Source: Gallionellaceae bacterium
GTDB lineage: Bacteria; Pseudomonadota; Gammaproteobacteria; Burkholderiales; Gallionellaceae
Direction of reading: 5' to 3'
Assembly: GCA_043755195.1 (NCBI GenBank)
Contig: JAYUTK010000001.1
Location: 2,875 to 66,874, forward strand
DNA length: 64,000 bases
In this document: piece after piece, positions 1-64,000 of the stretch
Numbering within the stretch: position 1 is the first letter of the stretch
Layout: the number at the start of each line of letters is the position of its first letter
Made by a program: the position numbers and the translations under genes
The notes under the pieces: generated by a model
What the model saw: only the letters and a program-made list of their open reading frames with translations
Told to the model about the DNA's origin: nothing
Database searches by the model: none

Positions 1-18
1 GGATTTTTAGAGATGCCC
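1..18. repeat. IS/MITE-like terminal sequence (GGCATCTCTAAAAAT family)
   Basis: ggatttttagagatgccc matches 61190-61207, the reverse complement of 17051-17067, and a variant at 4535-4552. Confidence 0.55.
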
Positions 19-74
19 TTGAGAGTGGCTTCTACTATCTCTTCCTTACCAATTCAAGGGGGTTTAGAAAAATT

Positions 75-2912
75 ATGAATGATCTTTCCAGCAAACTCTT
101 GGCTGCACGCGACATAAGTAATCCACTGAAACACACTTCGGTGCTGTATGTCGAGGATGATGCCGATGTCCGTGAACAACTGTCACAGTTTTTGGAGCGC
201 CGGGTAGGCAAGCTATACTGTGCGAGCAACGGTCAGGAGGGTTTGGATGCGTGGCATCAGCACAAACCTGAAGTGGTGGTAACAGACATTCTGATGCCAG
301 TGATGGATGGACTGAAAATGGCCGAGATCATCCGACGGGAGAGTGTATTCACGCCAATCATTGTAACTACGGCATTCGGCGAACCGGAATACCTTCTCAG
401 AGCGATCAACCTGGGCATTGACAAGTACGTCCTCAAACCGATCAATGTCGAACTGTTGGTGCTGGCTATTCAGAAGTGTGCTTGGGAAGTTAAGTCCAGA
501 GTGGAGGTGCAGCTTGCGGCCACAGTATTCGACGCCTCATCCGAGGCCATTCTCATCACCGACAGTGAACACCGCATCATTAATGTTAATGCAGCTTTCA
601 GCCGGATTACTGGCTATGCCAAAGACGAAATAATCGGACAGACCCCAAAAATTTTAAACTCGGGTCGGCACAGTGCCGAATTTTATCAAGCGCAGTGGCA
701 GACTCTGCAAGAAACCGGGCGCTGGAGCAGTGAGGTTTGGAGTCGTCGCAAAAACGGCGAAATTTATGCTGAATGGCAGAGTATTAATACCGCCAAAAAC
801 AATCAGGGTGAAACTACGCATCATGTGGCGATTTTTTCTGACATCACCGAGCGTAAGCAAACAGAGGCTGAGCTGGAGCAACATCGTAACCATCTACAGG
901 AAATGGTGGAAGAGCAGACCGTAGAGGTATTACAAGCTAAGGAAATTGCCGAAACAGCCAATCACGCCAAATCAGAATTTCTGGCCAATATGAGTCATGA
1001 AATCCGCACTCCCATGAATGGGGTGATAGGCATGGTGGATATTTTGCAGGAGACGCAACTTTCTATAGAACAGCGACGTATGGTCAGAACCATACGTGAT
1101 TCCTCGCTAGCCCTGCTGGATATTTTAAATGACATCATAGATTTTTCCAAGGTTGAAGCAGGTAAACTTACCGTTGAAGCCATTCCAACCTGCGTGCGAG
1201 AAATAGCGGAAAGCGTAGCGGAACTCCTAACCTCGGTCACAGCCAATCAGAACATTGATTTGTACGTACTCATTTCACCCGACATTCCACCCTGGATATT
1301 GTCCGACCCAGTGCGGTTGCGACAGGTATTGATAAATCTATTAGGCAATGCGCTCAAATTTATCCATCACGGTGATGGCCGAGGGGGTCAGGTCACGCTG
1401 CGTGCAGAAAAATCCATTTTGGCCGATGGTCAGCCCGGCTTGCGCTTACGCATCATAGATAATGGCATCGGCATTTCGGCAGAAGTCTTAGCGCAATTAT
1501 TTCAGCCATTCACTCAGGCGGATAACAGCACCACGCGTCGCTTTGGCGGCACGGGTCTCGGCCTCAGCATCACCAAACGGTTGGTAGAACTGTTGCACGG
1601 TCAAATTTCTGTACAGAGCACACCGGGGCTAGGTTCGGAATTTACAGTAGAGCTTCCACTGCTGGAATCATCCCCGGCACGAGTATTGCCCACTACACCT
1701 GACTTGGCTGGAGTGCGTGTAATAGCTGTGACATGCGACCCGGCATACGTCGAAATTTTACCGACTTACCTGCGCTACGCGGGTGCCGAAGTAACGGTCG
1801 TCCCTAATATGGAAGTGGCGCGAAAACAATTACAGGATTCGGTCGGCATGACAGTATTGCTGCGTGATAAAAGTGTTGTCTGGAAATCGTCCACAAACGA
1901 AAAAATTGTCCTGCCCGACCAAGTTGGGTTAGTACAACTCATCTGTCGCAGTGGTTCGAGTATTTACCCAAAGGCTGTGACGATCATGGTTAACCCACTC
2001 CTGTATTATGACTTAATAAATGGAGTAGCCATAGCAGCAGGACTGCTCACTGTGCAGGATAGCGTCAAAAAAACTGACCAGCGCAAATATTCACGCAAAA
2101 CCACTCCTAGCGTGGCAGAGGCAGAATCAACCGGTCAGCTTATCTTGCTGGCTGAGGATAATGAAATTAACCGTGAAGTCATACAAGAACAACTGCACTT
2201 GCTGGGTTATGCTTCAGAAGTTGCTGTAGGTGGGTGTGAAGCTTTACAGCGTTGGCGTAGTGGGCGTTATGCACTACTGCTGACTGATTATCATATGCCC
2301 AATATGGATGGCACACAGCTCACGGCAGCAATTCGTGAAGAAGAACCTCTCGGCACACACTTCCCGATAATCGCTGTGACCGCAAATGCTATGCAGGGTG
2401 AGTTGGAACGCTGCCTAGAAAAAGGCATTGACGATTACTTGTCAAAACCGCTACGCCTGAATAAGCTGGGGGCAATGCTGGCAAAATGGCTACCACAAGC
2501 TGAATCGGAGGAAAAGACGATGACTGATACAAACTTCAAAATACCACAAATTACCGATACCCCAACTGTCGTGTGGGATGCCACCATGTTGACACAGATG
2601 ATAGGTGATAACCCTGCCATGCACCGCCGCTTGCTGGACATATTTTTGTCTAGCTCGGAAAAGCATGTGGCAGAAATTAATGCTGCAGTTGCGGCAAATA
2701 ATGCAGTCACCGTAGCAGAAGTGACACACAAGCTGAAATCAGCGGCTCGCACGGTGGGAGCTTTGCAATTGGGAGAACTCTGTCAAGAACTGGAAACCGC
2801 TGCACTCACGGGTAAAATGCAGGACACCCGCACTCGCGCAACAGGACTGAATGGGATTTTTCTGGCTGTTACAGAGCAAATAAATAAATCTAACAACTCC
2901 CCGACTCATTGA
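75..2912 (+). CDS. Hybrid sensor histidine kinase (REC-PAS-HisKA-HATPase-REC-HPt)
   Basis: REC VVTDILMPVMDG; H-box FLANMSHEIRTPMNG; G2 box FGGTGLGLSI; second REC LLTDYHMPNMDG; HPt THKLKSAARTVGA. Confidence 0.95.
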   Translation: MNDLSSKLLAARDISNPLKHTSVLYVEDDADVREQLSQFLERRVGKLYCASNGQEGLDAWHQHKPEVVVTDILMPVMDGLKMAEIIRRESVFTPIIVTTAFGEPEYLLRAINLGIDKYVLKPINVELLVLAIQKCAWEVKSRVEVQLAATVFDASSEAILITDSEHRIINVNAAFSRITGYAKDEIIGQTPKILNSGRHSAEFYQAQWQTLQETGRWSSEVWSRRKNGEIYAEWQSINTAKNNQGETTHHVAIFSDITERKQTEAELEQHRNHLQEMVEEQTVEVLQAKEIAETANHAKSEFLANMSHEIRTPMNGVIGMVDILQETQLSIEQRRMVRTIRDSSLALLDILNDIIDFSKVEAGKLTVEAIPTCVREIAESVAELLTSVTANQNIDLYVLISPDIPPWILSDPVRLRQVLINLLGNALKFIHHGDGRGGQVTLRAEKSILADGQPGLRLRIIDNGIGISAEVLAQLFQPFTQADNSTTRRFGGTGLGLSITKRLVELLHGQISVQSTPGLGSEFTVELPLLESSPARVLPTTPDLAGVRVIAVTCDPAYVEILPTYLRYAGAEVTVVPNMEVARKQLQDSVGMTVLLRDKSVVWKSSTNEKIVLPDQVGLVQLICRSGSSIYPKAVTIMVNPLLYYDLINGVAIAAGLLTVQDSVKKTDQRKYSRKTTPSVAEAESTGQLILLAEDNEINREVIQEQLHLLGYASEVAVGGCEALQRWRSGRYALLLTDYHMPNMDGTQLTAAIREEEPLGTHFPIIAVTANAMQGELERCLEKGIDDYLSKPLRLNKLGAMLAKWLPQAESEEKTMTDTNFKIPQITDTPTVVWDATMLTQMIGDNPAMHRRLLDIFLSSSEKHVAEINAAVAANNAVTVAEVTHKLKSAARTVGALQLGELCQELETAALTGKMQDTRTRATGLNGIFLAVTEQINKSNNSPTH

Positions 2913-3177
2913 AAATCCCATAAACTAGTAAGCGCTGGTCACCAAGATACATATAGCAAACTATTTTCATCTGAAGCTATATGCTTCTCTTGCTTCGCAC
3001 TAACAATAATATTGATCGCTATACATGGCGACATAAACCGTAGCGAACGTATGAAGGTAAGGCGCTCAAAACGTAGGAATCCGAGTGTATCCATAAATAC
3101 ATGTGGATTTCGTGCAACGCTGCCGTTATTTTGCGTAGTAGATTTTGCCGTTATGATTAATTATTGGTTGATATGCT

Positions 3178-4332
3178 ATGGGCACACGCCCCACAATACT
3201 CCTTGTCGAAGACGATGACTTTGCGGCCGAGTTTGTCGAGGGATTGCTATCTGCGGATTATCTCGTACATCGTTTTGCTAATGGGCGATCTGCCTTGAGT
3301 GCATTTTCAACAACCTCACCGGATTTGGTGTTGCTCGACGTTTCCATGCCCGGCCTGTCAGGTTACGATGTTTGTCGGCTGCTACGCGGTGATTCAACAT
3401 TAGGCAATCTACCAATCATTTTTCTGTCTGGCATGGTGAGTGAAAAAGAACGCTTGGCTGGATATGAGGCGGGTGGAGATGATTACCTGACCAAACCGGT
3501 AGCAGCAGGAGAATTGCGCTCCAAGATACATTTAGCGATAAATCATCGTGTCGAACGCCAGCGTCTTAAGTCAGACATCTCCAATGCCTTCACTACCGCC
3601 ATGACTGCTATGACCAGTGCCGCTGAGCTGGGAGCGGTTGTGCAGTTTTTGAGGAAAAGCATTAGTTGCCTCGATTATGTTTCGCTATGCCAGGAAATAC
3701 TGACTACTGTCAGTTCATATGGTTTAGAGGCTAGTGTGCAAATTCGCGGAAAACACAGGACAGTGTCGCGTACCGCAAACGGCCCTTGCTCGCCTCTGGA
3801 AGAATCCGTACTCAGCAATCTATCTACGCAGGGACACATATTCGAATTTGGTCTCTGCACATCTTATAATTTTGATCAAATCACCATCATTACCAAGAAT
3901 AAGCCAAACGACGACGCTGACCACCACGGGCGCATGAAGGACAACCTAGCCATATTGGCCGAAGCAGCAACATCGCGTGTGGCTACACTGGATGACCAGA
4001 TTTCTTGGACACAGCAACAGGACATTTTCAAACAACTGATTTCAAATTCGAAAACAAATTTGCCTGATATCGAGCAACAACGTCTGATGAAACAGCAACA
4101 GTTTCATGCATTATTTGAGGGTTTTTGCAGTGAACTGGAACGCCTATGCTTCAAACTTGGCTTTAATGAAATACAGCTTGAAATGGCGCAATTGATACAA
4201 AAAACATCCACGCATGCGTTTGCATTTTACGACGAAAGATTGGCAGCAGAGGAAAACCTGGAAAGCCAGCTAAAAAAAATAAATCACGTCATGACTACTA
4301 ATTCCAATCCCATTAGAAATGCCAATAATTAA
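3178..4332 (+). CDS. Response regulator: N-terminal REC plus unrecognised helical C-terminal domain
   Basis: ILLVEDDD...LLDVSMPGLSGYD...DDYLTKP receiver motifs. Confidence 0.85.
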   Translation: MGTRPTILLVEDDDFAAEFVEGLLSADYLVHRFANGRSALSAFSTTSPDLVLLDVSMPGLSGYDVCRLLRGDSTLGNLPIIFLSGMVSEKERLAGYEAGGDDYLTKPVAAGELRSKIHLAINHRVERQRLKSDISNAFTTAMTAMTSAAELGAVVQFLRKSISCLDYVSLCQEILTTVSSYGLEASVQIRGKHRTVSRTANGPCSPLEESVLSNLSTQGHIFEFGLCTSYNFDQITIITKNKPNDDADHHGRMKDNLAILAEAATSRVATLDDQISWTQQQDIFKQLISNSKTNLPDIEQQRLMKQQQFHALFEGFCSELERLCFKLGFNEIQLEMAQLIQKTSTHAFAFYDERLAAEENLESQLKKINHVMTTNSNPIRNANN

Positions 4333-4334
4333 GT

Positions 4335-4433
4335 CCGTTCGTGGTGAGCCTGTCGAACCACAGTTACCTTGTAAATACTGGCCTTCGACAAGGCCTTTAG
4401 TCTTGAGCGCAGCCGAAGGGTCAGGCCGAACGG
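4335..4433. repeat. REP-like hairpin pair (CCGTTCG...GAGCYTGTCGAA family)
   Basis: ccgttcgtggtgagcctgtcgaacc ... tcaggccgaacgg begins just after the stop codon at 4332; same family at about 9418, 40119, 42268, 62633, 63778. Confidence 0.8.
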
Positions 4434-4534
4434 TTTGAGATGTCGAATTAATGGTGTTTTTATCTGGAAATGGAATAATAATTGATCGGCGGTTAATTTA
4501 ATCTCGGATAATCCATTCGGGTGAAGTGACGTTA

Positions 4535-4710
4535 GGCCACCTCTAAAAATTCAAAATCCTGATATGTATTGACCTGTCAAGTTTTCCAATAATCAAGCTC
4601 CTAAAAATCATCGTGCAGTGTATGGCTAGCAGAACGGGCAGCATGCCGACGGTTGATCAGTCTGATGCGCGGGTTGGTTACCGCATGACAACCGATTTGC
4701 AGGGGATGCC
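4535..4710. mobile_element. Degenerate IS-end/MITE remnant
   Basis: Left end ggccacctctaaaaattc and imperfect inverted end gatttgcaggggatgcc; no transposase ORF. Confidence 0.35.
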
Positions 4711-4810
4711 TCGCTCTAAGATTGAGGGTCTGTGCGGAGGTCATTAACAGCAACCCATTGTTTTTCTCTGTAAACTCTGTGTTCTCTGTGGCCAAATGTT
4801 TTTTATAGGA

Positions 4811-5914
4811 TCAATGCTGCGAACGCATCGCCGAGGCGATTTTGGCCAGTAATGTTTTGCGATCAAATGGCTTCACAATGAAATTGACCGCGCCAGCTTC
4901 TATGCTTTCTTTCACCGCGTCTTGCGCGCTTTTCCCAGTCATCATGATCACTGGAACATTGGCAAGTTGCGGAATCCGCTTAATACGCCTCGTGGTTTCT
5001 ATACCGTCCATATCGGACATGATGATATCTATAAGTATCAGGTCTGGTCGAATATTGTTTACTATGTTTAAAGCTTCCACGCCGCTACGGGCAAATACTT
5101 TGCGATAATTTTTTTCAGGCAAAAGTTCGTTTATAAATTCGTGCTGGAATTCATCGTCATCTGCAACCAGAATCGTCATTCGAGCACGCTCAGCAAGCGT
5201 ACTCAGCGCTCGTACTGATTCAAAATGCGGTGTACATTCTTCCTTTAATTCTTTAACCCATTTGCTAAGTTGCTGTACTGATTCTTCCATAGTACGAAAT
5301 TGCTGGCCTACTTCATCAATTGCAAAGCGGCCAGCTTCCTGCGCCGAGTCTATCTCTTGCTTGACTTGATGCATGGCACGCAGAACCAGTGCAATTTGCT
5401 GAGCACTTTGTTTTATTTGATGACTGAGTACAGTTTCCAGCTTGGCAAGGCTACGTGTATGCACCGCGAAATCTGTGGCCGACGGCTCACTGCTGTTGAA
5501 CAAGGAATGCTCCAGCAATACACCGTGCACCGCCATTGCCAACCTTTGCGCGTCATGTATCTTCGGCCAGAACAGTACGTAATCATCAAAATATTTTTGT
5601 TGGCACATGCAGCAAACCTGCTCAACTTCATTTTGGTTGCACAAGATCACGGAGCGATACTGACGGAGGGGTAACTGGGTGCTGGTATCCTGTAATTCGC
5701 GGACATAACATTCCGCCTTCTCAAGCGCGTTGAAGGCAAGCACCAAAACTTGTGGTTTGTGCCACTCAAAATCTTTGACCATTTTATGGGCATCAGTTGA
5801 CACAAAGACATGCTGATATTCGCGGTCTAGTAGTTTCTTTGCCTTTTCGGCATCAGCCACGACATCAGAAGCAATCAAAATCGGCGCTGATGAGTAAACA
5901 GTAGTTTTACTCAT
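4811..5914 (-). CDS. Dual-receiver protein (pseudo-REC, coiled coil, REC)
   Basis: N-terminal REC-like region lacks the acceptor Asp (VLVLAFN); C-terminal REC ILVADDDE...LIDIIMSDMDG...FIVKP. Confidence 0.85.
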   Translation of the reverse strand: MSKTTVYSSAPILIASDVVADAEKAKKLLDREYQHVFVSTDAHKMVKDFEWHKPQVLVLAFNALEKAECYVRELQDTSTQLPLRQYRSVILCNQNEVEQVCCMCQQKYFDDYVLFWPKIHDAQRLAMAVHGVLLEHSLFNSSEPSATDFAVHTRSLAKLETVLSHQIKQSAQQIALVLRAMHQVKQEIDSAQEAGRFAIDEVGQQFRTMEESVQQLSKWVKELKEECTPHFESVRALSTLAERARMTILVADDDEFQHEFINELLPEKNYRKVFARSGVEALNIVNNIRPDLILIDIIMSDMDGIETTRRIKRIPQLANVPVIMMTGKSAQDAVKESIEAGAVNFIVKPFDRKTLLAKIASAMRSQH

Positions 5915-6163
5915 AGTACGTTAACGCTTCTAAACATTCTTTAAAGTCACTTTCTTGCAAAAATGTCCAAACAGTCCGCAACTCAGGTGGGTGACTGTGA
6001 CCGATTACATCAAAGGGAAGATTTCTTTGTTGCACACAGTATAGTTTACTTTGAACAATCAATGAAAGCAGTAGCCTAGTCCAATGACAAGTAAGCCTGA
6101 ACGAAGGGGTGTGTTTCCAGCGCGAGATGAGCCTGGAGGAGCGAAAGTTGGGATCATGGAGGC

Positions 6164-6500
6164 ATGATCGTGACTTTACACACCCAAGGACTACAAACAT
6201 TGGCACAGGTGCGAGCCTTTGTGTCGGGCAGCCAGCCCCACTCGTTCACGCTGGAGGATCGCACCTGCTTCTATGACTGGATGGCCTGCACACTTAGGCA
6301 GTTCGGCTACCTGCGCTGCAAGTGTTCCGACAAATGCATCCTGTGGCGATACCTGCGCAAGGTGACCGGCCTGTCCCGCGCACAGGTCGCACGCTGCATC
6401 AAACAGTTCACCACAGACCGCGGCGCTATACGCATGAGGACTTCCGTTTGCTGCTGGTTGAGATGGATGCATTGCATGGGAGCATCGAAGACACTATCAC
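6164..6500 (+). pseudogene. Truncated, frameshifted transposase/integrase N-terminus (IS481/ISNCY-like)
   Basis: LQTLAQVRAFVSG...YLRKVTGLSRAQVARCIKQF, continuing in another frame as YTHEDFRLLLVEMDALHG; no catalytic core. Confidence 0.7.
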
Positions 6501-6578
6501 GCGCAAACAGGACGTTGTTATTTGCTAGTTGCCAGCATATACTCGACACGAGAACGCCTATTTGCTGAACTGGATACT

Positions 6579-7523
6579 ATGACAAGCTCTGCTCCGATAG
6601 AAAAACAATCGCCATTTAGCCTGATGTCAGATATAGATCTGCGCTTAAGGATGCTTTTTTCCAGCCTGGCGACTTCGCAGTTGACCGACTTTCCCGGTCG
6701 CACCACCAGAATATGCAAGGATTTGCAAAGCGCCTGTGAGATGGATGCGGATGCGGCCTTAGGCATGTTGGCGCTGGGTAGTGAAGGGCGCTACACCATT
6801 ACTCATCCTTTGCATGTGGCCATTTTGTGCGAATTGATTGCGAAAAAAAAGGGTATAGCTGACGAGTCGAGATTATCTCTGCTTGCGGCTGCCTTAACCA
6901 GCAATATTGCCATGATAGAGTTGCAAGATACCTTGCAAAAGCAGCAAGCCCCGTTGACTGACGAGCAATCAGAAAAAATTCACCAGCATCCCAAGAGAGC
7001 AGCCGACATGTTGCGCGAAGCCGGGGTGCAAGATAGCGTTTGGATTAACACCGTGCAGAACCACCATGAAAGGCAGGATGGCAAGGGCTATCCCGGCGCA
7101 TTGAGCGGGGACGATGTTTCTCTGCTGGTGCGGATTGAGTCGTTGGCCGATACCTATAGCGCACTGATTTCCCCGCGCAACTATCGAGTGGTAAAATTTA
7201 CGCGGGATGCGCTATGCGACACTTTCCTCAAGCGCGGCGCTGCGATTGATGAATCGCTCCCCAATTTTTTTATCAAGGAACTGGGCGTGTTTCCTCCCGG
7301 TTCTTTTGTCAAATTGCAAAACGGCGAGACGGCGGTTGTGGTTAGACGTGGAGCAAATGCCATGTCGCCACAGGTGCAAAGCATAGTCAGCACTAAGGGC
7401 ACGCCTCTGCCCGTGCCGCTGTTGCGCGACAGCGGGCAGGATGCTTATGCTATACGTGAAATAACGCCGCCCAGCAAAGGTATTTCCATTAATCGCCCAT
7501 TGCTTTGGGGTTATAAAGCATAA
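6579..7523 (+). CDS. HD-GYP domain protein with degenerate HD motif
   Basis: HHERQDGKGYPG motif; LTSNIAM where the HD dyad is expected; ATG 6579 preferred over the ORF-track start 6522. Confidence 0.85.
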   Translation: MTSSAPIEKQSPFSLMSDIDLRLRMLFSSLATSQLTDFPGRTTRICKDLQSACEMDADAALGMLALGSEGRYTITHPLHVAILCELIAKKKGIADESRLSLLAAALTSNIAMIELQDTLQKQQAPLTDEQSEKIHQHPKRAADMLREAGVQDSVWINTVQNHHERQDGKGYPGALSGDDVSLLVRIESLADTYSALISPRNYRVVKFTRDALCDTFLKRGAAIDESLPNFFIKELGVFPPGSFVKLQNGETAVVVRRGANAMSPQVQSIVSTKGTPLPVPLLRDSGQDAYAIREITPPSKGISINRPLLWGYKA

Positions 7524-7696
7524 GGGCATATCTCCATTTCCACCCAGCAACTTCATTGCATTCCCATTGCTGTGTTGCGTAAAACATTTTCAGACTTACA
7601 TATAACCCTTATGCGTTGCGGCAAAATAAATTTTTGGAGCAGGGTTATTTCTAGCTGTGCTGGAGCTAAATTTTTTACGCACTATTCAATTGCCCA

Positions 7697-9055
7697 ATGG
7701 CGAAAATAAAAACAATCTACAGTTGTACTGAATGCGGGGGACAAGTGCCAAAATGGCAAGGTCAATGTCCACATTGCACGGCGTGGAATACGCTGGTTGA
7801 AAGCATTGCAGAATCCGCCCCCAGCGGCAAAAACCGCTACAGCGCGCTGACTACAACCGGCAAGGTGCAGACCTTGGCCGAAGTGGGCGCAGAAGAAGTG
7901 CCGCGCACGCCTACGGGCATCGTCGAGTTCGACCGTGTGTTGGGCGGTGGGCTGGTCAGCGGCGGCGTGGTGTTGATCGGCGGCGATCCCGGCATAGGAA
8001 AATCCACCTTGTTGTTGCAAACGCTGGCGCATCTCTCCAGCCAACAAAAAGTGCTGTACGTAAGCGGCGAAGAATCAGCGCAACAAATCGCACTGCGCGC
8101 CAAGCGTTTAGCACTCGACGCGCGCGGCATGCACTTGCTGGCAGAAATTCAACTGGAAAAAATACAAGCAATCATCGCCCAAGAAAAGCCGGACGTGGTG
8201 GTGATTGATTCCATTCAGACCGTGTATTCCGAGCAGCTCACCTCCGCCCCCGGCTCGGTGGCGCAAGTGCGCGAATGTGCGGCGCAACTCACACGTTTGG
8301 CCAAGACCAGCGCCGTGACCATGATATTGGTCGGCCATGTCACCAAGGAAGGCACGCTAGCCGGGCCGCGTGTGTTGGAACACATCGTGGATACCGTGCT
8401 GTATTTCGAGGGTGACACGCATTCCAGTTTCCGTTTAATCCGCGCATTCAAAAATCGCTTTGGTGCAGTGAACGAGTTGGGCGTATTCGCCATGACTGAA
8501 AAAGGTCTGCGCGAAGTCAGCAACCCTTCCGCATTATTTTTATCGCAGCATGGCGCGCAAGTGCCCGGATCGTGTGTGATGGTGACACAGGAAGGCACAC
8601 GCCCCTTGCTGGTGGAAATTCAAGCCTTGCTCGATGATTCGCATTCTCCCAGCCCGCGCCGCCTGTCATTGGGTCTGGAACAAAACCGCCTGGCGATGTT
8701 GCTGGCCGTGCTGCATCGTCACGCAGGCATCGCTTGCTTTGATCAGGATGTATTCATCAATGCCGTTGGCGGCGTAAAAATCACCGAGCCGGGTGCTGAT
8801 TTGGCGGTGTTGTTGGCTATCGTGTCATCGTTACGCAACAAACCGTTGCCAGAAAAAATGGTGGTGTTTGGTGAGGTGGGTTTAGCAGGTGAAGTACGCC
8901 CGGTACAGCGCGGTCAAGAACGTCTGAAAGAAGCCGCCAAACTGGGTTTTACTCACGCCATCATCCCCAAGGCCAATGCGCCTAAGCAAAAAATCGCAGG
9001 CATGGAAATCATTGCGGTGGAACGGGTAGAAGATGCAGTGGCGAAGATGCGTTAA
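7697..9055 (+). CDS. radA: DNA repair protein RadA/Sms
   Basis: C4 zinc finger CTECG...CPHC, Walker A GDPGIGKST, KNRFG motif, Lon-like C-terminus. Confidence 0.98.
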   Translation: MAKIKTIYSCTECGGQVPKWQGQCPHCTAWNTLVESIAESAPSGKNRYSALTTTGKVQTLAEVGAEEVPRTPTGIVEFDRVLGGGLVSGGVVLIGGDPGIGKSTLLLQTLAHLSSQQKVLYVSGEESAQQIALRAKRLALDARGMHLLAEIQLEKIQAIIAQEKPDVVVIDSIQTVYSEQLTSAPGSVAQVRECAAQLTRLAKTSAVTMILVGHVTKEGTLAGPRVLEHIVDTVLYFEGDTHSSFRLIRAFKNRFGAVNELGVFAMTEKGLREVSNPSALFLSQHGAQVPGSCVMVTQEGTRPLLVEIQALLDDSHSPSPRRLSLGLEQNRLAMLLAVLHRHAGIACFDQDVFINAVGGVKITEPGADLAVLLAIVSSLRNKPLPEKMVVFGEVGLAGEVRPVQRGQERLKEAAKLGFTHAIIPKANAPKQKIAGMEIIAVERVEDAVAKMR

Positions 9056-9145
9056 ACCCAGATTTTCCATTAGCGTACGTAGCGAGGGCGATCAAGTGAT
9101 TGAAGATGTGCGAAAAAAATAAAAAATGTTCGGAGGGCGTAGCCA

Positions 9146-9292
9146 GGGTAAATTTGTTCTCCAAATAATCGTAGGGTGGGCAGACAGCTTTATCGTCTGC
9201 CCACGCGGATTGGTAACCGCGTGGGCACAAAAACGTGCCCACCCTACATTTATTGATTTTAAACATAATTACCTGGAGAACAAATTTACCGT
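9146..9292. mobile_element. Nested MITE with 17-bp IR (GGTAAATTTGTTCTCCA) and 11-bp flanking direct repeat
   Basis: IR 9147-9163 and 9274-9290; direct repeat gggcgtagcca at 9135-9145 and 9293-9303. Confidence 0.7.
9171..9247. repeat. GTAG-type REP doublet (RAYT-family-like)
   Basis: gtagggtgggca ... tgcccaccctac with internal palindromes. Confidence 0.75.
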
Positions 9293-9392
9293 GGGCGTAG
9301 CCACTCTACGTTGACAATTAGACCCAATTACGTCATTCCTGCGAAGGTGGGAATGAGGTAATTCTGCCTAATGGAAAATTAGGGTTCAACCT

Positions 9393-9504
9393 CAATGCTG
9401 TTCACTTAGGCAAATTTCCGTTCGCCCTGAGCTTGTCGAAGGGCTCCAGTTGCGAAGCTAGTGGTTCGACAAGCTCACCACGAACGGTTAAGTGAACAGC
9501 ATTG
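9393..9504. mobile_element. 112-bp MITE, 16-bp TIR CAATGCTGTTCACTTA, 10-bp target duplication
   Basis: Perfect TIRs; TSD ggttcaacct at 9383-9392 and 9505-9514; identical to the reverse complement of 40102-40214 except one indel. Confidence 0.92.
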
Positions 9505-9642
9505 GGTTCAACCTTGCATCTCCAATTTTCAGCATTCAAGGTTGTGTGATGGCAACGAATTTCTCCATCTTTCCAAATAGTGGAAGGAAATATTAGCGGC
9601 GTTTATTTCGCGCAATAAAATTAGTTCAACAGCAAAAGTCAA

Positions 9643-10359
9643 CTATGCGTGCGGTGATTCACGCGAAGCGGCGGGCATTCCATCATCAGCATCCTTCCCA
9701 GAAAACCAATTACGCCAGACTACCACCCGGTATGCGAGCAGTGCGAGCAATACAAGGATATAAGGAAGAGAACGCAGGTCACCCGGCTTGGACATCCACC
9801 ACCAATGGGCAATAGTCAACAACGCAATCAGGTAGATCAGCCGATGAATACGCCGCCAGTTGCGTTTAAGCATGCGTATCATCTCATCGGGGGAAGTGAT
9901 GGCAAGCAACGTGAGCAACGCCAAGCTGAGTACGCCCGCCACAATATACGGCTTTTCATATAGATCGTCGGCAAGCGCATCCCAATCCCAGCTTAGATCA
10001 AATTCCAAATAAACCCCAGCATGAGCAACCCCATAAAAAAAACAAACCAGACCCAACATACGCCGCATGTGTATCATAAAGTTCCAATCCGGCAGGCGTT
10101 TACCCCAGCGCCAGCCGAGTAGCCGGAACAGGCGCAGCAACATCCTGCGCCCCGGCGTAATGAACAATGTCAGAATGAGCAATATCATCGCCCAGCGACC
10201 CGTTACCCGCTCCAAGGTTTCTAGGCCGTTAACACCTAAATTTTTATTGATGTAATCCAGCGCCAAAATTATTGCAGGCAGCAGAGTCAGCATGAGCACA
10301 GCCCACCATAGCGCTCGATAGTATTGGAAGGGCCACGTTTTTAGGGGGGGGTTAAACAT
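9643..10359 (-). CDS. msrQ: Methionine sulfoxide reductase heme-binding membrane subunit (MsrQ/YedZ)
   Basis: TGRWA...RRMLGL...HAGVY...KPYIVAG...WRRIHRLIY...H ferric-reductase-like TM motifs; follows msrP. Confidence 0.9.
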   Translation of the reverse strand: MFNPPLKTWPFQYYRALWWAVLMLTLLPAIILALDYINKNLGVNGLETLERVTGRWAMILLILTLFITPGRRMLLRLFRLLGWRWGKRLPDWNFMIHMRRMLGLVCFFYGVAHAGVYLEFDLSWDWDALADDLYEKPYIVAGVLSLALLTLLAITSPDEMIRMLKRNWRRIHRLIYLIALLTIAHWWWMSKPGDLRSLPYILVLLALLAYRVVVWRNWFSGKDADDGMPAASRESPHA

Positions 10360-10416
10360 AAAGCAGCATAGATCAAGTGCTGGTATTTGTCAGCGTAATA
10401 ATCCGCATTCTACGTT

Positions 10417-11340
10417 TTAAAATTGCAACAGCGGGTCTATGCCTGCATAAAGATGTGCCACCTCTTCGGCATAGCCATTAAAGGGCAATGTTGGGCGCTT
10501 GCGTAACTCACCGATGCGATTCTCGCGTTTCTGTATCCAGCGCGGGTGCGGCACTTCTGGATTAACATTGCCATAAAACCCATACTCGGCAGGAGCAATT
10601 TTATTCCAGCTGGTTTGCGGCTGCTCACGCAAAAAACGAATATGGGTAATGGCCTTGGCGCTCTTGAAGCCATATTTCCACGGCAACACAATACGCAACG
10701 GTGCGCCGTTCTGCTTGGGCAGGGTGTTACCGTACAGCCCGGTTGCGACAAAAGCCAGCGGGTGCATGGCTTCATCCAGGCGCAGCCCTTCTCGATAAGG
10801 CCATTCCAAACTGCCGCCACGCTGACCTATCATTTCTTTGGAACGATGCAGACTAACAAACTCCACATATTTAGCTTGTGCTGTCGGGCGCGCCATTTCT
10901 ATCAAATGGCATAAGGGAAATCCGTTCCAGGGAATGACCATGCTCCAGCCTTCGACACAGCGCAAACGATAAATACGCTCCTCTGAAGGAAATTTTTTCA
11001 GAATGTCTTCTATGCCTATCGTAATCGGTTTGGCGACTTCACCTTCTATCACTACGTTCCAAGGCGAGGTTGTCAACTCTTGCGCGAGTATGCGTACCGC
11101 TTCTTTGTTGGTGGAAAATTCGTAGTAATTATTATAGAAAGTAATTTCTTCAAGCGTGTTGGGTTTTTCACCGGCAGCTTTAAGCGTGTCGGGATTTTTA
11201 AGCAAGGCACAAGCCGGAAAGGCCTGACGATCTACCCAACCTGCCCCCAGCAAAGCGGCAGCAGAGGCAATAAAAAGACGCCGCCCCCGGTAAACTTCCG
11301 GGGGCGTCACGTCGTTTTCAGTCAGGTGCTTGCTCGCCAC
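10417..11340 (-). CDS. msrP: Methionine sulfoxide reductase molybdo-catalytic subunit (MsrP/YedY)
   Basis: Tat motif RRLFI, YNNYYEF, Mo-ligand Cys in RLRCVEGWSM, PWKYGFKSAKAI, NPEVPHPRW. Confidence 0.95.
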   Translation of the reverse strand: MASKHLTENDVTPPEVYRGRRLFIASAAALLGAGWVDRQAFPACALLKNPDTLKAAGEKPNTLEEITFYNNYYEFSTNKEAVRILAQELTTSPWNVVIEGEVAKPITIGIEDILKKFPSEERIYRLRCVEGWSMVIPWNGFPLCHLIEMARPTAQAKYVEFVSLHRSKEMIGQRGGSLEWPYREGLRLDEAMHPLAFVATGLYGNTLPKQNGAPLRIVLPWKYGFKSAKAITHIRFLREQPQTSWNKIAPAEYGFYGNVNPEVPHPRWIQKRENRIGELRKRPTLPFNGYAEEVAHLYAGIDPLLQF

Positions 11341-11349
11341 ACGCCTTCC

Positions 11350-12390
11350 TTAAGGTTTGGGAAGATCAGGCAGGCTGACGGCCTGAAAAGGAGAAGTGAG
11401 TGCATGCAGGAATGATACCAGTGAATCCTTTTCTGCTTGGGTCAATCCTAGCTCCTTAATGCTGGGGGACAAGTCAGTCTTGATTACCCCGCCTTTGTTG
11501 TAATGTTCGACTACCTCCGTTAACGTATGGGCGGCACCATCGTGGAAATAGGGCGCATTGGTGTTGATGTCACGTAATGTTGGGGTCTTGAATGCGCCGC
11601 GCATGGATTTAACCGGCTTTTGCGCGTAACGCCCCATATCTGGTTCAGGCGCGCCATATGAGGGTAAGCCTACATTGTGGAAACCATTATCGGTAAAGTT
11701 TGGGGCAGAGTGGCACTCGGAACAATGGGCTTTTCCAGCAAACAATTTGAAGCCATCTACTTGTTGTGGCGTCATGGCTTTGGCGTCCCCCTTTACCCAA
11801 CGATCAAAGGGGGAGTTGTTGGAAATGGCGGTGCGCTCGAAAGAAGCCATAGCTTTGGACAAGGTCGCTGCGCTGATGTCCTCACCAGGGTAAGCACGAG
11901 CAAACAACATCTTATATCCTGCATTACCATTCAGCCATTCGAACAGGCGCTTGATGTTCATGTTCATTTCAACAGTAGCTTCCATTGGCCCCATGGCTTG
12001 ATCTTCCAGCGACTTCTTACGCCCATCCCACATCTGTATGGTGTTATAGGCGGTATTGATAATGGTGGGTGAGGCGCGTCCCAGCACCATGCTCTTCACG
12101 CCCTTGGCCGTGGCCTGACCGTCTGACCAGCCCAAGCTAGGATTATGGCAATCGCTGCAACTCAGGTTGCCATCGCCGGAAAGACGTGGGTCGAAATAAA
12201 GCATCTTGCCCAGCGCAACGCGATCTGCGTTTGGTTCGTTATCCGCCGGGAAGGGCACCTTATCCGGTAATAACCACTCCTTAAGGCTGGCATGGCCAGG
12301 TTGAAAAGTGTATAAATTATCATCGGCTGCCTGAACATTAAGTGCTGCAATTACCAGTATGTAACTGATCATTATTTTCAGAATACTCAT
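11350..12390 (-). CDS. Diheme enzyme of the bCcP/MauG superfamily, MauG-like
   Basis: Two CxxCH (CSDCH, CSECH), MWDGR, FKTPTLR...PYFHDG...VVEHYN with Tyr at the heme-2 ligand position; signal peptide. Confidence 0.92.
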   Translation of the reverse strand: MSILKIMISYILVIAALNVQAADDNLYTFQPGHASLKEWLLPDKVPFPADNEPNADRVALGKMLYFDPRLSGDGNLSCSDCHNPSLGWSDGQATAKGVKSMVLGRASPTIINTAYNTIQMWDGRKKSLEDQAMGPMEATVEMNMNIKRLFEWLNGNAGYKMLFARAYPGEDISAATLSKAMASFERTAISNNSPFDRWVKGDAKAMTPQQVDGFKLFAGKAHCSECHSAPNFTDNGFHNVGLPSYGAPEPDMGRYAQKPVKSMRGAFKTPTLRDINTNAPYFHDGAAHTLTEVVEHYNKGGVIKTDLSPSIKELGLTQAEKDSLVSFLHALTSPFQAVSLPDLPKP

Positions 12391-12421
12391 CTTCTTCTCC
12401 TCTTAGATTGGTGGTTGGTGG

Positions 12422-13438
12422 TTAATTTTGTGGCGGACGCAAGGTGTTGATATACATAATGGCGGAATCAATCTGAATGTCGGATAGTGTGCCTCCCCAT
12501 GCCGGCATATTTTCAGAGCGGCCTACCGCTGCGCTTCCTTCAGTAATGATCGTTCTCATATACTCATTGGGCAGGCGACTTTTGGTGAGGTTGACTGGTT
12601 TGCTGGAGAGCGACTGTGCTAGCGCGCCATCACCCTGCCCCGTGTCGCCATGACAGGGAACACAATTATCCTTGAACACGGCAGCCCCTTCTTTTGCACT
12701 GGCTTTAGTCGAAAGGGGGGCAGAATCTTTCTGAACTGCTGGACGCAGAGTGTTCACGTAGAGAATAACCGAATCAATCTCTGCTTCTGTCAGCGCTCCG
12801 CCCCAAGTCGGCATTCTGGGCGAGCGGCCTACCGCATCACCACCCAAGGTAATGATGGTACGCAGATAGCTGTCTGGCGCGCGACTTTGGGTCAGGTTGA
12901 CTGGCTTGGGGTTCAAACGGGAAGCCATACGCCCGTCACCCATCGCCTCCATGCCGTGGCACAACGAGCAACGGCTTAGAAAAACAGTCCGTCCGATTTT
13001 GGCCGATGGCTTGGTTTCCTTTGCAGCACTCCATGCAATTTTGAGCGCGCCCTCGGTGTCCTTACGCAAAAATGAAACAAACATGGTCACCGAATCCATC
13101 TGGGTAACGGTAAGCTCATCGCCCCACGGTGGCATCATCGGGCTAATGTCGGCAAAGTGCGAGCCTTCTGTAATAGCACGGCGCAATGATTCATCATCAA
13201 AAGTAACCCGCGGCTCCAACAGATTAGTGGCAGGGTGTTCTTTCACCGATAGCGCCAGTGCGCCCTCGCCCATGCCATCGCTACCGTGGCACAGCGAGCA
13301 CCGTTCCTGAAATATAGCGGCACCATAGCCCATACAAGGCATCGCTTCTACGCCGCAATACTCCACCGAATCGGCCGACCCCTGCAACGGCAACGCGAGA
13401 AGTAATATACTTGAGAACCACCTACGGGCGTTCATCAA
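12422..13438 (-). CDS. Periplasmic triheme cytochrome c (three class-I domains)
   Basis: CSLCH, CSLCH, CVPCH, each followed by MP(P/T/A)WG Met ligand; signal peptide. Confidence 0.9.
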   Translation of the reverse strand: MMNARRWFSSILLLALPLQGSADSVEYCGVEAMPCMGYGAAIFQERCSLCHGSDGMGEGALALSVKEHPATNLLEPRVTFDDESLRRAITEGSHFADISPMMPPWGDELTVTQMDSVTMFVSFLRKDTEGALKIAWSAAKETKPSAKIGRTVFLSRCSLCHGMEAMGDGRMASRLNPKPVNLTQSRAPDSYLRTIITLGGDAVGRSPRMPTWGGALTEAEIDSVILYVNTLRPAVQKDSAPLSTKASAKEGAAVFKDNCVPCHGDTGQGDGALAQSLSSKPVNLTKSRLPNEYMRTIITEGSAAVGRSENMPAWGGTLSDIQIDSAIMYINTLRPPQN

Positions 13439-13756
13439 TTATTCCACCTGAACAGTTAACTGCATGGAGGGATGGATGGCGCACTCTATATCAATTTGCC
13501 CCGCCGTATCGAACACAATACTTTTTGATTCGCCATTGCCGTAGGAACCCAAGTCAAATGTCTTGCTCGCCGACAGACTAAAAATATTATGGAAGAAAGG
13601 GTCGGCATTGGTAAACTTTACCGAATCACCTTTTTTTAACTTAAGCTCCTTCACCGAAAATGTTTTGTTCTTTTGTATCAATTCAACTTCTGCTCCGACC
13701 GCATGCAACGATGCCAGCATGGCGACAGAGGCAGTGATAAAGGCGATACGTTTCAT
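13439..13756 (-). CDS. Amicyanin-like cupredoxin
   Basis: Signal peptide; type-1 Cu ligands HNIF ... CAIHPSM (C-x2-H-x2-M loop). Confidence 0.88.
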   Translation of the reverse strand: MKRIAFITASVAMLASLHAVGAEVELIQKNKTFSVKELKLKKGDSVKFTNADPFFHNIFSLSASKTFDLGSYGNGESKSIVFDTAGQIDIECAIHPSMQLTVQVE

Positions 13757-13785
13757 TTTTGCTCTCCTTATAGTGGGTTAAACAT

Positions 13786-15420
13786 TTAATATTTAAAATT
13801 CTTCATTGCTGAGACAAGCTCCTTTGCCGCCTTGTCTAGACTCTGAGATTCCCCGCCCAAGCGCGTTGCCTGATTGCGATTATCGCTGGCCAAGGTGGCG
13901 AGGTGGCTTGCTTCGCCAGCAATACTGGAAGTCGCTTTTTCCTGTTCGCTGACCAGGCTGACAATATCACGCATGGATTGACTAATGGCTTGGATGCGCT
14001 CGTTACTGACCTGAGTTTGATTGACGGCACCGCTCAATTGTTTAATGTTGCTTTCGGTCTTTTCAAGTACGTGATCTATGGCCGCCACCGTATCATTGAC
14101 GCTCTTGTCAATATTGACTACCAGCATGGATATTTCGTTAACGGCTGTACCAGTATTGCCTGCAAGTTTACGCACCTCGTCTGCCACCACAGCGAAACCG
14201 CGCCCTTGCTCGCCCGCCCGCGCCGCTTCAATGGCAGCATTCAATGCCAGCAAATTGGTCTGATCGGCAATGCCTTTAATAGTCTTGGTAATAGATTGAA
14301 TCTGGCCGGCCAAACTGGATAGTTCCCGGCTTTTTTCTGCGGTGCTTCGCATTTCTGTTTGGAAAGTCTGAAAGCTCTCTACCGTTTGCAGCAGCTCTTC
14401 ACTGGCTACCTGAGCAACGCTGGACGCGGCCGTTGCATTATCACCAGCCACACCCAGCAACTTGAATGCGTTAGATGAAGCATTGCTGAGCGAACCCGTT
14501 TGCGAATAGATCGAACCCGAACTTTCGTCCAAGCGCCCTGCTGCAGCACCCGCTCCCAACGCGCCTTCGGCAATAGCACTGGAATTATTAGAAACATCGC
14601 TTGCTGCATTCGCCACGCTTTGCACGATATTACGCAAGTTGCCGACGGTGAGGTTAATCGCTGTCTGAATTCTACCAATTTCATCCCGGCTGGCATTTTT
14701 CACATCTAAGGTAACAGTCAGGTCACCATTGGCTAACGCGACCATCGCACCTTCAATTTTACCCATGGCTCGACTCATGGAACGCGCCCATAACCATGCC
14801 ATTAACATACCTAAACCTGCGCCGAGAATACAGATCACGCCAAGAAACATCATTTGCTTCTTTGATTCCAGTTTGACGCGAGCCATTTCCGATAGCGCCA
14901 GTTCTTGGCTATGCTGAGTTACGCTCTGCGCCAAATCAGCAATGGTTTTAAATTCACTCGCAGCAACAGAATATAATTGCAGAGCACGTTCATCTTCATT
15001 GGCACGCCCTACACTGACGATTTCCAACTGCTTGGGGCGCAGTGCGGCCATCTTTTCCGCCAGTGATGTAACGTCACTATCATTTTCAAATACCTCTTTT
15101 AATGTGGCTAGGTGTTCGTCTATGCTGGCACCCGCACGTATCGAAGCAATAGCAGCAGCACGAATAGCCCCGGATTCATCAGCCGCAATCAGGGCTTGAA
15201 TATTACGATCCATTTCCACAATGCCGCGCTGTGTCGTGGTGGCGGATTCCACGCGGTGAGTGGCTTGGGTAGCAGCTTGCTCAGCCACACCGCTTTGATG
15301 CAGCATGATAAAAACGCTCAGCGCCAATATCAAGCTCATCACCGCAACCATCCCGCCAAACATGCTTAATATTTTGGTGCGCAAACGCATGTTGGAACAC
15401 ATGGACAAAATATTCTTCAT
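13786..15420 (-). CDS. Methyl-accepting chemotaxis protein (2 TM, periplasmic helical sensor, HAMP)
   Basis: [37 protein letters not shown] signalling hairpin; two hydrophobic helices. Confidence 0.96.
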
Positions 15421-15649
15421 AATTTACCTTTTTACGCTCCCCAGTCGTTCAAAGAAGCTCAATGAACCACATCATCGTATCTATGCAATCCAGGTCAAAT
15501 TTATTGTTAGTTTCAAACGTGATGACCAAGCGCAAGAGGCAGAGGCCTTAATGAGGTTAACGGCAAGAAGAAGGTAAACTTTAACAAAATAATCTATCAG
15601 GAATAGGTCTGGCTTAACCGAATGACACAACCAAACAACCCCCAATGAA

Positions 15650-15675
15650 AAACGGACACCCGAAGGTGTCCGTTT
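15650..15675 (-). terminator. Rho-independent terminator of the porin gene
   Basis: On the minus strand aaacggacacc-ttcg-ggtgtccgttt followed by Ts. Confidence 0.85.
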
Positions 15676-15712
15676 CCATGTTCCATTGTTCACCCCCTGT
15701 CGGGGGCAACGA

Positions 15713-16807
15713 TTAGAACGAGTGCTTCAGGCCGAACGACAAGACGGTCGGTGAATCACCATTATCAACATTTTCATCCGCTTGGGAGTACAAAGCATAC
15801 ACTGTGGTATTTTTGCTCATGCTGTGGTCATAACCGATCGAAATTTGTGTGTTGCCGTCATCAGTAATAGCATCTTTGGTATCACCCACTGTGGTGTAAG
15901 CCAGCTTGACCGCATTGCTGCTGTCGAGGTTGTACTTACCGGCCAGATAGATGTTGGTGTTTTCAGCTTCACCACCGGCTGCCTTATAGCTCAGCATTTC
16001 ATACACCAGATTCAGCGCAATCGCATCCATGGTGTAGCCTACGCCCAGCTTGGTGGCGCTGGCTTTGTCGCCAACTGCTGCGGCGGCAACCAATTTGCCA
16101 AACAATTTTCCATCCGCAGCCAAATCACCAGAGCCATTATCACCCGCTTTGGCATTTTGAATGGCCAAAGTCGCATAGATGTTATCCATGGTGTACATCG
16201 CAGCCAAAGAGGTAGCCGAACCCTTAGCGTCACCATTAGCAGCCGTCTCAGCGCCGAACACGGTGGCAACCGCTACCGACAAGCCACCCATATCCGGGCT
16301 TCTGTAGTTGAGCGTGTTGGAGGCACGCGCATCATGGCCAAAACCCATTCCTTTAAGGCCCAAGCCACCGCGATTGTCGGCAGCGGTCGTAGCAAATACG
16401 TCCAGACCGCGAGTTGCCGACTTGTACGGTGAGTCGTAATTACCCACTAACACGGTACCCATGCTGTCGCTTTTCAGACCGATGAAGGTGTTGCGTGTAG
16501 CCAGCCCGTTATTCGTGTCATCAACACCATCACTGTCTGTATCAATGCCGCTATCATCAGCAGAAATCTCGCTTTCAATTTGCCAGATCGCGGACATACC
16601 GCCACCCAAATCTTCCGCACCCTTGAAGCCCAGGTTCGACTCATTGCTGGTCAGTTCATTGGTTTTGGCAGCACCAACGGCAACGCCATCGTCGGCTCTG
16701 TCAAAGGACACATGCATTTTGCCATAGATGGTTGTTTCGGCCATGGCAACTGGGGCTACAAAAGCACCGGCTACTGCTAAAGCAATCAGACTTTTTTTCA
16801 TGTTCAT
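15713..16807 (-). CDS. Outer-membrane porin (betaproteobacterial general porin type)
   Basis: Signal peptide, TTIYGKMHVS, LGFKGAEDLGGG, AIWQIE, C-terminal GLKHSF. Confidence 0.95.
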   Translation of the reverse strand: MNMKKSLIALAVAGAFVAPVAMAETTIYGKMHVSFDRADDGVAVGAAKTNELTSNESNLGFKGAEDLGGGMSAIWQIESEISADDSGIDTDSDGVDDTNNGLATRNTFIGLKSDSMGTVLVGNYDSPYKSATRGLDVFATTAADNRGGLGLKGMGFGHDARASNTLNYRSPDMGGLSVAVATVFGAETAANGDAKGSATSLAAMYTMDNIYATLAIQNAKAGDNGSGDLAADGKLFGKLVAAAAVGDKASATKLGVGYTMDAIALNLVYEMLSYKAAGGEAENTNIYLAGKYNLDSSNAVKLAYTTVGDTKDAITDDGNTQISIGYDHSMSKNTTVYALYSQADENVDNGDSPTVLSFGLKHSF

Positions 16808-16916
16808 GCAGTTTCTCCTAAAATTAAAATATGGTCTTCACTGGAAAACCCCTCAAACAGTACCGCTTGAGAAGCAGGGCGCATTCTGTCAGTTGGCTTG
16901 GTAGCAAAGCAAGAGG

Positions 16917-16938
16917 GGTGTTGTATTTTTGCAACACC
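16917..16938. promoter_or_regulatory. Palindromic site upstream of the porin
   Basis: GGTGTTG-N8-CAACACC about 110 bp upstream of the start codon. Confidence 0.5.
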
Positions 16939-16986
16939 AGCATCCCCCTGTGCCAAAGTTTAGGATGCATCTAATAATTCAATTTG

Positions 16987-17154
16987 GTCATTCCGGCGCA
17001 GGCAGGAATCCAGTCATAAAAAATGCACCGCGAAGCGGACAAAACTAATAGGCATCTCTAAAAATTCGTCATTCCGGCCTGGCCGAAGGCCAGTTTATCC
17101 TGAGCCGGTCGAAGGGCCGGAATGACGCAATTTTTGCTAATGAACTATCTGGGT
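16987..17154. repeat. Composite of GTCATTCC-type REP hairpins and two different MITE ends
   Basis: gtcattccggcgcaggcaggaatcc; ggcatctctaaaaattc (17051); gtcattccggc...ccggaatgac (17068-17126); gctaatgaactatctgggt abutting the coq7 stop. Confidence 0.7.
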
Positions 17155-17781
17155 TCAAAGCCAATACGAAGTGCGCGTCATCACCCCAGAAGCCATTTTC
17201 ATCAGTTGTTTCACTGGCAGCGGCAGTTCCGCACCGCCTAACTCTGTTGCCATTTGCGCGTGCTGGGTTTCATCCACGACCATCTGGCTCACTACTGCCC
17301 GGCTTTTTTCATCCTGTAGCGGCAAGCGCGCCAGATGGCTTTGTAGGTGTTGCCCCACTTGCCGTTCTGTTTCCGCCAAAAAACCGAGATTCCATTTGTC
17401 GCCCAGCAATCCGGCCAGCGCGCCGATGGCCAGTGAGCTGCCGTACCACAGTGGATTGAGCGCGCTTAGGTGGCCGCCCAAATCGGCTACTCGGTGTGCG
17501 GTCCAGGCAAGATGATCAGTCTCCTCTTGCGCGGCCAAATGCAAGCGATCTTGCACCGCTGGGTCGCGTGCAGTCAGGGCCTGGCCTTGATACAACGCTT
17601 GTGCGCAAACTTCGCCGCTGTGATTAACCCGCATCAGCGCAGCCGCAAGTTTTTTCTCCGACTCGCTCAACACGGCATCGGGCAGACCGGCATCCGGCAA
17701 AGGTCGGTTGCTGTGTGCCTTACCCAGCAGGGTACGCAGGCCTCGGTCAAATTCGATAATTAATTTATCTGGAGTTAGCAT
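17155..17781 (-). CDS. coq7: Demethoxyubiquinone hydroxylase (Coq7)
   Basis: [42 protein letters not shown] diiron motifs. Confidence 0.95.
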
Positions 17782-17795
17782 AAAATTTCTTGGTA

Positions 17796-18530
17796 TTAAA
17801 ATTTATATCCGCGATGCACCGCGACCACGCCACCGGTCAGATTAAAATATTCAACTCGCTCCAATCCTGCATCAATCATCATAGTCTTGAGCTCTTCCTG
17901 CCCTGGGTGCATGCGGATGGATTCTGCCAGGTAGCGATAACTGTCTGCATCTTTGGCAATGAGTTGTCCGATTTTTGGCAGCAGTTTGAATGAATAGGTG
18001 TCGTATATCTTTTCCAGAGGCTTAGCTACTTTGGAAAATTCCAGCACGATCAATCGCCCACCCGGCTTGAGTACGCGCTGCATTTCGCGTAACGCGGCCT
18101 CTTTGTGCGTGACGTTACGCAGGCCGAAGGCAATGCTGACGCAATCAAAATAATTGTTTGGAAAAGGGAGGTGTTCGGCATCGCATTGTGTGACTGGCGT
18201 AGCAATGCCTGCGTCCAGCAAACGGTCACGCCCGACGCGCAGCATGGCGTTGTTGATGTCGGTCAGAATGACTTGGCCGCTGCTGCCCACTTTTTTCAGA
18301 AACAGCTTGGACAAATCGGCAGAGCCGCCCGCTACGTCCAGCACACGCTGTCCCTCGCGTACCCCGCTAACGCTGACTGCAAAGCGCTTCCACAGGCGAT
18401 GCAGCCCTGCCGACATGAGGTCGTTCATCACATCATATTTACCGGCGACCGAGGTGAACACGCCCGCGACGCGCTTGGCTTTTTCGTCTTCAGAAACGGT
18501 ATCAAAACCGAAATGGGTGGTTTGTTTCAT
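17796..18530 (-). CDS. ubiE: Ubiquinone/menaquinone C-methyltransferase
   Basis: [47 protein letters not shown]. Confidence 0.98.
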
Positions 18531-18582
18531 GGCAATATTTTACAGGCTTAATTGTCCAGGTTTAATTGTCCAGGCTTAATTA

Positions 18583-18981
18583 TTAAGTGTGGCACCCTTT
18601 CTTGAACGATGTTTGTGGATCATCATGCTGCGGTTCGCGACTCTCGCCTGCCTCTTCCAGTTGGTGCAAATAATCTTGCCACAATTCTTCTTGATGTTTA
18701 CCCAAACCGTGTAAATATTCCCAAGTGTAAAGACCCGTAGCGTGGGTGTCATCAAAGATTAGCCTGAGCGCGTAGTGGCCGACTGGCTCTACTTCGAGCA
18801 GCACGACATTTTTCTTGCCTATTTGCAATACCTCTTGCCCCGGCCCGTGCCCGCGCACTTCGGCGGAAGGCGAATGTATGCGCAGGAACTCAAAGGGTAG
18901 CGAGTAATTTTCGCCATCATCAAAAGCAATTTCGAGTTGCCGTGATTGTTTGTGTAGGGTGATTCCGGTTGGGATGGGCAT
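18583..18981 (-). CDS. DUF971 / gamma-butyrobetaine hydroxylase N-terminal-like protein
   Basis: EFLRIHSPSAEVRGHG...VGHYALRLIFDDTHATGLYTWEYL. Confidence 0.9.
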   Translation of the reverse strand: MPIPTGITLHKQSRQLEIAFDDGENYSLPFEFLRIHSPSAEVRGHGPGQEVLQIGKKNVVLLEVEPVGHYALRLIFDDTHATGLYTWEYLHGLGKHQEELWQDYLHQLEEAGESREPQHDDPQTSFKKGCHT

Positions 18982-18987
18982 GGGGAA

Positions 18988-19461
18988 TTAGAGAGCGCGA
19001 ATTTTGTTCAATAAAGCGGTGGTTGACCGCTGATGTAAAAATGGAATGCTGTGCACCGTGCCGCCCCAGCCTTGAACCTCTTGGGCACCTACGATATTTT
19101 CTGGCTTCCAGTCGCCGCCTTTCACTAACACATTCGGGCGGCAAGCCAGTATCAGCGACAAAGGGGTGTCTTCGTCGAACTCCACCACCATATCCACCGC
19201 TTGCAGCGCGGCCAGCACCGCCATGCGGTCTGCCAATGAATTGAGTGGTCGGTCATCGCCCTTGCCCAGGCGCTTGACCGAGGCATCGCTGTTCACCCCC
19301 ACCACCAGCGCCGCGCCCAATGCGCGCGCTTGCGCCAGATAGGTGACGTGGCCGCGATGCAACACATCAAAGCAGCCGTTAGTAAAAATCAGCGGACGTT
19401 GCAAGCTGGAAATGCGCTGCTTTAGTTCGGCGCGCGGGCAAATTTTTTGCTCAAAATCCAT
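18988..19461 (-). CDS. rfaE2: D-glycero-beta-D-manno-heptose 1-phosphate adenylyltransferase (RfaE domain II)
   Basis: [38 protein letters not shown]. Confidence 0.95.
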
Positions 19462-19467
19462 GACGGG

Positions 19468-20033
19468 TTAATCTAAATATTCAAACAGGGTCACCACGCG
19501 ATCCACAGACTTTGAATTGCGGGCAATTTCGGTCGCGGCATCGGCTTCCTTGTGATAGACCAGCCCCATCAAAAATACGACATTGGCTTCGGTCACCACT
19601 TTCACATGGTCGGGCTGAAATATTTTATTGCTGAGGAAGCGCAGCTTGACGTTGCTGGTGATGAGGCTGTCATTGCTCCGTGCAGTGAAGTTGCTCAGGG
19701 CAGATACCACCAGCTCATTGCTGATGAGCTTTATGTTTGGTTCTGAATTAACCAGGTTTGCCACCCCTGCTTTGTCGGCCTCGCTGGGAACTTCACCGGT
19801 AAGGAGCACTTGCCGATTAAAGCTGGTGACATTCACATGTACGCTGTCTTTATATTGGTCATAAATCAGCTTGGCGGCACGGGATTCAATGCGGGTATCT
19901 TCGAGGTAGCTGCCCGAAGTGCGGCGATCCGACCCCATCAACACTCCAGCACCTGCACCCACGACAACAATGGGCACACAGCCTTGTAATGCAGCGCACA
20001 GGGCAACAAATGCTAACCAATAACAAGCGCGCA

Positions 20034-20034
<1 letters not shown>
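19468..20034 (-). CDS. dolP: Dual-BON lipoprotein (DolP/YraP)
   Basis: Lipobox LQGC, DRRTSG, VNVTSFNRQVLLTGEV; start 20034 overlaps the gmhA stop (TAATG). Confidence 0.88.
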
Positions 20035-20681
<647 letters not shown>

Positions 20682-20692
20682 TCAGCACCTCC

Positions 20693-21037
20693 TTAGTTGG
20701 TAAAAGCATTCTTAACCCATTCTGGAGTCGCGTTTTCCAAGGTGTCGAGTAACACTGCGTCAAAGCGGCAAGGCGGCGTATAAGCCAGTGTGCCCAAGTA
20801 ATGCTGGGCAGTGCGTATTAAGCGGCCTTGTTTGGCGGCATCAATACTGGCTGCGGCACCGCCAAAATTTTTGTGGTGGCGCAAGCGTACTTCGGCGAAT
20901 ACCAGCGTGTCCGCATCCTGCAAAATCAAATCAATTTCGCCATAGCGGCAACGGTAATTTTGGTGCAGTAGTTTTAGCCCGCGGCCTTGCAAAAATTGTG
21001 CTGCCAATTGTTCGGCCTGTGCACCGCGTGTGCTCAT
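20693..21037 (-). CDS. yraN: YraN (UPF0102) family protein
   Basis: GAQAEQLA, NYRCRYGEIDLI, FAEVRLR, CRFDAV. Confidence 0.93.
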   Translation of the reverse strand: MSTRGAQAEQLAAQFLQGRGLKLLHQNYRCRYGEIDLILQDADTLVFAEVRLRHHKNFGGAAASIDAAKQGRLIRTAQHYLGTLAYTPPCRFDAVLLDTLENATPEWVKNAFTN

Positions 21038-21041
21038 GGAC

Positions 21042-22367
21042 TTAGTGATTTTTTCCAGCCGTTTCTATCACCTGACTGCGCCCCTGTTTAATCTGGGCGG
21101 GAATGGCATCGCGCTGAAACTGCTTGTTTCTCAGATGAATGCGCCCGGTCACACCATCCAAGGGGAGTGCGGTGCGGTAGCTGCTGCTGAGCATGATGTT
21201 GAGCAAGCGGAAGGCATCCACTCCGAGCGCATACAGGCGTTCCCTATCTGGCTCCAGCGCTGGGTTGGCGCGAGGATAAATCATCACTGCCGGATGATCG
21301 GGTTGCAGCAGCCAAGGCATGCCGACAAAACGAATATCATTCAAATCATAATTGACCAGGGTATCGGCATTGCCATTGAATAATTGCGAAGTTGCGTAAA
21401 TCGGTAGCGCCGCATTCAGGTAAGGGCGTATCACCCGCGCTTTTTCTACATCTGCCGCGAGGAACACCATATTGCCCGGCGCAATAGTCGGCGGCGGGAT
21501 GAAATCCGGGTCGGCATCGTCTGACCAAGGGTCGGACTGCTGAGCTGACTCTGGCGCGTCTTCACCCGCTACGGTAGGAAGTAACGCGAGCGCTGCCGGA
21601 TCATTTTTATACAAAATTTCCTCGGTCACGCTGCCGCCCAAGGATGTCCATTCGTCGGCAAAGGCCATCGATAAGCGCTTGGAGAGTGCGGTGCCCGTGC
21701 TGATGATGGTGGCATAGTGCAACTTTGCTGCTGTTGCCAGTTGTGCGATTTGTCTAGCCTCGGCCTCTGCCGACAGGCCAAAAAAATACAGCTTATCGGC
21801 GACTTCGTTTTCAACGATGTTTAACGCCAAAGTCGGCACCTCTATATTCGGATAATCCGCCAGCGCAGAAACACCGTCGCGCGTCAACGGGCCTGCCACG
21901 GCGACCGCACCGTTGGCCAAGGCAATTTTATACAGCGCCACAATGTCTTGGCTCTCATCTATGCTGCCATAGACTCTGATCGGCAAGGTTTGTTGCTGAC
22001 TGCTGGCAGCCGCAAAAAACCCCTGTCGCACTGCATCGGCTGCCCGCTCAAAGGTGGTTGATTTGAGTGGTAACAGCAACGCAATATGGGCGGCTGGACT
22101 CGCGTCCGGCGACTGCTCTAATGGCTCATCCAGAGTTAAAGGTTGAACTTCAACCTGCGGCAAAGGTTGTGCCTCAAGTAGCGGCTCAAGCTCTGCGGGT
22201 TTGATAACCGACTCGACTGGAGCGGCTGGCTGAGGTGTGGGGGGCGCTGCAACAATGGGGGGCGCAGCAAGCTGAGTGGTGGGAGTGGCACAGCCACCCA
22301 CGCTCACGTATAGTGCGGCGGCTAACAGAAACCAACAACAAGAGGGAAAACGGTGCATAGCGGTCAA
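21042..22367 (-). CDS. Penicillin-binding protein activator (LpoA/LppC family lipoprotein)
   Basis: Lipobox VGGC, HIALLLPL, AGPLTR, RLYALGVDA, LDGVTG; rsmI-lpoA-yraN-gmhA-dolP synteny. Confidence 0.85.
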   Translation of the reverse strand: MTAMHRFPSCCWFLLAAALYVSVGGCATPTTQLAAPPIVAAPPTPQPAAPVESVIKPAELEPLLEAQPLPQVEVQPLTLDEPLEQSPDASPAAHIALLLPLKSTTFERAADAVRQGFFAAASSQQQTLPIRVYGSIDESQDIVALYKIALANGAVAVAGPLTRDGVSALADYPNIEVPTLALNIVENEVADKLYFFGLSAEAEARQIAQLATAAKLHYATIISTGTALSKRLSMAFADEWTSLGGSVTEEILYKNDPAALALLPTVAGEDAPESAQQSDPWSDDADPDFIPPPTIAPGNMVFLAADVEKARVIRPYLNAALPIYATSQLFNGNADTLVNYDLNDIRFVGMPWLLQPDHPAVMIYPRANPALEPDRERLYALGVDAFRLLNIMLSSSYRTALPLDGVTGRIHLRNKQFQRDAIPAQIKQGRSQVIETAGKNH

Positions 22368-23222
22368 AAGCAGAAATTGGAATGTGCATTATATGTAGTT
22401 GCCACGCCAATAGGGAATTTACGTGACATGAGTTTGCGCGCACTCGATGTGCTGGCATCCGCCGACACTATCGCCGCCGAGGACACGCGCAACACCGGCC
22501 ATCTGTTGGCACACTACGACATTGCTGCCAACCGACTGATGGCGCTGCACCAACATAACGAACGCGCGGCGGCGACCAAGATCATCGAGCTGCTGGCACA
22601 AGGGCAGGCGGTGGCACTGGTCACGGATGCGGGCACTCCGGCGGTAAGCGATCCCGGCGCGCTATTGGTCGCAGAAGTAAGGGCTGCCGGTTATCGGGCG
22701 ATCCCCATCCCCGGTGCGAATGCAGCCTTAGCGGCCTTGAGCGCTGCGGGCTTGTCTGACCCACATTTTTTATTTTATGGATTTTTACCCAACAAATCTG
22801 CTGCGCGTTGCCGCACCTTGCAGGAACTGGCCGCACTGCCCTATACCCTAGTATTTTATGAAGCCCCGCACCGCATTGTGGAATGCGTGACCGATTTGCA
22901 TCACGTTTTCGGTGACGAGCGGCAGATTGTGTTCGCCCGCGAAATCACCAAGCTGTTTGAAAGCATACACCGCTGTTCTCTGGCCGAAGCACTGGCTTGG
23001 CTGAATGCCGACCCGAACAACCAGCGCGGCGAATTTGTGTTGCTGATTTCGGGTGCAGCAGAGCAGCAGCAAGACTTGGATGCCGAGGCCGAACGCATTC
23101 TTGTTCTGTTATTGCAAGAAATGCCGCTCAAACGCGCAGTGCAACTGGCCGTGCAAATAAGCGGAGCCAGCAAAAATCACTTGTATCAGCGCGCGCTGCA
23201 AATTAAGGGGCAAGCAGAGTAA
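22353..23222 (+). CDS. rsmI: 16S rRNA C1402 2'-O-methyltransferase
   Basis: [46 protein letters not shown]. Confidence 0.97.
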
Positions 23223-23223
23223 A

Positions 23224-24264
23224 ATGACGGCAATGAAAATCACCCTAACCCGCCCCGACGATTGGCATCTGCACCTGCGCGACGGTGCGCTGATGCAATC
23301 GGTGCTACCCGATACCGCGCGCCAATTTGCCCGCGCCATCGTCATGCCCAATCTTAAACCACCAGTCACCACTACCGACCAAGCTTTGGCATATCGCGCA
23401 CGCATCATCGCCGCTATTCCTGCGGGCATGCGGTTTGAACCGCTGATGACGCTGTATCTCACCGACAACACCACCACGCAAGAAATTCGCACCGCCAAGC
23501 AAAGCGGTGAGATACACGCCGTCAAATATTATCCGGCAGGCGCTACTACTAACTCCGATGCCGGTGTGACCGATATGCGTAAAGCCTATCCCGCGCTGGA
23601 AGAAATGCAGCGCTGTGGCATGCCGCTGCTGGTGCATGGAGAAGTCACCGACACGGAAGTGGATGTGTTTGACCGCGAGAGTGTATTTATTGAGCGCGTA
23701 TTGCAACCGCTATTGCGCGACTTGCCCGGCTTGCGCGTGGTGTTTGAACACATCACCACATCGGATGCCGTGCAATTTGTAGCCGAGTCTGGCGACAACA
23801 TCGCTGCCACTATTACTGCCCACCATTTGCTGTATAACCGCAACGCCATGTTCAACGGCGGCATCCGCCCGCACTATTATTGCCTGCCCGTGCTCAAGCG
23901 CGAGACGCATCGCAAAGCGTTAATAGCAGCAGCCACCAGCGGCAACAAAAAATTCTTCCTCGGCACCGACAGCGCGCCACACGCTCAACACACCAAAGAA
24001 ACTGCCTGCGGCTGTGCCGGAATTTATACCGCCCATGCTGCCATAGAGCTGTATGCGGAAGCCTTTGAGCAGGCGCAAGCGCTGGATAAGCTGGAAGGGT
24101 TCGCCAGTTTTTATGGGGCCGATTTTTATCGGCTACCGCGCAACACACAAAACATAACTTTGTACAAAAAACCGTGGCAAGTTCCTGCAACAGTTGAGCT
24201 GGGCGAACATCGCCTGGTGCCTCTTAGAGCGGGGGAGACAATCCCATGGCTACTGGAAAAATAA
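23224..24264 (+). CDS. pyrC: Dihydroorotase
   Basis: [44 protein letters not shown]. Confidence 0.98.
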
Positions 24265-24274
24265 ACGCATAGTT

Positions 24275-24733
24275 ATGAAAATCTTTAAGAGTGCTTTGGC
24301 AGAAATATACCGTCACTTTAGTGATGAATATTTACTGGAAAAGCTAAGATCGGGAACATTGATAGAGATGGCGGTGCAAGTGGTGCAGGAAGAGCTTGAA
24401 AGCAGGGGTGTTTCATATCTACCCTGGCCACCCGATGTGGAGAATGTTGCTGCGCCGATTCATTATGACCCGCTTAATTTTGTCACCGTGGCCAGTTCGC
24501 TTAACAGCATCACTATGCACATACTGCGCGCCCGATTGGAGGCGGAAGGCATACCCGCCATTTTAGCCGATGCCAATATGGCGCAGTCCTACTCTCTCGT
24601 CTCTGTGGCAGTCGGCGGGGTAAGAGTGCAAGTTCCCGCCGAATTTGTGGAAGAGGCCCAGCAAATTATCGCAGACGTAAACTCAGGGGCTTTGATGCTG
24701 ACCGAAGAGGATGATGTGGGGAGTTCGGTTTGA
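24275..24733 (+). CDS. DUF2007 (putative signal-transducing) domain protein
   Basis: HILRARLEAEGIPAILAD...GGVRVQVP; ATG 24275 preferred over 24194. Confidence 0.75.
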   Translation: MKIFKSALAEIYRHFSDEYLLEKLRSGTLIEMAVQVVQEELESRGVSYLPWPPDVENVAAPIHYDPLNFVTVASSLNSITMHILRARLEAEGIPAILADANMAQSYSLVSVAVGGVRVQVPAEFVEEAQQIIADVNSGALMLTEEDDVGSSV

Positions 24734-24760
24734 AACTGACTGCACTTAAGGGGTTGAGGA

Positions 24761-25174
24761 ATGAGTGAGGAAAGCCAGGTTTTCAGTTTACCCATCCGCG
24801 TGTATTTTCAAGATACTGATGCGGGTGGCGTGGTGTATCACGCCAGCTACGTGAACTTTTTGGAGCGCGCGCGGACTGAGTGGCTGCGCGAGTGTTATGG
24901 TTACAGCAATGCCGGCTTGATGAAGGAATTCGGTGTGGTGTTTGTAGTGCGCGCACTCAAGCTGGATTATCTCAAGCCCGCGTTGCTGGATGATATGCTC
25001 ACCGTCAGCGCGCAGTTGCAGAACGCGGGGCGCAGCAGCGTTTCCTTGCAGCAGTCTGTCATGCGCGACGAAGCAACTTTGCTGAAGGCGGAAATTCATC
25101 TGGTGTGTGTGACCATGAATGATTTCAAGCCGACCAGTGTGCCGAAAATTTTACGTGAACAATGGAAAAAATAA
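24761..25174 (+). CDS. ybgC: Tol-Pal-associated acyl-CoA thioesterase
   Basis: RVYFQDTDAGGVVYHASYVNFLERARTEWLR. Confidence 0.95.
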   Translation: MSEESQVFSLPIRVYFQDTDAGGVVYHASYVNFLERARTEWLRECYGYSNAGLMKEFGVVFVVRALKLDYLKPALLDDMLTVSAQLQNAGRSSVSLQQSVMRDEATLLKAEIHLVCVTMNDFKPTSVPKILREQWKK

Positions 25175-25175
25175 G

Positions 25176-25850
25176 ATGGACGTGAGCAAGGATTTATCGT
25201 TTATTCCCCTGATTATGAATGCCAGCCTGCTGGTGCAGCTGGTGATGGGGGTGTTGCTGATCGTGTCGCTGATGTCATGGTGGTACATCTTCCTCAAGAT
25301 GTTTTCTATCCGGCAAGCGGTTAGGCAAAGCCGGGAGTTTGAAGACGCATTTTGGAGTTACTCCGATCTGAACAAGCTCTACCAAGATGCCGTCAAGGAA
25401 AATGAAGATGCGGGCAGCATGGGGCGTATTTTCATTGCTGGTTTTGCTGAGTACGTCAAGCTGAAGAAAAAACCCGGCGTCGAGTCGAGAGCGGTGGTGG
25501 ACGGTACGCGCCGCGCCATGAGTGCGGCCTGTCAGCGCGAGATAGATTACCTCGAATCGAATTTATCCTTTCTCGCCACGGTGGGTTCGGTCAGCCCCTA
25601 TGTCGGGCTGCTCGGTACGGTGTGGGGCATTATGAATGCCTTCCGCAGCTTGTCCAATGTCGGACAAGCCACGCTGGCGCACGTTGCACCGGGCATTGCC
25701 GAGGCGCTCATCGCCACCGCAATGGGCTTGTTTGCAGCGATTCCGGCTGTAGTGGCGTACAACCGCTACGCGCACGATGTGACGCGCTTGTCCTCGCGCT
25801 TTGAAAGTTTTATGGAAGAGTTTTCTAACGTGTTGTTACGCCAGCCATGA
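25176..25850 (+). CDS. tolQ: Tol-Pal inner-membrane protein TolQ
   Basis: FLATVGSVSPYVGLLGTVWGIM, VAPGIAEALIATAMGLFAAIPAV; ATG 25176. Confidence 0.97.
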   Translation: MDVSKDLSFIPLIMNASLLVQLVMGVLLIVSLMSWWYIFLKMFSIRQAVRQSREFEDAFWSYSDLNKLYQDAVKENEDAGSMGRIFIAGFAEYVKLKKKPGVESRAVVDGTRRAMSAACQREIDYLESNLSFLATVGSVSPYVGLLGTVWGIMNAFRSLSNVGQATLAHVAPGIAEALIATAMGLFAAIPAVVAYNRYAHDVTRLSSRFESFMEEFSNVLLRQP

Positions 25851-26269
25851 TTTCTTCGCGCCGTACCAATATGCAGCCGATGAGCCAAATCAATGTCGTG
25901 CCCTACATTGATGTGATGCTGGTACTGCTGGTGATATTTATGATTACCGCACCGATGATGACTCCCAGCCAGATTGATTTACCCAGCGTGGGCAAAGCAT
26001 CCACGCCCCCGGTTGCACCGCTGGAAGTCATTATCAGGAAAGATGCAACTCTGGCTTTGCGCGACCTCAGCCAAGGTGGTCAGGAACAAAATGTAACGCA
26101 CGCTAAATTGATTTCCCTGCTTAAACAAAAACAGTCTCGCAACGCAAATCAGCCCGTGGTTATTTCTGCTGATAAAAATGTGCGCTACGAGGAAGTCATT
26201 AAGATAATGGATGTGTTGCAGCAGCAACAGATCAAAAAGGTCGGCTTGCTGGCGCAGACTAAAGGTTAA
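25847..26269 (+). CDS. tolR: TolR
   Basis: INVVPYIDVMLVLLVIFMITAP. Confidence 0.97.
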   Translation: MISSRRTNMQPMSQINVVPYIDVMLVLLVIFMITAPMMTPSQIDLPSVGKASTPPVAPLEVIIRKDATLALRDLSQGGQEQNVTHAKLISLLKQKQSRNANQPVVISADKNVRYEEVIKIMDVLQQQQIKKVGLLAQTKG

Positions 26270-27081
26270 TGGACGCAATCGCTTATTCACAACCTTACAA
26301 GCTACCCGCCGGGATTTTGGCAGTGGCGATGCATGGCGCGCTGTTTGCGTTCCTGTATTTCAGCGTGCATTGGCAAGCGCAACCGCCGCAAGGCATGGTA
26401 GTAGAAATATGGGAAAGCTTGCCTGATGTGCCTAGCGCGCCCGTTCGGGATGTGCCACCGCCCATGGAAAAACCCGTATTGCCTACACCCAAAGCACCGC
26501 CCAAAATTATTGAGGCTAAGCGCCCCACCCCCGTAGCGCCCCCCAAGGTAGTGCAACCCAAGGTAGTGCAGCCAAAGACTGCGCCGCCAAAAGCTGACAT
26601 AGAGTTGGCCGACAAGAAAAAAACTCTCAAACAGGAAAAAGAAATCGCCGAGCCCGTTGTAAAAGAAAATGTGGTGGATGAAAAAATTGAGCGTAAAGCG
26701 CAAGCCGAACGACTGGCACAAGCCGCGAAAGAAGCGCAGGCTGTGCAGGAACGCGCCGCACAGTCTGCCGCCATAGGCAAAGTTATCAATGAACATATCG
26801 GGAAAATTCGAGCTAAAATAAAACGCAACATAGTCGAGCCGCGAGATCTGCCTACAGGCATTCATGGGAAATTCAGCATCACCGTGTTACCCGGTGGTTC
26901 GGTGCTGAATGTGCGACTGGTTAAATCCAGCGGCAATACCGCTTATGACAACGCGGTGGAGCGCGCCATATTAAAGTCGCAACCTTTGCCCGTTCCAGAA
27001 GATATAGCATTGTTTCAAAAATTTCGTGAGATTAACTTTCCCTTCTGCCCAGATAAAGGCGAAGGAACATGTGAGGAGTAA
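26269..27081 (+). CDS. tolA: TolA
   Basis: N-terminal TM with conserved His, Pro/Lys-rich linker, TonB_2-like C-terminus SSGNTAYDNAVERAI. Confidence 0.92.
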   Translation: MDAIAYSQPYKLPAGILAVAMHGALFAFLYFSVHWQAQPPQGMVVEIWESLPDVPSAPVRDVPPPMEKPVLPTPKAPPKIIEAKRPTPVAPPKVVQPKVVQPKTAPPKADIELADKKKTLKQEKEIAEPVVKENVVDEKIERKAQAERLAQAAKEAQAVQERAAQSAAIGKVINEHIGKIRAKIKRNIVEPRDLPTGIHGKFSITVLPGGSVLNVRLVKSSGNTAYDNAVERAILKSQPLPVPEDIALFQKFREINFPFCPDKGEGTCEE

Positions 27082-27087
27082 TTAAGT

Positions 27088-28353
27088 TTGAAAGCATTTC
27101 AGTATTTCGTATTCAGTTTATTCCTGTGCAGCGCGTTGCCTGCCCATGCTGCATTAACCATCGAGATTATGGGCGCGGGCGAAAATCAAATTCCGATTGC
27201 TATTGTCCCCTTGGCCGGCGATGCAAAACTTGCACTAAGCATCGCTGAGGTCGTGTCTGCCGATCTGGCGCGTAGTGGCCTATTCCGATTGGTTGAAGCT
27301 GCGGGAAAATTGCCGCATGAGCCGAGCGAGGTAGTGTATGACGAGTGGGCGGGTGTGGATGCCTTGCTGATCGGCAGCGTAAAAATTTTGCCGGATGGAC
27401 GAGCCGAGGCCAAAATTCGTTTGTTGGATGCGGTTAAACGGACTGAATTACTGGGTCAGAAAGTGTCAGCCAAAAGTGACCAACCGCGCGCCATCGGACA
27501 CCGTATTGCCGATTTAATTTACGAAAAGCTCACCGGGGATGCGGGTGTATTCAGCACACGCATCGCCTACGTTAACCGACAGGGAAGGGCTAACCGCCTA
27601 GTGGTGGCGGATAGCGACGGTTATGGTGAACAGTCTGTGCGATCAATCAATGAACCCCTCATGTCGCCCGCATGGTCGCCCGACGGCAAGCAGCTTGCCT
27701 ATGTATCATTCGAGCAAAACCATGCGGTCATATATGTCCAATCATTGTTGACCAATCAGCGCACGATATTGGCTAACTTCAAGGGGAGTAATAGCGCCCC
27801 AACATGGGCACCAGATGGAAAAACGCTGGCCATCGTACTGACACGCGACGATAGTTCGCAGATCTATCTGGTGCAGCCTGATGGCAGCAATTTGCGGCGC
27901 TTGACCTTTGGTGGTGGGATTGATACCGAGCCAAATTTCTCGCCTGACGGCAAATATTTATTGTTTACTTCAAATCGCGGTGGCAGCGCGCAGATTTACC
28001 GCATGCCTGTGGCAGGGGGAGCTGCCGAACGCCAAACTTTTGAGGGAGGCAATAATTTTTCACCGCGCTATAGTCCCGACGGCAAAAGTTTTGTTTTTGC
28101 TCACTTCAGCAACGGAAAATTTTATGTTGCCACGCAAGACTTTCAGAGCAAACAGATGCAGTTGTTATCCGAGGGCGGCTGGGAAAAGAAGCCCAGCTTT
28201 TCCCCCAATGGCAGACTGGTCTTGTTTGCCACCGAGGCGCAGGGTCGTGGTATATTAGCGACCGTTTCCAGCGATGGTAGGGTGAAGCAGCGTATGTTCC
28301 CGCAAATCGGTGACATACGAGAACCTACTTGGGGGCCTTTTTTGAAACAGTAA
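27088..28353 (+). CDS. tolB: TolB
   Basis: FSTRIAYV and repeated PAWSPDG beta-propeller motifs. Confidence 0.97.
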   Translation: MKAFQYFVFSLFLCSALPAHAALTIEIMGAGENQIPIAIVPLAGDAKLALSIAEVVSADLARSGLFRLVEAAGKLPHEPSEVVYDEWAGVDALLIGSVKILPDGRAEAKIRLLDAVKRTELLGQKVSAKSDQPRAIGHRIADLIYEKLTGDAGVFSTRIAYVNRQGRANRLVVADSDGYGEQSVRSINEPLMSPAWSPDGKQLAYVSFEQNHAVIYVQSLLTNQRTILANFKGSNSAPTWAPDGKTLAIVLTRDDSSQIYLVQPDGSNLRRLTFGGGIDTEPNFSPDGKYLLFTSNRGGSAQIYRMPVAGGAAERQTFEGGNNFSPRYSPDGKSFVFAHFSNGKFYVATQDFQSKQMQLLSEGGWEKKPSFSPNGRLVLFATEAQGRGILATVSSDGRVKQRMFPQIGDIREPTWGPFLKQ

Positions 28354-28379
28354 CTTTGAGATAAGTAAGGAGAATATAA

Positions 28380-28904
28380 ATGAAGAATTTAGCAATTGCT
28401 ATGGTGCTGGCTACTTTTTTGGTTGCCTGTGCCAGTAAAAAACCAGTGACCACTGCAGATGAATCTGCGCCAGAAAAGGCTGCCGAAACTGTGTCTAGCT
28501 CTGGCTCTGGCTCATCCTCGTCCCCAACTTCCCCTCCATCTGTAGGAGTTGATCCGCTGAATGATCCAAACAGCCTATTGGCTACTCGCAGCCTATATTA
28601 CCCGCTTGATGGCTATGCAGTACAAGCTGCGGATGAAGAAACGGTTCAAGAGCATGCCAAATATCTGGCCACGCATCCAGACCGTAAAATTCGCGTTGAA
28701 GGAAATGCGGATGAGCGCGGCAGCACTGAATACAACCTAGCTCTGGGTCAGCGTCGTGCGGATGGCGTCAAGAAGATGCTGGTTTTGGGTGGCGCTAAGA
28801 GCAGCCAGATCGAAACAGTCAGCTACGGCGAAGAAAAGCCTAAGGCAGACGGACATGGAGAAGCTGCTTGGTCGCAGAATCGACGTGTCGATTTGAACTA
28901 TTAG
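28380..28904 (+). CDS. pal: Peptidoglycan-associated lipoprotein
   Basis: Lipobox LVAC, EGNADERGSTEYNLALGQRRA, SYGEEKP, NRR. Confidence 0.98.
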   Translation: MKNLAIAMVLATFLVACASKKPVTTADESAPEKAAETVSSSGSGSSSSPTSPPSVGVDPLNDPNSLLATRSLYYPLDGYAVQAADEETVQEHAKYLATHPDRKIRVEGNADERGSTEYNLALGQRRADGVKKMLVLGGAKSSQIETVSYGEEKPKADGHGEAAWSQNRRVDLNY

Positions 28905-28919
28905 TAAGATAAGAGCAAG

Positions 28920-29723
28920 TTGAAATTACGCGCCTTATTATTTGCTGGATTGTGTGTAATCGCTGGACAGGCTAATTCTGGCCTGTTCAGCGATGATGAG
29001 GCGCACCAACAGATTCAGCAGCTTGTAGTTCGCATTTCCAAGCTGGAAGAAAAGTTACAAGAAACTAGTAAGCAGCTTGAAGCTGGCAAGCTACAAACCC
29101 AAGCCATGTTTGATCTACAAACGCAGATCGAGGCGCAGAATGTCGAATTAAGCAAGTTGCGCGGACAAAACGAAGAGTTAGTACACAATCTGCAGGATGC
29201 CGAGAAACGGCAAAAGGATTTTTACGTTGACCTCGATACCCGCATGCGTCACTTTGAAACTATAGAAGCGACAGCAGCGACTGCCCCTCCTCCCGCAGCA
29301 CCTCAAATTACCAATGATATAGCTGCTCCACTAGCCGCAGACGACCCTGCCCTGGAAAATCGTGCATATGAGACGGCTTATGCTTTATTTAAAACGGGCA
29401 ATCACCAAAAAGCCGTCAGCGCTTTTCAGGAATTCCCGAAAAAATTCCCGGAATCGGTACATCTGCCTAATGTTTATTTCCAAATGGGCGGCGCTTATTT
29501 TGCCTTAAACGAATACCGGAACGCATTAGACAGCTATCAGCTATTGATACGCAAGTATTCCTACAGCCCCATCGTACCCGATGCCATGTTGGAACTTGCC
29601 GATTGTCAAAAGATGCTGGACGACAAGGTTTCGGCCAAAAAGACACTCCAGCAAATTATCGCCAAATATCCTGGCAGCAAATCCGCTGACAAGGCCAGAA
29701 GCCTTCTCAAGACCTACAAGTAA
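28920..29723 (+). CDS. cpoB: Tol-Pal TPR protein CpoB/YbgF
   Basis: Signal peptide, coiled coil, TPR C-terminus; follows pal. Confidence 0.93.
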   Translation: MKLRALLFAGLCVIAGQANSGLFSDDEAHQQIQQLVVRISKLEEKLQETSKQLEAGKLQTQAMFDLQTQIEAQNVELSKLRGQNEELVHNLQDAEKRQKDFYVDLDTRMRHFETIEATAATAPPPAAPQITNDIAAPLAADDPALENRAYETAYALFKTGNHQKAVSAFQEFPKKFPESVHLPNVYFQMGGAYFALNEYRNALDSYQLLIRKYSYSPIVPDAMLELADCQKMLDDKVSAKKTLQQIIAKYPGSKSADKARSLLKTYK

Positions 29724-29731
29724 AGGCAGCT

Positions 29732-30391
29732 ATGCCTTCGTACTCCACCAGCGCGCAACTGCGCATCACTGAAATTTTTTATTCCTTGCAAGGTGAAAGC
29801 AGCCGCGTCGGTTTGCCGACGGTGTTTGTGCGCCTGACAGGCTGCCCCTTGCGCTGCACCTATTGCGACACTGCCTATGCTTTTAGCGGTGGCAACAATA
29901 TGCCTATTGCAGAGGTACTCACGGAAGTAGCGCGTTACGCAACGCGCTATGTGACGGTAACCGGGGGTGAGCCTCTAGCGCAGAAGGGTTGCCTGCCCTT
30001 GCTGCGCGCCTTGTGCGATGCGGGCTATGAAGTGTCGCTGGAGACCGGCGGGGCACTGGATATATCCGGGGTGGATGCGCGCGTAATGAGGGTGATGGAC
30101 ATCAAGACCCCGGCCTCAGGTGAGATGGAAAAAAATCGCTGGGATAATCTGGCTGTGTTGCATGAGCATGACGAAATAAAATTCGTGTTATGCGATGAGG
30201 CTGATTATATTTGGGCTGTGCAGGTATTGCGCGAACGCAATCTGGCGGATACATGCACAGTATTATTTTCTCCGTCACATGAGCAACTGTCGCCAACCGT
30301 GCTGGCCGATTGGATATTGCGTGACCACTTGCCGGTGCGTATGCAGGTGCAGTTGCACAAGGTGCTATGGGGCGTACAGCCCGGAAAATAA
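29732..30391 (+). CDS. queE: 7-carboxy-7-deazaguanine synthase
   Basis: EIFYSLQGE, radical-SAM CPLRCTYCD, TGGEP, QVQLHK. Confidence 0.97.
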   Translation: MPSYSTSAQLRITEIFYSLQGESSRVGLPTVFVRLTGCPLRCTYCDTAYAFSGGNNMPIAEVLTEVARYATRYVTVTGGEPLAQKGCLPLLRALCDAGYEVSLETGGALDISGVDARVMRVMDIKTPASGEMEKNRWDNLAVLHEHDEIKFVLCDEADYIWAVQVLRERNLADTCTVLFSPSHEQLSPTVLADWILRDHLPVRMQVQLHKVLWGVQPGK

Positions 30392-30397
30392 AAAGCT

Positions 30398-31084
30398 ATG
30401 AAGAACGCAGTGGTGCTGTTATCCGGCGGGCTAGATTCCGCCACCGTATTGGCCTTAGCTCGACAACAGGGTTTTGACTGCTACGCGCTAAGTGTAGATT
30501 ACGGGCAGCGCCACCATGCCGAATTAGCGGCTGCCCAGCGCGTGGCACAGATATTAGGGGCGATCGAACAGCGCGTCATCAAAGTTGACCTGACCGGGTT
30601 TGGCGGCTCCGCCCTGACCGATGCGCGCATTGCCGTACCGCAACAGCTAGCACCGGGCATCCCACTGACCTACGTTCCGGCGCGCAACACCATTATGCTG
30701 TCGCTGGCTCTGGCCTGGGCAGAGGTGTTGCAGGCACAAGATATTTTCATCGGGGTAAACGCCGTGGACTATTCCGGTTATCCCGACTGTCGTCCTGAAT
30801 ACATCGCGGCATTTGAACACATGGCCAATCTTGCCACCAAGGCTACGATTGAAGGTAAACCACTCACTCTACACACCCCATTGCTACACCTGAGCAAAGC
30901 TGACATCATCAAACTCGGTGTGCAGTCAGGCGTAGATTACAGCCAGACCGTGTCCTGTTATCAGGCCGACACCGAGGGCCGCGCATGTGCCGTGTGTGAC
31001 TCGTGCCGATTACGCCGCGCAGGCTTCAAAGCCGCCGGAATAGCCGATCCAACGCGCTATGACACACATGAAAACGCTCGGTAG
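30398..31084 (+). CDS. queC: 7-cyano-7-deazaguanine synthase
   Basis: [37 protein letters not shown]; stop codon supplied by the IS terminus. Confidence 0.98.
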
Positions 31085-31146
31085 TGTCTCAGTTTGAAAT
31101 CCTGAATCGTTGACTGTGCGGCATGAGCGGCTATACTAGCAGCACT

Positions 31147-31377
31147 ATGCCTAAACGCTCAAGCAGACTAGATATGAATCAACTCGCCAAGCGCATTGTA
31201 GATGAAGCGACTGGCGAGGACGAGAAAACTTCACCACCACCGCAAAAGAATCAAGCCGCCGTGGAGCTTGGGCGGCTTGGGGGGAAGAAAGGCGGGAAGG
31301 CTAGGGCTGAAAACCTTACGCCGGAGCAGCGGTCAGAAATTGCTAAAAAGGCCGCTAAATCACGCTGGGATAGATAA
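31147..31377 (+). CDS. Small basic protein with KGG-like motif (IS passenger)
   Basis: AAVELGRLGGKKGGKARAENLTPEQRSEIAKKAAKSRW; ATG 31147 (alternative 31123). Confidence 0.75.
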   Translation: MPKRSSRLDMNQLAKRIVDEATGEDEKTSPPPQKNQAAVELGRLGGKKGGKARAENLTPEQRSEIAKKAAKSRWDR

Positions 31378-32439
31378 TCATCCTCCAACTGGAAGGTACA
31401 TTGTTATCTGCACAGGCTCTTTCCCGTAATGGAGAGCTACTTTTGATCTAAGCTCGTTAATTGTGTGGCAATCTTTCGCCATACCAACAATCTCAAAGCA
31501 TCTTGAAACCAACTGACGCGCACCGTAGTTCTCCGTAAGCTGACTATGCCAGCGTACCCCTGCCGGTGGCTTGTTATCCTTTAGGTAAATTGCGACATCA
31601 GGGTCAAGAGTTTCATAAATCAATTCAATAACCAGCTTTCCCCACCATTTTGGCCTGCTATGCAAAGACCCTTTCCATCCGGTAAGCCTGCCGAACTCTT
31701 CCCACAATTCATCTGGAAATGTTTTTTCCCATGCTCGAAGCTCGTCAGCTATAAAAGCCTTCAATTTAATTTGCAATGCATCACCCTCGCGCACAAATTG
31801 ATAACCAGTGGCCTCATCAATAAGAGCGATTAATCCAATTTTAGCGCATGAAGATAGAAGAATAGCGCAAGACATTGCATTCTCCTTTTGCCGCTCTGTC
31901 TTGAGCGCATCTGACGTAAAGGCCGCCACATACCCCTGACAAACTTCAAGGAATATTTCAGCCGTCAACCCACTACCTTTGAATTGTGTGCCCGGAATAG
32001 AAAAAGACAGAATTTCCCCCAGCACTTTTTCCTTGTTAATAAACAGCTTAAGCGCTTCTACACCTATGTAATCCCCCAGGTTCCCAGAATCAACTTTTGC
32101 TATTGCCTGAACTGCTGATCTCATGCTTATTACCCGTTCACCGGTATTAAGAACATAGCAATCAACCGATGCGCCACCGAGTTGCAATTCTCCTTTGTGC
32201 TTCGCAAAAGTTTCTACTGATTCCGCAGGAATTAGTACTATTTTATTTGACGGCGGCATAAAGTCATGCGGGGATAAATCAATTCCACGTTCCGAGGCTA
32301 ATTCGAGCAATTGCTTGTGCCATTTTTGCGGGATATTTCCTTTCTTAACCCAATACGCAATAGTGCTTTGCCCTTTACTAATCAAAGCGGCAAGTTCAGT
32401 TTGATTGTTAAACTTGGAAATAATCTTTTTAACGTCCAT
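31378..32439 (-). CDS. P63C-domain protein with N-terminal Cro/CI-like HTH
   Basis: QTELAALISKGQSTIAYW HTH; GELQLGG..DCYVLNTGERVIS; ALIDEATGYQ, WEKTFPDE, WWGKL P63C-type motifs. Confidence 0.8.
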   Translation of the reverse strand: MDVKKIISKFNNQTELAALISKGQSTIAYWVKKGNIPQKWHKQLLELASERGIDLSPHDFMPPSNKIVLIPAESVETFAKHKGELQLGGASVDCYVLNTGERVISMRSAVQAIAKVDSGNLGDYIGVEALKLFINKEKVLGEILSFSIPGTQFKGSGLTAEIFLEVCQGYVAAFTSDALKTERQKENAMSCAILLSSCAKIGLIALIDEATGYQFVREGDALQIKLKAFIADELRAWEKTFPDELWEEFGRLTGWKGSLHSRPKWWGKLVIELIYETLDPDVAIYLKDNKPPAGVRWHSQLTENYGARQLVSRCFEIVGMAKDCHTINELRSKVALHYGKEPVQITMYLPVGG

Positions 32440-32552
32440 ACGATCACCTTTTGATAAATTGATAAAACAGATAGTAAACTATCAAAATAACTGTTGTCAA
32501 TATCAAATTTATCAGGCATAATTTCAACCTGAACGATGCTTAAGGGGTTGCC

Positions 32553-33434
32553 ATGAACGTCCTGCCAATTGAAAAACGCGCACAAATCATTAACCTGCTG
32601 GTTGAAGGCAACTCCATGCGCGCCACTTCCCGCCTTGCTGATTGCTCAATAAACACCGTTACCAAGCTGCTTATAGACGTTGGCATGGCCTGTAGCGAGT
32701 ATCAGGACAAGGCCATGCGCAACCTTACTTGCAAGCGCATCCAGTGCGATGAAATATGGGCATTCTGCTACTGCAAGGAAAAGAATGTTGCGCCTGAGCA
32801 TGAGGGGATACTTGGCTTTGGCGATGTTTGGACTTGGACTGCGATAGATGCCGATACCAAACTTGTTCCGTCTTTCATGGTGGGCAAGCGTGACGCAGAA
32901 TATGCGCAAGGCTTCATTGAGGATTTAGCCTCTCGCTTGGCTAATCGCGTCCAACTGACTACAGACGGCCACAAGGCATATTTGACAGCGGTAGAAGATG
33001 CTTTTGGGCGAGATATAGACTACTCCATGCTAGTGAAGCACTACGGCAATCCAGCGGGTGAAATGCAAGGCCAGAAGCGTTATAGCCCTTCCAGTTTTGT
33101 GAGCGCAGAAAAGCGTCATGTTGCTGGCAACCCAGATGTTAAGCACGTTTCCACCAGCTATGTAGAGCGCCAGAATTTAACCATGCGCATGTCCATGCGC
33201 CGCTTTACTCGCCTGACCAACGGCTTTAGCAAAAAGGTTGAAAACTTGGAACACATGGTCGCGCTGCACTTCATGCACTACAACTTTGTGCGCATCCATA
33301 AAACATTGCACACAACTCCCGCAATGGCGGCAGGGGTAAGTGATAAACTATGGAGCATTGCTGATATTGCAGCGCTTGTTCCTGAGCCTGTAGCCGCAAA
33401 GCGTGGCAGCTACAAAAATAAAAAATCAAACTAA
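32553..33434 (+). CDS. IS1-family DDE transposase (single ORF)
   Basis: HTH SMRATSRLADCSINTV; IQCDEIW, TTDGHKAY, VERQNLTMRMSMRRFTR. Confidence 0.93.
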   Translation: MNVLPIEKRAQIINLLVEGNSMRATSRLADCSINTVTKLLIDVGMACSEYQDKAMRNLTCKRIQCDEIWAFCYCKEKNVAPEHEGILGFGDVWTWTAIDADTKLVPSFMVGKRDAEYAQGFIEDLASRLANRVQLTTDGHKAYLTAVEDAFGRDIDYSMLVKHYGNPAGEMQGQKRYSPSSFVSAEKRHVAGNPDVKHVSTSYVERQNLTMRMSMRRFTRLTNGFSKKVENLEHMVALHFMHYNFVRIHKTLHTTPAMAAGVSDKLWSIADIAALVPEPVAAKRGSYKNKKSN

Positions 33435-33687
33435 GTGTGCTGACGCACAGAATCGTGGTAAATTTCCGTATAGCATCATTCACTACGCATTGCAATTTTT
33501 TAAATGCTAGCCATCTTGACTTGACCAACAATTAGCTCTACTCTGCGCGCGTTTATGTATTAACAGACATTTTGAATTAAAGTATCTGCGGATTATTCCG
33601 ATAACGATAGTAAGAACTTTGTGTGGTAGTGGCTGTCATATGTCTGTGCCGCTGATTTTGGTGGAAAAATAGTCCTTGGAGGGAGTT

Positions 33688-33726
33688 ATGTTTAATATCG
33701 CTAAAGAAGAAGGATGGGATGGTTGA
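33688..33726 (+). CDS. Putative 12-aa peptide MFNIAKEEGWDG
   Basis: Strong RBS ggagggag, ATG...TGA, ending 3 nt before the DUF4760 start. Confidence 0.4.
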   Translation: MFNIAKEEGWDG

Positions 33727-33729
33727 GTT

Positions 33730-34239
33730 ATGGATGCACAAGAGCCAGTAAAAATAATTCTCTGGTTCGGTGAGTCAATAGGCTTCTGGATACAAACAGG
33801 AGCCGTTTTTTTATCCGCTGTTGCAGCTATATTTGTTATTCATCATAACGGGGTGTTGGCTAGAAGAAGATCAACGATTGACCATATAATTCACCAAAAA
33901 AGCAATGAGGCCATACTTAATGCGATTCATATCGTGTATAGATTGCACGATGATAACGTGCAATTCAGCCAGTATTTGGATAAACAGGATTCTGATGAAT
34001 TCAAGGCGATATTAAAAGTATTAAATAATCATGAATTCATTGCAGTTGGTATTCGCCGCAAGGCATTTGAAGAGCGTATTTATAAGGAACTTCAGTACTC
34101 TAATTTTGTGAAAGTGTATAATTCTGCCGCTGGGATAATTGCCGAAATAAGAAAAAAACAAAATAGTCATACTTTATTCCAAGAATTTGAGTGGCTAATA
34201 AAAAGATGGGAAAAATGCCCACTCAAGAGACGCACATAA
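33730..34239 (+). CDS. DUF4760-like protein (IS passenger)
   Basis: N-terminal TM, RRSTID, VLNNHEFIAVGIRRKAFEE..YK, FQEFEWL. Confidence 0.75.
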   Translation: MDAQEPVKIILWFGESIGFWIQTGAVFLSAVAAIFVIHHNGVLARRRSTIDHIIHQKSNEAILNAIHIVYRLHDDNVQFSQYLDKQDSDEFKAILKVLNNHEFIAVGIRRKAFEERIYKELQYSNFVKVYNSAAGIIAEIRKKQNSHTLFQEFEWLIKRWEKCPLKRRT

Positions 34240-34252
34240 AATCTGAACATAT

Positions 34253-34277
34253 ATCCCGCTTCGGCGGGATTTTTTAT
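34253..34277 (+). terminator. Rho-independent terminator just inside the right TIR
   Basis: atcccgc-ttcg-gcgggat followed by a T-tract. Confidence 0.85.
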
Positions 34278-34318
34278 TTATATTTCAAACTGAGACACTA
34301 CCAAAACGCTCTATCGCG

Positions 34319-34346
34319 TTGACACGATGAGTCAAGTCCGTATAAT
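34319..34346 (+). promoter_or_regulatory. Sigma70 promoter of the tRNA operon
   Basis: TTGACA-N16-TATAAT followed by a GC-rich discriminator gcgcgcgtcc. Confidence 0.88.
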
Positions 34347-34369
34347 GCGCGCGTCCTTAAATGGGATGT

Positions 34370-34445
34370 GGGTCGTTAGCTCAGCCGGTAGAGCAGCGGA
34401 CTTTTAATCCGTTGGTCGCCAGTTCGAATCTGGCACGACCTACCA
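34370..34445 (+). tRNA. tRNA-Lys(TTT)
   Basis: 76 nt; acceptor GGGTCGT/ACGACCT, anticodon loop CTTTTAA, TTCGAAT, encoded CCA. Confidence 0.97.
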
Positions 34446-34488
34446 CAGCGTAAAAAGTTTTATCAGTCTGTTCTGCATCAGCATCATC

Positions 34489-34564
34489 GCCGCTTTAGCT
34501 CAGTTGGTAGAGCAACCGCCTTGTAAGCGGTAGGTCGTCAGTTCGAATCCGACAAGCGGCACCA
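34489..34564 (+). tRNA. tRNA-Thr(TGT)
   Basis: 76 nt; acceptor GCCGCTT/AAGCGGC, anticodon loop CTTGTAA, TTCGAAT, encoded CCA. Confidence 0.97.
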
Positions 34565-34570
34565 ATATAC

Positions 34571-34599
34571 AAAAGGCTTGCAGCGATGCAGGCCTTTTT
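34571..34599 (+). terminator. Terminator after the tRNA operon
   Basis: aaaaggcttgca-gcga-tgcaggcctttt. Confidence 0.8.
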
Positions 34600-34722
34600 C
34601 ACGTCTAGCAGATTCGTATCTGTATAGGCGCAGTTCAAATTTTGTCCGGTTTTGCGGTATCATTTCCCATCACCACCGATCTTAGCCTACAGTTTCCAAT
34701 TCCCGATCAAAGAGATATTTAC

Positions 34723-34774
34723 GTAGGGCGGGTCACATCCGCCAACGAACAACGGCGGGTGTGACCCGCCCTAC
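34723..34774. repeat. GTAG-type REP doublet
   Basis: gtagggcgggtcaca ... tgtgacccgccctac; half copy at about 44397-44415. Confidence 0.75.
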
Positions 34775-34792
34775 AAATTACTTTACCTTTGA

Positions 34793-34972
34793 ACCCAGAT
34801 TTTCCATTAGCATTCTACTGCGGACGCTCAATAGGCCGAATCTGCACGAAAAAAATCAAAAAATGTTCTGTCAACGTAGAATGACTACGCCCTCCGAACA
34901 TTTTTTGATTTTTTTCGCACATCTTCAACCTCTTGATCGCCCTCGCTACGAGTGCTAATGGAAAATCTGGGT
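34793..34972. mobile_element. 180-bp MITE with ACCCAGATTTTCCATTAGCA termini
   Basis: Perfect 20-bp TIRs; flanked on both sides by TGA (34790-34792, 34973-34975). Confidence 0.85.
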
Positions 34973-35101
34973 TGAAGTGGAAATAAAATGATTGGCAATA
35001 ACATCCACCTTCCCATAACAAATATGGGATTGCCCAACGTCGGGTTCTATATGCTTGCGCTCTATTTCGTGATGTTGATCCACCCTGATTAAGGAGGCTC
35101 T

Positions 35102-36187
35102 GTGAAACGACTCATACTGTGCTGTGACGGAACATGGAACAAGGCCGATCAAGAAGATAACGGCACCCCTTGCCCAACTAATGTCGTCAAGATCAGTTAC
35201 CAGATCGCCAAGCGCGACGGTGATATTCCGCAAATTATTTACTATGACCAAGGAGTGGGTAGCGGAAATGCTTTGGACCGACTGTCGGGCGGAGCATTCG
35301 GGCAGGGGTTGGAGGACAACATCCACGACGCTTATCGCTTCCTGATTGCGAACTACGAGTATGGCGACGAGTTGTATTTATTCGGCTTCAGCCGCGGCGC
35401 GTTCACTGCCCGCAGCATCGCGGGCATGATCCGAAAATGCGGTGTACTGAGGCGCGAATTCGTCAAGCATTATCGCGATGCAATTGCGCTGTACCGCTCG
35501 GAACACCACCCTGCCGACCCCGCCGCTATGAAATTCAGACAGGGTTATTCTGTTTGCAGAGGGGGCGACATCAAGATCAGATTCATCGGGGTTTGGGATA
35601 CAGTTGGCGCGCTCGGCATTCCACTACGCGGCCTGCGATGGCTTACGAGTGATCTGTACGAGTTTCACGACACCGAACTGAGCGGCGCAGTCGAGTATGC
35701 CTACCATGCTCTCGCCATTGATGAACGCCGTGCGCCGTTTGAACCGACGCTCTGGATGTACAAGCCCAAGCCCTGGCAAACAATCGAACAAAAGTGGTTC
35801 TGCGGTGTACATAGCGATGTTGGCGGCGGTTACCCCGAACACGGGCTGTCCGATATCACGCTCGAATGGATGATAGGCAGAGCGCAGGGTGCGGGGCTTA
35901 AATTCGATAGCGCAGCGATGCTTGCCCACGCACTTAAACCCGATCCGTGCGCCTTGTTACATAACTCAAAAACTGGCTTGTATCGGCTGACCACGGGTTC
36001 AGATCGCTCAATAGGCTGGAGCATCAACACCGCGAATGCGTCTGTCGAGGCCAAGTACCAGAACGACCCAACACAATCCCTGCATGACAGCGTACTGACC
36101 CGCTGGGACAACGACACCGCATACCGCCCACCTGCGCTTAGAGATTACTTCAAAAGAATCAGCGACCGCCGGGGTAATGGAAAGTAG
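35102..36187 (+). CDS. DUF2235 (Tle1-like alpha/beta-hydrolase) protein
   Basis: LILCCDGTWN, YYDQGVG, LFGFSRGAFTAR, IGVWDTVGALG, HALAIDERR, WFCGVHSDVGGG. Confidence 0.92.
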   Translation: MKRLILCCDGTWNKADQEDNGTPCPTNVVKISYQIAKRDGDIPQIIYYDQGVGSGNALDRLSGGAFGQGLEDNIHDAYRFLIANYEYGDELYLFGFSRGAFTARSIAGMIRKCGVLRREFVKHYRDAIALYRSEHHPADPAAMKFRQGYSVCRGGDIKIRFIGVWDTVGALGIPLRGLRWLTSDLYEFHDTELSGAVEYAYHALAIDERRAPFEPTLWMYKPKPWQTIEQKWFCGVHSDVGGGYPEHGLSDITLEWMIGRAQGAGLKFDSAAMLAHALKPDPCALLHNSKTGLYRLTTGSDRSIGWSINTANASVEAKYQNDPTQSLHDSVLTRWDNDTAYRPPALRDYFKRISDRRGNGK

Positions 36188-36189
36188 GG

Positions 36190-37206
36190 TTACCCCTTCT
36201 TGGCTAATCTCGATGAATGACAAATAGCCCAATAGTAGCCTGCAAATATCAGTAAAAAAGCGGCGAGCATCACATTTTCTCGTACCTTGAAATACCAACC
36301 CGCCAAACCAATCAAGCCCATTAAAATTGAAATCATCATTATCAGCAGCACGGTTTTTGAAACAGACAGGCCAGCTTGCAAAAACAAGTGGTGTAAATGT
36401 TCGCTGTCTGCCGAAAACGGGCTGCGTCTCTTCAAGATGCGGCGCACCATGCAACGCACCGTATCCATCAACGGGATTGCAAATATCCACACCATGGTGA
36501 CAGGAGTCACGACCTTACCTAGATCAACAGCAAACCACACCAGTGTAAAACCCAGCATCATGCTGCCCGCATCGCCCATAAATATTGACGCTTTTTTGCG
36601 CCAGGGTGAGCGCATATTAAAAATTAAAAAGCCGAGCACGGCTGCTACCAGAATAAAAATGAGGGACGCATGCAAAGCCATGCCAAAAAATAAAGCGATA
36701 GCTCCCAGAAAAAATAATATCGTTAATGAAACCCCGCCCGCCAGTCCGTCTATGCCATCAATCATATTGAGTGCATTAATGACCCCCAGAACAGAAAATA
36801 CGGTGAATGGAATCGCCCAGCCATACAGGTGGACGCTGCCCCCACCGAATAAATTACCCAAATCCTCTATGACTACACCCCCCCATGAGGTCATCAGGAG
36901 CGCGGCAAAAATTTGCGCAATGAACCGACTGCGTGTGCTCAAATCGTGCAAATCATCCAGCAAACCTACCAGCACCAAAATAATCATTGCGGCAAATAAT
37001 GCATAAAACTGATCCAGTGACTGCCCGGAGCTCAGCGCAGCTAACATAAATGCAATAAATATTGCCAGGCCCCCGATTAAGGGGGGCGCTCCAACATGAT
37101 TTTTACGACCTACAGGCGTATCCACCAAGCCCAATTTTATTGCGGGTCGTCTCAGAAAAAGAATCAGCACGATGGTTAGGCAGAACGCAGTCACATAGCT
37201 AAACAA
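36190..37206 (-). CDS. wecA: WecA/MraY-family undecaprenyl-phosphate HexNAc-1-P transferase
   Basis: GLLDD, INALNMIDGIDGLAGG, FMGDAGSMMLG, DSEHLHH. Confidence 0.9.
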   Translation of the reverse strand: MFSYVTAFCLTIVLILFLRRPAIKLGLVDTPVGRKNHVGAPPLIGGLAIFIAFMLAALSSGQSLDQFYALFAAMIILVLVGLLDDLHDLSTRSRFIAQIFAALLMTSWGGVVIEDLGNLFGGGSVHLYGWAIPFTVFSVLGVINALNMIDGIDGLAGGVSLTILFFLGAIALFFGMALHASLIFILVAAVLGFLIFNMRSPWRKKASIFMGDAGSMMLGFTLVWFAVDLGKVVTPVTMVWIFAIPLMDTVRCMVRRILKRRSPFSADSEHLHHLFLQAGLSVSKTVLLIMMISILMGLIGLAGWYFKVRENVMLAAFLLIFAGYYWAICHSSRLAKKG

Positions 37207-37227
37207 TTAAACCCCCTGGATATATTT

Positions 37228-38373
37228 TTATTTCAGTCCTGAAGTGATCTTCCCAATAGCGCGCAAGTATCGCTCGATTACAATTTTTTCATCGAACTCG
37301 CGCTCCATTTTTTTTCGACCTGCAACTCCCATGCGCTCACGCTCGTCCGGGGTCATTGCGATGATGCACTCTAATTTTTCGGCCAAATCAACTGCATCGC
37401 GCACTCGGCACAACAAGCCATTCACCCCATCGTCCACCACATCACGGCATCCGACCACATCCGTTGTTACGATCGGCCTGCCCATAGCTGCCGCCTCTAA
37501 CAAAGAGCGCGGCACACCTTCGCGATAAGAAGGCAGCACCACGCAATCAGCGGCGGCTAGGTGCGGCTTAACATCAACTGCCACGCCAAGATATTCGACT
37601 ACGCCTTCCCTTACCCAATCGTCCATCTCTGTACTTGAAACTGCGGTCTGATTTTTCACATCCAAAAAACCCAGCAGTTGAAACTTTACCGTCGGATATT
37701 GACGTCGAATTATTCGTGCTGCCGCGACGTATTCCCCCACGCCCTTGTCCCACAACAAGCGCGCAACCAGCAAAAAACGAAATGGGTGACCTGGTAAAGG
37801 AGGTATCGGCACAACGCTAAAAATATTCAGATCAATGCCTGAACCCGGCAGACGGCTGATTTTGGCCGGGGAAACCAGGCCGCTTTCGACAAATAAGCGC
37901 ATATCCTCATTATTCTGAAAAAATACATGGCGCGAACGCGATAAAGCAGTCTTGTACAGCAGCCGCACCAATCGGGTAAGCCAGCTATCGCGTATAAATA
38001 CCGTCCCCAAGCCTGCGATATTATTTATCACTGGAATGCCCAACACATGGGCCGCCAAAGAACCATAAATATTAGGCTTGACGGTGTAGCCCAAAAACAC
38101 ATCGGGTTGCTCATGCTTCAGCAATTTCCAAAACCTAAAGAACAGCAACAAATCGCGTCCCGGATGCGTGCCCTGATTATCCATCGGCAGCGCAACAAAG
38201 CGGCAACCCAATGCAGCCAAGCGCGGGGCATATTCATCATTCGGCGCAAGAGCCACCACCTCATAACCTTGGGCAACCAAGGCGCGTATCAAACCCGCAC
38301 GAAAGTTGACCAGGTTCCAGGCTGTGTTGAGAGCGATCACCACCTTTAGTTTGCACAAAGGCGAGTTGTTCAT
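37228..38373 (-). CDS. GT4 glycosyltransferase (PglA/WbnH-like)
   Basis: NTAWNLVNFR, YTVKPNIYG, LPSYREGVPRSLLEAAAMG; ATG 38373 overlaps the asnB stop. Confidence 0.92.
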   Translation of the reverse strand: MNNSPLCKLKVVIALNTAWNLVNFRAGLIRALVAQGYEVVALAPNDEYAPRLAALGCRFVALPMDNQGTHPGRDLLLFFRFWKLLKHEQPDVFLGYTVKPNIYGSLAAHVLGIPVINNIAGLGTVFIRDSWLTRLVRLLYKTALSRSRHVFFQNNEDMRLFVESGLVSPAKISRLPGSGIDLNIFSVVPIPPLPGHPFRFLLVARLLWDKGVGEYVAAARIIRRQYPTVKFQLLGFLDVKNQTAVSSTEMDDWVREGVVEYLGVAVDVKPHLAAADCVVLPSYREGVPRSLLEAAAMGRPIVTTDVVGCRDVVDDGVNGLLCRVRDAVDLAEKLECIIAMTPDERERMGVAGRKKMEREFDEKIVIERYLRAIGKITSGLK

Positions 38374-40508
38374 TGCTTCTCCAACCATGCCTGAAACATC
38401 AACACATTCCACAGCTGTGCCATCCAATTGCGCTTGCCGCTTAGATGCTCAGCCCACAATTGCCGAATGGATGCCGGGTGAAAATATCCCTCGCGCTGCA
38501 AGCGCGCTTCGTCCAACAAGTCTTCCACCCAATCGCGCAATGGCCCGCGCAACCAATTGTCTAAAGGCACACCAAATCCCATCTTGGGGCGATCAATGAG
38601 TTCGCGCGGAACGTGGCGGTAAAGCACCTGGCGCAATGGCCACTTGGTTTGTCCATCGCGCAGTTTGTATTCCAGCGGCAAACTCCAGGCAAACTCGACA
38701 AGCCGGTGATCCAGAAACGGTACCCGGCTTTCAAGCGACACGCCCATCCCCGCACGATCCACCTTGACCAAAATGTCATCCGGCAAGTAGCTGATCGTAT
38801 CCAGTGCCATCATACGTTCCACATCGTTCAACCCTTCCAGCTCAGGTCGCGCTCCCATCAAGTGTGTCGGTGGTTCTTTACCGTTAATCACCCAGTCTGC
38901 CGGATTACGAAGATGCGAAACGATACCCAGGTAAAGATCATCCACTGTGCGACTTGCCAGCACCCCTGCCCCCTTGTGCAATTTATCTCCCAACGGAGAA
39001 TAGCGTGCCGCACCGGGGATGAAACGTGCCAAATCATCCCACTTTTCCGGTGCTATCGAGGTAATACCCTTCGCCATCAACGCAAGCAATGGAGCAGGCA
39101 CGAGCGCCAATTTTCGCCACAAATTTTCCGTAATCTGGTAGCGGTTATATCCGCAAAACAACTCATCCCCTGCATCACCCGACAGCGACACCGTCACATG
39201 CTGTTTAGCCAACTGGCTCACCAAAAAAGTGGGTATCTGCGATGAATCCGCAAACGGCTCGCAATACAAGCCGGGCAAACGCGGAATCACCTCCATCGCC
39301 TGCTGCGGTGACACATACAACTCGGTATGCTCCGTGCCCAAATGCCGTGCCACGGCCTTGGCGTAAACTGCCTCGTTGTAACCTGCTTCGTTGAAACCGA
39401 TGGTGAATGTTTTAACCGGACGTGAAGACTGCGCCTGCATCAAAGCCACCACCGTGCTGGAATCAATACCCCCCGACAAAAATGCGCCCAACGGCACATC
39501 CGCCATCATCTGCTGCCGCACCGCGTCCTTGGCCAAGGTTTCCAGCGCGTCCACCGCTTCATCAGCCGTGCCTGCAAATGGCTTAGTCACACCAGCGCGC
39601 GCCACCTCAACCGAATCCCAATATTTCCGAATCCTGGGCTCAGGCTGTTCCAATGAAACAGACAACAAACACCCCGGCTCCAGCTTGGCGATGCCTTGAT
39701 AAATGGAATATGGTGCGGGAATATAGTTATGACGCAATAGCAAGCAAAGTGCGCCACGGTCTATGTCTGCCGCAAAAGCAGGATGCGCCTTGAGCGCCTT
39801 AAGCTCCGAGCCAAACAAAAACACTCGCTCGTTACCCTCACCCTGCCAGCCGTAATACAGCGGCTTTTCGCCCATCCGGTCGCGCGCCAAAGTCAGCGTT
39901 TGCGTTTCACGATCCCACAAGGCAATCGCAAACATACCGATTGATTTCTTGATCGTGGCCTCCACCCCCCAAGCCTCAATCCCTGCCAGCAAAGTCTCAG
40001 TGTCCGAATGCCCGCGCCACCGAATTGCTCCCTCTCCCACCGGGGGAGGGCTGGGGAGGGGGAGATCCTCCTCCACCCCCTTTGAAAAATGGGGGCTAGG
40101 GCAATGCTGTTCACTTAACCGTTCGTGGTGAGCTTGTCGAACCACTAGCTTCGCAAGCTGGAGCCCTTCGACAAGCTCAGGGCGAACGGAAATTTGCCTA
40201 AGTGAACAGCATTGGGGGCTGGGGGGGATTTGCTCCAACTCCCCCCGCAACTCCAAATGGTTATAAATCTCCCCATTGAACGCAATCACAAACCGCCCAC
40301 TCGCTGACACCATCGGCTGATGACCCGCCGGGGACAAATCCACAATCGCCAAGCGCCGATGCCCAAGCCCAACACGCTGCTCAGCGTCGCACCAAACCCC
40401 GCCATCATCCGGCCCGCGATGAATGAGCGTATCCGCCATGCGCCGCAGCAGGACATCGTTCCCATTCTCACGAGCTAACCCACCCAAAAATCCGACCAAG
40501 CCACACAT
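38370..40508 (-). CDS. asnB: Asparagine-synthase-like glutamine amidotransferase of polysaccharide clusters, with an extra loop of about 60 aa
   Basis: MCGLVG, HRGPD, HRRLAIVDLS, NGEIYNH, SDTE, RDRMGEKPLYY, LSGGIDSS, LSGDAGDELF, KVDRAGM. Confidence 0.93.
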   Translation of the reverse strand: MCGLVGFLGGLARENGNDVLLRRMADTLIHRGPDDGGVWCDAEQRVGLGHRRLAIVDLSPAGHQPMVSASGRFVIAFNGEIYNHLELRGELEQIPPSPQCCSLRQISVRPELVEGLQLAKLVVRQAHHERLSEQHCPSPHFSKGVEEDLPLPSPPPVGEGAIRWRGHSDTETLLAGIEAWGVEATIKKSIGMFAIALWDRETQTLTLARDRMGEKPLYYGWQGEGNERVFLFGSELKALKAHPAFAADIDRGALCLLLRHNYIPAPYSIYQGIAKLEPGCLLSVSLEQPEPRIRKYWDSVEVARAGVTKPFAGTADEAVDALETLAKDAVRQQMMADVPLGAFLSGGIDSSTVVALMQAQSSRPVKTFTIGFNEAGYNEAVYAKAVARHLGTEHTELYVSPQQAMEVIPRLPGLYCEPFADSSQIPTFLVSQLAKQHVTVSLSGDAGDELFCGYNRYQITENLWRKLALVPAPLLALMAKGITSIAPEKWDDLARFIPGAARYSPLGDKLHKGAGVLASRTVDDLYLGIVSHLRNPADWVINGKEPPTHLMGARPELEGLNDVERMMALDTISYLPDDILVKVDRAGMGVSLESRVPFLDHRLVEFAWSLPLEYKLRDGQTKWPLRQVLYRHVPRELIDRPKMGFGVPLDNWLRGPLRDWVEDLLDEARLQREGYFHPASIRQLWAEHLSGKRNWMAQLWNVLMFQAWLEKQ
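40102..40214. mobile_element. 113-bp MITE inserted in frame in the asnB-like gene
   Basis: TIR caatgctgttcactta / taagtgaacagcattg; 10-bp flanks ggggctaggg and ggggctgggg; 113+10=123 nt. Confidence 0.9.
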
Positions 40509-41845
40509 CAGAGATCGCTCCTGCCGGCGTTGAGTCGGCCCACCTGCGCCATCAGACCGTCAAATATCCGCCCGGATACTGCGGTCGGGAACTCCGCCGG
40601 GAGTTCTGCCGCCACTGATTCGATCACTGCGGGTGTCATGGCGGCAATTCGCTGGATGACTGCTTCGAAATCGGATCCCAAGGCATTGGCCTTGGCCACT
40701 GCGTTCCAATGTCGGCGTTGAATCCCGGCGATCCGGTAGTGGGCATTCTTCGCGTGCAGCGCCATAGCCAGCTTCACTTTCTGCCACTGAAACTCGCGAG
40801 CACCCTTTCCAATTACCGGCCAAGCCGACATCACATCGTAGAGCGGCGTGAGCCAAAAGCGACCCTGTGATCCGATAAAAACACTGAAATTTTTGGCGTG
40901 CCCATCGGGAGCAGCGAGCATCCAAAATACAAGCTGAGCCGTCATAAAATTCGTGCGGTCAGATTCGGCATTGTCGCTGCCACGCAATGTGTTAAGGATG
41001 GCCGCGATACCGGGCCCACCCTGCTCTTCATACTTACGTTCCGGCGGCAATCCTGACACCTGGCAAAAATCTTCCTGCGGCAAACGAGCCCACCAGCCGT
41101 TGATGAGGCGGCGGTCAAACCGCGTGACCGCCAACACCTTGTGCCGGCCAAACATCCCATAAGAACAATCCGCGACCGGAAGACCATAAGCACGTACTAA
41201 CTTAGCGCAAAGCCATTCATTCTCGACCGAGGTAGAAAAATCGGCGCGCATTCCACCCACCTCGCCCAACGGCAGCTTCAGAATATGCGTAGTGGGTGTT
41301 GTCCCGCGCGGCCGGCACCATTGATCGTTGTGCCAGAGCAGCGCGGTCTTTTCCTGCGCCCCGGCAATGGAAATTCGCAGCTCATCTTCTTCAGGCACAC
41401 CGATGTTCCGATTGCTTACTGTGTCATCGAGAATTCTTTCGACATCAGATTCGGAGAGTGGCTCGGCATCAATTCGTCGAACATCAGGAGCCGGGCTACC
41501 ACTGGGCAGAAGTTGCAGAGCGCCAACACAATCACGACCAATTTTTTCGAGCAGTTGAAATGCCTGGGTAGAGTCGGTGCCGAATTTGGATGCCAAGCGC
41601 TTGCGGATGCCCTGGCTGTCGGGAAGTAAGTTATCGAAGTAGGACTCGACGATACTCCCTGAAAACGGAGCTGTCCCTTGGGAGAGCGGCAGCGAAAGGG
41701 ATAGTGGCCGCCCCTGCGGATTGTCAAGCCAAGATGAATCGTAGGAAAAGGAATGGCCGCCTGCCGAGGTAAACGTCCAATGGCCGACGAACTCGCCGTT
41801 CATCCAAATATCCAGCACCTTTCTGGATGACGGACGCCCAGCCAT
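40508..41845 (-). CDS. hipA: HipA-family kinase toxin (with N-terminal couple domain)
   Basis: SIAGAQEK, HILKLP, DGHAKNFS, LTPLYDV; start overlaps the hipB stop, stop overlaps the asnB start. Confidence 0.95.
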   Translation of the reverse strand: MAGRPSSRKVLDIWMNGEFVGHWTFTSAGGHSFSYDSSWLDNPQGRPLSLSLPLSQGTAPFSGSIVESYFDNLLPDSQGIRKRLASKFGTDSTQAFQLLEKIGRDCVGALQLLPSGSPAPDVRRIDAEPLSESDVERILDDTVSNRNIGVPEEDELRISIAGAQEKTALLWHNDQWCRPRGTTPTTHILKLPLGEVGGMRADFSTSVENEWLCAKLVRAYGLPVADCSYGMFGRHKVLAVTRFDRRLINGWWARLPQEDFCQVSGLPPERKYEEQGGPGIAAILNTLRGSDNAESDRTNFMTAQLVFWMLAAPDGHAKNFSVFIGSQGRFWLTPLYDVMSAWPVIGKGAREFQWQKVKLAMALHAKNAHYRIAGIQRRHWNAVAKANALGSDFEAVIQRIAAMTPAVIESVAAELPAEFPTAVSGRIFDGLMAQVGRLNAGRSDL

Positions 41846-42135
41846 TACCAAGGCTCCCGAGGTTTCATCTTTTGACTTCCTGAGGCAACCTTTTTTTCCG
41901 CTGCCTTCACCGCAAGGGAATTCCGTGGCTCAACCTGAAGTTCGGCATCCAGCGCCATCAGCACAGTAAGAAGTTGGTCTATGGACATCCTCTCAGGATG
42001 ATTTTCTATCACCGAGATACGCTCCTGGGACAAGCCTATCTTCTGGCCCAGATCAATTTGCGACCAACCCTTGGCCTTCCTTAATTGCTTAAGGATGGGG
42101 CCCAACTGGCCTGTGGTGCGAACATTGTTAGCCAT
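41845..42135 (-). CDS. hipB: HipB-like XRE-HTH antitoxin
   Basis: LKQLRKAKGWSQIDLGQKIGLSQERISVIE. Confidence 0.9.
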   Translation of the reverse strand: MANNVRTTGQLGPILKQLRKAKGWSQIDLGQKIGLSQERISVIENHPERMSIDQLLTVLMALDAELQVEPRNSLAVKAAEKKVASGSQKMKPREPW

Positions 42136-42166
42136 GGTGAATATTCCTTTTAACGAATACGCTAAC

Positions 42167-42215
42167 TATATTCGCTATTCGATATATTTTCAATATATTC
42201 TCTATTGGCTATATT
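42167..42215. promoter_or_regulatory. Duplicated operator-like motif upstream of hipB
   Basis: TATATT-N2-CTATT-N3-TATATT at 42167-42188 and 42194-42215 (27-bp period). Confidence 0.4.
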
Positions 42216-42267
42216 TAATTCCATTTCTTATTTATTCCAATTCCATTTTGAAATGCCAATAATCAAG

Positions 42268-42300
42268 TCCGTTCGTGGTGAGCCTGTCGAACCACAGTTA
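42268..42300. repeat. REP-like half element
   Basis: gtccgttcgtggtgagcctgtcgaaccacagttacc, shared with the copy at about 4333-4370. Confidence 0.7.
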
Positions 42301-42543
42301 CCTTGACACACAGTTATCTTGTAATTCCATTTCCAGTTAAATCCGGCGACAATTCCCTCCCCTTGAAGGGGAAGGTGTAGTGGCGTTAAATTCGCCAGAT
42401 TACAGTGCCAAATGCCGCGCAAATTAGTACCAAATGCGTCGCGGCGTTACAGGCGCGAGAAAAATTTTAGCGCGCCGCATATGTTTGATATGTAAGCGTT
42501 AAAATTTTTGGAACAACGCAGCATCGCGACGGAGTTTGGATTT

Positions 42544-42790
42544 TTAGAGGTGCCCTAATGCCGCAACAATTTGTTTCACTGCTGCCTCCGGCGAAAACAG
42601 CTTGGCCGACAAGGTACGGCAATGGGCGGACACATTTTTTCCAGAGCTAATCTCGTCTGCAAGTTCCCGCGCCAGACGCTGCAAGGTATCAACCGAGTGA
42701 TCCGTGCAGACTCGCCCAACACCTTCTGTTCGTATCAACGCTGCCAGATCATTGCTTGGATTAATGCTCCCCAGCACAGGCAAGCCGGCC
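42544..42790 (-). pseudogene. 3' remnant of a WbuB-like GT4 gene (copy B)
   Basis: YMQAGLPVLGSINPSNDLAALIRTEGVGRVCTDHSVDTLQRLA; closely matches about 44020-44260. Confidence 0.85.
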
Positions 42791-42839
42791 TGCATATATA
42801 AGCTTGCAATTACGGGAACAGGAATCCATAATTGCAAGC

Positions 42840-44018
42840 ATGATAAATCGCTTTCTTTACACCAAGCTATCAGACGCAATCTCACGATCGCCTGCGGTAG
42901 CTTTGATTGGCCCGCGGCAAGTCGGAAAAACCACGCTGGCGCTGGAAGTCGGCAAAAACCATAATGCGCTCTACCTCGATCTCGAATCCGAACAAGATCG
43001 CGCCAAGCTCGCCGAACCGGAGCTATATCTTGCTGACCACCAAGACAAACTGATCATCCTGGATGAAATTCACCGCGCGCCCAATCTCTTTCCGGTTTTG
43101 CGAGGCCTGATAGACCAAGGGCGACGTGCTGGCCGTAAAACCGGCCAATACCTGTTGCTCGGCTCTGCCTCCCTTGACCTGCTCAAGCAATCCGGCGAAA
43201 CATTGGCAGGGCGCATCGCCTACCTGGAACTCGCTCCGTTCAACCTATTGGAAACACAAGCACTACCATCGGATGACCTCTGGGTACGAGGTGGTTTTCC
43301 GGAAAGTCTGCTGGCCGCCAGTGCAACCTGGAGCCTGCGCTGGCGGCAGGATTTCATTCGCACCTATCTCGAACGCGACATCCCTCAGTTTGGACCGCGC
43401 ATAGCCGCCGAAACCCTGCGACGCTTCTGGGGTATGCTCGCCCACTATCAGGGCGGCCTGCTCAACACTGCCCAGTTTGCCCGCAATCTGGGTGTGGATG
43501 CCAAAACCGCTGCAAGTTATCTCGATTTACTCGTTGACCTGCTGCTGGTGCGGCGCCTGCCACCATGGCACGCCAATCTGGGCAAGCGGTTGGTCAAATC
43601 GCCCAAGGTGTATGTACGCGACAGCGGCTTGGTACATGCCCTGCTCAACATTCCCGACAAGGAAACCCTGCTTGCCCACCCAGTCGTGGGACAAAGCTGG
43701 GAATGCTTCATAATCGAAAACCTGATCACCTCCGCACCGGATGGTGTGCAAGCGTATTTCTATCGCAGCAACGGCGGCGCCGAGGTTGATCTGCTACTGG
43801 CTTGGCCAAGCGGAGAACTCTGGGCCATCGAAATCAAACGCAGCCTCACCCCCAAGCTGGAACGCGGCTTTCACGCTGCCTGCACCGACCTCAACCCAAC
43901 CCGCAAGTTTGTCGTTTATCCAGGCACGGAACGCTACCGCATCGCAGCAGACATCGAAGCGATTTCCCCGGCCTGCTTGGCCCTGGAATTAAATCCAGCT
44001 ATTAGGGTGCTGCAATAA
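42840..44018 (+). CDS. AAA_14/DUF4143 ATP-binding protein
   Basis: LIGPRQVGKTTL, ILDEIH, LLGSAS, RGGFPE, KRLVKSPKVYVRDSG, EVDLL...AIEIK. Confidence 0.92.
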   Translation: MINRFLYTKLSDAISRSPAVALIGPRQVGKTTLALEVGKNHNALYLDLESEQDRAKLAEPELYLADHQDKLIILDEIHRAPNLFPVLRGLIDQGRRAGRKTGQYLLLGSASLDLLKQSGETLAGRIAYLELAPFNLLETQALPSDDLWVRGGFPESLLAASATWSLRWRQDFIRTYLERDIPQFGPRIAAETLRRFWGMLAHYQGGLLNTAQFARNLGVDAKTAASYLDLLVDLLLVRRLPPWHANLGKRLVKSPKVYVRDSGLVHALLNIPDKETLLAHPVVGQSWECFIIENLITSAPDGVQAYFYRSNGGAEVDLLLAWPSGELWAIEIKRSLTPKLERGFHAACTDLNPTRKFVVYPGTERYRIAADIEAISPACLALELNPAIRVLQ

Positions 44019-44400
44019 GCCCGCTGCAATTTGTTTTACTGCCGCCGCTGGCGAAAACAGCTTTGCCGACAAGGCACGGCAACGGGCGGATACACTTTTT
44101 CCAGATCTAATCTCGTCTGCAAGTTCCACCACCAGACGCTGCAAGGTATCCACCGAGTGATCCGTGCAGACTCGCCCAACACCTTCTGTTCGTATCAACG
44201 CTGCCAGATCATTGCCCGGATTGATGCTCGCCAGCACGGGCAAGCCTGATTGCATATACGAAAGGAACTTGCCGGGTATGCTGTGGGTTTTGTGGCGCGG
44301 ATCGAGCGCAACAATGCCCACATGGCACTGGCACTGGGCATATAAACCGGGAATTTCCGCAGGATCGATCTCGTCATGGAATACCACGTTATCCAGCGGG
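43989..44400 (-). pseudogene. 3' remnant of a WbuB-like GT4 gene (copy A)
   Basis: HVGIVALDPRHKTHSIPGKFLSYMQSGLPVLASINPGND; 5' part missing, break at a REP half. Confidence 0.85.
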
Positions 44401-44470
44401 TATGACCCGCCCTACAGATTATTTCCTGTTTGCAGGGGAAATGGAATTAGCAAGAACCTGGGGAATCTAT

Positions 44471-44504
44471 TTGACCTTTAGTGGTAAAAGTAGTAAATTA
44501 CCAC
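44471..44504 (+). promoter_or_regulatory. Putative promoter/operator of the mazEF-like pair
   Basis: TTGACC-N17-TAAATT overlapped by the inverted repeat GTGGTAA-N10-TTACCAC. Confidence 0.5.
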
Positions 44505-44528
44505 TTGTAGTAATTGATGGAGTAAATC

Positions 44529-44756
44529 ATGGAATTTGCACGCGTTACGGCCAAAGGCCAGGCAACAATCCCCAAGCGCATCAGAGAAGCCGCCCATATT
44601 CGGGAGGGCGATATGCTGGCGTTTGATCTGGATAGCAACAACCGGATCACCATCAAGCGTATTGATCCGTCTGTTGACGTCGAGTTATCAGCGTTGCAAG
44701 AGACTCTATCTGAATGGAGCTCACCTCAGGACGAGGAGGCGTGGCGTGACCTTTAA
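44529..44756 (+). CDS. AbrB/MazE-family antitoxin
   Basis: ARVTAKGQATIPKRIREAAHIREGD; C-terminal LSEWSSPQDEEAWRDL. Confidence 0.9.
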   Translation: MEFARVTAKGQATIPKRIREAAHIREGDMLAFDLDSNNRITIKRIDPSVDVELSALQETLSEWSSPQDEEAWRDL

Positions 44757-45084
44757 ATCATTTGATGTGGTCGCTGTACCTTTTCCATTCACAGATCGTG
44801 ACGCAACAAAGCGCCGTCCGGCCTTGGTAATTTCCAATGAGAGCTTTAATCAGCAGCACAATCAAATTGTGTTGGCCATGATCACCACGACCACTGATAA
44901 CGTTTGGCTCAGTGATGTTTCATTAACAAATTGGCAAAAGGCCGGGCTAAAAGTCGCTTGCCAGCTTCGTTTGAAATTGTTCACGCTGGATCAAAGCCTA
45001 GTCTTGAAGACTATCGGACATTTATCATCCAAAGATGTTAAATCCGTACAAGCTGCTTTAACTGCGTTTATTGATGTTGGTTAG
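44746..45084 (+). CDS. PemK/MazF-family toxin
   Basis: GTG start overlapping the antitoxin; FDVVAVPFPFTD...KRRPALVIS...LAMITT. Confidence 0.9.
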   Translation: MTFKSFDVVAVPFPFTDRDATKRRPALVISNESFNQQHNQIVLAMITTTTDNVWLSDVSLTNWQKAGLKVACQLRLKLFTLDQSLVLKTIGHLSSKDVKSVQAALTAFIDVG

Positions 45085-45108
45085 CTCTGGACACTCAGTC
45101 CCCAGCAC

Positions 45109-45540
45109 TCAGTCCCCAGTCCATGGATCAAGCAAGACCAGCTCACTTATTTTGCGAAAATCTTTCGTGTTCCGGGTCGCCAAGGCCAAGCCATGACGGA
45201 GTGCAATGGCAGCTATCTGTGCATCCTCAGTAGAAATCGGCATACCAACCTTATTACGGGTGGCAACCAACGCAGCATACCCATGAGCCGCCAACTCATC
45301 GAACGGCAAGCAACGCCCGACAAAATCCTGATCGAACATCTGCTCCACCGCACCGGCAATTGCATCCCTGCGCTTGCCGCCCGGCAACAAAGCCACACCC
45401 AACAACAATTCGGCTTGAGTAATTGCACTGGTATAAAACTCAGTGTCCATTTGTTGCGCAAACCAGGCAAGCACCATCGAAGAAGGCTGGGGGCGCATCA
45501 ACTCAGACAGCACATTAGTATCCAGCAGCACGCCCTGCAT
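45109..45540 (-). CDS. vapC: VapC (PIN) toxin, FitB-like
   Basis: LLDTNVLSE, ITQAE, DAQIAAIA, LATRNTKDF. Confidence 0.95.
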   Translation of the reverse strand: MQGVLLDTNVLSELMRPQPSSMVLAWFAQQMDTEFYTSAITQAELLLGVALLPGGKRRDAIAGAVEQMFDQDFVGRCLPFDELAAHGYAALVATRNKVGMPISTEDAQIAAIALRHGLALATRNTKDFRKISELVLLDPWTGD

Positions 45541-45542
45541 GA

Positions 45543-45788
45543 TCAGCTTTCCATCTTGGGCGGGGTTCTCACTTTTAGCCGCTTGGGAATAGGCAAAGCA
45601 TCCAACTCAAGTGCGGCAAAATGCTTTTGAATACGCTGCGCAAAAGCCGGCTGGTTCCGCTTCGGCAAAACCGCACGCAACAGAATCTCGCGCACCTCCT
45701 GCTCCATAGAGCAACCGTGCTGCGCTGCCTGTAACCGCAAACGGTTTTTGACCTCATCATCAATATTTCTAATCGTAAGTGCCGCCAT
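45543..45788 (-). CDS. FitA-like ribbon-helix-helix antitoxin
   Basis: MAALTIRNIDDEVKNRLRLQAAQHGCSMEQEVREIL; ATG 45788. Confidence 0.9.
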   Translation of the reverse strand: MAALTIRNIDDEVKNRLRLQAAQHGCSMEQEVREILLRAVLPKRNQPAFAQRIQKHFAALELDALPIPKRLKVRTPPKMES

Positions 45789-45855
45789 GTCAGCCCCCGA
45801 AGTGATTGCAATGCCATCATTGTAATCACTTGTCGGCGGTACAGCAATACGTAGT

Positions 45856-45975
45856 TCAGTCCCAACCGGTTGTGGGCATATGCGGCACTGGTGGCATGAG
45901 CGCCAAAACCAGCACAACCAATGAAACGGAGCCAAAGGCTCATCTCCATAGAACAGTCCGATTGCCCTGTTTCAC
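45856..45975 (-). pseudogene. VanZ-family N-terminal remnant
   Basis: VKQGNRTVLWR*AFGSVSLVVLVLALMPPVPHMPTTGWD* with in-frame stops. Confidence 0.6.
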
Positions 45976-46073
45976 ACTGATTGCCTCCCGGTAATTGCTC
46001 CACCAGTTCATTCCGTTCACCCACCTGCCAATTCCAGCAACACCATTGAGGAAACCAACTAAACCACACACAT
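45976..46073 (-). pseudogene. N-terminal remnant of a second asnB-like gene
   Basis: (V/M)CGLVGFLNG matches MCGLVGFLGG of the intact copy, then homology is lost. Confidence 0.5.
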
Positions 46074-46086
46074 TCTCATCACCATA

Positions 46087-47076
46087 TTAAAAGTCGCTAG
46101 CAGCCAGCGTAATGCCGGATAAACCATCAACAATAGATGTGCCGTCCCACGTGGTCATGAAAAATGGAAAAGCTCGTCTTAAAGGTAACTTCCAACATCC
46201 CCTATCTATTTCATTTGCTGCACAGCCAAAACCCGAATGCATAACCAATGTTGGTCGACTCACACTGGACAACACATCACCCAACATAGAAACAGGCGCA
46301 ACAAAATCGACCATCAAATCAACAGGCCCCTTGAATCGTCGCGTCACCCGTAAACCAAGTAAATTCCCACGAGACTCAACAGCGGATACCACATATTTTC
46401 TATGTGGTGCATCAAGAAAGCGCCATGCAATAAATTCAGGGGTGTATTTAAGGTGTGTATCGGGTCTTTCCGTCAAGGATTGCCAGAAATCTGATGGCAG
46501 TTCCCGCAACTGTTCCAAGCTGCTTATGCGCCGGGTATTCCTGAACGGCAGTATCCAATTAAATTTGGCAAGATATAAATGTAATGGATCTCTGAAGTCC
46601 ATCTTTTGTCTCTTCCAACCTGGTACCGCATTAGCATTAGGGTGGCCTAATAACCAGACACCTTGTTCGGCAAGTGTCTGTCGCGCGCATTTAATCATTT
46701 TCACAAATAAGTTTTTTGTTCTGTGGTCTGGATGGGTTAATACGTTTACTGCGAAGCAAGCTTTCTGCAACTTCCCTTTGCATTCCAGAACCGTTGGAAT
46801 CAAAGCAATAAGCCCAATCCAAAGATCCTCTTCATGAGCGATAACCAAGGTTGCCGGCCCATACGGGTTGTCAAGATAGAACCACTTCAAAAAATCCTTG
46901 GACAGAGCAGGATGCCCATCAGGATAGTACCTATTACCCAGCCCAATAAGTGACGTTATGTGACTGCTATCACATGACAATGCGGAAATTTCTGTTTCCA
47001 TAGAATTAGCCCGTCTAATCAGCCAGCCCTGAAATTTGGCTTGTATTAATTCCAGATAATCAAAGCTAAATGCCAA
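46087..47076 (-). CDS. GNAT-family acyltransferase
   Basis: FLKWFY..NPYG, VNVLTHPDHRTKNLF, LLGHPNANAVPGW, IAWRF. Confidence 0.8.
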   Translation of the reverse strand: MAFSFDYLELIQAKFQGWLIRRANSMETEISALSCDSSHITSLIGLGNRYYPDGHPALSKDFLKWFYLDNPYGPATLVIAHEEDLWIGLIALIPTVLECKGKLQKACFAVNVLTHPDHRTKNLFVKMIKCARQTLAEQGVWLLGHPNANAVPGWKRQKMDFRDPLHLYLAKFNWILPFRNTRRISSLEQLRELPSDFWQSLTERPDTHLKYTPEFIAWRFLDAPHRKYVVSAVESRGNLLGLRVTRRFKGPVDLMVDFVAPVSMLGDVLSSVSRPTLVMHSGFGCAANEIDRGCWKLPLRRAFPFFMTTWDGTSIVDGLSGITLAASDF

Positions 47077-48046
47077 CAGACATCGGCATTAATCGACTTG
47101 CATTTCCGACATCGGCCATCGCCACGCTGCGCATCCCATACTTGTCCGCCAGGAATAAATAAAATTTCAATAGTGATTCAAGATTACTCAAGTTCTGCTC
47201 TAAATTTGTTCCAAAATTATGCGGATGCCACCAAAGGTGAAATATCCCATCTGTTCTAGCCGCTTCTAGCATGCCCCGCTTTACTCGCAACAAGTGAAGC
47301 GAATCCAAAATACGAAAATTCGTAGAAGGTCGTAGAAAACAACTTGCTGGAACATTCACCGGCACACCGGCCACAACACATTGCTCTGGATACGAGACAT
47401 GGTCACCCGATAAAGGAAGATAACCGTCTGTTTTTCTAACCAACCTCCCTATTGAACCATAGGGCGTGAAGTGACCATCGCGATACAACCAATGATCTTG
47501 ATTACCCCTGTATGCGGTTATGCCATATGCCGCAGCAATGCGGAGATAGTCCTCCTTCACTTGATTGCGAGGGAGTACCAGACTTGTGGCTTTAATTCCA
47601 TACTCAGAAAAAATTGATTGCTGACATATCACATCTGCGGCAAACTGCTCTGGAGTGGCCCCCGCTTCACCACAATAGAAATGGCTATATGTGTGCGTGG
47701 CTAATTCCTGTCCCTCCGTATCTAAAATCTGTTCAACCAGTGGTCGCGCAAAAAATAGCTTGGGATTTTCTCGTACAACCTCATCCAGTGAATATGTAGA
47801 GCACTCCCTGCGCTCGTAGCCAGGCAATACAGATGGCCTGATTTCACGCCATTGCGAATAGTTGCGACACATCAACATGCCAACAGTTGCCCATGTTGCC
47901 CTGATTTCATACCGCTGAAATAAATCCAGCATCTTTGGTATGGCCTCCCATTCACCTTCAATATTATGCCGATACCCTGCAATGGTGCGTGAATCAGCGA
48001 CACCCCAAAACAACTCGAAATCGAGTGAGATAACAAAATCAGACAT
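47066..48046 (-). CDS. Polysaccharide deacetylase family protein
   Basis: FVISLDFELFWG, ATWATVG, ELATHTYSH, LVLPRNQ, FHLWWHPHNFG. Confidence 0.9.
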   Translation of the reverse strand: MSDFVISLDFELFWGVADSRTIAGYRHNIEGEWEAIPKMLDLFQRYEIRATWATVGMLMCRNYSQWREIRPSVLPGYERRECSTYSLDEVVRENPKLFFARPLVEQILDTEGQELATHTYSHFYCGEAGATPEQFAADVICQQSIFSEYGIKATSLVLPRNQVKEDYLRIAAAYGITAYRGNQDHWLYRDGHFTPYGSIGRLVRKTDGYLPLSGDHVSYPEQCVVAGVPVNVPASCFLRPSTNFRILDSLHLLRVKRGMLEAARTDGIFHLWWHPHNFGTNLEQNLSNLESLLKFYLFLADKYGMRSVAMADVGNASRLMPMSVGI

Positions 48047-48114
48047 TAGGCCACCTCAGTTTTAAAATGCGTACTTGTCTTTTTTCGATCAAAGAATCGG
48101 TCATTTCCCGATCA

Positions 48115-48969
48115 CTAGCGTGCAACCCCATTTTTTGCAAAACCAACCGCACACCAAAACGGATTTTCTTCACTAAACTTGATATTCTCCAACCCAGCCG
48201 ACTCCATCATCTCCTTGATTTTTGCCTTGGTAAATCGCTGCTCAAAGCGTGTACCAAATCGATCCAACGCATCAGTGCGCATCACATAAAATCCGCAATT
48301 TCGATAAGCCGCAAGCGGGAAGTTCTCAACATTGCCCCCCAGATTTTCAGTCAACTTGGCTGATCGAGCTAATGGCCAATAAACCAGAACTGCTATCACT
48401 TGACTCATCGCATATCGCAAACCATGCGGCATGTGCGAAACCACCTTACGAACCAAGTCGCTCAATTGCCAAAGTACTCGAAACCACACTGGCCGATTAT
48501 CGAAGGCATAGTATAAGAACAACAGAAATGGGGCGCCCGGCTTGAGCTTGGACACACAAGCAACTAAGGCAGCGCGGGTATCCGGGATGTGGTGCAGCAC
48601 ACCCAAGCTATAACCGAAATCCATAGACTGATCACCTATTGGAATGTCATCTACTCCCGCTTGATGAAACTCGCAATTAGCAAGTGTGCGCAGGTTCTTT
48701 CGTGCCACCTCGATTGCAACACTCGGATCGATACAGTGCAGCTTGCCCACACGCGGGGCAACTAATTTTGCCCAACGACCACTGCCGCAGCCTAGATCGA
48801 AACCAACCGCATTCTTTGGCAAATCACCCCAAGGGAAGACTGAAAAATAGCTCTCAAAAATTCTCTTTGTATCTTCACCTGACATGCCAGTCTGGTCAAG
48901 CCGCGACCACTCATCACCAAACCCTTCCACAGTTTTAACGTCCAGATTATTAAATTGAGTTCTATTCAT
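48115..48969 (-). CDS. Class I SAM-dependent methyltransferase
   Basis: FDLGCGSGRW, YSLGVLHHIPD, DALDRFGTRFEQRF. Confidence 0.9.
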   Translation of the reverse strand: MNRTQFNNLDVKTVEGFGDEWSRLDQTGMSGEDTKRIFESYFSVFPWGDLPKNAVGFDLGCGSGRWAKLVAPRVGKLHCIDPSVAIEVARKNLRTLANCEFHQAGVDDIPIGDQSMDFGYSLGVLHHIPDTRAALVACVSKLKPGAPFLLFLYYAFDNRPVWFRVLWQLSDLVRKVVSHMPHGLRYAMSQVIAVLVYWPLARSAKLTENLGGNVENFPLAAYRNCGFYVMRTDALDRFGTRFEQRFTKAKIKEMMESAGLENIKFSEENPFWCAVGFAKNGVAR

Positions 48970-50096
48970 TTTCTTGAGACCTCATCGTAAACCTCTTCGT
49001 ATTTTTCCCTGATTTTTTCAATCCCGTATTCTTCTCTTACCTTTTTTGAATTTCTTTCACCAAGTATTTTGCGATCAACTGGGTCAAGGTCACACATTCG
49101 TAGCAAAGCATCGGCAAGGGAAGCTGAATCCTTTACCGGCACGACAAAATCATCTACCCCAACAATATCAGCGGCATCCCCCACCCGCGTTACCACACAC
49201 GGCAGACCCATAGCCATGGCCTCAACCACCACATTAGGGAATCCCTCGCCGCACGCTGATGAAAGACAAAAAATATCCATCGCAGAAAGAAAATATGGAA
49301 CATCTGACTGCTCCCCTAATAACTGGAAGCTCTTTCCGAATCTCGTGCTTTCTATCCATCTACGAAGCGCATTATTAGACCATCCAATGTTGCGTCCAAC
49401 CATCAAGAATTTAACATTAGCCCGCTTAGCAGCTAAGTTAGAGGCGGCAGTTACAAAATTATGATGGTCTTTTATTGGATCAAAACGGCCGACTGCACCG
49501 ATAACTATGTCGCCGTCATTAAATCCCAACTCCATACGAGCCTTAGTCCTTGAATTCAGATGACGGTTAAAAGCGGAAAAGTTGTAACCATTTGAAATAA
49601 CAGTTATTTTGTGCGCAGCGTATCCTAGTTTGATATGGACCTCTTTAGCCGATTTGGCACAGCAGATTATTCTGTGGGGAACAATATGGGAGCAGAATGC
49701 ACAGAGGCGAACGAGCCAAAAAGTTACGCTCAACGGTCCTTGCGGAATAGTGGTACAGCGTATGCCCCACACAACGGCACAAGATCCCGCCAAACGCGCA
49801 GCCAGTCCACCCAAGAGATCGGCGTGATACATCCAGGTTTGCACAATATCCGGGCGCAATGTACGAATCAGCCTGATAAGCCGCCACAGTGCAAGCGGGG
49901 CTTGCATTGCACTATGCATACCTAGTGCATGCACGCATACACCGCGAGCACGCAAAGATTCACCGATCACACCCAAAGATGTAAGCGAGACAACGACGGT
50001 TTCGGGGATACTCGTGGGGTCAGATTCAATCAGCCGTTTGAGCATCATTTCGGCACCGCCCACACCGAGGTCAACGATGACGTGTAAGATTCTCAA
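48966..50096 (-). CDS. GT4 glycosyltransferase
   Basis: ILHVIVDLGVGGAEMML, QTWMYHADLLGG, GEGFPNVVVEAMAMG. Confidence 0.93.
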   Translation of the reverse strand: MRILHVIVDLGVGGAEMMLKRLIESDPTSIPETVVVSLTSLGVIGESLRARGVCVHALGMHSAMQAPLALWRLIRLIRTLRPDIVQTWMYHADLLGGLAARLAGSCAVVWGIRCTTIPQGPLSVTFWLVRLCAFCSHIVPHRIICCAKSAKEVHIKLGYAAHKITVISNGYNFSAFNRHLNSRTKARMELGFNDGDIVIGAVGRFDPIKDHHNFVTAASNLAAKRANVKFLMVGRNIGWSNNALRRWIESTRFGKSFQLLGEQSDVPYFLSAMDIFCLSSACGEGFPNVVVEAMAMGLPCVVTRVGDAADIVGVDDFVVPVKDSASLADALLRMCDLDPVDRKILGERNSKKVREEYGIEKIREKYEEVYDEVSRK

Positions 50097-50106
50097 CTCA
50101 TTCCTC

Positions 50107-51129
50107 TCACACGCATGCGCTACGCAAACATGAAGCTAACCGAGGTGCCAGTGCATGAATACTAAATGATTCAACTGCAACCCGCCGACCAACCGCTCCC
50201 ATATCCAAGCGCATTGATGCACTATCAAGCAAGGCGATCAAGGCATCCAGCCACTGCTCTTGTGTACTGGCTCCAATACCAACATTTCCCATGGCCAACA
50301 CTTCGGCATTCATACCTACCGGTGATGCCACCAGAGGCAACCCACACGACATATACTGAAGCATTTTGAAGCTGCACTTCCCGCGCCCCCATTCTGAGTC
50401 CTCCAGAGGCATGATGCCAACATCCATGCTTTGAATATTTTCCACTTCTATGTTTTCCGACCAACGAACAAATTCACAACGATTCATATCGATCAAACGG
50501 AACTTGGGCATTTGGTCGCAGACTATGCGTATCTTTACGTTCGGTTGAGTTTCCATGACCTTTGCCAATGTAGCTTCTATGGCATACACATACTTCAAAT
50601 TGCCGGATGTGCCAATCCACCCTATCACCTTACCATTCTCGCTTTGACCTCGGGACGCGAGTGGCACATATCGCTCCGTATCTACCGCTGTAGGTAATAC
50701 AGTGACATTGCGATTCCACTTGCCAAACCAATTTGCCAGATAGGTGTTGCCACAGACCACCTGATCAGACATCTGGGCTAGTTTACGTGCAAAGCCACAA
50801 TTCCGAAGCAAGAAAATTGCATCGTCAACATCCAGAACTCTTGGTTTTTTAGTCAGCGACTCCAACGTCACAAAGGTTGACAGCATTTCACGCTGCAACA
50901 GCACCACATCATAGTCATGCGATTTGATTACTTTCGGAATCATCTCCAACAGGGTTGCACCCGCCCACAGGGGTCTTAGCCATTTGTCTTCGGGTGGGTA
51001 TTTTCCAAAGTGAGGGTACATTTCCTCCACCATTACCCCCTCTTTCACCAATGATGGAATGTATTGCCGCACACGGAACCGCGCGCTTGGAACAATGGCG
51101 CCACCTGTTATCGCCGCAACTTTAAGCAT
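50107..51129 (-). CDS. GT4 glycosyltransferase
   Basis: VPSARFRVRQY, LDVDDAIF, IGWIGT, GKCSFKMLQYMSCG. Confidence 0.92.
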   Translation of the reverse strand: MLKVAAITGGAIVPSARFRVRQYIPSLVKEGVMVEEMYPHFGKYPPEDKWLRPLWAGATLLEMIPKVIKSHDYDVVLLQREMLSTFVTLESLTKKPRVLDVDDAIFLLRNCGFARKLAQMSDQVVCGNTYLANWFGKWNRNVTVLPTAVDTERYVPLASRGQSENGKVIGWIGTSGNLKYVYAIEATLAKVMETQPNVKIRIVCDQMPKFRLIDMNRCEFVRWSENIEVENIQSMDVGIMPLEDSEWGRGKCSFKMLQYMSCGLPLVASPVGMNAEVLAMGNVGIGASTQEQWLDALIALLDSASMRLDMGAVGRRVAVESFSIHALAPRLASCLRSACV

Positions 51130-51392
51130 TGTTCAATCCTTTACCAGTGGATTTAACACAGAACTGACGCACCAGCATGGGCACAATCTTGTATATAAAC
51201 ACCAAAAAAATCAGCATCTTGATATGCCGTTCAATCCCAAAAAAAAGTGTTCCCCATGGAAGCTAAATACTAGGGCAACACACATATTCGCGTAGAAAAC
51301 AACCCCAATCACCCCACCCCTCATCGCCTTTCTGTTGAGCACGGTTAAAATCACGCCAAGTCCAAACATGATAATCATTGTTCCAATCCATC
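51130..51392 (-). pseudogene. C-terminal remnant of a Wzy-like polymerase
   Basis: GWIGTMIIMFGLGVILTVLNRKAMRGGVIGVVFYANMCVALVFSFHGEHFFLGLN in a frame not shown in the ORF track. Confidence 0.55.
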
Positions 51393-51691
51393 CGAGCGGC
51401 CAAGCCTCCCAGCAAATCGGCGTGGTACAACCAACTCTGCACGATGTCGGGCTTAACCCTGCGAATCAATAAAACCAACTGGAAAAAATGCGCAATTGGT
51501 GAGTGTTTAAAGTCAAAGACAATTAACTCAACGCCTGCTTCTTCAAAACGATTTCGCATATCTCCCACAGGATCTAGCGAAACACCAAGATGCTCATATT
51601 GACTACTGCGCGCGCTGATGATGAGGCGATGTAACATCATTTCGGCCCTACCAACTTTTAGCCCGCTGATAACGTGCAATACTTTTGGCAT
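51393..51691 (-). pseudogene. N-terminal remnant of a GT4 paralogous to 48966-50096
   Basis: KVLHVISGLKVGRAEMML...QSWLYHADLLGGLAAR, then homology stops. Confidence 0.85.
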
Positions 51692-52222
51692 CAGCGAACA
51701 CCATGCCGAAACGCGCCCACAGATATTGCCACAACGTCGGATGATGCCAGATTTCCGAGGGCAGATCGTCTCTTCGAAGAGTCCGTAAGTTCCCAGAAAT
51801 TACGTCTGCAATTGCGCGCCGCATGAGTTGCCGCAAATAATGAGTGATGCGGAGCGCGCAATGCGGTCTGCACTAGCCCCCCGAGGGCCAAAGAAAATAG
51901 CGTCATCCACATCAAAAACAAAAGGCTTTCGCAACAACGGTTCCCATGTACAAAGAGTCGCCGTCAGATTCCGTTGAAGGAAGCGCAGGTCGTATCGATT
52001 TGCGCGCAGAGTGCGCACAAGGTTTTCAGCCACGGTCATCGCCAGCCATGCCGGTCGACGAATGTGCGCAGCAGGAGCATAGGCACCTAAAGAGCTGCGC
52101 AATTCTGATACTTCGAATCCGTACTTCCTTAAGTCTTCAACGAACTGAGACCATCGAAATCTTGCGCTTGGAACTCTCTCACCTTGTGTTATTCCAATTA
52201 ACTTTGGTGCGTCTATTTTCAT
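51691..52222 (-). pseudogene. Internally deleted GT4 paralogous to 50107-51129
   Basis: VPSARFRWSQF...FDVDDAIF...ICGNS followed by a C-terminal remnant LTDSSKRRSALGNLA in another frame. Confidence 0.8.
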
Positions 52223-52333
52223 GGGAAACTCTAATCGCCAGTAGGTTAAGGGGTATTCTGATGCACAGCGATATAATCATCTGATAAAACATGCAGTGCA
52301 GGTTGTAGTAAGCCAATTTTCAATTCATCCGTC

Positions 52334-53317
52334 TCACCCAAGGCTTGGGTGAATAATTGAGAGCCATGTAAACCGCAGGATGTTCAAATAGGAAAGCAAG
52401 CAAATGAAAGCCAATAAACCAACAAAATTCGGAAGAGATCTTCTATACAAAATCAGCGCGGGCAAAATCAGCAAGCACCATGCAACTTCTAGGTATCGCG
52501 TGCTCGCCGTGACAACCATGCCAGATATGCCAAATGCTATGGCAATCAACCCATAAATTACAGGTTTTGCGATTATTAGGAATTGAATAACAGAATCTGC
52601 TCGCTGGGCGCTGGCAACCCTTTCAAAACGGTAAAACACTAATTGGGAAATAATAAGCGTTGCCATCGGCACAGCGTATGCGAATAAAGTACCCTGATTC
52701 TCCGCGTAATCAGCACCGTGTGGAAATAAGTCAATTAGCAATGCCCCAATCGATGACATCAAAACAGCAATAACCACATACAAAATTTTATGTCTTGCAA
52801 GAAACTTGTTTAATGGGAGGTATGCAAGAAAAACAGCCGGTAGGATTGCCATGTGTGACGCAACCGCCAATAGCGAGAAGACAGTAAAGGGGAGCTTTTT
52901 TTCACTATACGCCAAGGCAAGCATGAGAAAACCAATCGCAAGTCCACCTCGGATTGCAGCAAACTCTAGGCCAGGAGAAAGGAAAATGGCATACATAACA
53001 AAAAAACTCAGTAAATACTGCGGAGCCATTCTCTTAACCGCAAAGTATTTTGTAGCGACAGATAAAATACATACAAGTAGGAATGCCAATTTAGCATTTT
53101 CGTTAAAATAATTCGCCAAAGTGATCAACAAGAGGAAGGCTACATCCTTTGCATAGAATAACTTCAAGGCCATATCCTCAGTCGATAAAACCCCCTCATA
53201 CATCATTAGATAACCTTTACGATCTATACCAACATCCCTCCAGCCAGAAATAAAGGCAAGGGCAATGGCACCGATAAGGGCTATAAGTGCGAATATTTTT
53301 GTGCGCTTAACAATCAT
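52334..53317 (-). CDS. wzy: Wzy/EpsG-family polymerase
   Basis: Multi-TM protein, GWRDVGIDRKGY, AAIRGGLA, LAVASHM; position in a Wzx cluster. Confidence 0.75.
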   Translation of the reverse strand: MIVKRTKIFALIALIGAIALAFISGWRDVGIDRKGYLMMYEGVLSTEDMALKLFYAKDVAFLLLITLANYFNENAKLAFLLVCILSVATKYFAVKRMAPQYLLSFFVMYAIFLSPGLEFAAIRGGLAIGFLMLALAYSEKKLPFTVFSLLAVASHMAILPAVFLAYLPLNKFLARHKILYVVIAVLMSSIGALLIDLFPHGADYAENQGTLFAYAVPMATLIISQLVFYRFERVASAQRADSVIQFLIIAKPVIYGLIAIAFGISGMVVTASTRYLEVAWCLLILPALILYRRSLPNFVGLLAFICLLSYLNILRFTWLSIIHPSLG

Positions 53318-53481
53318 GGCTCATAGTTATATTAGCTTGCAATCAATCAGCGTGGAAATTACTGCTCGCCATAACCACCACGCAACAGCGCCATCACATA
53401 AACGCTCTGCCTTTTGAATGATATGCTTATAGCTTATATTCAGTCTACCCGGGGTATCCCGTATTTTTGGCTTCCCAGCTT

Positions 53482-54576
53482 TCACAAAAGGGTTTTATCG
53501 GCCAGAAGACGCAACATTTTATTGGCAGCAGGTTCCCATCCAAAACCAGCAATATCCTTGGACGCTTTCATCACCTTATCCCTATATTCGCTTCCAGAAA
53601 TAATGTCGTTAACTGCAACAACTATCGAGCTTGAGCTACCGATTTCAACAATCCAGCTATTCTTTTCATCGGCAGGCAAATACCCGGTAGTTACCACAGG
53701 CACACCACACGCCATAGCCTCCATTACGGGGTAATGGGGTGCGCCGTGCTGCACGATACCGGGTGCTAGCATAATGTCCAGTGTGCGATAATAATCAGCC
53801 AACTCTTTGTCATTTTTGGGAATCACAACCCTCAACCCAGGATGAGACCAATCTGCGGGTAAGTTCCCAAATGCAACGTGTAGCTGAAAACGTTGATCCT
53901 GTACATAAAGAGCTTTAAACGCATCTAGCACATACTTAATCCCCTTTGCTGGCTCTGTCCGCCCAATACATCCCAATACAATTTCTTGAGCAGTTACTAA
54001 GTCCTTGTGCACGTTCTTCGAATAGAAAAGGTCAAAATTGATACCTGGAGGCACCCATTCTTTTGCACGAATATTCTTGTAACCGATATATATTGGCGCA
54101 TTGCAAATTTGAACAAGGTCGAAACCGTAACTTCTGGTGGATAACCATTCGATCACCCTAGATTTCAGCCCTTTCTTCAAAGCGGAATACTCAGGCTCAT
54201 ACGCTTGAATGTAATAGAATTTCTTGGCACCGCCGCTATTTGCTAAAGCAACAGGCCATGCTGTTAAGGAGTGATTCGCTAATATAACGTCATAATCCTT
54301 GCCGATTTTAAAGATAGCTTTGTACAAACTAATCAAGTTAATCCAGCCGTTGAACATGCGAGGTGACCTTTCTACACGTTCAGCATCGCTTATTAATTTA
54401 CCTGAATTAGTTACCCATCTTATTCCCGCGTTAGTAGGGAAATATGGCAGCGAGCTGGCTTCGTTAACCAGAAAATTCACTTCATGTCCATCACGTGTCC
54501 AATGATTGGCTAATTCAGCAAGAACACGACTTCCCCCTGCGCGACCAAACCCGAGAATTGGGATAAGAATTTTCAT
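53482..54576 (-). CDS. GT4 glycosyltransferase
   Basis: GGSRVLAELANH, YYIQAYEPE, PVMEAMACGVPVVTT. Confidence 0.9.
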   Translation of the reverse strand: MKILIPILGFGRAGGSRVLAELANHWTRDGHEVNFLVNEASSLPYFPTNAGIRWVTNSGKLISDAERVERSPRMFNGWINLISLYKAIFKIGKDYDVILANHSLTAWPVALANSGGAKKFYYIQAYEPEYSALKKGLKSRVIEWLSTRSYGFDLVQICNAPIYIGYKNIRAKEWVPPGINFDLFYSKNVHKDLVTAQEIVLGCIGRTEPAKGIKYVLDAFKALYVQDQRFQLHVAFGNLPADWSHPGLRVVIPKNDKELADYYRTLDIMLAPGIVQHGAPHYPVMEAMACGVPVVTTGYLPADEKNSWIVEIGSSSSIVVAVNDIISGSEYRDKVMKASKDIAGFGWEPAANKMLRLLADKTLL

Positions 54577-55850
54577 TTACTTACTATCTCCACTTTGATT
54601 TCCATTTTGTTCATTTCATGCCGCACCAGATAAATCATACACACCCAATACACACTATAATTCACGGCATATGCAATCGATACACCCTGCAAACCCCACT
54701 TGCTGACAAAGACCCATGTCAACAAGAAAAAAGAAGCGCAAAAGACAATCTCCGTAATGACAAATAATTTGACCATGGCTCGCCCAAGCATGATGTAGGC
54801 AAGTACAAATGCACCAATTTTGATTACATCTCCCGTGAGCTGCCATGAAAATAACTCGCGCATCGGTAAGAAGTCTGAGGTAAACAAAATTTGGATGATG
54901 AAGTCACGAAGTGCATAAATCGTTATCGCACCCACAATGACAATTGGCATCACGAAACGATAAACCTTGAAAACCTCGGTCTTCAATTCCTCTGCGGACC
55001 TAATTTCAGCCAGACGTGGCAGGTAATAGACGGTTAGCGTGGTGGTTATCAGCATTAAATAAATCTCACTAATCTTCCATGAAGCCTGCCAGTAGCCTGC
55101 GGCAGCTAGCCCCAGATTTGTTGTCAAGTGATTACGGATTAACATGTAGGTGACGGGAACAGTTAAGGCGGAAGTCAATCCCATCAGACCAAAGCCAGCG
55201 AGTTCACGCAATGCTATGCGATTCATCTTTCCCCAAAGAAATTTAGCCTTGAACCAATCGCGTTTCCCAATCATAGCTGCGGTGGAAAGCAGCGTGACAG
55301 CTGGGTTAATCGTGAATGCGACCAACGCACCGTATAACCCAAACATATATGCCAACAAGCCCGTTAACAGCATACTAATCAGGCTGCCGATGATGTTGGC
55401 AATCACATAGATGCCGACTTCTTTTTTGCCATTGACGATGGCGAGCAATAAATTATTTGCTGCCATTGCGGGCAAGGCTAGTGCTAACCATACAAAGACG
55501 CTGGACATGTCCGTGCTATGCAGCAGCCATAACGACAGCCAATCCCCTACAAACAGCAGGCTCACTCCCGCGATTAGCGATGCGCCCAAAGAAAACCGTA
55601 TCGCTGTTTGCCAGACTGCATGTTGCTTGGCTTCATCATCAAAATGCTGGGCGGTCGCCTTGGTGACTCCCGTCGCCACCACACCACCGGCAAGGCTGAC
55701 CACGATGGAAACCGCATTCTGGAACTGCCCGATGATGGCGTAACCGGCTGGGCCAACATAGACTGCCAATATCTTATTGAGTACAAGAGCACTAGCAACT
55801 TTCACTGCAACGGCGATGCCGTTGAGCAGGCTGGTTTTAACCAAACTCAT
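54573..55850 (-). CDS. wzx: O-antigen flippase (WzxE-like)
   Basis: [45 protein letters not shown]. Confidence 0.92.
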
Positions 55851-56953
55851 TCGGCTGCCACCTGCGCTTCGCGACAAGCCACTACCACCTGGTTGGTTTG
55901 CTCCAGTGTCATGCTCGGAAACATGGGTAAACTCAACACCTCATCATGAATTCGTTCAGCGATGGGAAATGCTCCTTTGCCAAACCCAAGGTCGGCATAC
56001 GCACCCTGTAGATGCGGCGGGATCGGGTAATGAATCAGGGTGCCGATACCCGCTTGATTGAGCTGCTGCTGGAATTGTTCACGCGTTTTGCTGCGCACGA
56101 CAAACAGATGCCACACGGGCTCTGCCCAATCCGGAACAACTGGAATCGTCAAGCCGATGTTTGCTAACCCAGCCAGATATTGCGCAGCAATTTTTCGGCG
56201 TACCTCGTTCCAGCGATCCAAGTGTTGCAGTTTAACGCGCAATATTGCCGCTTGCAGGGTATCAAGACGACTATTAAAGCCACGAACATCATTGACATAC
56301 TTCACACGCGAACCGTAGTTACGTAGCACACGAATACGATCCGCGATTACAGGATCATCTGTGGTAATTGCACCGCCATCGCCGAATGCACCCAGATTCT
56401 TGCCGGGGTAAAAGCTCCACGCCACCACATCACCATGCGCACCGAGCCGCTTGCCTTTGTAACGTGCGCCGTGCGCCTGCGCGCCGTCTTCTAGCACTTT
56501 CAAACCATGTTTCCGCGCAATCGCCAAAATCGGGTCCATGTCGGCTGGCTGCCCATACAAATGCACGGGCAGAATGACTTTTGTGCGCGGTGTAATCGCT
56601 GCTTTAATGCACGCCGGGTCTATGTTGTAGGTCGCGGCATCCGGCTCAACCGGTATCGGTGTTGCACCGCACTGGCTGACTGCCAGCCAAGTGGCGATGT
56701 AGGTGTTGCTCGGCACGATGACTTCATCGCCCGCACCAACACCCAAAGCCAGCAGTGCCAGATGCAAGGCATCCAGGCCATTCGCCACGCCCACGCAATG
56801 CTTCGCTTCACAGTAGGCCGCATGCTCTTGCTCAAAGGCATCTACTTCTTCGCCGAGGATATACCAGCCCGAGTCAAGCACGCGCTTTATCGCGGCATCA
56901 ATTTCCTGTTGGAGTTCGAGATAGGCTGCTTTTAAATCAAGGAAAGGTATCAA
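55847..56953 (-). CDS. DegT/DnrJ aminotransferase (FdtB/QdtB-like)
   Basis: [56 protein letters not shown]. Confidence 0.93.
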
Positions 56954-57514
56954 CTATTTCTCCACTTTCAATGAAACCGGCAAGTAACGCCTATAGCGAT
57001 GCATTGATGTACGTATAGCTTCATTGGTTATTATGTATTCGTACTCGACATCATTTTCTGCAATTCGAGTTGCACCGAAACGCTCATGAAATATAGTGAC
57101 TCGCTCGTTTTCTTTGTTAACCTGAAAGTGCGCGGTTAAGAAGCCTAATGTATCAAGTGCGTATGCATACACGATAAGCGCAGATTCGATTGCGACTGAT
57201 TGTGGCACACCATCCTTGATGATCCAGCTGCCCCAACAAAAACTATGCTTTACACTATCATATAACCGAACAGTCCCTAGTGATTCACCCGCTTCATTTT
57301 CAATAATAAAATAAGCCTCGTTGTCACGAAGAGCATATCGTTCCAGCCACAATTCTTGGTCTGAAAGTTGATTGGAAACAATGGATAGATGGCGTGATTT
57401 CTTTACGTCTGTTCGCAGCTCTAAAATAAAGGCGGCATCTGAATATTCGGCATTTCTAAATACAAGGTTTTTCCCAATTACCAGCTTCGCTTTATGCAAG
57501 ATTGGGTATGACAT
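56954..57514 (-). CDS. GNAT N-acyltransferase
   Basis: DAAFILELR, YFII, GTVRLYD, WGSWII. Confidence 0.8.
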   Translation of the reverse strand: MSYPILHKAKLVIGKNLVFRNAEYSDAAFILELRTDVKKSRHLSIVSNQLSDQELWLERYALRDNEAYFIIENEAGESLGTVRLYDSVKHSFCWGSWIIKDGVPQSVAIESALIVYAYALDTLGFLTAHFQVNKENERVTIFHERFGATRIAENDVEYEYIITNEAIRTSMHRYRRYLPVSLKVEK

Positions 57515-58450
57515 TTAAGGCATCACCATCTTAATAAATTCGGAATAATCGCGAATATAGTCGGCCGCATCATAGTGATGCGAAGCAAACACCAGCAGTA
57601 CCGCATCTTTTGAATATTTGTATTGCACCCCCCAAACCATCGGTGGCAGGTAAATTCCTTTGTCAGGGGAATCCAGCAACACTTCTGTGCGATTAACGCC
57701 ATCATCCGCCAAGACTGCACAATTTCCACGCACGCAAATTAAAAATTGATGGCAGACACGATGCGTATGTTCACCCCGCGTCTCTTTGCTTGGAACATCA
57801 AACACCATGAAGTAACGCTTTGGAACGAAAGGTATGTGTTGTTCAAATTCAGCCACCGTGAGACTGCCACGCAGGTCGGGTATCAGTGGGAATTTATGTA
57901 TTGTGACACCTCGTACAACTGTGTCGTCGGAGAATGGTGGTTTGCGTTCATCTTTCGGTAGTTGCTGTTTAATACTTACTTCCAGCTTGGTGTTGGTGTA
58001 ACCCACAATACGCGCCGGATTGCCCTCCACAATTGCATTGGGTGGCACAGAGCGTGTCACGACTGCTCCGGCTCCAATCATCGCACCTTCAGCCACCGTC
58101 ACGCCCGGCAAGATGGTGGCATTTGCGCCAATAGAGGCACCAGCCTTGATAGTAGTTTGCAAGAACTGCTCAGGGTACACCTTGGAACGCGGCATCAGAT
58201 CATTGGTGAAAGTGACGTTTGGCCCGATAAAGACGTTATCTTCTATCCGCACACCATTCCAAAGCTGCACGCCGCTTTTAACTGTGACATTATCGCCAAT
58301 CACCACATCGTTTTCAATCAATACCTGTGCGCAGATGTTGCAGTTCGCACCAATTTTGGCACCTGCAAACACCACGCAAAATTGCCAGATGCGTGTACCT
58401 TCTCCAATGTCATTGCTTTGCACATCGGCTAATGGGTGAAATTTACTCAT
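57515..58450 (-). CDS. WxcM-like bifunctional hexapeptide acyltransferase / FdtA-type 3,4-ketoisomerase
   Basis: [24 protein letters not shown]; C-terminal [19 protein letters not shown] cupin. Confidence 0.92.
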
Positions 58451-58599
58451 TAATTAACCCCATATTGTCGTTTAAAACCATCCCTTTTTTCTCACCAAAT
58501 TTATGACGTAACCAGCTTTTTTTCATATTGTTAACAATTTCTCTGCCATAAGCACATCAAGCCGTAGATAGCACAAATCATTACCCGCAGAAAATTAAC

Positions 58600-58740
58600 T
58601 GCCCCAAGCTCATCCAGGCGCAGGCAGGTGATGTCAGATGTCCAGACCTGATTGGGGGAAAGATCGGGTTGGGGCCAGAATGTTTTGCTGGCCACATCAA
58701 ATCGGAGCACTTCGGGAAGGCGATCATGTGTCGTGCGCTC
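58600..58740 (-). pseudogene. IS3-family transposase core remnant
   Basis: PNQVWTSDITCLR on the minus strand, matching the rve N-terminal motif; no full ORF. Confidence 0.55.
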
Positions 58741-58913
58741 ATGTTTTTTTACTGTGGCATTTTATACATAGCGACATAAATTTACTGCGCGATTCGGGGG
58801 TGGGGTCGGGCAGTTCTCGCGATCCTCACATACGAATGTGTATGCTCCGGGCGCTATGTGCTGGCCTCCCCCGCCCGCAAACCGCTCGCTACGATTTCTG
58901 TCGCCATGTATCA

Positions 58914-59393
58914 TCAAGCCCAGCCCCGCCTCTCGATTTCGGCAATCATTTTGCTGGCTGTTGCGATGAGTGCAGGCACAAAATAATGGCCGCTTTGCAG
59001 GGCATTGCTCAGTATGACTGGGTCTTCAACGTATTCATGGATCATTTGGTTTCTAAGATTGCGCATGGTCATCCATTCATCAGCAGACTTGAGCAGCCCC
59101 AAGCGTTCGGCTCGGTCAAGATTATCAATGGCGGCAGAAGACTTTTCACCCAAGGCGGCGATAAGTAGTGGCAATAATTTGTCGCCCACTGTGTCTTGCA
59201 GGCGGCCAAATCTGCCTACAAAGGCTTCCACTCGTTCTGCCAGGTCTGGGTCTTCTTCGAGCCGGGTTGCTTGCTCCAGGGTAAACAAGCCTTCAAATAG
59301 TCGCTGATCTGTGGTGGTGAGGTGCTGGCATTCTTTGCGCACGACTCTTACCAAAAATTGCAGGCGCAATAGGATTTTTGGCTCCACTGTCAT
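58914..59393 (-). CDS. HEPN RNase toxin (HepT-like)
   Basis: RFGRLQDTVG, RNQMIHEY (RX4HXY); 4-nt overlap with the MNT gene. Confidence 0.85.
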   Translation of the reverse strand: MTVEPKILLRLQFLVRVVRKECQHLTTTDQRLFEGLFTLEQATRLEEDPDLAERVEAFVGRFGRLQDTVGDKLLPLLIAALGEKSSAAIDNLDRAERLGLLKSADEWMTMRNLRNQMIHEYVEDPVILSNALQSGHYFVPALIATASKMIAEIERRGWA

Positions 59394-59689
59394 AACAATT
59401 TCCCTTCTTTGAATGCGATGTCATGAATGGGCAGGCGCATTAGGTTGGGTGCGCTGAGCAGTACATCTACTTTGCGCCCGTGCATAACGCGCGATACTTG
59501 GGCGGACATTTGTGCGGAGATAAGTGCAGGGTTATCCACGGGTTCCGGCAATTCAAGCATGATGTCAATATCTCCACCGTGTGCTGCGTCATCAAGCCTG
59601 GAGCCGAATATTCGCACGCGGGTTTGAGCCCCCGCTACTTGATACGCGAGCTGTCGAATAGTTTTGATTTGATAGTCTGTCAGGCGCAT
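59390..59689 (-). CDS. Minimal nucleotidyltransferase antitoxin (MntA-like)
   Basis: FGSRLDDAAHGGDIDI (GSX10DXD), RKVDV. Confidence 0.9.
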   Translation of the reverse strand: MRLTDYQIKTIRQLAYQVAGAQTRVRIFGSRLDDAAHGGDIDIMLELPEPVDNPALISAQMSAQVSRVMHGRKVDVLLSAPNLMRLPIHDIAFKEGKLL

Positions 59690-59849
59690 GGTTTTCTTGT
59701 GCCAAAGGACTCTACCACGCTTTTGGTGATTTGCTCTTGAGATAGGATCAATCGCATTTGGCTATATTCATCCGTAAACAGACATTTGAATAAACCGTTG
59801 CGTTTGTTGTACTGCCCACGCGGCATCCTCCTCTTCGACTGAATCACCT

Positions 59850-59935
59850 CTGCATCGGCTATTTTCAGCCCCTTTCCAATGCAGTACGGCAGTTGATAGC
59901 CACATAACGTGACGGCTTTGCTGATGTCGGCCAGC
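59850..59935 (-). pseudogene. Second, diverged 3' remnant of a WbpP/TviC epimerase gene
   Basis: ADISKAVTLCGYQLPYCIGKGLKIA aligns with ADISKAATLLGYNPTHHIGEGLKVA at about 61040-61120. Confidence 0.7.
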
Positions 59936-59962
59936 AAGACGGCGGTTGCCTTGTCATTCGAC

Positions 59963-61000
59963 TCAATCAATCTCATTCTCTTCCCATCCCTGCAATCGTT
60001 CCCGAATTTCTTCCTCGCTTGGCAGCAGGTGCTGGTAGGCTGCCGGAAGATGTGAGGTAAGACTGTAGGTGGCGATGCCGATGGGCTGTGTAGTAGTTTT
60101 CAGCGCATATTCGACTACGGTTTTTTTCTTGCTCTTGCAAATGATGATGCCGATGGCGTCGTTTTCGTCCGGCAGCTTAACTTGCTCATTGAGCGCCACG
60201 AGGTAGAACTCCATTTTGCCTTTATGCTCGGGCTGGAATTCACCGATTTTGAGTTCCACAGCGATCAAGCTTTTCAGCGCCCGGTGGTATAGCAGCAAAT
60301 CAATGTAGTAGTCGTTGCCTTCCACGGTCAGCCGGTATTGACTGCCCACAAAGGTGAAGTGCGGCCCCATTTCGGTAAGGAATCTCTGAACATTGGCGAT
60401 CAGGGCAGTTTCGAGTTCGCGCTCCTCGTGTGCGTCGGAGAGTTCGAGAAAGTCGAACGTGTAGTGATCTTTGACCGCCAGTTTGGCTTGCGCGGCGATG
60501 GCTTGCGGCAGGGCGTTGTCGAAACTGGTCTGGTTGAGCAGGTATTTTTCGTAGGTCTGGTTGTCGATCTGGTGCTCCAGTACGCGGCGTGTCCAGCCAA
60601 AGCGGGCAGTGGCGCGCAGGTAGAACTCGCGCTGTAGTGGGTTTGGGCAGCGGTCGAGGATTAGGGTGTTTTTGGTCCAGGCGATTTCTGCAGCCAGTGG
60701 CTGCAGAATTGGCTGCTCCTTGTATTCTCGGTAAAACGTGCGCATATACCAAAGATTGCGCCCGGAGAAGCCGCTCTTTTCGCCGAATTCGGCACGCAGA
60801 TCGGCAGATAGCCGCTCGACAACGGCCTTGCCCCAGCCTTCTGTTTCCTGACGTTCCTCGATCAGTTTGCCAATGTCCCAGTAGAGGGCAATCAGCTCTT
60901 TGTTGACCGCACGCAGCGCGGCATATTGCGCCGTGTGTATGCGGGTTTTGAGTTCGGTCAACAGCGTTCCGTAACCAGTGCCCTTCACTACATCACTCAT
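59963..61000 (-). CDS. DUF1016/YhcG PD-(D/E)XK nuclease-family protein
   Basis: VNKELIALYWDIG, GFSGRNLWYMRTF, KDHYTFDFL, YYIDLLLYHR, VELKIGEFQPEHKGKM, IGIIICK. Confidence 0.93.
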   Translation of the reverse strand: MSDVVKGTGYGTLLTELKTRIHTAQYAALRAVNKELIALYWDIGKLIEERQETEGWGKAVVERLSADLRAEFGEKSGFSGRNLWYMRTFYREYKEQPILQPLAAEIAWTKNTLILDRCPNPLQREFYLRATARFGWTRRVLEHQIDNQTYEKYLLNQTSFDNALPQAIAAQAKLAVKDHYTFDFLELSDAHEERELETALIANVQRFLTEMGPHFTFVGSQYRLTVEGNDYYIDLLLYHRALKSLIAVELKIGEFQPEHKGKMEFYLVALNEQVKLPDENDAIGIIICKSKKKTVVEYALKTTTQPIGIATYSLTSHLPAAYQHLLPSEEEIRERLQGWEENEID

Positions 61001-61190
61001 GCATTGCCTTGTTGCGTTAGGTGTTGTGCATACCCATCCATCGCCACTTTCAGTCCTTCGCCAATGTGATGGGTGGGATTGTAGCCTAGCAGCGTGGCTG
61101 CTTTGCTGATGTCGGCAAACGAGTGACGCACATTACCTGCACAAAAATCACGATACACGGGTTTCGCGCCTTGCATTTGGGCGAACTCTG
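60997..61190 (-). pseudogene. 3' remnant of a WbpP/TviC UDP-GlcNAc 4-epimerase gene
   Basis: AKPVYRDFCAGNVRHSFADISKAATLLGY...GEGLKVAM; upstream part replaced at an IS-like end. Confidence 0.85.
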
Positions 61191-61207
61191 AATTTTTAGA
61201 GATGCCC
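61190..61207. repeat. IS/MITE-like terminal sequence at the epimerase breakpoint
   Basis: gaatttttagagatgccc-tta; same family as 1-18 and 17051-17067. Confidence 0.65.
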
Positions 61208-61283
61208 TTATGCTTAATTTTTTGGTTAATCAATTGCGATTGCCTTGCTTGGCTGAGGTATCATTTTTTCCATTTTAAAAAAA

Positions 61284-62564
61284 TTACAGCCTCCACAATT
61301 TATGCCCCGCAGCTTTAACAACCTCAGGTTGATAGGCAGATTTAATATCAACGAACAAGCCGCCCTGCTTCAGCTTAGTCAATAATTGAGTGGCAGGTCG
61401 GCTGCTATATTCAGTATGCGAAACAGCGGCCACAATGGCGTCCGCCTGATCTGGCAGTGCGTTCCATTCCGTCAACGCTATACCGTATTCGCGCATCGCC
61501 TCGTCTGGTGCAGCTAGCGGATCGTGTACGCTGACATCACAACCAAACTCTTGCAGCTCTTTCACCAAATCAGCAACCTTGCTGTTACGGAGGTCGGGAC
61601 AATTTTCTTTGAAAGTGAGGCCGAGCACGATAACTTTGCAACCTTTGACAGCCACGCCTGACTGAATGATTTGCTTCACGGTTTGCTGCGCCACATAGGC
61701 GGCCATGCCATCATTGATGCGGCGACCAGCCAAGATGACTTGCGGGTGGTATCCCAGCATGTCTGCTTTGTGGGTCAGGTAATACGGATCAACGCCGATG
61801 CAATGTCCGCCAACCAGGCCTGGGCGGAATGGCAGGAAATTCCACTTGGTGCCCGCTGCTTTTAATACTTCCAGCGTGTCAATGCCAATTTTGTTGAAGA
61901 TAATTGCAAGCTCGTTCATCAGGGCGATGTTCAGGTCGCGCTGGGTGTTTTCAATGACTTTGGCGGCTTCAGCAACCTTGATGCTGCTGGCCGGATAAAC
62001 GCCTGCGGTGATGATCGATCCATACACTTCGCTGATAGTTTTGAGCGTTTCCGGTGTGTCGCCCGATACAATTTTGACGATCTTGGTAAGGGTGCGCTCT
62101 TTGTCGCCGGGGTTGATACGCTCAGGACTGTAACCCACAAAGAAATCTTGCTTCCACTTCAGACCGGAATGTTTTTCAATTAGCGGAATACATATTTCTT
62201 CGGTCGCGCCTGGATAGACGGTAGATTCGTAAACCACAATCGCGCCGCGCTTGATGTGCTTGCCGACGATTTCTGAACTCTTGATGAGTGGCGTGAAGTC
62301 CGGTTGATGAGCATCATCCACCGGCGTAGGAACGGCAATCACAATAAAGTCCGCATTGCTCAAACCCCGCGGGTCGGTGTGGCAGCTAAGTTGGGTTGCG
62401 GCACGCAATTCTTCCGTGCTGACTTCGCCGGTTGGGTCAACGAAATTGCGATACGCCGCGATTTTCTCTGCCGAAAGATCAATGCCAACGGTAGGATATT
62501 TTTTTCCAAACTCTACTGCCAGCGGCAAACCAACATAGCCAAGACCAATGACTGCTATTTCCAT
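61284..62564 (-). CDS. UDP-N-acetylhexosamine 6-dehydrogenase (WbpO/TviB family)
   Basis: IGLGYVGLPLA, YESTVYPG, YSPERINPGD, EAAKVIEN, GGHCIGVDPYY, GLTFKENCPDLRNS. Confidence 0.95.
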   Translation of the reverse strand: MEIAVIGLGYVGLPLAVEFGKKYPTVGIDLSAEKIAAYRNFVDPTGEVSTEELRAATQLSCHTDPRGLSNADFIVIAVPTPVDDAHQPDFTPLIKSSEIVGKHIKRGAIVVYESTVYPGATEEICIPLIEKHSGLKWKQDFFVGYSPERINPGDKERTLTKIVKIVSGDTPETLKTISEVYGSIITAGVYPASSIKVAEAAKVIENTQRDLNIALMNELAIIFNKIGIDTLEVLKAAGTKWNFLPFRPGLVGGHCIGVDPYYLTHKADMLGYHPQVILAGRRINDGMAAYVAQQTVKQIIQSGVAVKGCKVIVLGLTFKENCPDLRNSKVADLVKELQEFGCDVSVHDPLAAPDEAMREYGIALTEWNALPDQADAIVAAVSHTEYSSRPATQLLTKLKQGGLFVDIKSAYQPEVVKAAGHKLWRL

Positions 62565-62608
62565 TTTTTATCTTTCCAAGCTTCTATTATTAAACTCACG
62601 TCATGCCC

Positions 62609-62728
62609 CAATACTGTTCGCTTAGCACCTATCCGTTCGCCCTGAGCTTGTCGAAGGGGGTATGAATTGGCGGCTGGTGGTTCGACAAGCTCACCACGAA
62701 CGGTTAAGCAGTTAAGCGAACAGTATTA
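62609..62728. mobile_element. 120-bp MITE variant (TIR CAATACTGTTCGCTTA)
   Basis: TIR caatactgttcgctta / taagcgaacagtatta; 10-bp flanks cgtcatgccc and cgtcatgctc; same REP-pair interior. Confidence 0.85.
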
Positions 62729-62730
62729 CG

Positions 62731-63696
62731 TCATGCTCTCCATTTGAAGGCTATGCGCAACGCCTGCATACGCTCGGCTTGTTCGGGTTGTTGCTGTGCG
62801 CGCAACAAGCCCTCACGCACGAATGCCAAAAGTATAGCGAGGAAGAATGCCACCAGTGTCGCCAGCAGCACAATCACACTGCGCTTGGGTTTGGATTTCT
62901 TTTCTGGCGGTGTCGCCTGATCCAGCACTTGTATCAGCGAGGAGTTTTTGGCTTCGTCCAGCTTGGCCATTTCGAATTGCTTGGCAAGGATCTCCCATAC
63001 CGCTTCCTGATATTTCATGTTGCGCACAGCATCCATATATTGCAAGCTGGTATTGGATGTTTTGTCTAAGCGTGCTTCAGCATCGGTCAGCTTGTCTTTG
63101 GCTTGTTTCATTTGCTGCTCAAAAAATATTCGTTTCTGCGATGCATCGGTAAGCGCGAAGTTTTGCATCAGCTTGGCAAGTTCTTCGACAAAGGCATTCG
63201 CCATGTCAGCCGCGCGTTTCGGGTCAAGATCGCTTACTTCGACGGTGATTACCCCATCTTTTCCAGCGGTAAAAGTTGAGTTGTTCTCGAGTGCTTTCAG
63301 CGTATCGGTCAGCGTCTTCGCTTTATAAAGCTGCTGCAAATCGAAGCGGTTGGCGATTTTTCCCATGAGGGTGCGGCTCTTGAGCATGGCGAGATAGATA
63401 TCGGCTGGATTTTTGATGCCCATCGCTCCGCCCGCCAATCCGGCAAGCCCACCCAGCTGCCCCAACAATGCGCTGGCTGAAGACTGACTTTGCTGTGGCG
63501 GTAGAATCCGGGCCGTGCCGGTATAGACATTGGACATAAGCAGTGTCACTCCAACTGCCAGCAGCGCAGCCCCCAGCGTGACCTTCAGTATCATCGCCTT
63601 GTGTTTTGCAAGGACGATCAGCAAGTCGAGCAGGTTGATTTCGTCATCGTCCGGAATCGCTTGCAAAGGGGGGGGCAAGGTTTGGTTCTCAGTCAT
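62731..63696 (-). CDS. wzz: Wzz-type chain-length regulator
   Basis: DEINLLDLL, two TM, YTGTARILPP, VLDQATPPEKKSKPKR. Confidence 0.9.
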   Translation of the reverse strand: MTENQTLPPPLQAIPDDDEINLLDLLIVLAKHKAMILKVTLGAALLAVGVTLLMSNVYTGTARILPPQQSQSSASALLGQLGGLAGLAGGAMGIKNPADIYLAMLKSRTLMGKIANRFDLQQLYKAKTLTDTLKALENNSTFTAGKDGVITVEVSDLDPKRAADMANAFVEELAKLMQNFALTDASQKRIFFEQQMKQAKDKLTDAEARLDKTSNTSLQYMDAVRNMKYQEAVWEILAKQFEMAKLDEAKNSSLIQVLDQATPPEKKSKPKRSVIVLLATLVAFFLAILLAFVREGLLRAQQQPEQAERMQALRIAFKWRA

Positions 63697-63745
63697 AAAA
63701 TTTGATGGTTACAGTTTTTGGCTCTATGTAAAATACAGTGTGTAG

Positions 63746-64000
63746 TCAACTTTCAATTTTTTGAGGAAGAAGTAAATCCGTTCGTCCTGAGCCTGTCGAA
63801 GGATGGGCGAATTTACTGTTCGCCAAGCGAGAAACTTCCGACCAGTCGCCACGCATCATGGCCTCTTTTTTCTTGCGGCTCCAGCCCTTGATTTGCATCT
63901 CGGCGGACAAGGCTTCTTCTCGTGTGACACATTCCTGCGACCAAGCAAGCACCACCGGACGACGCGTTGCAGTATAACCCTCGCATTCCCCGGCCTGGTA
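63746..64000 (-). CDS. GIY-YIG nuclease (YhbQ/UPF0213-like), 5'-partial
   Basis: GYTATRRPVVLAWSQ...REEALSAEMQIKGWSRKKKEAM; C-terminal HPSTGSGRT encoded by the REP-like repeat. Confidence 0.88.
   Translation of the reverse strand, partial: YQAGECEGYTATRRPVVLAWSQECVTREEALSAEMQIKGWSRKKKEAMMRGDWSEVSRLANSKFAHPSTGSGRTDLLLPQKIES

Follow-up and report, generated by a model that had tools for sequence, protein, structure and literature searches.

Six same-direction genes of a Gallionellaceae bacterium, on the minus strand at positions 9643-15420 of the 64-kb window (the whole stretch of DNA that was analysed), encode a chemoreceptor (MCP), a cupredoxin, a triheme cytochrome c, a MauG-type diheme enzyme, MsrP and MsrQ. 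Among these, the MauG-type enzyme, the MauL-like blue copper protein, the c-type cytochrome and the four-helix-bundle-type chemoreceptor form a conserved, co-inherited set. The module is widely conserved but undescribed, and the cluster is not strain-specific. In our tentative reading, to which we give slightly less than an even chance, the six genes are transcribed as one unit and encode a periplasmic redox module with a chemosensory function. If this is true, bacteria use a MauG/cupredoxin redox chain to detect an oxidant, for example hydrogen peroxide, and navigate around it.

The sequence-only reading had described a co-directional cluster with short gaps, and all six open reading frames are indeed present on the minus strand where it had placed them, separated by 0-57 bp (in gene order from the MCP: 29, 0, 31, 9 and 57 bp, the second becoming 3 bp if the cytochrome c gene starts at its ATG). 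Its claim of clear ribosome-binding sites stands for five of the six genes, which follow a clear Shine-Dalgarno-like sequence, and not for msrQ, before which none was seen. The 5' boundary of the unit is the intrinsic terminator of the upstream porin gene (15648-15675, minus strand), a hairpin of ACGGACACC-UUCG-GGUGUCCG followed by U5; the 88-nt terminator stretch has an MFE of -41.7 kcal/mol (z = -4.3 against shuffles). Because the gaps are tiny and this strong terminator closes the porin gene, the six genes look like a single transcription unit. In addition, a sigma-28 (FliA)-type promoter-like site, TAAAGTTT-N11-GCCGTTAA (15557-15583, minus strand), lies 136 nt upstream of the MCP ATG and is near-consensus, with one mismatch to TAAAGTTT-N11-GCCGATAA. 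Across about 2 Mb scanned, only this site and its counterpart in locus L001 had one mismatch or fewer. Similar sites with up to three mismatches are enriched upstream of the cluster MCPs (7/80, compared with 0.5% of random 250-bp segments) and occur in a minority of loci only. The site suggests that the module may be expressed with the motility regulon, which speaks for a role in sensing rather than for a detoxification operon induced by stress.

Conservation of the arrangement was tested from three independent starts: the MauG-like protein, the cupredoxin and a motif of the MCP sensor domain. Starting from the MauG-like protein, 50 full-context loci contained the cupredoxin in 49 cases, cytochrome c in 47, an MCP in 43, MsrP in 15 and MsrQ in 14, with nearly all neighbours on the same strand. 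Starting from the cupredoxin, 44 full-context loci contained the MauG-like gene (40), cytochrome c (37) and an MCP (33). The motif scan gave 36 matches, all 36 within MCPs, and every one of the 31 evaluable matches adjoined a MauG-like gene or cupredoxin. Counted as distinct MauG-like sequences, 162 occur with the cupredoxin, 111 with cytochrome c and an MCP as well, and 29 also with MsrP. This neighbourhood survey of MauG homologues, which the sequence-only reading had proposed, thus shows a combination found in many taxa (43/50 with an MCP) rather than one unique to this strain, and since the same families adjoin each other in most related loci, the six-gene arrangement is far beyond chance.

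Gene content is kept while gene order is shuffled, from the commonest arrangement, in which the cupredoxin directly follows the MauG-like gene, to cupredoxin-cytochrome c-MauG-like-MsrP-MsrQ-MCP in Rhodoferax lacus and CCP-cupredoxin-MCP on a Skermanella plasmid. Alphaproteobacterial versions are without cytochrome c, an MCP within 4 kb is missing in about 14% of full-context loci, and some members of the MauG-like clade stand alone, for example in Ca. Tenderia. The negative control, Tyr-type relatives from Planctomycetes and Chromatiales, showed none of the module neighbours. A handful of loci contain an inserted SCO1/SenC copper chaperone gene. The conserved core therefore comprises the MauG-like enzyme, cupredoxin, cytochrome c and a dedicated MCP, with SCO1/SenC and msrPQ as accessories; msrPQ, earlier counted as a member, is present in the window but accompanies only about 30% of loci. 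In Leptospira interrogans, expression of a putative mauG1-petE-cytochrome c-MCP operon falls along with that of chemotaxis genes (PMC13066512), and the Leptospira loci examined here have the identical gene order. In a full-text literature search, the module components appear only mislabelled as "methylamine utilisation".

The diheme enzyme (11350-12390, minus strand; 346 aa with a signal peptide; CCP_MauG 190.8 bits) has the CCP/MauG fold. Its haem motifs (C78xxC81H82 and C223xxC226H227), together with W121 and Y297, are invariant in 78/78 MauG-like sequences. Its assignment as a MauG-type enzyme is upheld, as Y297 aligns with Tyr294 of a Paracoccus MauG and with the Tyr of genuine MauGs, and identity is 46.7% to genuine Methylobacterium MauG versus 40% to Geobacter CcpA. 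The cupredoxin (13439-13756, minus strand; 105 aa; Copper-bind 27.2 bits) is a small periplasmic type-1 copper protein with Cu ligands H56, C92, H95 and M98, which are invariant in 72-73 of 73 homologues. It had been called amicyanin-like for the length of its CAIHPSM loop, which is present; however, by hhalign its profile is nearer to Methylobacterium MauL (98.3%, E 1.9e-14) than to amicyanin (96.8%, E 2.4e-10). The periplasmic class I cytochrome c (12422-13438, minus strand; 338 aa) is built of three CcoP-like domains that match Cytochrome_CBB3 and each carry a CxxCH and an MPxWG motif; its listed start is TTG, and the true start is probably the ATG one codon on, at 13435. Its triheme description is correct for the window protein, but the cytochrome partner has one haem in 43 loci, two in 25 and three in one, so the triplication is a lineage-specific peculiarity.

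The MCP (13786-15420, minus strand; 544 aa; Pfam MCPsignal 128.6 bits, HAMP 35.1 bits and a weak 4HB_MCP_1 match) has two transmembrane segments, a helical periplasmic sensor domain (approximately residues 39-192), a HAMP domain and a signalling domain. Homologue alignment showed no Cys, His, Met or aromatic residue to be conserved in the sensor domain, and thus nothing suggests direct redox chemistry there; it also lacks a haem motif, and no solved structure is related to it by sequence. No fusion protein joining module components was found. MsrP (10417-11340, minus strand), a periplasmic molybdenum methionine-sulfoxide reductase, scores 422.6 bits against NF003767 (cut-off 207), matches Oxidored_molyb, and carries a Tat signal (RRLFI) and an RCVEGWS motif. 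Its membrane haem b partner, the MsrQ-like protein (9643-10359, minus strand; Ferric_reduct 65.6 bits), falls just below the NF003831 cut-off (114.8 versus 130 bits), and its gene adjoins msrP in the window and in 22 related loci.

From the functions of these families, we infer that the module may sense an oxidant, detoxify it and repair the damage. MsrPQ is known to repair periplasmic methionine sulfoxide. Export signals are present on all soluble module proteins, and the receptor has its sensor domain in the periplasm. Periplasmic H2O2 would bring the His/Tyr diheme enzyme to a high-valent (bis-Fe(IV)-like) state, as MauG and BthA form bis-Fe(IV) with H2O2 (PMC6405878). Two one-electron transfers from the Cu(I) cupredoxin would return the enzyme to its resting state, and cytochrome c would re-reduce the cupredoxin with electrons from the respiratory chain. 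This electron-transfer reading draws on the invariance of the four Cu ligands and both haem motifs, and on the SCO1/SenC genes inserted in some loci. Both cupredoxins and cytochromes c donate electrons to bacterial CCPs. Just as some receptors read periplasmic binding proteins that have taken up their ligand, the MCP sensor domain may read the state of the redox chain, in the simplest case through the ratio of oxidised to reduced cupredoxin, and the receptor output would bias swimming relative to the oxidant/reductant balance. MsrPQ, in turn, would reduce methionine sulfoxide arising as collateral damage in Met-dependent module proteins: at Met98 of the Cu site, at the Met residues that ligate the cytochrome haems and at Met residues near the peroxidatic haem. 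Given the sigma-28-type site, the module would be produced along with the motility apparatus rather than as a defence induced by stress. The identity of the oxidant, the direction of electron flow and any receptor-cupredoxin contact are likewise inferred.

Alternatively, the MauG-type enzyme could belong to a maturation system, modifying the cupredoxin, the sensor domain or an unlinked protein post-translationally by long-range oxidation; the sequence-only reading had likewise offered modification of a neighbour as its alternative. Such a role is known for MauG (with MauL), which acts on methylamine dehydrogenase, and for MbnH, which acts on MbnP. In 97% of NJ bootstraps, the module's MauG-like clade includes genuine Methylobacterium MauG, indicating close kinship with a true maturation enzyme; in the Methylobacterium cluster mauL directly follows mauG, the module's commonest arrangement; the Tyr and Trp required for bis-Fe(IV) chemistry are invariant; and the MbnH structure is a detectable relative. 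Homologue alignments, on the other hand, contain no invariant Trp or Tyr in the sensor domain or in the cupredoxin, whose invariant aromatics are Phe and which in the window has no Trp at all, leaving no obvious target. Furthermore, the complete type-1 Cu site is that of an electron carrier, the co-conserved cytochrome c suggests continuous electron flow, not one-off maturation, and an irreversible modification is ill-suited to a chemoreceptor. We consider maturation unlikely, though it is the foremost competitor of the chemosensory reading.

A plain periplasmic peroxide reductase or respiration operon (peroxidase, donors and MsrPQ), with the adjoining MCP sensing something unrelated, is improbable. 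Cupredoxins and c-type cytochromes are the usual donors of canonical bCCPs, which are the best solved-structure matches of the diheme enzyme. Some loci are without an MCP, and BthA, a His/Tyr enzyme, still turns over H2O2 (PMC6405878). However, the sensor-domain family occurs only beside the module (31/31 evaluable) and is homologous across 65 loci (E<1e-6), though such domains normally diverge fast; the MCP linkage is kept through many gene-order changes, and the unit is headed by a motility-type promoter-like site. Still less probable is a copper function, in which the cupredoxin, together with SCO1/SenC where present, would signal or manage periplasmic copper, with the diheme enzyme as a Cu(I) oxidase and the MCP directing taxis relative to copper. 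Copper stress does lead to periplasmic Met oxidation that MsrPQ repairs, SCO1/SenC genes lie within some loci, and the title of PDB 6e1c links the MauG-like MbnH to copper homeostasis; but SCO1 was seen in a handful of loci only, buried His2CysMet sites such as that of the cupredoxin typify electron carriers rather than metal sensors, and no conserved copper efflux or regulator genes occur near module loci. Finally, it is highly improbable that MauG and the amicyanin-like protein work for a methylamine dehydrogenase whose genes lie in another part of the genome, as assumed in PMC13066512 and PMC10294975: NCBI names the Rhodoferax lacus protein MauG and TIGR03791 tops the NCBIfam matches, but at 318 this is under the 443.85 cut-off, MauA, B, D, E, F and J of a genuine mau cluster, used as tblastn queries, had no homologue in the 64-kb window (confirming the earlier remark that mauAB is absent there) or in the related loci compared, mau genes are adjacent to each other in genuine clusters, and the partners here are an MCP and msrPQ.

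The Methylobacterium mau cluster (mauFBEDA-amicyanin-mauJ-mauG-mauL-mauMN) encodes a MauG 45-47% identical to the window enzyme, sharing the EHY..GG Tyr-ligand motif, the inter-haem Trp and the distal Gln/Pro/Glu-Met residues, its mauL directly follows mauG, as the cupredoxin gene follows the enzyme gene in most module loci, and the cupredoxin profile matches MauL. Unlike this cluster, the module is without methylamine dehydrogenase or other mau genes, has a chemoreceptor, cytochrome c and msrPQ as partners, and scores under the MauG equivalog cut-off, while MauL has Ile in place of the Met98 ligand. Canonical bCCPs (Geobacter CcpA/MacA, Nitrosomonas, Pseudomonas and Paracoccus pantotrophus) share the fold, about 40% identity, two CxxCH motifs, the inter-haem Trp and distal Gln/Glu residues, with small copper proteins and c-type cytochromes as physiological donors. 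In the module enzyme, in contrast, the high-potential haem has an invariant Tyr as ligand instead of Met, the window protein has no distal His in its activation loop, and a dedicated chemoreceptor is a partner.

Burkholderia BthA demonstrates that peroxidase activity is possible in a Tyr-type enzyme (PMC6405878); it too has a haem ligated by Tyr and lacks a mau operon. The relationship is distant, however (E 2.9e-10 over a short stretch), and BthA differs in having Ser for the inter-haem Trp and in its genomic surroundings. MbnH-MbnP likewise pairs a MauG-family enzyme with a small periplasmic copper protein (match to 6e1c, E 1.3e-35), but the module enzyme scores 217 against TIGR04039 (cut-off 362.85), and its partner is a classical cupredoxin with four ligands and no conserved Trp to convert. 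As in E. coli MsrPQ (YedYZ), MsrP is well over the equivalog cut-off, has a Tat signal and adjoins an MsrQ-like haem b partner; unlike there, the pair shares its unit with a chemoreceptor and redox chain and has no HprSR-type regulator nearby, and MsrQ is slightly under its cut-off. Among receptors, Desulfovibrio DcrA and Geobacter GSU0582/GSU0935 contain haem c, and partner-mediated sensing by four-helix-bundle receptors is established, as in Tar/Trg reading periplasmic binding proteins. The literature search found no chemoreceptor with enzyme and cupredoxin partners encoded alongside. The module resembles all of these receptors in coupling periplasmic input to an MCP, and differs in having a sensor domain without a haem motif and in its proposed partners, an enzyme and a cupredoxin whose genes adjoin that of the receptor.

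Six consecutive, co-oriented open reading frames occupy 9643-15420 on the minus strand and are one instance of a conserved gene module and not a peculiarity of one strain. Read from the 5' end, they encode a chemoreceptor (MCP, 13786-15420; MCPsignal 128.6 bits against a cut-off of 34.6, HAMP 35.1 bits against 25), a cupredoxin of 105 residues with the ligands H56, C92, H95 and M98 (13439-13756), a cytochrome c with three CxxCH motifs and three CcoP-like domains (12422-13438), a CCP_MauG diheme protein (11350-12390; PF03150, 190.8 bits), MsrP (10417-11340; NF003767, 422.6 bits against a cut-off of 207, and PF00174), and an MsrQ-like protein with a Ferric_reduct domain (9643-10359; NF003831, 114.8 bits, under its cut-off of 130). 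The sequence-only reading had described short gaps and clear ribosome-binding sites for all six genes. The gaps are indeed 29, 0-3, 31, 9 and 57 bp in the order from MCP to msrQ, and obvious ribosome-binding sites precede five of the six genes, one being without.

Upstream, a porin gene ends in a strong terminator (z = -4.3), and no terminator was found downstream of msrQ (z = 0.29). The stretch from the porin terminator to the MCP start contains a sigma-28-like site, TAAAGTTT-N11-GCCGTTAA (15557-15583, minus strand), that has one mismatch against the sigma-28 consensus and was spotted by eye before it was tested. In about 2 Mb scanned, this quality of match is shared only with the counterpart site in the closest relative, and looser sigma-28-like sites precede the MCPs of related clusters more often (7/80) than they occur in random segments (0.5%). 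Counts from a promoter and terminator scan of 9-16 kb of the window were near chance and uninformative, and an Rfam scan of the window returned two tRNAs only, with nothing near the cluster. The 590-bp spacer between radA and msrQ (window 9051-9504) is packed with nested inverted repeats that look like stacked REP- or MITE-like palindromes (arm pairs 9051/9368, 9143/9268, 9164/9236, 9393/9489 and 9418/9465).

Other parts of the window carry features of their own. The two tRNAs, tRNA-Lys and tRNA-Thr (34370-34564), stand among short regulator-like ORFs in its lowest-GC stretch (31300-36200; GC 0.436), which may be a small integrated element. A long minus-strand block with strongly negative GC skew follows at 36000-58000; its translations, read by eye, are like those of a polysaccharide or glycosyltransferase cluster in which one gene resembles asparagine synthase and another (40508-41851) resembles HipA. 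At 5900-6570, upstream of a putative HD-domain gene (6522-7523), several overlapping mid-size ORFs occupy both strands; the N-terminus of one resembles a transposase, and the region is possibly what is left of an insertion sequence.

Relatives of the diheme protein were scanned in one genome per species, giving 80 loci. The nearest relative, a Gallionellaceae MAG with 92% identity, has the identical six genes in identical order. In the 50 loci where the MauG-like gene is flanked on either side by 4 kb or more, the neighbours include a cupredoxin in 49, a cytochrome c in 47, an MCP in 43, MsrP in 15 and MsrQ in 14, almost always on the same strand. Starting instead from the cupredoxin, 44 loci with full context contain a MauG-like gene (40), a cytochrome c (37), an MCP (33) and MsrPQ (11), the exceptions being the most distant members. 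The third starting point was the sensor domain of the MCP, searched with a hand-made degenerate DNA pattern: all 36 exact matches in the whole collection fall in MCPs, 31 of them with a MauG-like gene or cupredoxin inside the fetched stretch, and in the other five the sequence ends within 1.3 kb on the side that matters. The association is therefore the same from three independent starting points, and the module proteins are co-inherited. The combination that the sequence-only reading had singled out thus recurs well beyond this strain with respect to the cupredoxin and the MCP; msrP accompanies a minority of the MauG homologues.

Across all fetched loci, 162 distinct MauG-like sequences occur with a cupredoxin, and 111 of these have a cytochrome c and an MCP in addition, MsrP being present too in 29. 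Lineages differ in gene order and keep the gene content. The order MCP, MauG-like gene, cupredoxin, cytochrome c is common among Gammaproteobacteria; Rhodoferax lacus has cupredoxin, cytochrome c, MauG-like gene, msrP, msrQ and MCP; Skermanella and Bradyrhizobium-like Alphaproteobacteria have MauG-like gene, cupredoxin and MCP; and pathogenic Leptospira have MauG-like gene, cupredoxin, cytochrome c and MCP. Cultured carriers of the module include Rhodoferax lacus, Catenovulum sp. SX2, Glaciecola sp. KUL10 and Leptospira, and it is present in the complete genomes CP182493, FP929140, CP145482 and CP019169. Given these neighbour counts and the shuffled order with content retained, the core consists of four genes, with MsrPQ (about 30% of loci) and SCO1/SenC (few loci) as accessories. 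The haem number of the cytochrome c varies, from one in 43 loci and two in 25 to three in a single locus besides the window. Tyr-type relatives of similar identity in Planctomycetes and some Chromatiales have none of these neighbours, so the linkage marks a single clade rather than the superfamily at large. Clustering of the other neighbouring ORFs, an imperfect procedure in which antisense ORFs and merged clusters masked the cupredoxin and MsrPQ groups, gave no further strongly conserved family. A "Rosetta stone" search for fusions of cupredoxin and haem domains found none. One candidate for a cytochrome fusion, a 475-residue protein of Actimicrobium sp. (P0042), was ruled out because its own C-terminal haem domain is tandemly duplicated, including a second THY..GG motif; it stands without cupredoxin or MCP, and the duplication could be real or an assembly artefact.

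The diheme enzyme is where database rankings and descent diverge. Among solved structures, its best matches are canonical peroxidases (Geobacter CcpA, 5.8e-54), with Paracoccus MauG at about 1e-18, and a Foldseek search with the predicted model (TM 0.68 to MacA) confirms the superfamily and cannot separate MauG from CCP. However, this ranking is misleading, as judged from identity, residues and trees. The MauG of a Methylobacterium plasmid, taken from the genuine mau cluster mauFBEDA-amicyanin-mauJ-mauG, is 46.7% identical to the window protein, and CcpA is 40% identical over the same span. Both haem-binding motifs (C78xxC81H82 and C223xxC226H227) and Y297 are invariant in 78 homologues, as is the inter-haem Trp W121 (QMWDGR; the Trp93 equivalent), and Q131 and E141 are conserved along with W121 in the relatives. 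Y297 aligns with the Tyr of Methylobacterium MauG and with Tyr294 of a Paracoccus-type MauG from a second genuine mau cluster (EHY / EHY / LFY), and in the Geobacter CcpA alignment it pairs with the terminal Met at position 297, which we take to be a haem ligand there. We infer that Y297 is the sixth ligand of the six-coordinate haem. In neighbour-joining trees, Methylobacterium MauG falls inside the clade of module members in 97% of 200 bootstraps and groups with the alphaproteobacterial members in 96.5%, with Paracoccus MauG outside that clade. The aligned invariant Tyr, the identity and this nesting argue that the enzyme is MauG-type by predicted ligand set and by descent. It is no MauG by curated score (TIGR03791, 318.2 bits, under the cut-off of 443.85) or by gene context, genuine mau clusters having their mau genes adjacent to mauG, and it likewise scores under the cut-off for MbnH (TIGR04039, 217.2 bits against 362.85).

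Trp199 of Paracoccus MauG was rejected as a discriminator, Ala being found at that position in the genuine Methylobacterium MauG as well. MauG is inactivated when Met108, Met114 and Met116 are oxidised; the inferred equivalents in the window protein, at 136, 142 and 144, are all Met, with only Met142 well conserved. Downstream of msrQ, at a distance of 4.6 kb, the genome of the nearest relative (VAR_43_metabat_362) has a further Tyr-type diheme paralogue (L001:11277-12140). This paralogue shows 34% identity and, in the tree, sits with Paracoccus MauG; another contig of the same MAG (L128) bears a second pair of cupredoxin and cytochrome c genes.

The four cupredoxin ligands are invariant in its homologues, and their loop, C-x2-H-x2-M, has the length of the aligned amicyanin loop C-T-P-H-P-F-M. 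On loop length and ligands, the earlier description of this protein as amicyanin-like stands; it fails on the equivalog score (TIGR02657, 29.3 bits, under the cut-off of 110.2) and on association with methylamine dehydrogenase, no mauAB lying alongside. A stronger match is provided by a 114-residue cupredoxin-like ORF located directly 3' of mauG on plasmid pLVM1 of Methylobacterium sp. DM1 (L162:9959-10303, plus strand). This ORF is missing from the plasmid's gene table, and, going by the AM1 mau cluster, it is presumably MauL, the name used for it here. It is the closest named relative of the module cupredoxin and beats amicyanin on every measure: tblastn loci matched (192 vs 43), best E-value against module loci (5e-12 vs 4e-7), hhalign probability (98.3% vs 96.8%) and hhalign E-value (1.9e-14 vs 2.4e-10). 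In most loci the median distance from the cupredoxin gene to the MauG-like gene is below 150 bp, the window being an exception with the cytochrome c gene between them. Because MauL is the better match, the central pair of the module looks, by sequence comparison, like the counterpart of MauG-MauL. Chistoserdov and co-workers are said to have reported in 1994 that MauL is required in M. extorquens, its role being unknown. The cupredoxin also matches proteins of 600-1150 residues with 5-9 tandem cupredoxin domains and proteins of about 220-350 residues in which a similar cupredoxin precedes a C-terminal extension (proteins P0121-P0270); these longer proteins were rejected as module fusions, having other architectures. 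In the literature, MauL is listed as a methylamine dehydrogenase accessory protein (PMC2474590).

The sensor domain is normally the fastest-evolving part of such receptors, and here the periplasmic domain is recognisably homologous in 65 loci. The window MCP matches 4HB_MCP_1 weakly (16 bits vs a cut-off of 27), and MCPs in the same position elsewhere pass it (Leptospira, 51.7 bits; the related locus L046, 33.4 bits; Rhodoferax lacus, by a precomputed match). A profile search with the sensor domain found no solved relative, and a single-sequence AlphaFold model was all-helical and too poor for a fold search (pLDDT 49.8). MsrP carries a Tat signal (RRLFI) and an RCVEGWS motif, as read from the sequence, and the Ferric_reduct domain of its neighbour and the position beside msrP support a putative MsrQ-like role. 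From signal peptides, the Tat motif and the two-TM receptor, all module proteins are predicted to be periplasmic or to face the periplasm, and their redox centres are intact in every member.

MauG and BthA react with H2O2 to form a high-valent state (PMC6405878). The module's diheme enzyme would do likewise, the cupredoxin would then reduce it and be re-reduced by the cytochrome, and MsrPQ would repair methionine sulfoxide in these Met-dependent proteins. Most plausibly, the receptor would read the state of this redox chain, giving oxidant or redox taxis; a sensory role is favoured over stress-induced defence because the sensor-domain family is exclusive to the module and the promoter is of the motility type. 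The alternative that the MauG-type enzyme serves to modify a protein target gains weight from the kinship with MauG-MauL, but no target is visible, and neither the cupredoxin nor the sensor domain has a conserved Trp or Tyr. A plain peroxidase operon beside an unrelated MCP conflicts with the three-way reciprocal linkage, and a copper-centred function rests on the few SCO1 genes in the loci. Cryptic methylamine utilisation is contradicted by the gene context at the locus and in the window, from which mauAB had rightly been said to be absent: no homologue of MauA, B, D, E, F or J came up by tblastn in the window or in the loci fetched to that point.

The methylamine label has been applied in Leptospira. 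In a host-like chamber, the expression of all four genes of an L. interrogans operon, mauG1-petE-cytochrome c-MCP, drops along with that of chemotaxis genes, a change that the authors interpret as methylamine utilisation (PMC13066512). Matched by gene order and annotation only, this operon is apparently identical to the module. Leptospira papers place Tyr-type diheme genes under "methylamine metabolism" and report about four-fold repression of a second paralogue cluster (LIMLP_05250-05265) by 1 mM H2O2, along with strong induction of the Met-type ccp (log2FC 4.76 at 10 uM and 5.8 at 1 mM H2O2; PMC10294975, PMC13066512, PMC7567364). The Tyr lies at position 338 in the repressed LIMLP_05260 and at 291 in the module enzyme of L. 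gomenensis, matching LIMLP_14325; the LIMLP_05260 data are therefore assigned to a paralogue, and the H2O2 transcriptome was rejected as evidence on the module.

Returning to a receptor that reads the redox chain, a more far-reaching version, to which we give tentative credence at best, is that the module represents both a new chemoreceptor input and the ancestral context of MauG and MauL. The MauG-type enzyme would capture H2O2 and hand the oxidising equivalent to its dedicated cupredoxin, whose redox state the co-evolved receptor domain would read, perhaps with Met residues being reversibly oxidised and then reset by MsrPQ, so that the cell would measure oxidant flux against respiratory electron supply. 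As a corollary, the methylotroph MauG/MauL pair would have been recruited from an older sensory or redox module, which, if true, would explain the long-unknown role of MauL as the redox partner of MauG. MauL would thereby gain a testable role and MauG an origin, and for His/Tyr diheme enzymes there would be a physiological context other than cofactor biosynthesis. Steering along peroxide or redox gradients would be open to many motile Proteobacteria, to pathogenic Leptospira and to some Acidobacteriota through a dedicated device that combines a haem enzyme with a copper protein and a chemoreceptor of its own, and an enzyme-coupled input would be added to the known sensing modes of chemoreceptors. 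At present these genes are labelled "MauG", "methylamine utilisation protein" or "cytochrome c peroxidase", and some such labels have already misled the interpretation of Leptospira transcriptomes (PMC13066512, PMC10294975).

Full-text literature searches found no description of the module, only the Leptospira genes under the methylamine label, and the main text of a published survey of the CCP_MauG superfamily mentions no cupredoxin, and no such cluster was found there. All components belong to known families. The window enzyme shares with canonical bacterial CCPs the CCP_MauG fold, the distal Gln/Glu and the inter-haem Trp; it differs from them at the high-potential haem, which is His/Met-ligated in those peroxidases, Tyr replacing the Met in the window protein.

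Follow-up and report, generated by a model that had tools for sequence, protein, structure and literature searches.

The di-haem enzyme encoded on the reverse strand of the window (the whole stretch of 64,000 nucleotides analysed here) is, as read from its sequence, a member of the MauG-type (His/Tyr) branch of the bacterial cytochrome c peroxidase (CcP) superfamily, and is neither MauG nor MbnH. The preliminary description had called it an orphan, which proved wrong, because a cupredoxin, a cytochrome c, a chemoreceptor and often MsrPQ adjoin the gene across many bacteria. In the window, the gene stands fourth in a run of six genes that point the same way and are spaced by 0-57 bp, and its partners are kept across Beta- and Gammaproteobacteria, with the gene order shuffled between both. 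Cultivable, non-pathogenic bacteria with the cluster include Rhodoferax, Undibacterium, Glaciecola and Catenovulum. We propose, with moderate confidence, that the enzyme reduces H2O2 by cycling between diferric and bis-Fe(IV) states, receives its electrons from its own cupredoxin and cytochrome, and belongs to an oxidant-response/taxis operon. The features are listed in Table 1.

Table 1. Features of the di-haem gene and its neighbours, with nucleotide positions in the window.
Feature	Position	Strand	Details
Di-haem CCP_MauG-family enzyme, Tyr/His (MauG-type) class	11350..12390	(-)	346 aa; PF03150 match, PDB matches, tree
Sec signal peptide MSILKIMISYILVIAALNVQA, aa 1-21	12328..12390	(-)	Sequence reading
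CSDCH, first haem motif, aa 78-82	12145..12159	(-)	Cys, Cys and His invariant in 121/121 homologues
AKGVKS loop, aa 95-100, replacing the GHGWQ loop; Val98, without distal His	12091..12108	(-)	Alignment to Geobacter CcpA
MWDGR, aa 120-124, with inter-haem Trp121 (= MauG Trp93)	12019..12033	(-)	Trp in 120/121 homologues
Distal pocket QAMGPMEATVEMNM	11959..12000	(-)	Gln131, Pro135, Glu141 = MauG Q103, P107, E113
CSECH, second haem motif, aa 223-227	11710..11724	(-)	Predicted six-coordinate electron-transfer haem; His227 = proximal ligand
FTDNGFHNVG motif	11668..11697	(-)	Common to MauG, MbnH and other Tyr-type proteins
PYFHDGAAHTLTEVVEHY, aa 280-297, with His283 and predicted axial ligand Tyr297	11500..11553	(-)	Tyr297 codon 11500-11502
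Amicyanin-like type-1-copper cupredoxin, 105 aa	13439..13756	(-)	PF00127; ligands His56, Cys92, His95, Met98
Tri-haem c-type cytochrome, three cbb3-subunit-III-like modules	12422..13438	(-)	PF13442 x3
Methyl-accepting chemotaxis protein (MCP): two TM helices, periplasmic helical domain, HAMP, signalling domain	13786..15420	(-)	
MsrP, periplasmic methionine-sulfoxide reductase catalytic subunit	10417..11340	(-)	NF003767, 422.6 bits (cut-off 207)
MsrQ-like haem-b membrane subunit	9643..10359	(-)	PF01794; NF003831, 114.8 bits, below the cut-off of 130

The protein matched the Pfam model PF03150 (CCP_MauG) with an E value of 2.8e-56 and 190.8 bits against a cut-off of 25.6, and this match, together with the two CxxCH motifs (CSDCH and CSECH), places it in the CCP_MauG superfamily. 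A strong ribosome-binding site, AAGAGGAG, was read just 5' of the ATG, and the signal peptide indicates that the di-haem enzyme would be periplasmic. By homology, the first haem (CSDCH) is expected to be the peroxidatic, five-coordinate one, and Tyr297 is the predicted axial ligand of the second haem. As the preliminary description had observed, a Tyr stands exactly 14 residues past the His of the PYxH motif (His283 of PYFH). When the protein was compared with PDB sequences by HMMER, 'pyfhdgaahtltevvehY' of the enzyme lay opposite 'pyfhsgvvwslkeavavM' of Geobacter CcpA. MAFFT aligned this region over 42 residues without a gap, and there the Tyr297 column holds MauG Tyr294, BthA Tyr463 (chain residue 397) and the Tyr of 'IDIY' in MbnH, and it holds Met in CcpA, MacA and the CcPs of Pannonibacter, Methylocella and N. 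gonorrhoeae. The sequences of 3L4M, 6NX0 and 6E1C served as references, and the MauG numbering was checked on 3L4M (H280, Y294, W93, E113). The contrast between Met in CcPs and Tyr in MauG, stated in the preliminary description, was confirmed with MauG, BthA, MbnH, CcpA and MacA. Tyr297 is shared by all 121 homologues compared (64-93% identity), with Met in this column in 0/121, and position 98 was never His, so Tyr297 is not a chance residue.

The surroundings of the first haem agree with this assignment. The replacement of GHGWQ by AKGVKS, also described earlier, was recovered in the HMMER alignment, where 'akGVKSmv' of the enzyme stands opposite 'stGHGWQk' of Geobacter CcpA and Val98 faces the His of the GHGWQ loop. 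Among the 121 homologues, position 98 is V, F, A, N or M (V in 98 and F in 15). All five Met-type references carry a distal His but no Tyr-type reference does, and a first haem lacking this residue would be constitutively five-coordinate. MWDGR and the pattern Q..P.....EM are retained, as had been stated, the latter as Q131, P135, E141 and M142, and Glu141 is invariant (121/121). The pocket also carries a cluster of methionines (M133, M136, M142 and M144, plus M120), in which M120 and M133 are family-specific. At the FTDNGFHNVG site, Met-type CcPs carry NLGGTGYFPFG, and His238 is invariant in the family of the enzyme. An AlphaFold2 model, built without haem, had a mean pLDDT of 66 and a pTM of 0.67, with values below 50 in the haem loops (residues 71-110 and 233-273), and was used for fold ranking only, not for ligand geometry. 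With this predicted fold, Foldseek gave a probability of 1.00 to CcPs, MbnH and MauG alike.

The alignment, the family-wide invariance and the position in the tree all support the earlier proposal that the putative ligands are MauG-type rather than peroxidase-type. In a FastTree phylogeny of 184 sequences, with sampling biased towards the neighbours of the enzyme, the five Met/His references were monophyletic, and the enzyme nested, like MbnH, MauG and a BthA-like protein, among 171 Tyr-bearing tips. Our survey shows that the Tyr-type branch of the superfamily is very large. The search returned a total of 3,617 clusters with E below 1e-30, and in the nearest 150 of these 50%-identity clusters, to which the ligand survey was applied, Tyr was present in 154 of 162 domains. 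The best PDB matches by HMMER were bacterial CcPs (187 bits), followed by MbnH (127), MauG (70) and BthA (43).

MauG of Paracoccus denitrificans (PDB 3L4M), which forms TTQ, likewise has two c-haems and a Tyr (Tyr294) 14 residues past the His of PY(M/F)H. The two proteins also share the lack of a distal His, the inter-haem Trp (Trp93 and Trp121), the Gln/Pro/Glu pocket, three aligned methionines (MauG Met108, Met114 and Met116 with M136, M142 and M144) and the motif F-T-x-x-x-(F/Y)-H-N-(I/V)-G. However, the enzyme is only 30% identical (108 bits) to the Paracoccus MauG of a real mau operon, lacks the two long insertions of MauG, and has redox carriers, a chemoreceptor and MsrPQ as neighbours, unlike MauG. 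The surface residue Trp199, which relays the hole from MauG to preMADH, corresponds to Ala221 here, and tblastn with MauA, MauB, MauD and MauE of the Paracoccus mau operon gave 0 matches in the window and in the 80 related loci searched, so that an identity as MauG proper was rejected. The NCBIfam model TIGR03791 scored the enzyme at 318.2 against a cut-off of 443.85 and its clade at 304-371 bits, and since the genuine Paracoccus MauG scored only 110, below this clade, the model was dropped as evidence of MauG identity. MbnH of Methylosinus trichosporium (PDB 6E1C), responsible for kynurenine formation in MbnP, is Tyr-type like the enzyme, and both have a compact C-terminal '(D/E)xY..GG'. Of these two solved proteins, MbnH is the nearer relative, and in the tree the MbnH of Trichormus is closer to the enzyme than MauG is. 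The enzyme scored 217.2 with TIGR04039 against a cut-off of 362.85, whereas the true MbnH of Trichormus, used as a control, scored 559; no MbnP homologue was present in the window or in the 80 loci, and MbnH identity was likewise rejected.

BthA of Burkholderia thailandensis (PDB 6NX0) is, like the enzyme, a Tyr/His di-haem protein outside any mau operon, and it forms bis-Fe(IV) (PMC6405878). The similarity between the two is very weak (43 bits), and the lengths differ (477 aa against 346 aa). In BthA, Ser replaces the inter-haem Trp, the Ca site is missing, the N-terminal part is long and a C-terminal disulfide is present (PMC6405878); the enzyme has none of these traits, with Trp121 where BthA has Ser, and was not assigned to the BthA family. 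BthA also has no known partners, in contrast to the enzyme. Canonical di-haem CcPs (Geobacter CcpA/MacA and those of Pseudomonas, Paracoccus and Nitrosomonas) share with the enzyme its fold, length and peroxidatic residues, give the highest pairwise scores, and take small cupredoxins or cytochromes c as donors. They differ in that Met ligates the electron-transfer haem, that the loop above the peroxidatic haem carries His, and that they form a separate clade; with Tyr297 aligned to the Met of CcpA and MacA, the canonical class was rejected for the enzyme.

The enzyme is accompanied by plausible redox partners. In 51 complete related loci, a type-1-copper cupredoxin adjoins the enzyme in 50, a c-type cytochrome, usually with one or two haems, in 48, a chemoreceptor in 40, and MsrP in 15 (about 30%), while about one fifth of these loci have no MCP within 4 kb. 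The cupredoxin is likely to be the direct redox partner of the enzyme, and the tri-haem cytochrome is likely to be a second one. The type-1 copper ligands are conserved in 70 aligned cupredoxin sequences. The best PDB match of the cupredoxin is the tethered cupredoxin domain of a copper nitrite reductase, and amicyanin is its nearest solved single-domain relative. No dehydrogenase able to feed these carriers otherwise is conserved in the related loci. Two relatives carry such partners in the same chain: P0128 consists of the enzyme, a Pro/Ala linker and a cupredoxin domain 36% identical to the cupredoxin in the window (E 4e-24), and in P0131 the enzyme is joined to a cytochrome-c domain, 38% identical to a module of the cytochrome in the window (E 5e-20), while a cupredoxin is encoded by a gene of its own that follows. 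Both fusions are single metagenomic predictions, one of them on a 1.8-kb contig. They fit tethered electron donors better than modification targets, and resemble tri-haem YhjA quinol peroxidases and cupredoxin-fused copper nitrite reductases, although YhjA is Met-type and the window keeps enzyme, cupredoxin and cytochrome as separate genes. For the sensor domain of the chemoreceptor (about 150 aa), Pfam gave no match even with the E limit raised to 10, BLAST showed no similarity to its counterparts in the Rhizobium and Skermanella receptors, and none of its Trp, Tyr, Cys, Met or His residues is conserved. The gene pair of Campylobacter jejuni encoding DocA, a CCP homologue, and the chemoreceptor DocB offers an analogy only to the enzyme and its chemoreceptor; DocA is described as closer to the tri-haem quinol peroxidases (PMC5656828).

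From these observations, the following cycle can be proposed. The five-coordinate N-terminal haem would bind H2O2, with Gln131, Pro135 and Glu141 as the putative peroxide-handling residues, and the two oxidising equivalents may be shared between the haems as bis-Fe(IV), by analogy with MauG, BthA and MbnH. Since all three of these characterised Tyr/His members form bis-Fe(IV) (PMC11892367, PMC6405878), the same state is a reasonable inference for the enzyme. The cupredoxin and the c-type cytochrome would then return the enzyme to the diferric state by two one-electron transfers, a direction of electron flow that we infer. The carriers would thus be the physiological 'substrates' and would link the enzyme to the respiratory chain, and the net outcome would be the reduction of H2O2 with no need for the mixed-valence activation that Met/His peroxidases undergo. 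For bacterial CcPs, the known donors are pseudoazurin, azurin and cytochrome c. Among Tyr/His enzymes, BthA shows the behaviour proposed here, as it turns over H2O2 when given a donor (PMC6405878). The poor dye-linked peroxidase activity of characterised MauG-type enzymes, and the protein-modifying roles of those whose role is known (PMC11892367), speak against this cycle. As a chemoreceptor and MsrPQ are co-encoded, the operon is probably a unit of periplasmic oxidant defence and taxis.

In such a unit, MsrP could re-reduce methionines oxidised near the active haem. The MsrP gene begins 9 bp past the di-haem gene, and methionine damage has been described for MauG (Yukl 2013, as cited in PMC6405878). 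Met136 was kept in 15/15 complete loci with adjacent MsrP, where on average 4.3 of the 5 Met positions were occupied, compared with a mean of 2.4 of 5 in the 36 loci without adjacent MsrP. However, the MsrP-adjacent loci form one large clade, with mixed sister pairs in the tree, so the link between MsrP and the Met-rich pocket is phylogenetically confounded and serves as a lead only.

Several other readings were weighed against the carrier-fed peroxidase. The preliminary description had inferred a modifying enzyme with an unknown substrate, that is, bis-Fe(IV) would oxidise a residue of an operon product (the cupredoxin, the cytochrome or the sensor domain of the chemoreceptor) or of a distant target. 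The enzyme does sit in the Tyr/His branch, in which the members of known role all modify proteins, MauG acting on preMADH and MbnH on MbnP (PMC11892367, PMC6405878), and in the Trichormus control MbnH does adjoin MbnP. This reading was nevertheless not favoured and we regard it as unlikely, given that MauA/B/D/E and MbnP homologues are absent from the 64-kb window and the 80 loci and that the position of MauG Trp199 is Ala or Gly across the family. The candidate targets in the operon argue against it as well: the copper site of the cupredoxin is complete and Trp occurs in only 4/69 of its homologues, the sensor domain offers none of the conserved residues listed above, and fusion to a cupredoxin or cytochrome is typical of electron donors. 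An ordinary Met/His cytochrome c peroxidase in which the Tyr is incidental might be suggested by the scores, which are higher for CcpA (187 bits) than for MauG (70 bits) in the PDB search and, for the predicted fold, reach Foldseek TM-scores of 0.61-0.65 with MacA/CcpA against 0.56-0.59 with MauG. Against these scores stand the absence of Met from the ligand column in all 121 homologues, the missing distal His and the tree, which groups the enzyme with Tyr-type proteins away from the five Met/His references; in addition, the nearest MAG has a separate Met-type CcP besides. We therefore consider this reading very improbable.

It can also be asked whether sensing of peroxide or redox state is the main task of the enzyme and bulk detoxification a secondary one, with the helical periplasmic domain of the receptor reading the oxidation state of the enzyme or the cupredoxin by contact. 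The pairing with a chemoreceptor, found in 40/51 loci, outlasts the carriers, since the enzyme is accompanied only by an MCP in Rhizobium, by a cupredoxin and an MCP in Skermanella, and by an MCP in the relative P0138. This pairing persists even though the sensor domain matches no ligand-binding family and diverges beyond recognition by BLAST. The catalytic Glu is replaced in some relatives (Ile in P0138 and Thr in P0144), and the lifetime of bis-Fe(IV) is in the range of minutes (PMC6405878). However, the retention of all catalytic residues and the invariance of Glu141 (121/121) indicate that catalysis is under selection, the contact between enzyme and receptor is purely hypothetical, and the MCP-free loci, about a fifth of the complete ones, do not fit, so that a chiefly sensory role appears improbable to us. 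A more elaborate version, which we rate as quite doubtful, makes the enzyme the peroxide input of the chemoreceptor: a long-lived bis-Fe(IV) state would decay by oxidising the methionines clustered around the active haem (M120, M133, M136, M142 and M144), the receptor would read the oxidised protein or the cupredoxin, and the carriers and MsrPQ would reset the system. If true, a protein would serve as the chemotaxis signal for a periplasmic oxidant, and the bis-Fe(IV) state would have its first physiological role outside cofactor biogenesis.

For the carrier-fed peroxidase, the main interest lies in the partners. Among Tyr/His di-haem enzymes, only MauG and MbnH have known roles, both in protein modification, and BthA is still called 'cryptic' (PMC11892367). 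One big Tyr-type subfamily is now seen to be equipped with likely natural redox partners, a cupredoxin and a cytochrome c of its own, either of which is in some cases fused to the enzyme. With such partners supplied, a cellular peroxidase role of bis-Fe(IV) enzymes becomes directly testable. The finding would also connect bis-Fe(IV)-type chemistry with chemotaxis and methionine-sulfoxide repair.

Our literature searches returned no paper joining MsrP, CcP, cupredoxin and MauG, and, within the literature on MauG-like proteins, bis-Fe and dihaem peroxidases, none on the subfamily of the enzyme. Public labels of the family are unreliable, with members named either 'cytochrome c peroxidase' or 'MauG'. 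The sequencing runs listed as matching the stretch were all metagenome DNA runs from sediment and freshwater, with no RNA run among them.

The di-haem enzyme (hereafter the query) has a Sec-type signal peptide, a strong ribosome-binding site on its ORF and two c-haem motifs (CSDCH, aa 78-82; CSECH, aa 223-227), and it matches the Pfam family CCP_MauG (PF03150) with an E-value of 2.8e-56. All of the strings quoted in the preliminary description, which had assigned MauG-type ligands to this protein, were found in it. In aa 280-297 (PYFHDGAAHTLTEVVEHY), the His of PYxH is His283, and Tyr297 follows it at a distance of exactly 14 residues; at the first haem AKGVKS (aa 95-100) replaces GHGWQ, and MWDGR (aa 120-124) is kept together with the downstream Gln131, Pro135 and Glu141-Met142 (Q..P.....EM). 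When the query was compared with the PDB by HMMER, 'akGVKSmv' was paired with 'stGHGWQk' of the Geobacter Met/His peroxidase CcpA, and '...pyfhdgaahtltevvehY' was paired with '...pyfhsgvvwslkeavavM' of the same protein. The sequences of the crystallised Tyr/His enzymes MauG (3L4M), BthA (6NX0) and MbnH (6E1C) were recovered from PDB alignments of close homologues; the numbering of 3L4M was checked (PYMH His 280, Tyr 294, FWDGR Trp 93, PVEM Glu 113), and chain residues His 305 and Tyr 397 of 6NX0 correspond to His371 and Tyr463 in the paper (PMC6405878). Using MAFFT, with 42 ungapped residues around the site, the Tyr297 column was found to hold the ligand Tyr in MauG, BthA and MbnH, and Met in CcpA and in MacA, also from Geobacter. 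The distal His is present in 5/5 Met-type references (CcpA, MacA and the CcPs of Pannonibacter, Methylocella and N. gonorrhoeae) and missing from all Tyr-type references compared, and the distinction between bacterial CcPs (Met and distal His) and MauG (Tyr) holds in the references aligned. FTDNGFHNVG, after the second haem site, is common to the query, MauG, MbnH and other Tyr-type proteins, and not to CcpA or MacA. By these residues, the first haem is predicted to be of the five-coordinate type, with Gln, Pro and Glu to handle peroxide, the second haem to be His/Tyr ligated, and a Trp to lie between both haems. The AlphaFold model (pLDDT 66) is poor at the haem loops and adds no ligand geometry; its Foldseek TM-scores (MacA/CcpA 0.61-0.65, MbnH 0.58, MauG 0.56-0.59) confirm the predicted fold and nothing beyond.

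The word-based search gave 7,370 relatives at E < 1e-10, and conservation was evaluated in the best 120 of them (64-93% identical) plus the query. Among these 121 sequences, Tyr297 is invariant (121/121), His is never found at position 98 (0/121), and the haem Cys/His, Trp121, Gln131, Pro135 and Glu141 are invariant or near-invariant. An exhaustive search across representatives of 50%-identity clusters gave 21,006 clusters at E < 1e-3 and 3,617 at E < 1e-30, and Tyr occupies the ligand column in 154 of 162 aligned domains from the best 150 clusters. In the 184-sequence tree, the five Met/His references form a separate clade and the remaining 179 sequences stay together, 171 of them with Tyr. 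The query family adjoins chemoreceptor-linked proteins of Skermanella and Rhizobium; the Trichormus MbnH control is nearer to it than MauG, and MauG with a BthA-like protein is the most distant. From the invariance, the cluster counts and the tree, the central claim of MauG-type ligands is therefore right. Tyr at this column is more than chance, and the predicted Tyr ligation is the rule across a very large branch and no rarity; the Met to Tyr swap itself is common. In P0125, P0126, P0138, P0144 and other cluster representatives (46-53% identical), Tyr is kept and Glu141 is replaced by Ser, Asp, Ile or Thr, and these relatives may be non-catalytic or sensor versions. Other representatives (P0121, P0122, P0124, P0129, P0133 and others) are 1,000 to 1,400 aa long with two Tyr-type di-haem modules in tandem, and in P0121 a carbon-nitrogen hydrolase domain is present as well.

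Several known identities were rejected. The query shares only 30% identity (108 bits) with the Paracoccus MauG of a genuine mauFBEDA-amicyanin-mauJG operon, has neither of MauG's two long insertions and carries Ala221 at the relay residue Trp199; MauA, MauB, MauD and MauE gave no tblastn match in the window or 80 related loci. The best NCBIfam score of the query is to TIGR03791 'MauG' (318 bits vs a cut-off of 444), and this model is of little help either way because the true Paracoccus MauG (L081:7893-9080), which has 611 bits to PDB 3L4M, gets only 110 bits; the query's non-MauG clade scores 304-371 bits, also below the cut-off. A family member of Rhodoferax lacus is publicly named 'MauG', and MADH genes are absent from its locus. 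For MbnH, TIGR04039 gives the query 217 vs a cut-off of 363, with no MbnP nearby, and the Trichormus MbnH control, adjoining MbnP, scores 559. The query scores 43 bits to BthA (6NX0) and has Trp121 where BthA carries Ser. A canonical peroxidase is excluded as well, since the query shows neither of the two ligand features. On the contig of the nearest Gallionellaceae MAG, a further di-haem CcP, this one Met-type (L001:11121-12152; PYLHDG...VLIM, His to Met 14 residues) lies ~2.6 kb beyond radA, and therefore Tyr-type and Met-type enzymes can coexist in the lineage; its counterpart is absent from the 64-kb window, where tblastn matches only the Tyr-type gene (34% identity).

Six co-directional genes, with gaps of 29, 0, 31, 9 and 57 bp between them, form a cluster in which the di-haem gene stands fourth.

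Genes of the co-directional cluster, in order of transcription
Feature	Coordinates	Strand	Remark
Chemoreceptor	13786-15420	minus	gene 1
Cupredoxin	13439-13756	minus	gene 2
Tri-haem cytochrome c	12422-13438	minus	gene 3
Di-haem enzyme	11350-12390	minus	gene 4; ORF, 346 aa
MsrP	10417-11340	minus	gene 5
MsrQ	9643-10359	minus	gene 6

The neighbourhood scan, with one genome per species, covered 565 relatives, and 80 loci were kept, the nearest being the Gallionellaceae MAG (92% identity). Of these loci, 51 extend for at least 3.5 kb to either side. Counted within 4 kb, a homologous cupredoxin accompanies the enzyme at 50 of the 51, a c-type cytochrome at 48, a chemoreceptor at 40 and MsrP at 15; between beta- and gammaproteobacterial loci the order is shuffled and the gene content is the same. 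Distant relatives show enzyme-cupredoxin-chemoreceptor (Skermanella), enzyme-chemoreceptor (Rhizobium plasmids, and P0138, with Ile at the Glu141 site and the chemoreceptor gene directly next) or enzyme-cupredoxin beside cbb3-oxidase genes (P0144, with Thr). In Rhizobium, 140 plasmid records match the query; on R. binae plasmid p1 (L083, 16-8806), the pair consists of a Tyr-type enzyme 42% identical to the query and a chemoreceptor gene, with katG and an OxyR-type regulator a few kb away. All four type-1 Cu ligands of the cupredoxin are kept across 70 aligned sequences, and its nearest solved single-domain protein is amicyanin. The cytochrome has three haem modules; in other loci one CxxCH (41), two (25) or three (1) are found, which makes the triplication specific to this lineage. 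Alongside the enzyme, the cluster encodes dedicated carriers with type-1 Cu and with haem c. Two cluster representatives, each a single metagenomic prediction, are natural fusions. P0128 (locus L094; 51% identical to the query) continues past the enzyme through a linker rich in Pro and Ala into a C-terminal cupredoxin, which is 36% identical to that of the window (E 4e-24) with the ligand motifs HN..SLS and C-A-I-H-P-x-M. In P0131 (locus L095), the enzyme is preceded by a fused N-terminal cytochrome-c module that shares 38% identity with the repeat unit of the window's cytochrome (E 5e-20), and a separate cupredoxin gene comes next; the module reads VLCH, the first Cys of CxxCH being lost. Tethered donors occur in YhjA-type peroxidases and some copper nitrite reductases, and these two predicted fusions argue that the carriers may likewise contact the enzyme directly.

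Based on the established chemistry of MauG, BthA and MbnH (PMC6405878, PMC11892367), H2O2 would convert the enzyme to bis-Fe(IV), and, from the gene context, the cupredoxin and cytochrome would return it to the diferric state, giving a peroxidase without need for reductive activation. BthA is a precedent, being a Tyr/His enzyme that turns over H2O2 with a donor (PMC6405878). We give such a peroxidase roughly an even chance. A protein-modifying role is unlikely: the window and 80 loci hold no match to the Mau proteins or MbnP, the relay Trp is Ala, Trp is present in only 4/69 cupredoxin homologues, whose Cu ligands are complete, and the fusions suggest that the carriers are tethered donors. Conserved Trp, Tyr, Cys, Met or His residues are also absent from the ~150-aa periplasmic domain of the chemoreceptor, which matches no Pfam family. 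Thus, from the 'orphan modifying enzyme' of the preliminary description, the MauG-type ligands stand, the enzyme is no orphan given its cupredoxin and cytochrome, and the modifying role is disfavoured. The enzyme could instead serve as a sensor for the chemoreceptor, and the persistence of the enzyme-receptor pair among relatives speaks for this; we regard it as rather improbable, and it is not mutually exclusive with the peroxidase.

'MauG-type bCcPs' are an established class (PMC11892367), and uncharted Tyr-bearing clusters were flagged earlier in an SSN paper (PMC6405878); our literature search found no paper on the query subfamily or its operon. Given redox partners that are natural and conserved, the fusions and the linkage to chemoreceptor and MsrPQ, it becomes testable what bis-Fe(IV) enzymes do in vivo. 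Around the active haem lies a methionine cluster (M120, M133, M136, M142 and M144, each at least 96% conserved in the family), in which M136, M142 and M144 align with MauG Met108, Met114 and Met116. A passage of PMC6405878, citing Yukl 2013, describes MauG bis-Fe(IV) decay as oxidation of nearby methionines. Among complete loci, Met136 is kept in 15/15 with adjacent MsrP, and the mean Met count is 4.3/5 with adjacent MsrP vs 2.4/5 without; the link is only suggestive because the pattern is largely one clade in the tree, with mixed sister pairs. Just past the di-haem gene, 35-58 nt inside the msrP coding sequence, a 9-bp all-GC stem-loop (11282-11306, minus strand; CGCCCCCGG...CCGGGGGCG) is followed by a T-run; this may act as an attenuator or as a site of processing between the genes, or be mere coincidence.

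Follow-up and report, generated by a model that had tools for sequence, protein, structure and literature searches.

The question raised by this locus is how a stretch of 71 residues came to lie inside the catalytic domain of an amidotransferase whose reading frame is unbroken, and whether such an enzyme is still made. The window, i.e., the whole 64,000-nt stretch of Gallionellaceae DNA that was analysed, was taken from a 67-kb sediment-metagenome contig (ENA k141_1021849), and its segment from 6.5 to 15.6 kb showed 91-96% DNA identity to a Gallionellaceae metagenome-assembled genome (loci L007 and L008). The explanation developed below, which we consider probable, is that a tolerant loop was colonised serially by repeats, that an open frame was selected, and that the enzyme is made and probably active.

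The amidotransferase gene and its context

The gene is located on the minus strand at 38370-40508 and was identified from its ORF and from profile scores as encoding an AsnB-type (class II, N-terminal Cys) glutamine amidotransferase of 712 aa. The protein scored 444.6 bits with TIGR01536 (asparagine synthase, glutamine-hydrolysing), which is above the cut-off of 267.1, and 556 bits with TIGR03108 (XrtA/PEP-CTERM amidotransferase), which is below the cut-off of 816.9. Pfam comparison returned PF00733 (Asn_synthase, 414 bits) and PF13537 (GATase_7, 130 bits), with matches to both GATase_7 and GATase_6; the PF13537 match was broken into two stretches by the loop insert. The closest relatives in the PDB were 7ylz (TsnB9), 6gq3 (human ASNS), and 1ct9 (E. 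coli AsnB). The catalytic motifs are all kept and are invariant in the family alignment, namely Cys2 (MCG...), N78-G79-E80, S168-D169-T-E, and the PP-loop S345-G-G-I-D-S. Among the glutamine-pocket residues with assigned roles in E. coli AsnB, Asn74-Gly75-Glu76 and Asp98 position glutamine (PMC4659947), and these correspond to Asn78-Gly79-Glu80 and Asp169 of the present protein. A single private change was counted at otherwise invariant columns over the 712 aa, and the family median is also 1. Judged by the motifs present and by this single change, the gene would still be functional.

The neighbours of the gene include GT4 glycosyltransferases and a WecA-like transferase, i.e., a glycosyltransferase/polysaccharide cluster, and a hipBA module is located directly upstream. 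The cluster is already interrupted by this module and by an AAA_14/DUF4143 gene. Domain architecture and gene neighbourhood are like those of the AsnB-like amidotransferases of O-antigen/EPS clusters, among them the WbpS-type enzymes and the XrtA/PEP-CTERM amidotransferase (TIGR03108). Amidation of LPS is a reasonable guess at the role of the enzyme, made from gene context.

Anatomy of the insert

The whole insert spans 213 nt at 40020-40232 on the minus strand, and its codons 93-163 (71 residues) are placed between the HLELRGELE helix and WRGHSDTE. The first-pass annotation of this DNA had counted 71 aa between ELRGELE and WRGHSD, as was confirmed from the ORF, and had given under 10 residues for the loops of homologues; between the same anchors there are 5 residues in 7ylz and 3-7 in most relatives, but many near homologues have an enlarged loop. 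The family profiles pass from position ~93 straight to 94 across the insert, which adds 64 residues to the loop.

Three elements make up the insert. On the minus strand, the 5' tail and arm of a hairpin designated A (CAAATCCCCCCCAGCCCC, 40215-40232) match a widespread unit, AAATCCCCCCnnCCCCCCTTTnnnAAAGGGGGG. This is followed at 40102-40214 by a MITE of 113 nt, which is almost perfectly palindromic, bears TIRs of 16 nt (CAATGCTGTTCACTTA), encodes QCCSLRQISVRPELVEGLQLAKLVVRQAHHERLSEQH, and was recognised from its repeats and from unitig-covered junctions. The remainder of hairpin A (CCCTAGCCCCCATTTTTCAAAGGGGGTGGAGGAGGAT, 40065-40101) was assigned from sequence, folding, and relatives, and hairpin B (CTCCCCCTCCCCAGCCCTCCCCCGGTGGGAGAGGGAGCAATTCGG, 40020-40064), encoding LPLPSPPPVGEGAIR, from folding and from its being shared with loci L301 and L100. 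The MITE is thus nested in the 5' arm of hairpin A: the last 10 nt of that arm (40215-40224) form the left copy of its target duplication, and the first 10 coding-strand nt of the remainder (40092-40101) form the right copy. On the coding strand the two flanks read CCCCAGCCCC and CCCTAGCCCC and match at 9 of 10 positions, so that the 113-bp MITE with a 10-bp duplication (123 nt) proposed earlier was found, with one mismatch in the duplication. Hairpins A and B are GC-rich imperfect palindromes of 45 nt each, with fold energies of -21 and -20 kcal/mol, respectively, and computed folding gave a hairpin of roughly -100 kcal/mol inside the mRNA. An mRNA hairpin of about this strength could lower expression. 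The predicted tryptic peptides spanning the insert are QISVRPELVEGLQLAK, LSEQHCPSPHFSK, and GVEEDLPLPSPPPVGEGAIR.

Both hairpins had also been described as GC-rich repeats. Their folding bears out the first half of that description; as to the second, no second copy of either was present within the 64-kb window, and their status as repeats rests on other genomes and on k-mer depths that, in the source metagenomes, exceed those of the flanks. The core of hairpin A (CCCCCHTTTNNNAAAGGGGG) was found in many phyla at no fewer than 120 loci, often in several copies per 8 kb, and the extended unit that it forms elsewhere (AAATCCCCCCnnCCCCCCTTTnnnAAAGGGGGGnnGGGGGGATTT) is likewise shared, some copies being nearly identical to that of the window. 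Relative to the flanking gene, k-mer depth in the source metagenomes was 5-30x for hairpin B and about 3x for hairpin A. GTAG or CGTC tags were absent from the ends of both hairpins as read from the sequence. An Rfam comparison returned no family for the insert at the gathering threshold or at E<=1 and only two tRNAs elsewhere in the window, and a promoter/terminator scan found no consensus.

The MITE family and the reading frame

The window contains three copies of the MITE, two of which are near-identical. The sister of the in-gene copy is intergenic on the plus strand (9383-9514, with the 112-nt element at 9393-9504 and a perfect 10-bp duplication, GGTTCAACCT); it was identified from sequence and has an orthologue at locus L008 of the Gallionellaceae metagenome-assembled genome. 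It equals the in-gene copy minus one C at the centre of the palindrome (CCAGTTGCG in the gene, CCAGCTTGCG in the sister), and because a single base separates the two, the insertion is recent. The third member, at approximately 62607-62728 on the plus strand, is divergent; its TIR (CAATACTGTTCGCTTA) and flanking ACGTCATGC were read from the sequence and belong to the repeat families D2/D4 and I5/I7. The core of the MITE is a dimer of a separate 27-nt repeat, single units of which are found at 4335, 42269, 17083, and 63770 of the window.

Beyond the window, the TIR is conserved in 16 copies from 10 genomes, with element lengths of 102-124 nt. Hosts are Gallionella, (Candidatus) Tenderia, Pseudomonas, Chromatiaceae, and Usitatibacteraceae, all with the same TIRs and with target duplications of 9-10 bp that differ in sequence at most copies; an empty site was seen in L301. 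The element therefore has the attributes of a MITE, with TIRs, a varying target duplication of fixed length, small size, multiple copies, and no transposase. No autonomous IS with the same TIRs was seen in the loci examined or in a plasmid search. In the lineage of the window the 112-nt form is the commoner one (window 9393, L004, and L008).

Of the six combinations of frame and orientation, the 113-nt MITE is free of stop codons in one, which is the combination used by the gene. When the 112-nt form was substituted, the product ended prematurely at ...LQLRS*, which upholds both the earlier observation that the copy at 9393, otherwise identical, is one base shorter and would shift the frame and, at sequence level, the earlier proposal that a frame-preserving variant had been kept. 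Hairpins A and B are open in five of six and in all six frames, respectively, so for these only length matters.

Order of insertion events

Intermediates of the present arrangement were found in relatives. Hairpin A occurs alone at loci L297, L099, and L102 (...EQIPPSPPFSKGGILEWRGH). Locus L301, which was reached via a protein-guided search, carries an intact 674-aa gene, 86% identical to that of the window, with a 34-aa version of the loop in which A+B are uninterrupted, hairpin B is at the same place, and the MITE site is empty (KELGRIPHSPPLAKGVQEDFPHPNPPRMGEGAIR). Locus L100 has the 3' arm of hairpin B, base for base, and the window itself has the state A(MITE)+B. These states place hairpin A first, hairpin B second, and the MITE last, since L301 combines A and B with no MITE and other loci have only A. 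The hairpin A-B junction gave no match in an exact search of the JGI metagenomes, and the contigs of other metagenome runs yielded only other loop variants with the same anchors and no pre-MITE allele.

The A+B loop of the window is approximately 63% identical to that of L301 (counted by eye), as against 86% for the whole protein, which suggests relaxed constraint on this loop. More generally, decay and divergence proceed more quickly in loop sequences than in the remainder of the protein (e.g., IPTNSTLAKGRI, and the window compared with L301). The A+B loop appears to be a weakly constrained passenger that has long been carried in intact genes.

Recurrent use of the loop in relatives

Of the 120 nearest homologues, whose identities are 73-89%, 75 (approximately 60%) have an enlarged loop at exactly the same place. 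A query from which the insert had been deleted returned essentially the same neighbours, so the excess of enlarged loops is not due to query bias. Among GTDB genomes the loop is enlarged in 21 of ~72; when only loops with at least 79% identity to the query and no truncation by a contig end are counted, the figure is 10 of 13. The corresponding counts are 26 of 71 for JGI metagenome loci and 3 of 77 for more distant relatives, in which the insert-free base state dominates. Loop length in intact homologues extends from 3 to ~70 residues, inserts of 34-70 aa are present in intact orthologues, and the reading frame is kept at 80 of 80 genome loci, with no broken loop at any of them.

At least five types of DNA element, unrelated to one another, are translated in these inserts, and every one of them folds as a DNA-level hairpin. 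These are hairpin A (peptide IPPSPPFSKGG); hairpins of the B types (PLPxPLPxGEG and LTLALSPEGRGNE); GGATTGC...GCAATGAC, in up to three copies (DCRASLAMT and GLLRYARND); GGATTCAGGATTC (GFRIQDSGF); and a 27-nt tandem unit in 1, 3, or 4 copies (SAEHKNQVL); further nested pieces are present at locus L300. When a tree was built with the loop left out, insert types were interleaved with base-state sequences. No hairpin-type insert was found at any other position of the ~650-aa protein. For the majority of loci, the flanking 6-16 kb contain no further copy of the loop hairpin.

A role of the loop as a recombination breakpoint was considered and rejected because the mosaic signal sits in codons 1-60, where DNA identity drops and from which it recovers before the loop. 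Distances calculated for the first 88 residues were uncorrelated with those for the rest of the protein (r=-0.02), compared with 0.14-0.55 in control windows.

It is improbable that the hairpin stack is kept for a function of its own, whether as operon mRNA structure, as a targeted DNA site, or as a source of useful loop variation. Such a function would fit the restriction of five or more unrelated element types to a single site of the protein, the varying copy number of the tandem unit within the same loop, and the scarcity of other copies of the loop hairpins in their flanks. It is opposed by the prevalence of the insert-free base state in more distant relatives, by the faster divergence of the loop than of the protein, by the lack of a terminator or promoter consensus and of an Rfam match, and by a recombination gradient that lies in codons 1-60 and not at the loop.

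A related proposal is that the DNA of the loop is an actively targeted landing pad, a self-renewing hypervariable cassette that draws in palindrome-seeking repeats, the MITE, and slippage-prone tandem units. This we regard as speculative and rather doubtful; if true, a conserved enzyme with a hypervariable cassette would be present in Gallionellaceae, Nitrosomonadales, Methylococcaceae, and others. The loop hairpin might also matter for mRNA processing. The idea of a permissive loop, put forward in the first-pass annotation, is strongly supported by the span of 3 to ~70 residues, by the persistence of A+B in L301, and by the low model confidence of the insert described below.

Assembly, structure and expression checks

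The contig was assembled with a k-mer of 141, a length greater than that of the MITE. The core of the MITE is present in the samples in high copy number, at a depth of hundreds to thousands, and collapsed metagenome repeat copies could in principle have produced the additional base or have put the element in this gene. The 113-nt centre with its extra C is seen in no Logan contig, since contigs break at the centre of the palindrome; the sole Logan contig over that centre (run X3) is of the 112-nt type, as expected because the copy at 9393 is 112 nt long, and runs X1, X2, and X4 gave neither type. An artefact is nevertheless very improbable, given that each of the gene-MITE junctions is spanned by genome-depth unitigs in runs X1 and X2, that the assembly k-mer exceeds the element, that the identical 712-aa product was found on three contigs, and that the duplicated target belongs to the ordinary sequence of hairpin A, as L301 with its empty site attests.

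A structural model was generated using AlphaFold2. Its quality was poor (mean pLDDT 52; TM 0.4-0.5 to 7ylz and 1ct9) because the alignment was shallow (at least 76% identity), and it was used for its local confidence pattern only. The loop position check suggested earlier gave, within this weak model, pLDDT ~27-32 in the insert and 75-90 in the flanking strand and helix and the following sheet. Given the poor model, exposure of the loop on the surface is suggested by its natural variation in length.

A search for transcripts or proteins of the gene found none; among the RNA runs, only an unrelated marine metatranscriptome was matched, at 5% of words. This result is compatible with an alternative in which the gene had been inactivated or had become dispensable when the MITE landed, the open frame being luck in an ORF that has since stayed undecayed. 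With one base between the MITE and its sister, the time available for decay has been minimal, and even an inactivated gene would appear intact; remodelling of polysaccharide clusters is common, and this one already carries the two interruptions noted above. We nonetheless hold this alternative to be unlikely. The chance that the sole stop-free frame and orientation would be hit is 1 in 6, a frame-keeping length was needed as well from a local master copy of 112 nt, and the joint chance is roughly 0.06 or less. Broken loops were found at 0 of 80 genome loci, and inserts of 34-70 aa are carried by intact orthologues.

Proposed course of insertion

Under the explanation that we favour, the loop between Asn78-Gly79-Glu80 and Asp169 would point away from the conserved core and would tolerate almost any length, and insertions would therefore face no filter other than the keeping of the frame and the avoidance of stops. 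A short GC hairpin repeat of a family found in many bacterial phyla (A) entered the DNA of the loop first, and the unrelated GC hairpin B inserted next, beside it. Very recently the 113-nt MITE, presumably moved by a DDE-type transposase, entered the 5' arm of A and duplicated 10 bp. All three would be non-coding selfish elements that are read through as protein. The surviving MITE copy would be one that combined the sole stop-free frame with a frame-keeping length one base longer, and the likeliest outcome would be a full-length enzyme, still active, with a disordered excursion of 71 residues. The data show the anatomy of the insert, the succession of insertions, the frame arithmetic, and the repeated use of this loop among relatives, and sequence comparison suggests the selective filter and the retained activity.

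Comparison with known systems

The Rickettsia palindromic elements (RPEs), which occur in frame within Rickettsia proteins (Ogata et al. 2000/2002; Claverie & Ogata 2003; as reported in PMC10969869 and PMC3733652), had been named as a precedent, and the likeness holds at the functional level in that a palindromic repeat is read through in a conserved enzyme. As far as the accounts cited describe them, RPEs are non-autonomous palindromes of ~100-150 nt that add a peptide in a presumed surface loop, an arrangement presumed to leave function intact. Their hosts, according to the same accounts, are obligate intracellular bacteria, whereas the host here is a free-living member of the Gallionellaceae. 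The likeness is functional only. The present MITE has classic TIRs and a 10-bp duplication and nests in an older hairpin.

Intragenic REPs and REP clusters encode 20-82 residues that have been argued to form flexible loops (Di Nocera et al. 2013, PMC3733652). Like the hairpins described here, they are short GC-rich palindromes within ORFs, singly or clustered. Unlike them, hairpins A and B lack the GTAG/CGTC end tags that define the REP superfamilies (PMC3733652); the host gene is a sugar-pathway amidotransferase rather than a replication or repair gene; and unrelated elements reuse the same codon-level site across orthologues.

In-frame fusions have also been described for bacterial MITEs, namely ERIC, BOX, and Anabaena MITEs (PMC10969869, PMC3184786), which share with the present element TIRs, a target duplication, multiple copies, the lack of a transposase, and translational fusion. 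The present MITE differs from these in having a 27-nt repeat dimer as its core and in being inserted internally to a catalytic domain. Entry of an element into a pre-existing palindromic repeat has its parallel in the insertion of IS elements and MITEs into REP palindromes, as relayed in later papers (Tobes & Pareja 2006, via PMC10969869 and PMC3184786). In-frame palindromic and MITE insertions are thus established, and the present case adds a well-resolved example. The literature search found no description of one orthologous loop being reused by several unrelated repeat families, or of nesting at three levels whose intermediate states survive in relatives.

Implications

For annotation, the occurrence of IPPSPPFSKGG, PLPxPLPxGEG, DCRASLAMT/LLRYARND, or VRPELVEG/VRQAHHER in predicted proteins should be taken as a warning of translated repeats. 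An AsnB-type loop that accepts from 3 to ~70 near-arbitrary residues is a natural insertion-tolerant site and offers a test bed for distinguishing targeting from tolerance. The case shows how a protein can be lengthened stepwise by selfish DNA with no breakage, from a hairpin to a two-hairpin stack to a MITE within a hairpin, and it adds free-living bacteria of the iron-oxidiser type to the hosts of protein-coding palindromes, previously Rickettsia and a small number of others.

Repeat units within and outside the loop

The MITE core is an inverted dimer of a 27-nt motif, CCGTTCG(NNN)TGAGCYTGTCGAA(NNN), and the motif lies within all three MITE copies of the window. The NNN triplets of the motif co-vary (CCC/GGG vs TGG/CCA), and the peptides PFVVSLSNHE, VRPELVEG, and FDKLRANG are translations of it. 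Single copies of the motif are located in intergenic DNA of the window at 4335-4361, 42269-42295, 17083-17116, and 63770-63803, and those at 4335 and 42269 are contained within a 73-nt repeat found at 4299-4371 and 42233-42305 (89% identical).

The hairpin A unit, AAATCCCCCCnnCCCCCCTTTnnnAAAGGGGGGnnGGGGGGATTT, was detected by genome scan at 120 or more loci (L176-L295) and is near-identical across Desulfobacterota, Nitrospirota, Beta- and Gammaproteobacteria, Chloroflexota, and others; among the matches listed, many have several copies per 8 kb. This cross-phylum unit is not known to belong to a named family.

A separate palindromic repeat family was observed at 9052-9316, where it adjoins the intergenic MITE copy at 9393, and at 34782-34983, just downstream of two tRNA genes (34370-34561). 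Its inverted matches (I1, I4, I6, I8, and I9) extend up to 75 nt at 91%.

Loop variation in related amidotransferases

The amidotransferase loop of three relatives contains a 27-nt tandem repeat encoding SAEHKNQVL, which is present in one copy at locus L312, four at L313, and three at L314. The three genes are near-identical apart from the repeat number, and the repeat represents in-frame copy-number variation in the same loop that holds the window insert. At locus L098, two AsnB-like paralogues of one polysaccharide cluster have the same 32-aa insert, GLLRYARND...EGRxxP, at the identical loop position (5989-6084 and 10265-10360). In Polaromonas/Rhodoferax-type homologues (loci L118 and L160 and protein P0095), a GGATTGCCGCGC...CTCGCAAT element overlaps the codons of a native helix (HLDCRAALAMT) and the loop length is unchanged; the element appears to have replaced native sequence rather than lengthened it.

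Neighboring modules and the 5' end of the amidotransferase gene

A hipA-hipB (HTH) toxin-antitoxin pair (40508-42135, minus strand) is located directly upstream of the amidotransferase gene, whose start codon is overlapped by the hipA stop; the same arrangement was found in a Gammaproteobacteria MAG (locus L096). An AAA_14/DUF4143 ATPase gene (42804-44018) is flanked by two 248-nt direct repeats (42551-42798 and 44011-44258) that are 89% identical, and together these look like an inserted module within the polysaccharide cluster.

Compared with its homologues, the amidotransferase gene (38370-40508) is mosaic in its first ~60 codons: DNA identity is only ~50-70% where the gene begins but has reached ~90% ahead of the loop. 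Pairwise distances for the first 88 residues were uncorrelated with those for the remainder of the protein (r=-0.02). These sequence comparisons suggest that the 5' end of the gene and the upstream portion of the polysaccharide cluster, which is variable, are exchanged as one.

Follow-up and report, generated by a model that had tools for sequence, protein, structure and literature searches.

Sequence comparisons suggest that small selfish genes enter surface-sugar gene clusters by ordinary recombination, as cargo without an integrase or transposase. In the 64-kb stretch of DNA that we analysed (the window), a candidate defence gene lies between two partial copies of one sugar gene at two places, and this layout of gene tail, cargo and gene tail recurs in six other loci. 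The explanation we favour, which has about an even chance of being correct, is homology-anchored import, in which a new allele of the sugar gene arrives together with adjoining cargo and the far end is joined illegitimately inside the resident gene. The features concerned are as follows.

32553-33434: IS1-type transposase, 10 kb away from the repeat
40508..42135, minus strand: HipB/HipA toxin-antitoxin module, downstream of tail A
42451..42559, minus strand: MITE-like multicopy element adjoining the end of tail A, with end motif TAGGGCAYCTCTAAAAATYCA
42547..42798, minus strand: tail A, a 3′ remnant (residues ~302-382) of a GT4 (WcaI/WbuB-like) glycosyltransferase gene
42672..42755, minus strand: near-identical 84-bp tract in tail A, with its partner in tail B at 44132..44215, minus strand
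42799..42839, plus strand: compact conserved leader of the AAA_14 gene, with its own putative 38-nt promoter
42840..44018, plus strand: first cargo, an AAA_14/DUF4143 ATPase gene of the PADLOC candidate defence family PDC-S01
44011..44397, minus strand: tail B, a 3′ remnant (residues ~258-383) of the same GT4 gene as tail A
44529-45084, plus strand: MazE/MazF, a neighbouring selfish module just upstream of tail B
45109-45935, minus strand: FitA-like/VapC PIN, a neighbouring selfish module upstream of tail B
59857..59934, minus strand: epimerase tail 2, a 26-residue remnant (LADISKAVTLCGYQLPYCIGKGLKIA) downstream of the DUF1016 gene
59963..61000, minus strand: second cargo, a DUF1016/YhcG PD-(D/E)XK nuclease gene, PADLOC PDC-S02
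61000..61188, minus strand: epimerase tail 1, the C-terminal 63 residues of a WbpP/TviC-like UDP-GlcNAc 4-epimerase
61284-62564: TviB-like gene, upstream of epimerase tail 1

The initial annotation had placed the AAA_14/DUF4143 gene between two similar but diverged tails of a glycosyltransferase gene that has no intact copy here, and both points proved correct. The two copies form a 248-nt direct repeat (42551-42798 and 44011-44258) that is 89-90% identical, with the copies 1460 bp apart, and this pair is the sole long direct repeat within the window. The minus strand carries both of them, and each aligns with the C-terminal end of a 383-aa GT4 glycosyltransferase, for which the full-length homologue at locus L003 served as the reference. 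In tblastn comparisons with this protein, tails A and B showed 79% and 84% identity, respectively, and the rest of the window contained no match to it of at least 45% identity. The full-length homologue matches the WcaI family with a score below that family's cutoff, and tail B matches Pfam Glyco_trans_1_4 weakly (E 0.0027). The final three codons and stop of tail A (GHL*) come from the adjoining MITE-like element; tail B has an in-frame 6-bp duplication (QCQC), and its 5′ truncation adjoins the MazE promoter region. A protein search that returned only short proteins (99-223 aa) had suggested that tail B is a free-standing mini-gene or mobile tail, a reading dropped as a candidate-selection effect once genome and metagenome scans showed most relatives to be full length (~400 aa). 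Two further structures were set aside: a 32-nt inverted repeat around the whole block (42322 and 44418) is 72% complementary, which we estimate to be chance level, and a single joint from 42556 to 44481 with 20-nt sides was not credible as a deleted or circular form.

Whole-gene tandem duplication followed by two independent 5′ deletions, or else chimeric metagenome assembly, would be a very improbable origin for this arrangement. Most of the data do come from metagenome assemblies, but the same gene order is present in several separate assembly records of the source organism, and one Logan contig of 1456 nt covers both junctions with zero mismatches at a depth equal to that of the flanks, so that the layout is unlikely to be an assembly artefact. 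The layout also surrounds asnB in the genome of a cultured isolate (L075). Three loci (L028, L030 and L052) do have other genes as tandem paralogues, but two full copies of the GT4 transferase within 8-10 kb were seen in none of ~170 loci, and the divergence pattern described below indicates different alleles. Most related genomes carry one full-length GT4 copy. Tandem duplication of full genes, which the initial annotation had itself named as the finding that would overturn its reading, therefore received no support.

The 1.2-kb insert between tails A and B holds a single ORF and no mobility gene. This ORF (likely ATG at 42840, stop at 44018) matches AAA_14 (E 1.9e-26) and DUF4143 (E 1.4e-48) in Pfam, as well as the PADLOC profile HMM for the candidate defence family PDC-S01 (E 3.3e-91). 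It is convergent with tail B, and their ends overlap by ~8 nt. The leader contains a putative promoter (-35 TTGCAA at 42804-42809, a 17-nt spacer and -10 CATAAT at 42827-42832) and a 10-bp inverted repeat (CTTGCAATTA/TAATTGCAAG); the ATG lies 7 nt past the -10 element, and the mRNA is probably leaderless. Four independent contexts have this leader in common, with similarity ending ~38-44 nt 5′ of the ATG. The junction of tail A with the leader reads GCATATA/TAAG/CTTGCAAT, where an ATATA overlap with the leader of the other contexts is possible. An Rfam search of 41800-45200 gave no match, and a literature search on DUF4143 and AAA_14 returned nothing relevant.

A search with the AAA_14 protein returned at least 8000 matches with E < 1e-30, and the top 120, all at least 81% identical, have Burkholderiales MAGs and a single Chloroflexi-labelled MAG among their sources. 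Close homologues (87-91% identical) lie in unrelated contexts with no glycosyltransferase tail, and among the homologues compared no second genome had this cargo with the same boundary. When the exact sequences of the AAA_14 protein and P0001 were looked up, every contig with the identical protein had the same layout. No isogenic empty site was found in look-ups of the exact protein or in the related genomes compared, and no donor arrangement, with an intact transferase gene convergent with this AAA_14 gene, was found in the genomes compared.

The same layout had been reported around the DUF1016 gene, and it is present there in weaker form, with epimerase tails of 63 aa and 26 aa on either side. 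The DUF1016 gene matches the profile HMM of the candidate defence family PDC-S02 (E 6.2e-145) and stands alone as cargo between its tails, with no mobility gene. Epimerase tail 1 matches residues 303-350 of PDB 1sb8 (E 7.6e-12), it ends in a stop codon that shares bases with the DUF1016 start codon (ATGA), and a MITE-like motif lies at its 5′ edge (61192). Epimerase tail 2 is identical to tail 1 at 16 of 26 residues (62%, E 5e-10), and the nucleotide repeat flanking the gene comprises 42 nt at 76%; in the PDB search this tail, too short a peptide, gave no match.

Divergence between tails A and B is distributed unevenly. Within the 84-bp tract they are identical at 83 of 84 positions, with LIRTEG found only in these two tails and LIQREG elsewhere, and other pairs show no special conservation there (hypergeometric P about 1e-4, for a block picked after the data had been seen). 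The block is a predicted gene-conversion or crossover tract. Outside it, A and B are 81% (5′ flank) and 85% (3′ flank) identical, not above their identity to the other-genome tails compared; their overall nucleotide identity is the highest among the tails compared. With 13 synonymous and 13 nonsynonymous changes, the pair has a dN/dS of 0.31 and a dS of 0.24 (P = 0.007 under neutrality), or 0.36 and 0.37 with the tract left out, small counts that are compatible with one neutral and one constrained branch. For comparison, full-length GT4 orthologues have a dN/dS of 0.07-0.25. Measured against other genomes, tail A shows higher values (0.14-0.30) than tail B (0.07-0.25), which fits A as the older remnant. 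Elsewhere, dN/dS was 0.05-0.16 in L007 (tail versus tail included), 0.23 and 0.23 in L034, 0.18 in L011 and 0.21 in L001. Across all copy pairs, with dS at 0.17-0.46, dN/dS was 0.05-0.36 and therefore well under 1, suggesting remnants of different once-functional alleles and not in-place duplicates gone to decay. The different sources for the two tails that the initial annotation had proposed to look for by phylogeny are thus indicated both by the identity outside the tract and by the low dN/dS.

These values bear on the closest published parallel, the insertion with long target duplication of restriction-modification gene complexes (Nobusato et al. 2000; Furuta, Abe and Kobayashi 2010; PMC2853133). 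Repeats of that class are tens to hundreds of bp long, correspond to a single-copy host sequence and commonly overlap a host gene at its 3′ end; their left and right copies are 93-99% identical, and the mechanism is unknown (PMC2853133). Furuta and colleagues took direct repeats of >30 bp, an insert of <20 kb with no other mobility genes and a single-copy target in an insert-free relative as criteria. Here the repeats measure 248 nt (AAA_14) and 42 nt (DUF1016), and each insert has one ORF, that between tails A and B being 1.2 kb. As in that class, a small selfish or defence-type module without a transposase or integrase sits between direct repeats. The loci described here differ from it in their cargo, which is either a toxin-antitoxin pair or a defence candidate consisting of one gene, and not a restriction-modification system. 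Divergence between the copies is also greater (81-96% identity), their dN/dS well below 1 makes them look like different alleles, and the units can stack in arrays of up to four copies. The initial annotation had proposed an integrase-free route of cassette acquisition; the cargo ORFs examined indeed gave no recombinase match, but the route is not wholly new, as insertion with long target duplication is already known for restriction-modification systems (PMC2853133).

The window itself could have arisen in this way, the cargo entering a resident gene and ~250 bp of target being duplicated through staggered breaks or template switching in repair, after which the copies diverged, partly as the functional copy was replaced by other alleles. 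We consider this unlikely. The structure fits the class in its repeats of >30 bp, its small selfish module and its lack of mobility genes (PMC2853133), left-right identity in the published set can be ~93% (for example, 384/412 in Burkholderia; PMC2853133), and tails A and B have unique derived states in the 84-bp tract. They are also mutually nearest at synonymous sites with the tract excluded (dS 0.37 versus at least 0.39 for others), a closeness that an old in-place duplication or a same-genus donor could explain. In-place divergence, however, predicts a dN/dS near 1 on the remnant branches, rather than the 0.05-0.36 found with the L007 tail-tail pairs included, and the flanks of A and B are as far apart as either is from the other-genome tails compared. 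Moreover, each layer of an array would call for two events, an insertion and a separate replacement of the allele, and a dS of 0.2-0.46 would mean that non-functional direct repeats had been kept for a very long time.

Under homology-anchored import, each tail would be the 3′ end of a different, once-functional allele of one GT4 glycosyltransferase, left behind as a recombination scar. Incoming DNA would have carried a diverged allele (now tail B) with the PDC-S01 candidate abutting its 3′ end, and would have aligned with the resident locus by way of homologous sequence within the transferase gene or upstream of it. The other end of the incoming DNA, lying immediately beyond the cargo's 38-nt promoter, would then have been joined illegitimately inside the resident gene at about codon 302. 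This homology-facilitated illegitimate recombination, in which the incoming DNA brings no recombinase, would have stranded the resident 3′ end as tail A. The 84-bp tract would have been homogenised later between the two direct repeats, and a separate event on the MazEF side would have deleted the 5′ part of the imported allele. Repeated imports would produce gene-cargo-tail-cargo-tail arrays. We infer the order of events, the identity of the resident tail and the recombination pathway from this pattern; the 5′-truncated upstream copies (three cases) count against the model, as they need extra events.

Homology-facilitated illegitimate recombination is described as a process in which one homologous anchor brings in adjacent foreign DNA (Meier and Wackernagel 2003, as summarised in PMC6382021) and the other end joins at 3-10 bp of microhomology, dependent on RecA and with no element-encoded recombinase (PMC6382021). 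There it is a laboratory phenomenon measured with markers, whereas here we have a natural genomic signature only. Tail B, which directly adjoins the cargo, represents a diverged allele of the gene resident there; the donor copy is presumed, as are the anchor, the possible ATATA microhomology and competence.

Alternatively, a small circular molecule of cargo plus tail (1460 bp) may have entered the resident tail by a single RecA crossover of the Campbell type, or a gene-cargo-tail unit may spread as a self-flanked cassette with both arms homologous to one target gene. Either form would account for a layout of exactly one unit plus one extra tail and for an 84-bp tract lying within 81-85% repeats, where a crossover with heteroduplex repair would fall; the direct repeats would be able to excise such circles, and repeated integration would yield arrays like that of L007. 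We nevertheless judge this quite improbable. Among the assembled contigs there was no circle or excised form, and depth was uniform across the unit. The lack, among the homologues compared, of a second genome with the same AAA_14 boundary, together with the tail-less close homologues, also argues against it, and the L001 downstream copy is longer at the 5′ end than the upstream one, which a single Campbell event does not predict. Affinities of the flanks to third genomes did not separate a Campbell event from one-ended import, the reference genomes being too distant.

Outside the window, the layout was found in L001, L007 (three times), L034 (twice), L011 (a head, not a tail) and L075, a cultured-isolate genome; the initial annotation had proposed to look for it with dot plots of related genomes. 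The clearest recurrence is the four-copy array of L007, which reads gene, TA, tail, Fic/RelE, tail, HigBA, tail. Copies c2 and c4 of this array have 146 nt of downstream flank in common, as expected if each imported allele came with its own downstream DNA. Target genes across the loci include GT4, Bac_transf, capF-like, gmd, asnB and epimerase genes. The cargo is a small selfish or defence-type module throughout, comprising toxin-antitoxin pairs and, as defence candidates, PDC-S01, PDC-S02 and ImmA/IrrE with DUF4411. No Pfam match to an integrase or transposase was found among the ORFs at 31-64 kb of the window (cargo and neighbours) or in the cargo of L007, L034, L011 and L075; L001 cargo was judged from precomputed gene-call annotations, and other cargo ORFs from Pfam scans. 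In many relatives a WecA-like gene lies 0.4-1.5 kb downstream of GT4, and in several of them toxin-antitoxin modules occupy the gap. The proposal that cargo enters attached to a tail and integrates by homology therefore held in part: the layout recurs with cargo that has no integrase or transposase, but the close AAA_14 homologues have no tail. One locus (L046, with an fcl head after an AAA-ATPase_like/PDDEXK_9 gene) was left out as ambiguous, its second copy lying at a contig end.

The 5′ ends of the tails vary, falling at residues 258 and 302 in the window, ~250 and 210 in L001, and 84, 279 and 339 in L007, which points to illegitimate joints and not to a fixed recombination site. An apparent common 5′ boundary of tail B and L001 tail 1 disappeared on alignment, which puts the two boundaries ~20 nt apart. 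The downstream copy in L001 reaches farther 5′ than the upstream copy, and a 5′ truncation of the upstream copy itself was found in each of the three cases studied in detail. Several cargo-side joints lie 0-30 nt from the cargo ORF, tighter than random illegitimate joints would predict. That fragments are always 3′ ends was discounted as ascertainment bias, the loci having been found via tail motifs; L011 is a head duplication.

Phage 21 and e14 at icd, and genomic islands at tRNA genes, integrate at 3′ ends and bring a substitute gene end. Such integration leaves the displaced 3′ end beyond the insert, yields gene-island-tail-island-tail when repeated, and uses an integrase and a fixed core site. 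The loci described here resemble these islands in the displaced 3′ end past the insert and in serial gene-cargo-tail arrays, and differ from them in having no integrase among the ORFs scanned, variable boundaries and many target genes. Site-specific integration at a gene 3′ end, with a recombinase acting in trans and an element whose substitute tail restores the gene, would have a displaced tail, an element and a substitute tail as its classical outcome, and serial arrays resemble tandem islands at tRNA genes; an identical 8-bp TATATGCA is also present at the 5′ edge of both window copies. Even so, it is a highly improbable explanation: 5′ boundaries differ in every instance and target genes differ, leaving no common core site, scans of the cargo and its neighbouring ORFs at 31-64 kb gave no integrase match, and the cassettes have no common separating repeat. 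Integron cassette arrays are similar in that small modules, many of them toxin-antitoxin, accumulate serially at one locus. Unlike integron cassettes, these modules have no common attC-like site or repeat family, lie in mixed orientations with no IntI seen, and are separated by fragments of the adjoining housekeeping sugar gene.

Among defence and toxin-antitoxin genes, many are clearly mobile although they have no recombinase. The low-dN/dS tail scars offer a signature that is legible from sequence alone, preserving a record of every import, of the order in which imports occurred and of the allele then resident. As these scars show, surface-polysaccharide loci, themselves under phage pressure, collect defence-type genes, and the long-target-duplication class is widened beyond restriction-modification systems. 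A bolder reading, to which we give a rather low probability, is that partial sugar-gene copies act as portable homology arms, such that gene-cargo-tail units could enter any genome with the target gene by RecA double crossover or as an excised circle. If so, toxin-antitoxin and defence genes would accumulate by repeated entry where polysaccharide loci end, in arrays that resemble integrons but involve no recombinase, and single-gene defence candidates such as PDC-S01 and PDC-S02 would have a general, integrase-free means of spread.

The MITE-like element next to tail A was considered separately. The 106-bp palindromic element was rejected as a candidate attC site, RYYYAAC/GTTRRRY ends being absent when its sequence was read. 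Another rejected idea was the IS1-type transposase (32553-33434) as the origin of the MITE-like end motif, which is absent from the sequence surrounding it. In four metagenomes, the depth of the element was 100-150x that of its flanks.

A repeat search of the whole window recovered a single long direct repeat, 248 nt at 89-90% identity (42551-42798 and 44011-44258; spacing 1460 bp). In the alignment, similarity between the copies is lost abruptly at either side. Translated on the minus strand, both encode the C terminus of a GT4 glycosyltransferase, tail A corresponding to residues 302-382 and tail B to residues 258-383 of a 383-aa full-length homologue (from locus L003). The rest of the window has no further match to this homologue at ≥45% identity, so the transferase is not intact there. 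One ORF on the plus strand, encoding AAA_14 and DUF4143 domains, occupies the segment between the tails. Thus, the initial annotation, which described an AAA_14/DUF4143 gene bracketed by similar but diverged ends of a glycosyltransferase no longer intact in the window, holds on both counts. Several assembly records for this organism agree on the order B-cargo-A, and a Logan contig of 1456 nt spans both junctions with zero mismatches at a depth equal to the flanks, making an assembly artefact unlikely. Tail B also carries an in-frame 6-bp tandem duplication at ~44296-44307 (YAQCQCHVG, compared with YAQCHVG in all relatives).

A minus-strand polysaccharide cluster (O-antigen or EPS) runs from 63696 down to 36190, in the order Wzz, TviB-like dehydrogenase, FdtA, GNAT acetyltransferase, DegT, flippase, several GT4 genes, EpsG, methyltransferase, deacetylase, AsnB, another GT4 and a WecA-like initiating transferase. 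Small selfish modules are dispersed across it:

59963-61000: DUF1016 gene
~58914-59650: MNT/HepT-like pair
45109-45935: FitA-like/VapC
44529-45084: MazEF
42840 (ATG) to 44018 (stop), plus strand: AAA_14/DUF4143 gene between tails A and B, overlapping the end of tail B by ~8 nt
40508-42135: HipBA

The AAA_14 protein matches the PADLOC family PDC-S01 (E 3.3e-91) and the DUF1016 protein PDC-S02 (E 6.2e-145), each a single-gene candidate phage-defence family. An additional remnant in the locus (51263-52222), which may be a further scar, comprises a 142-aa N-terminal GT4 fragment (51263-51691) and then a 140-aa ORF of unassigned family.

Directly upstream of DUF1016, a 63-aa reading frame (epimerase tail 1, 61000-61188) aligns with the 48 C-terminal residues of WbpP (PDB 1sb8, E 7.6e-12). 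It comes after the intact TviB-like gene, the expected place for such an epimerase, and its stop overlaps the DUF1016 start codon (ATGA). A 26-aa remnant ~29 nt past the DUF1016 stop is identical to the upstream tail at 16 of 26 residues (E 5e-10). The nucleotide repeat is 42 nt at 76%, with a strict local alignment score of 38 against a maximum of 28 in 300 shuffles. The same layout had been proposed around DUF1016, and these two remnants bear it out on weaker evidence.

The layout recurs elsewhere, counter to the possibility that it would not be seen in other strains. Further cases came from self-comparison of 132 loci (1.78 Mb).

Loci with cargo between copies of a gene end (gene order; copies; dN/dS and dS where calculated)
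L001 (Gallionella MAG): GT378, tail, ParD/ParE, tail, WecA; 374 nt, 84%; dN/dS 0.21, dS 0.46
L007 (Desulfocapsa-labelled MAG): Bac_transf gene, Phd/PIN, partial copy (residues 84-246 and 326-454), Fic, Fic, RelE, tail (339-454), HigB/HTH, tail (279-454); 88-95%; dN/dS 0.05-0.16, dS 0.18-0.39, remnant-versus-remnant pairs included
L034 (Chlorobiaceae MAG): capF-like, radical-SAM gene, capF tail; 404 nt, 92%; dN/dS 0.23, dS 0.23
L034, second case: gmd, HicAB and HTH, gmd tail; 374 nt, 93%; dN/dS 0.23, dS 0.18
L011: capF head, ImmA/IrrE-like plus DUF4411, full capF; 379 nt, 94%; dN/dS 0.18, dS 0.17
L075 (Limnohabitans sp. WS1, isolate): asnB, cargo (ImmA/IrrE-like gene and a second ORF without Pfam match), copy of the 228-nt asnB tail plus ~190 nt of downstream flank; 94% (blastn)

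None of ~170 loci carried two full transferase copies, leaving an ordinary tandem duplication of whole genes without support. A search with the tail B protein returned only short proteins, a misleading picture, as most relatives scanned in one genome per species and in metagenome contigs are full length (~400 aa). Two of the metagenome proteins returned, P0034 and P0111, are chimeric ORFs, one joining a FitA-like antitoxin N terminus to the transferase tail and the other joining part of a WecA-like protein; these fusions are likely to be further illegitimate joints at the transferase gene in other organisms. Many of the scanned relatives had a WecA-like gene 0.4-1.5 kb downstream of the full-length transferase, with toxin-antitoxin pairs or other insertions in the gap in several genomes (for example, Phd-PIN in L008 and HigBA-like in L002). 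At ~17 loci, 3'-end fragments unrelated to contig ends had varied 5' break points; since tail motifs were the means of locating these loci, the absence of 5'-only fragments carries little weight.

Identity between A and B over 243 aligned nucleotides is 35/43 (81%) in the 5' flank, 83/84 (99%) in a central tract and 99/116 (85%) in the 3' flank. Finding at most 1 of 26 mismatches in the tract has a hypergeometric P of ~1e-4, for a block picked post hoc. Other pairs show no exceptional conservation there (75-92%), and the tract includes states found in A and B alone (LIRTEG versus LIQREG elsewhere). Outside it, the identity of A to B does not exceed that of either to tails from the other genomes compared, and the tail B protein shares 72-73 of 81 residues with three metagenome tails versus 69 of 81 with A.

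Fragments diverging in place would be expected to drift toward a dN/dS of 1. For A versus B the ratio is 0.31 (dS 0.24), or 0.36 (dS 0.37) minus the central tract, with a smaller nonsynonymous share than neutrality predicts (P = 0.007); among full-length orthologues the ratio is 0.07-0.25. Against other genomes, A gives 0.14-0.30 and B 0.07-0.25, and A looks like the older remnant because its ratios exceed those of B. Pairs in the other loci are clearer than the window pair. The tail copies thus appear, from their substitution patterns, to be remnants of different alleles, each diverged inside a working gene.

The closest described class is insertion with long target duplication, known from restriction-modification systems. 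As PMC2853133 describes it, the system lies between direct repeats of 46-423 bp, other mobility genes are absent, the hosts are mostly naturally competent and no mechanism has been established. The present loci are alike in form, but their cargo consists of toxin-antitoxin pairs and single-gene defence candidates, their setting is polysaccharide loci, the units stack into arrays, and the copies look like separate alleles, not duplicates of one target. A true long target duplication is possible for the window pair because dS is lowest between A and B. The low dN/dS ratios sit poorly with it, and each array layer would demand an additional allele replacement.

Repeated imports best explain the variable tail boundaries, the differing target genes and the low-dN/dS allele divergence; they are also favoured because no recombinase was present among the cargo ORFs scanned and because L007 copies c2 and c4 have a common 146-nt downstream flank. 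With anatomy, recurrence and divergence pattern established by these comparisons, we infer an order of events, a direction (which tail is resident) and a pathway. Each import would bring in, by homologous crossover, a diverged allele together with neighbouring donor DNA; at the far end, illegitimate joining within the resident gene would strand the resident end as a scar. Homology-facilitated illegitimate recombination, as presented in PMC6382021, would be expected to give such an outcome, and the junction GCATATA/TAAG/CTTGCAAT has room for a short ATATA microhomology. The 84-bp tract would reflect later conversion between adjacent direct repeats, and the 5' truncation of tail B a separate event on the MazEF side. 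A circle or self-flanked cassette predicts the same final structure and would account for the near-identical tract, but no circle or deleted form was seen in assembled contigs, no second genome with the same boundary was found, and a single Campbell event does not account for L001. The varying boundaries and many target genes contradict substitute-tail integration by an integrase. Integron-type capture fails, there being no attC-like sites.

The AAA_14 protein has at least 8000 matches at E < 1e-30, the best 120 of which show ≥81% identity and include Burkholderiales MAGs and a Chloroflexi-labelled MAG (83%); this spread indicates frequent horizontal transfer, as judged from sequence similarity. 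Homologues with 87-91% identity occupy unrelated contexts, next to rmlA/rmlC with two more paralogues (L172) or within an MSHA-type pilus operon (L175 and L177), with neither a transferase tail nor a flanking duplication in these three. Similarity across contexts starts 38-44 nt upstream of the ATG and fades a few codons short of the stop. Given these limits and tail-free contexts, the cargo is a tight, self-sufficient ~1.2-kb unit of which the tail is not generally part. Its conserved leader (window 42799-42839; L172, L175 and L177) combines TTGCAA and CATAAT at a 17-nt spacing, has the ATG 7 nt past the -10 and is a compact promoter, probably giving a leaderless mRNA. This 38-nt leader is palindromic and conserved upstream of PDC-S01-type genes, suggesting a transcript, possibly self-regulated, that travels with the gene. 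In L172, the three AAA_14/DUF4143 paralogues lie in a row (2060-7170) beside rmlA/rmlC, two of them preceded by a 51-nt hairpin-containing repeat (98% identical). A ~130-160-nt segment, 68-90% identical, is repeated in L177 after a PaaA2/ParE pair (2362-2518) and after a 1025-aa DUF6701 gene, directly before the AAA_14 homologue in the pilus operon (5725-5854).

A palindromic element of ~106-140 bp (42451-42559; end motif TAGGGCAYCTCTAAAAATYCA) provides the final codons and stop (GHL*) of both tail A and the L172 AAA_14 homologue. It behaves like a MITE, reaching 100-150x the depth of its flanks in four metagenomes, with variable flanks on both sides. It has no match in Rfam, and we take it to be reminiscent of Correia elements. 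End-motif copies lie in the window at 3 (-), 4538 (+), 17053 (+), 42540 (-) and 61192 (-), and elsewhere at L172 7162, L003 15654 and L134 1767; a solo end adjoins the 5' edge of epimerase tail 1. A 115-nt REP/MITE-like element (~40019-40217) lies in frame within the AsnB ORF (38370-40508), shows 98-100% complementarity with 9390-9504 and has relatives at 62606-62708, 4299-4371 and 42233-42305. AsnB residues 99-163 are missing from homologues, and gene calling splits asnB into ORFs of 120 and 591 aa in another sample of the same organism. A Tle1-like phospholipase gene (35102-36187) adjoins the WecA-like end of the sugar locus, in a possible integration hot spot (31378-36187) with a P63C/CI-like gene, an IS1-type transposase (32553-33434), DUF4760 and tRNA-Lys and tRNA-Thr (34370-34564). 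The hot-spot region also holds a set of nested inverted repeats (34789-34976), with complementarity to 9052-9145 as well.
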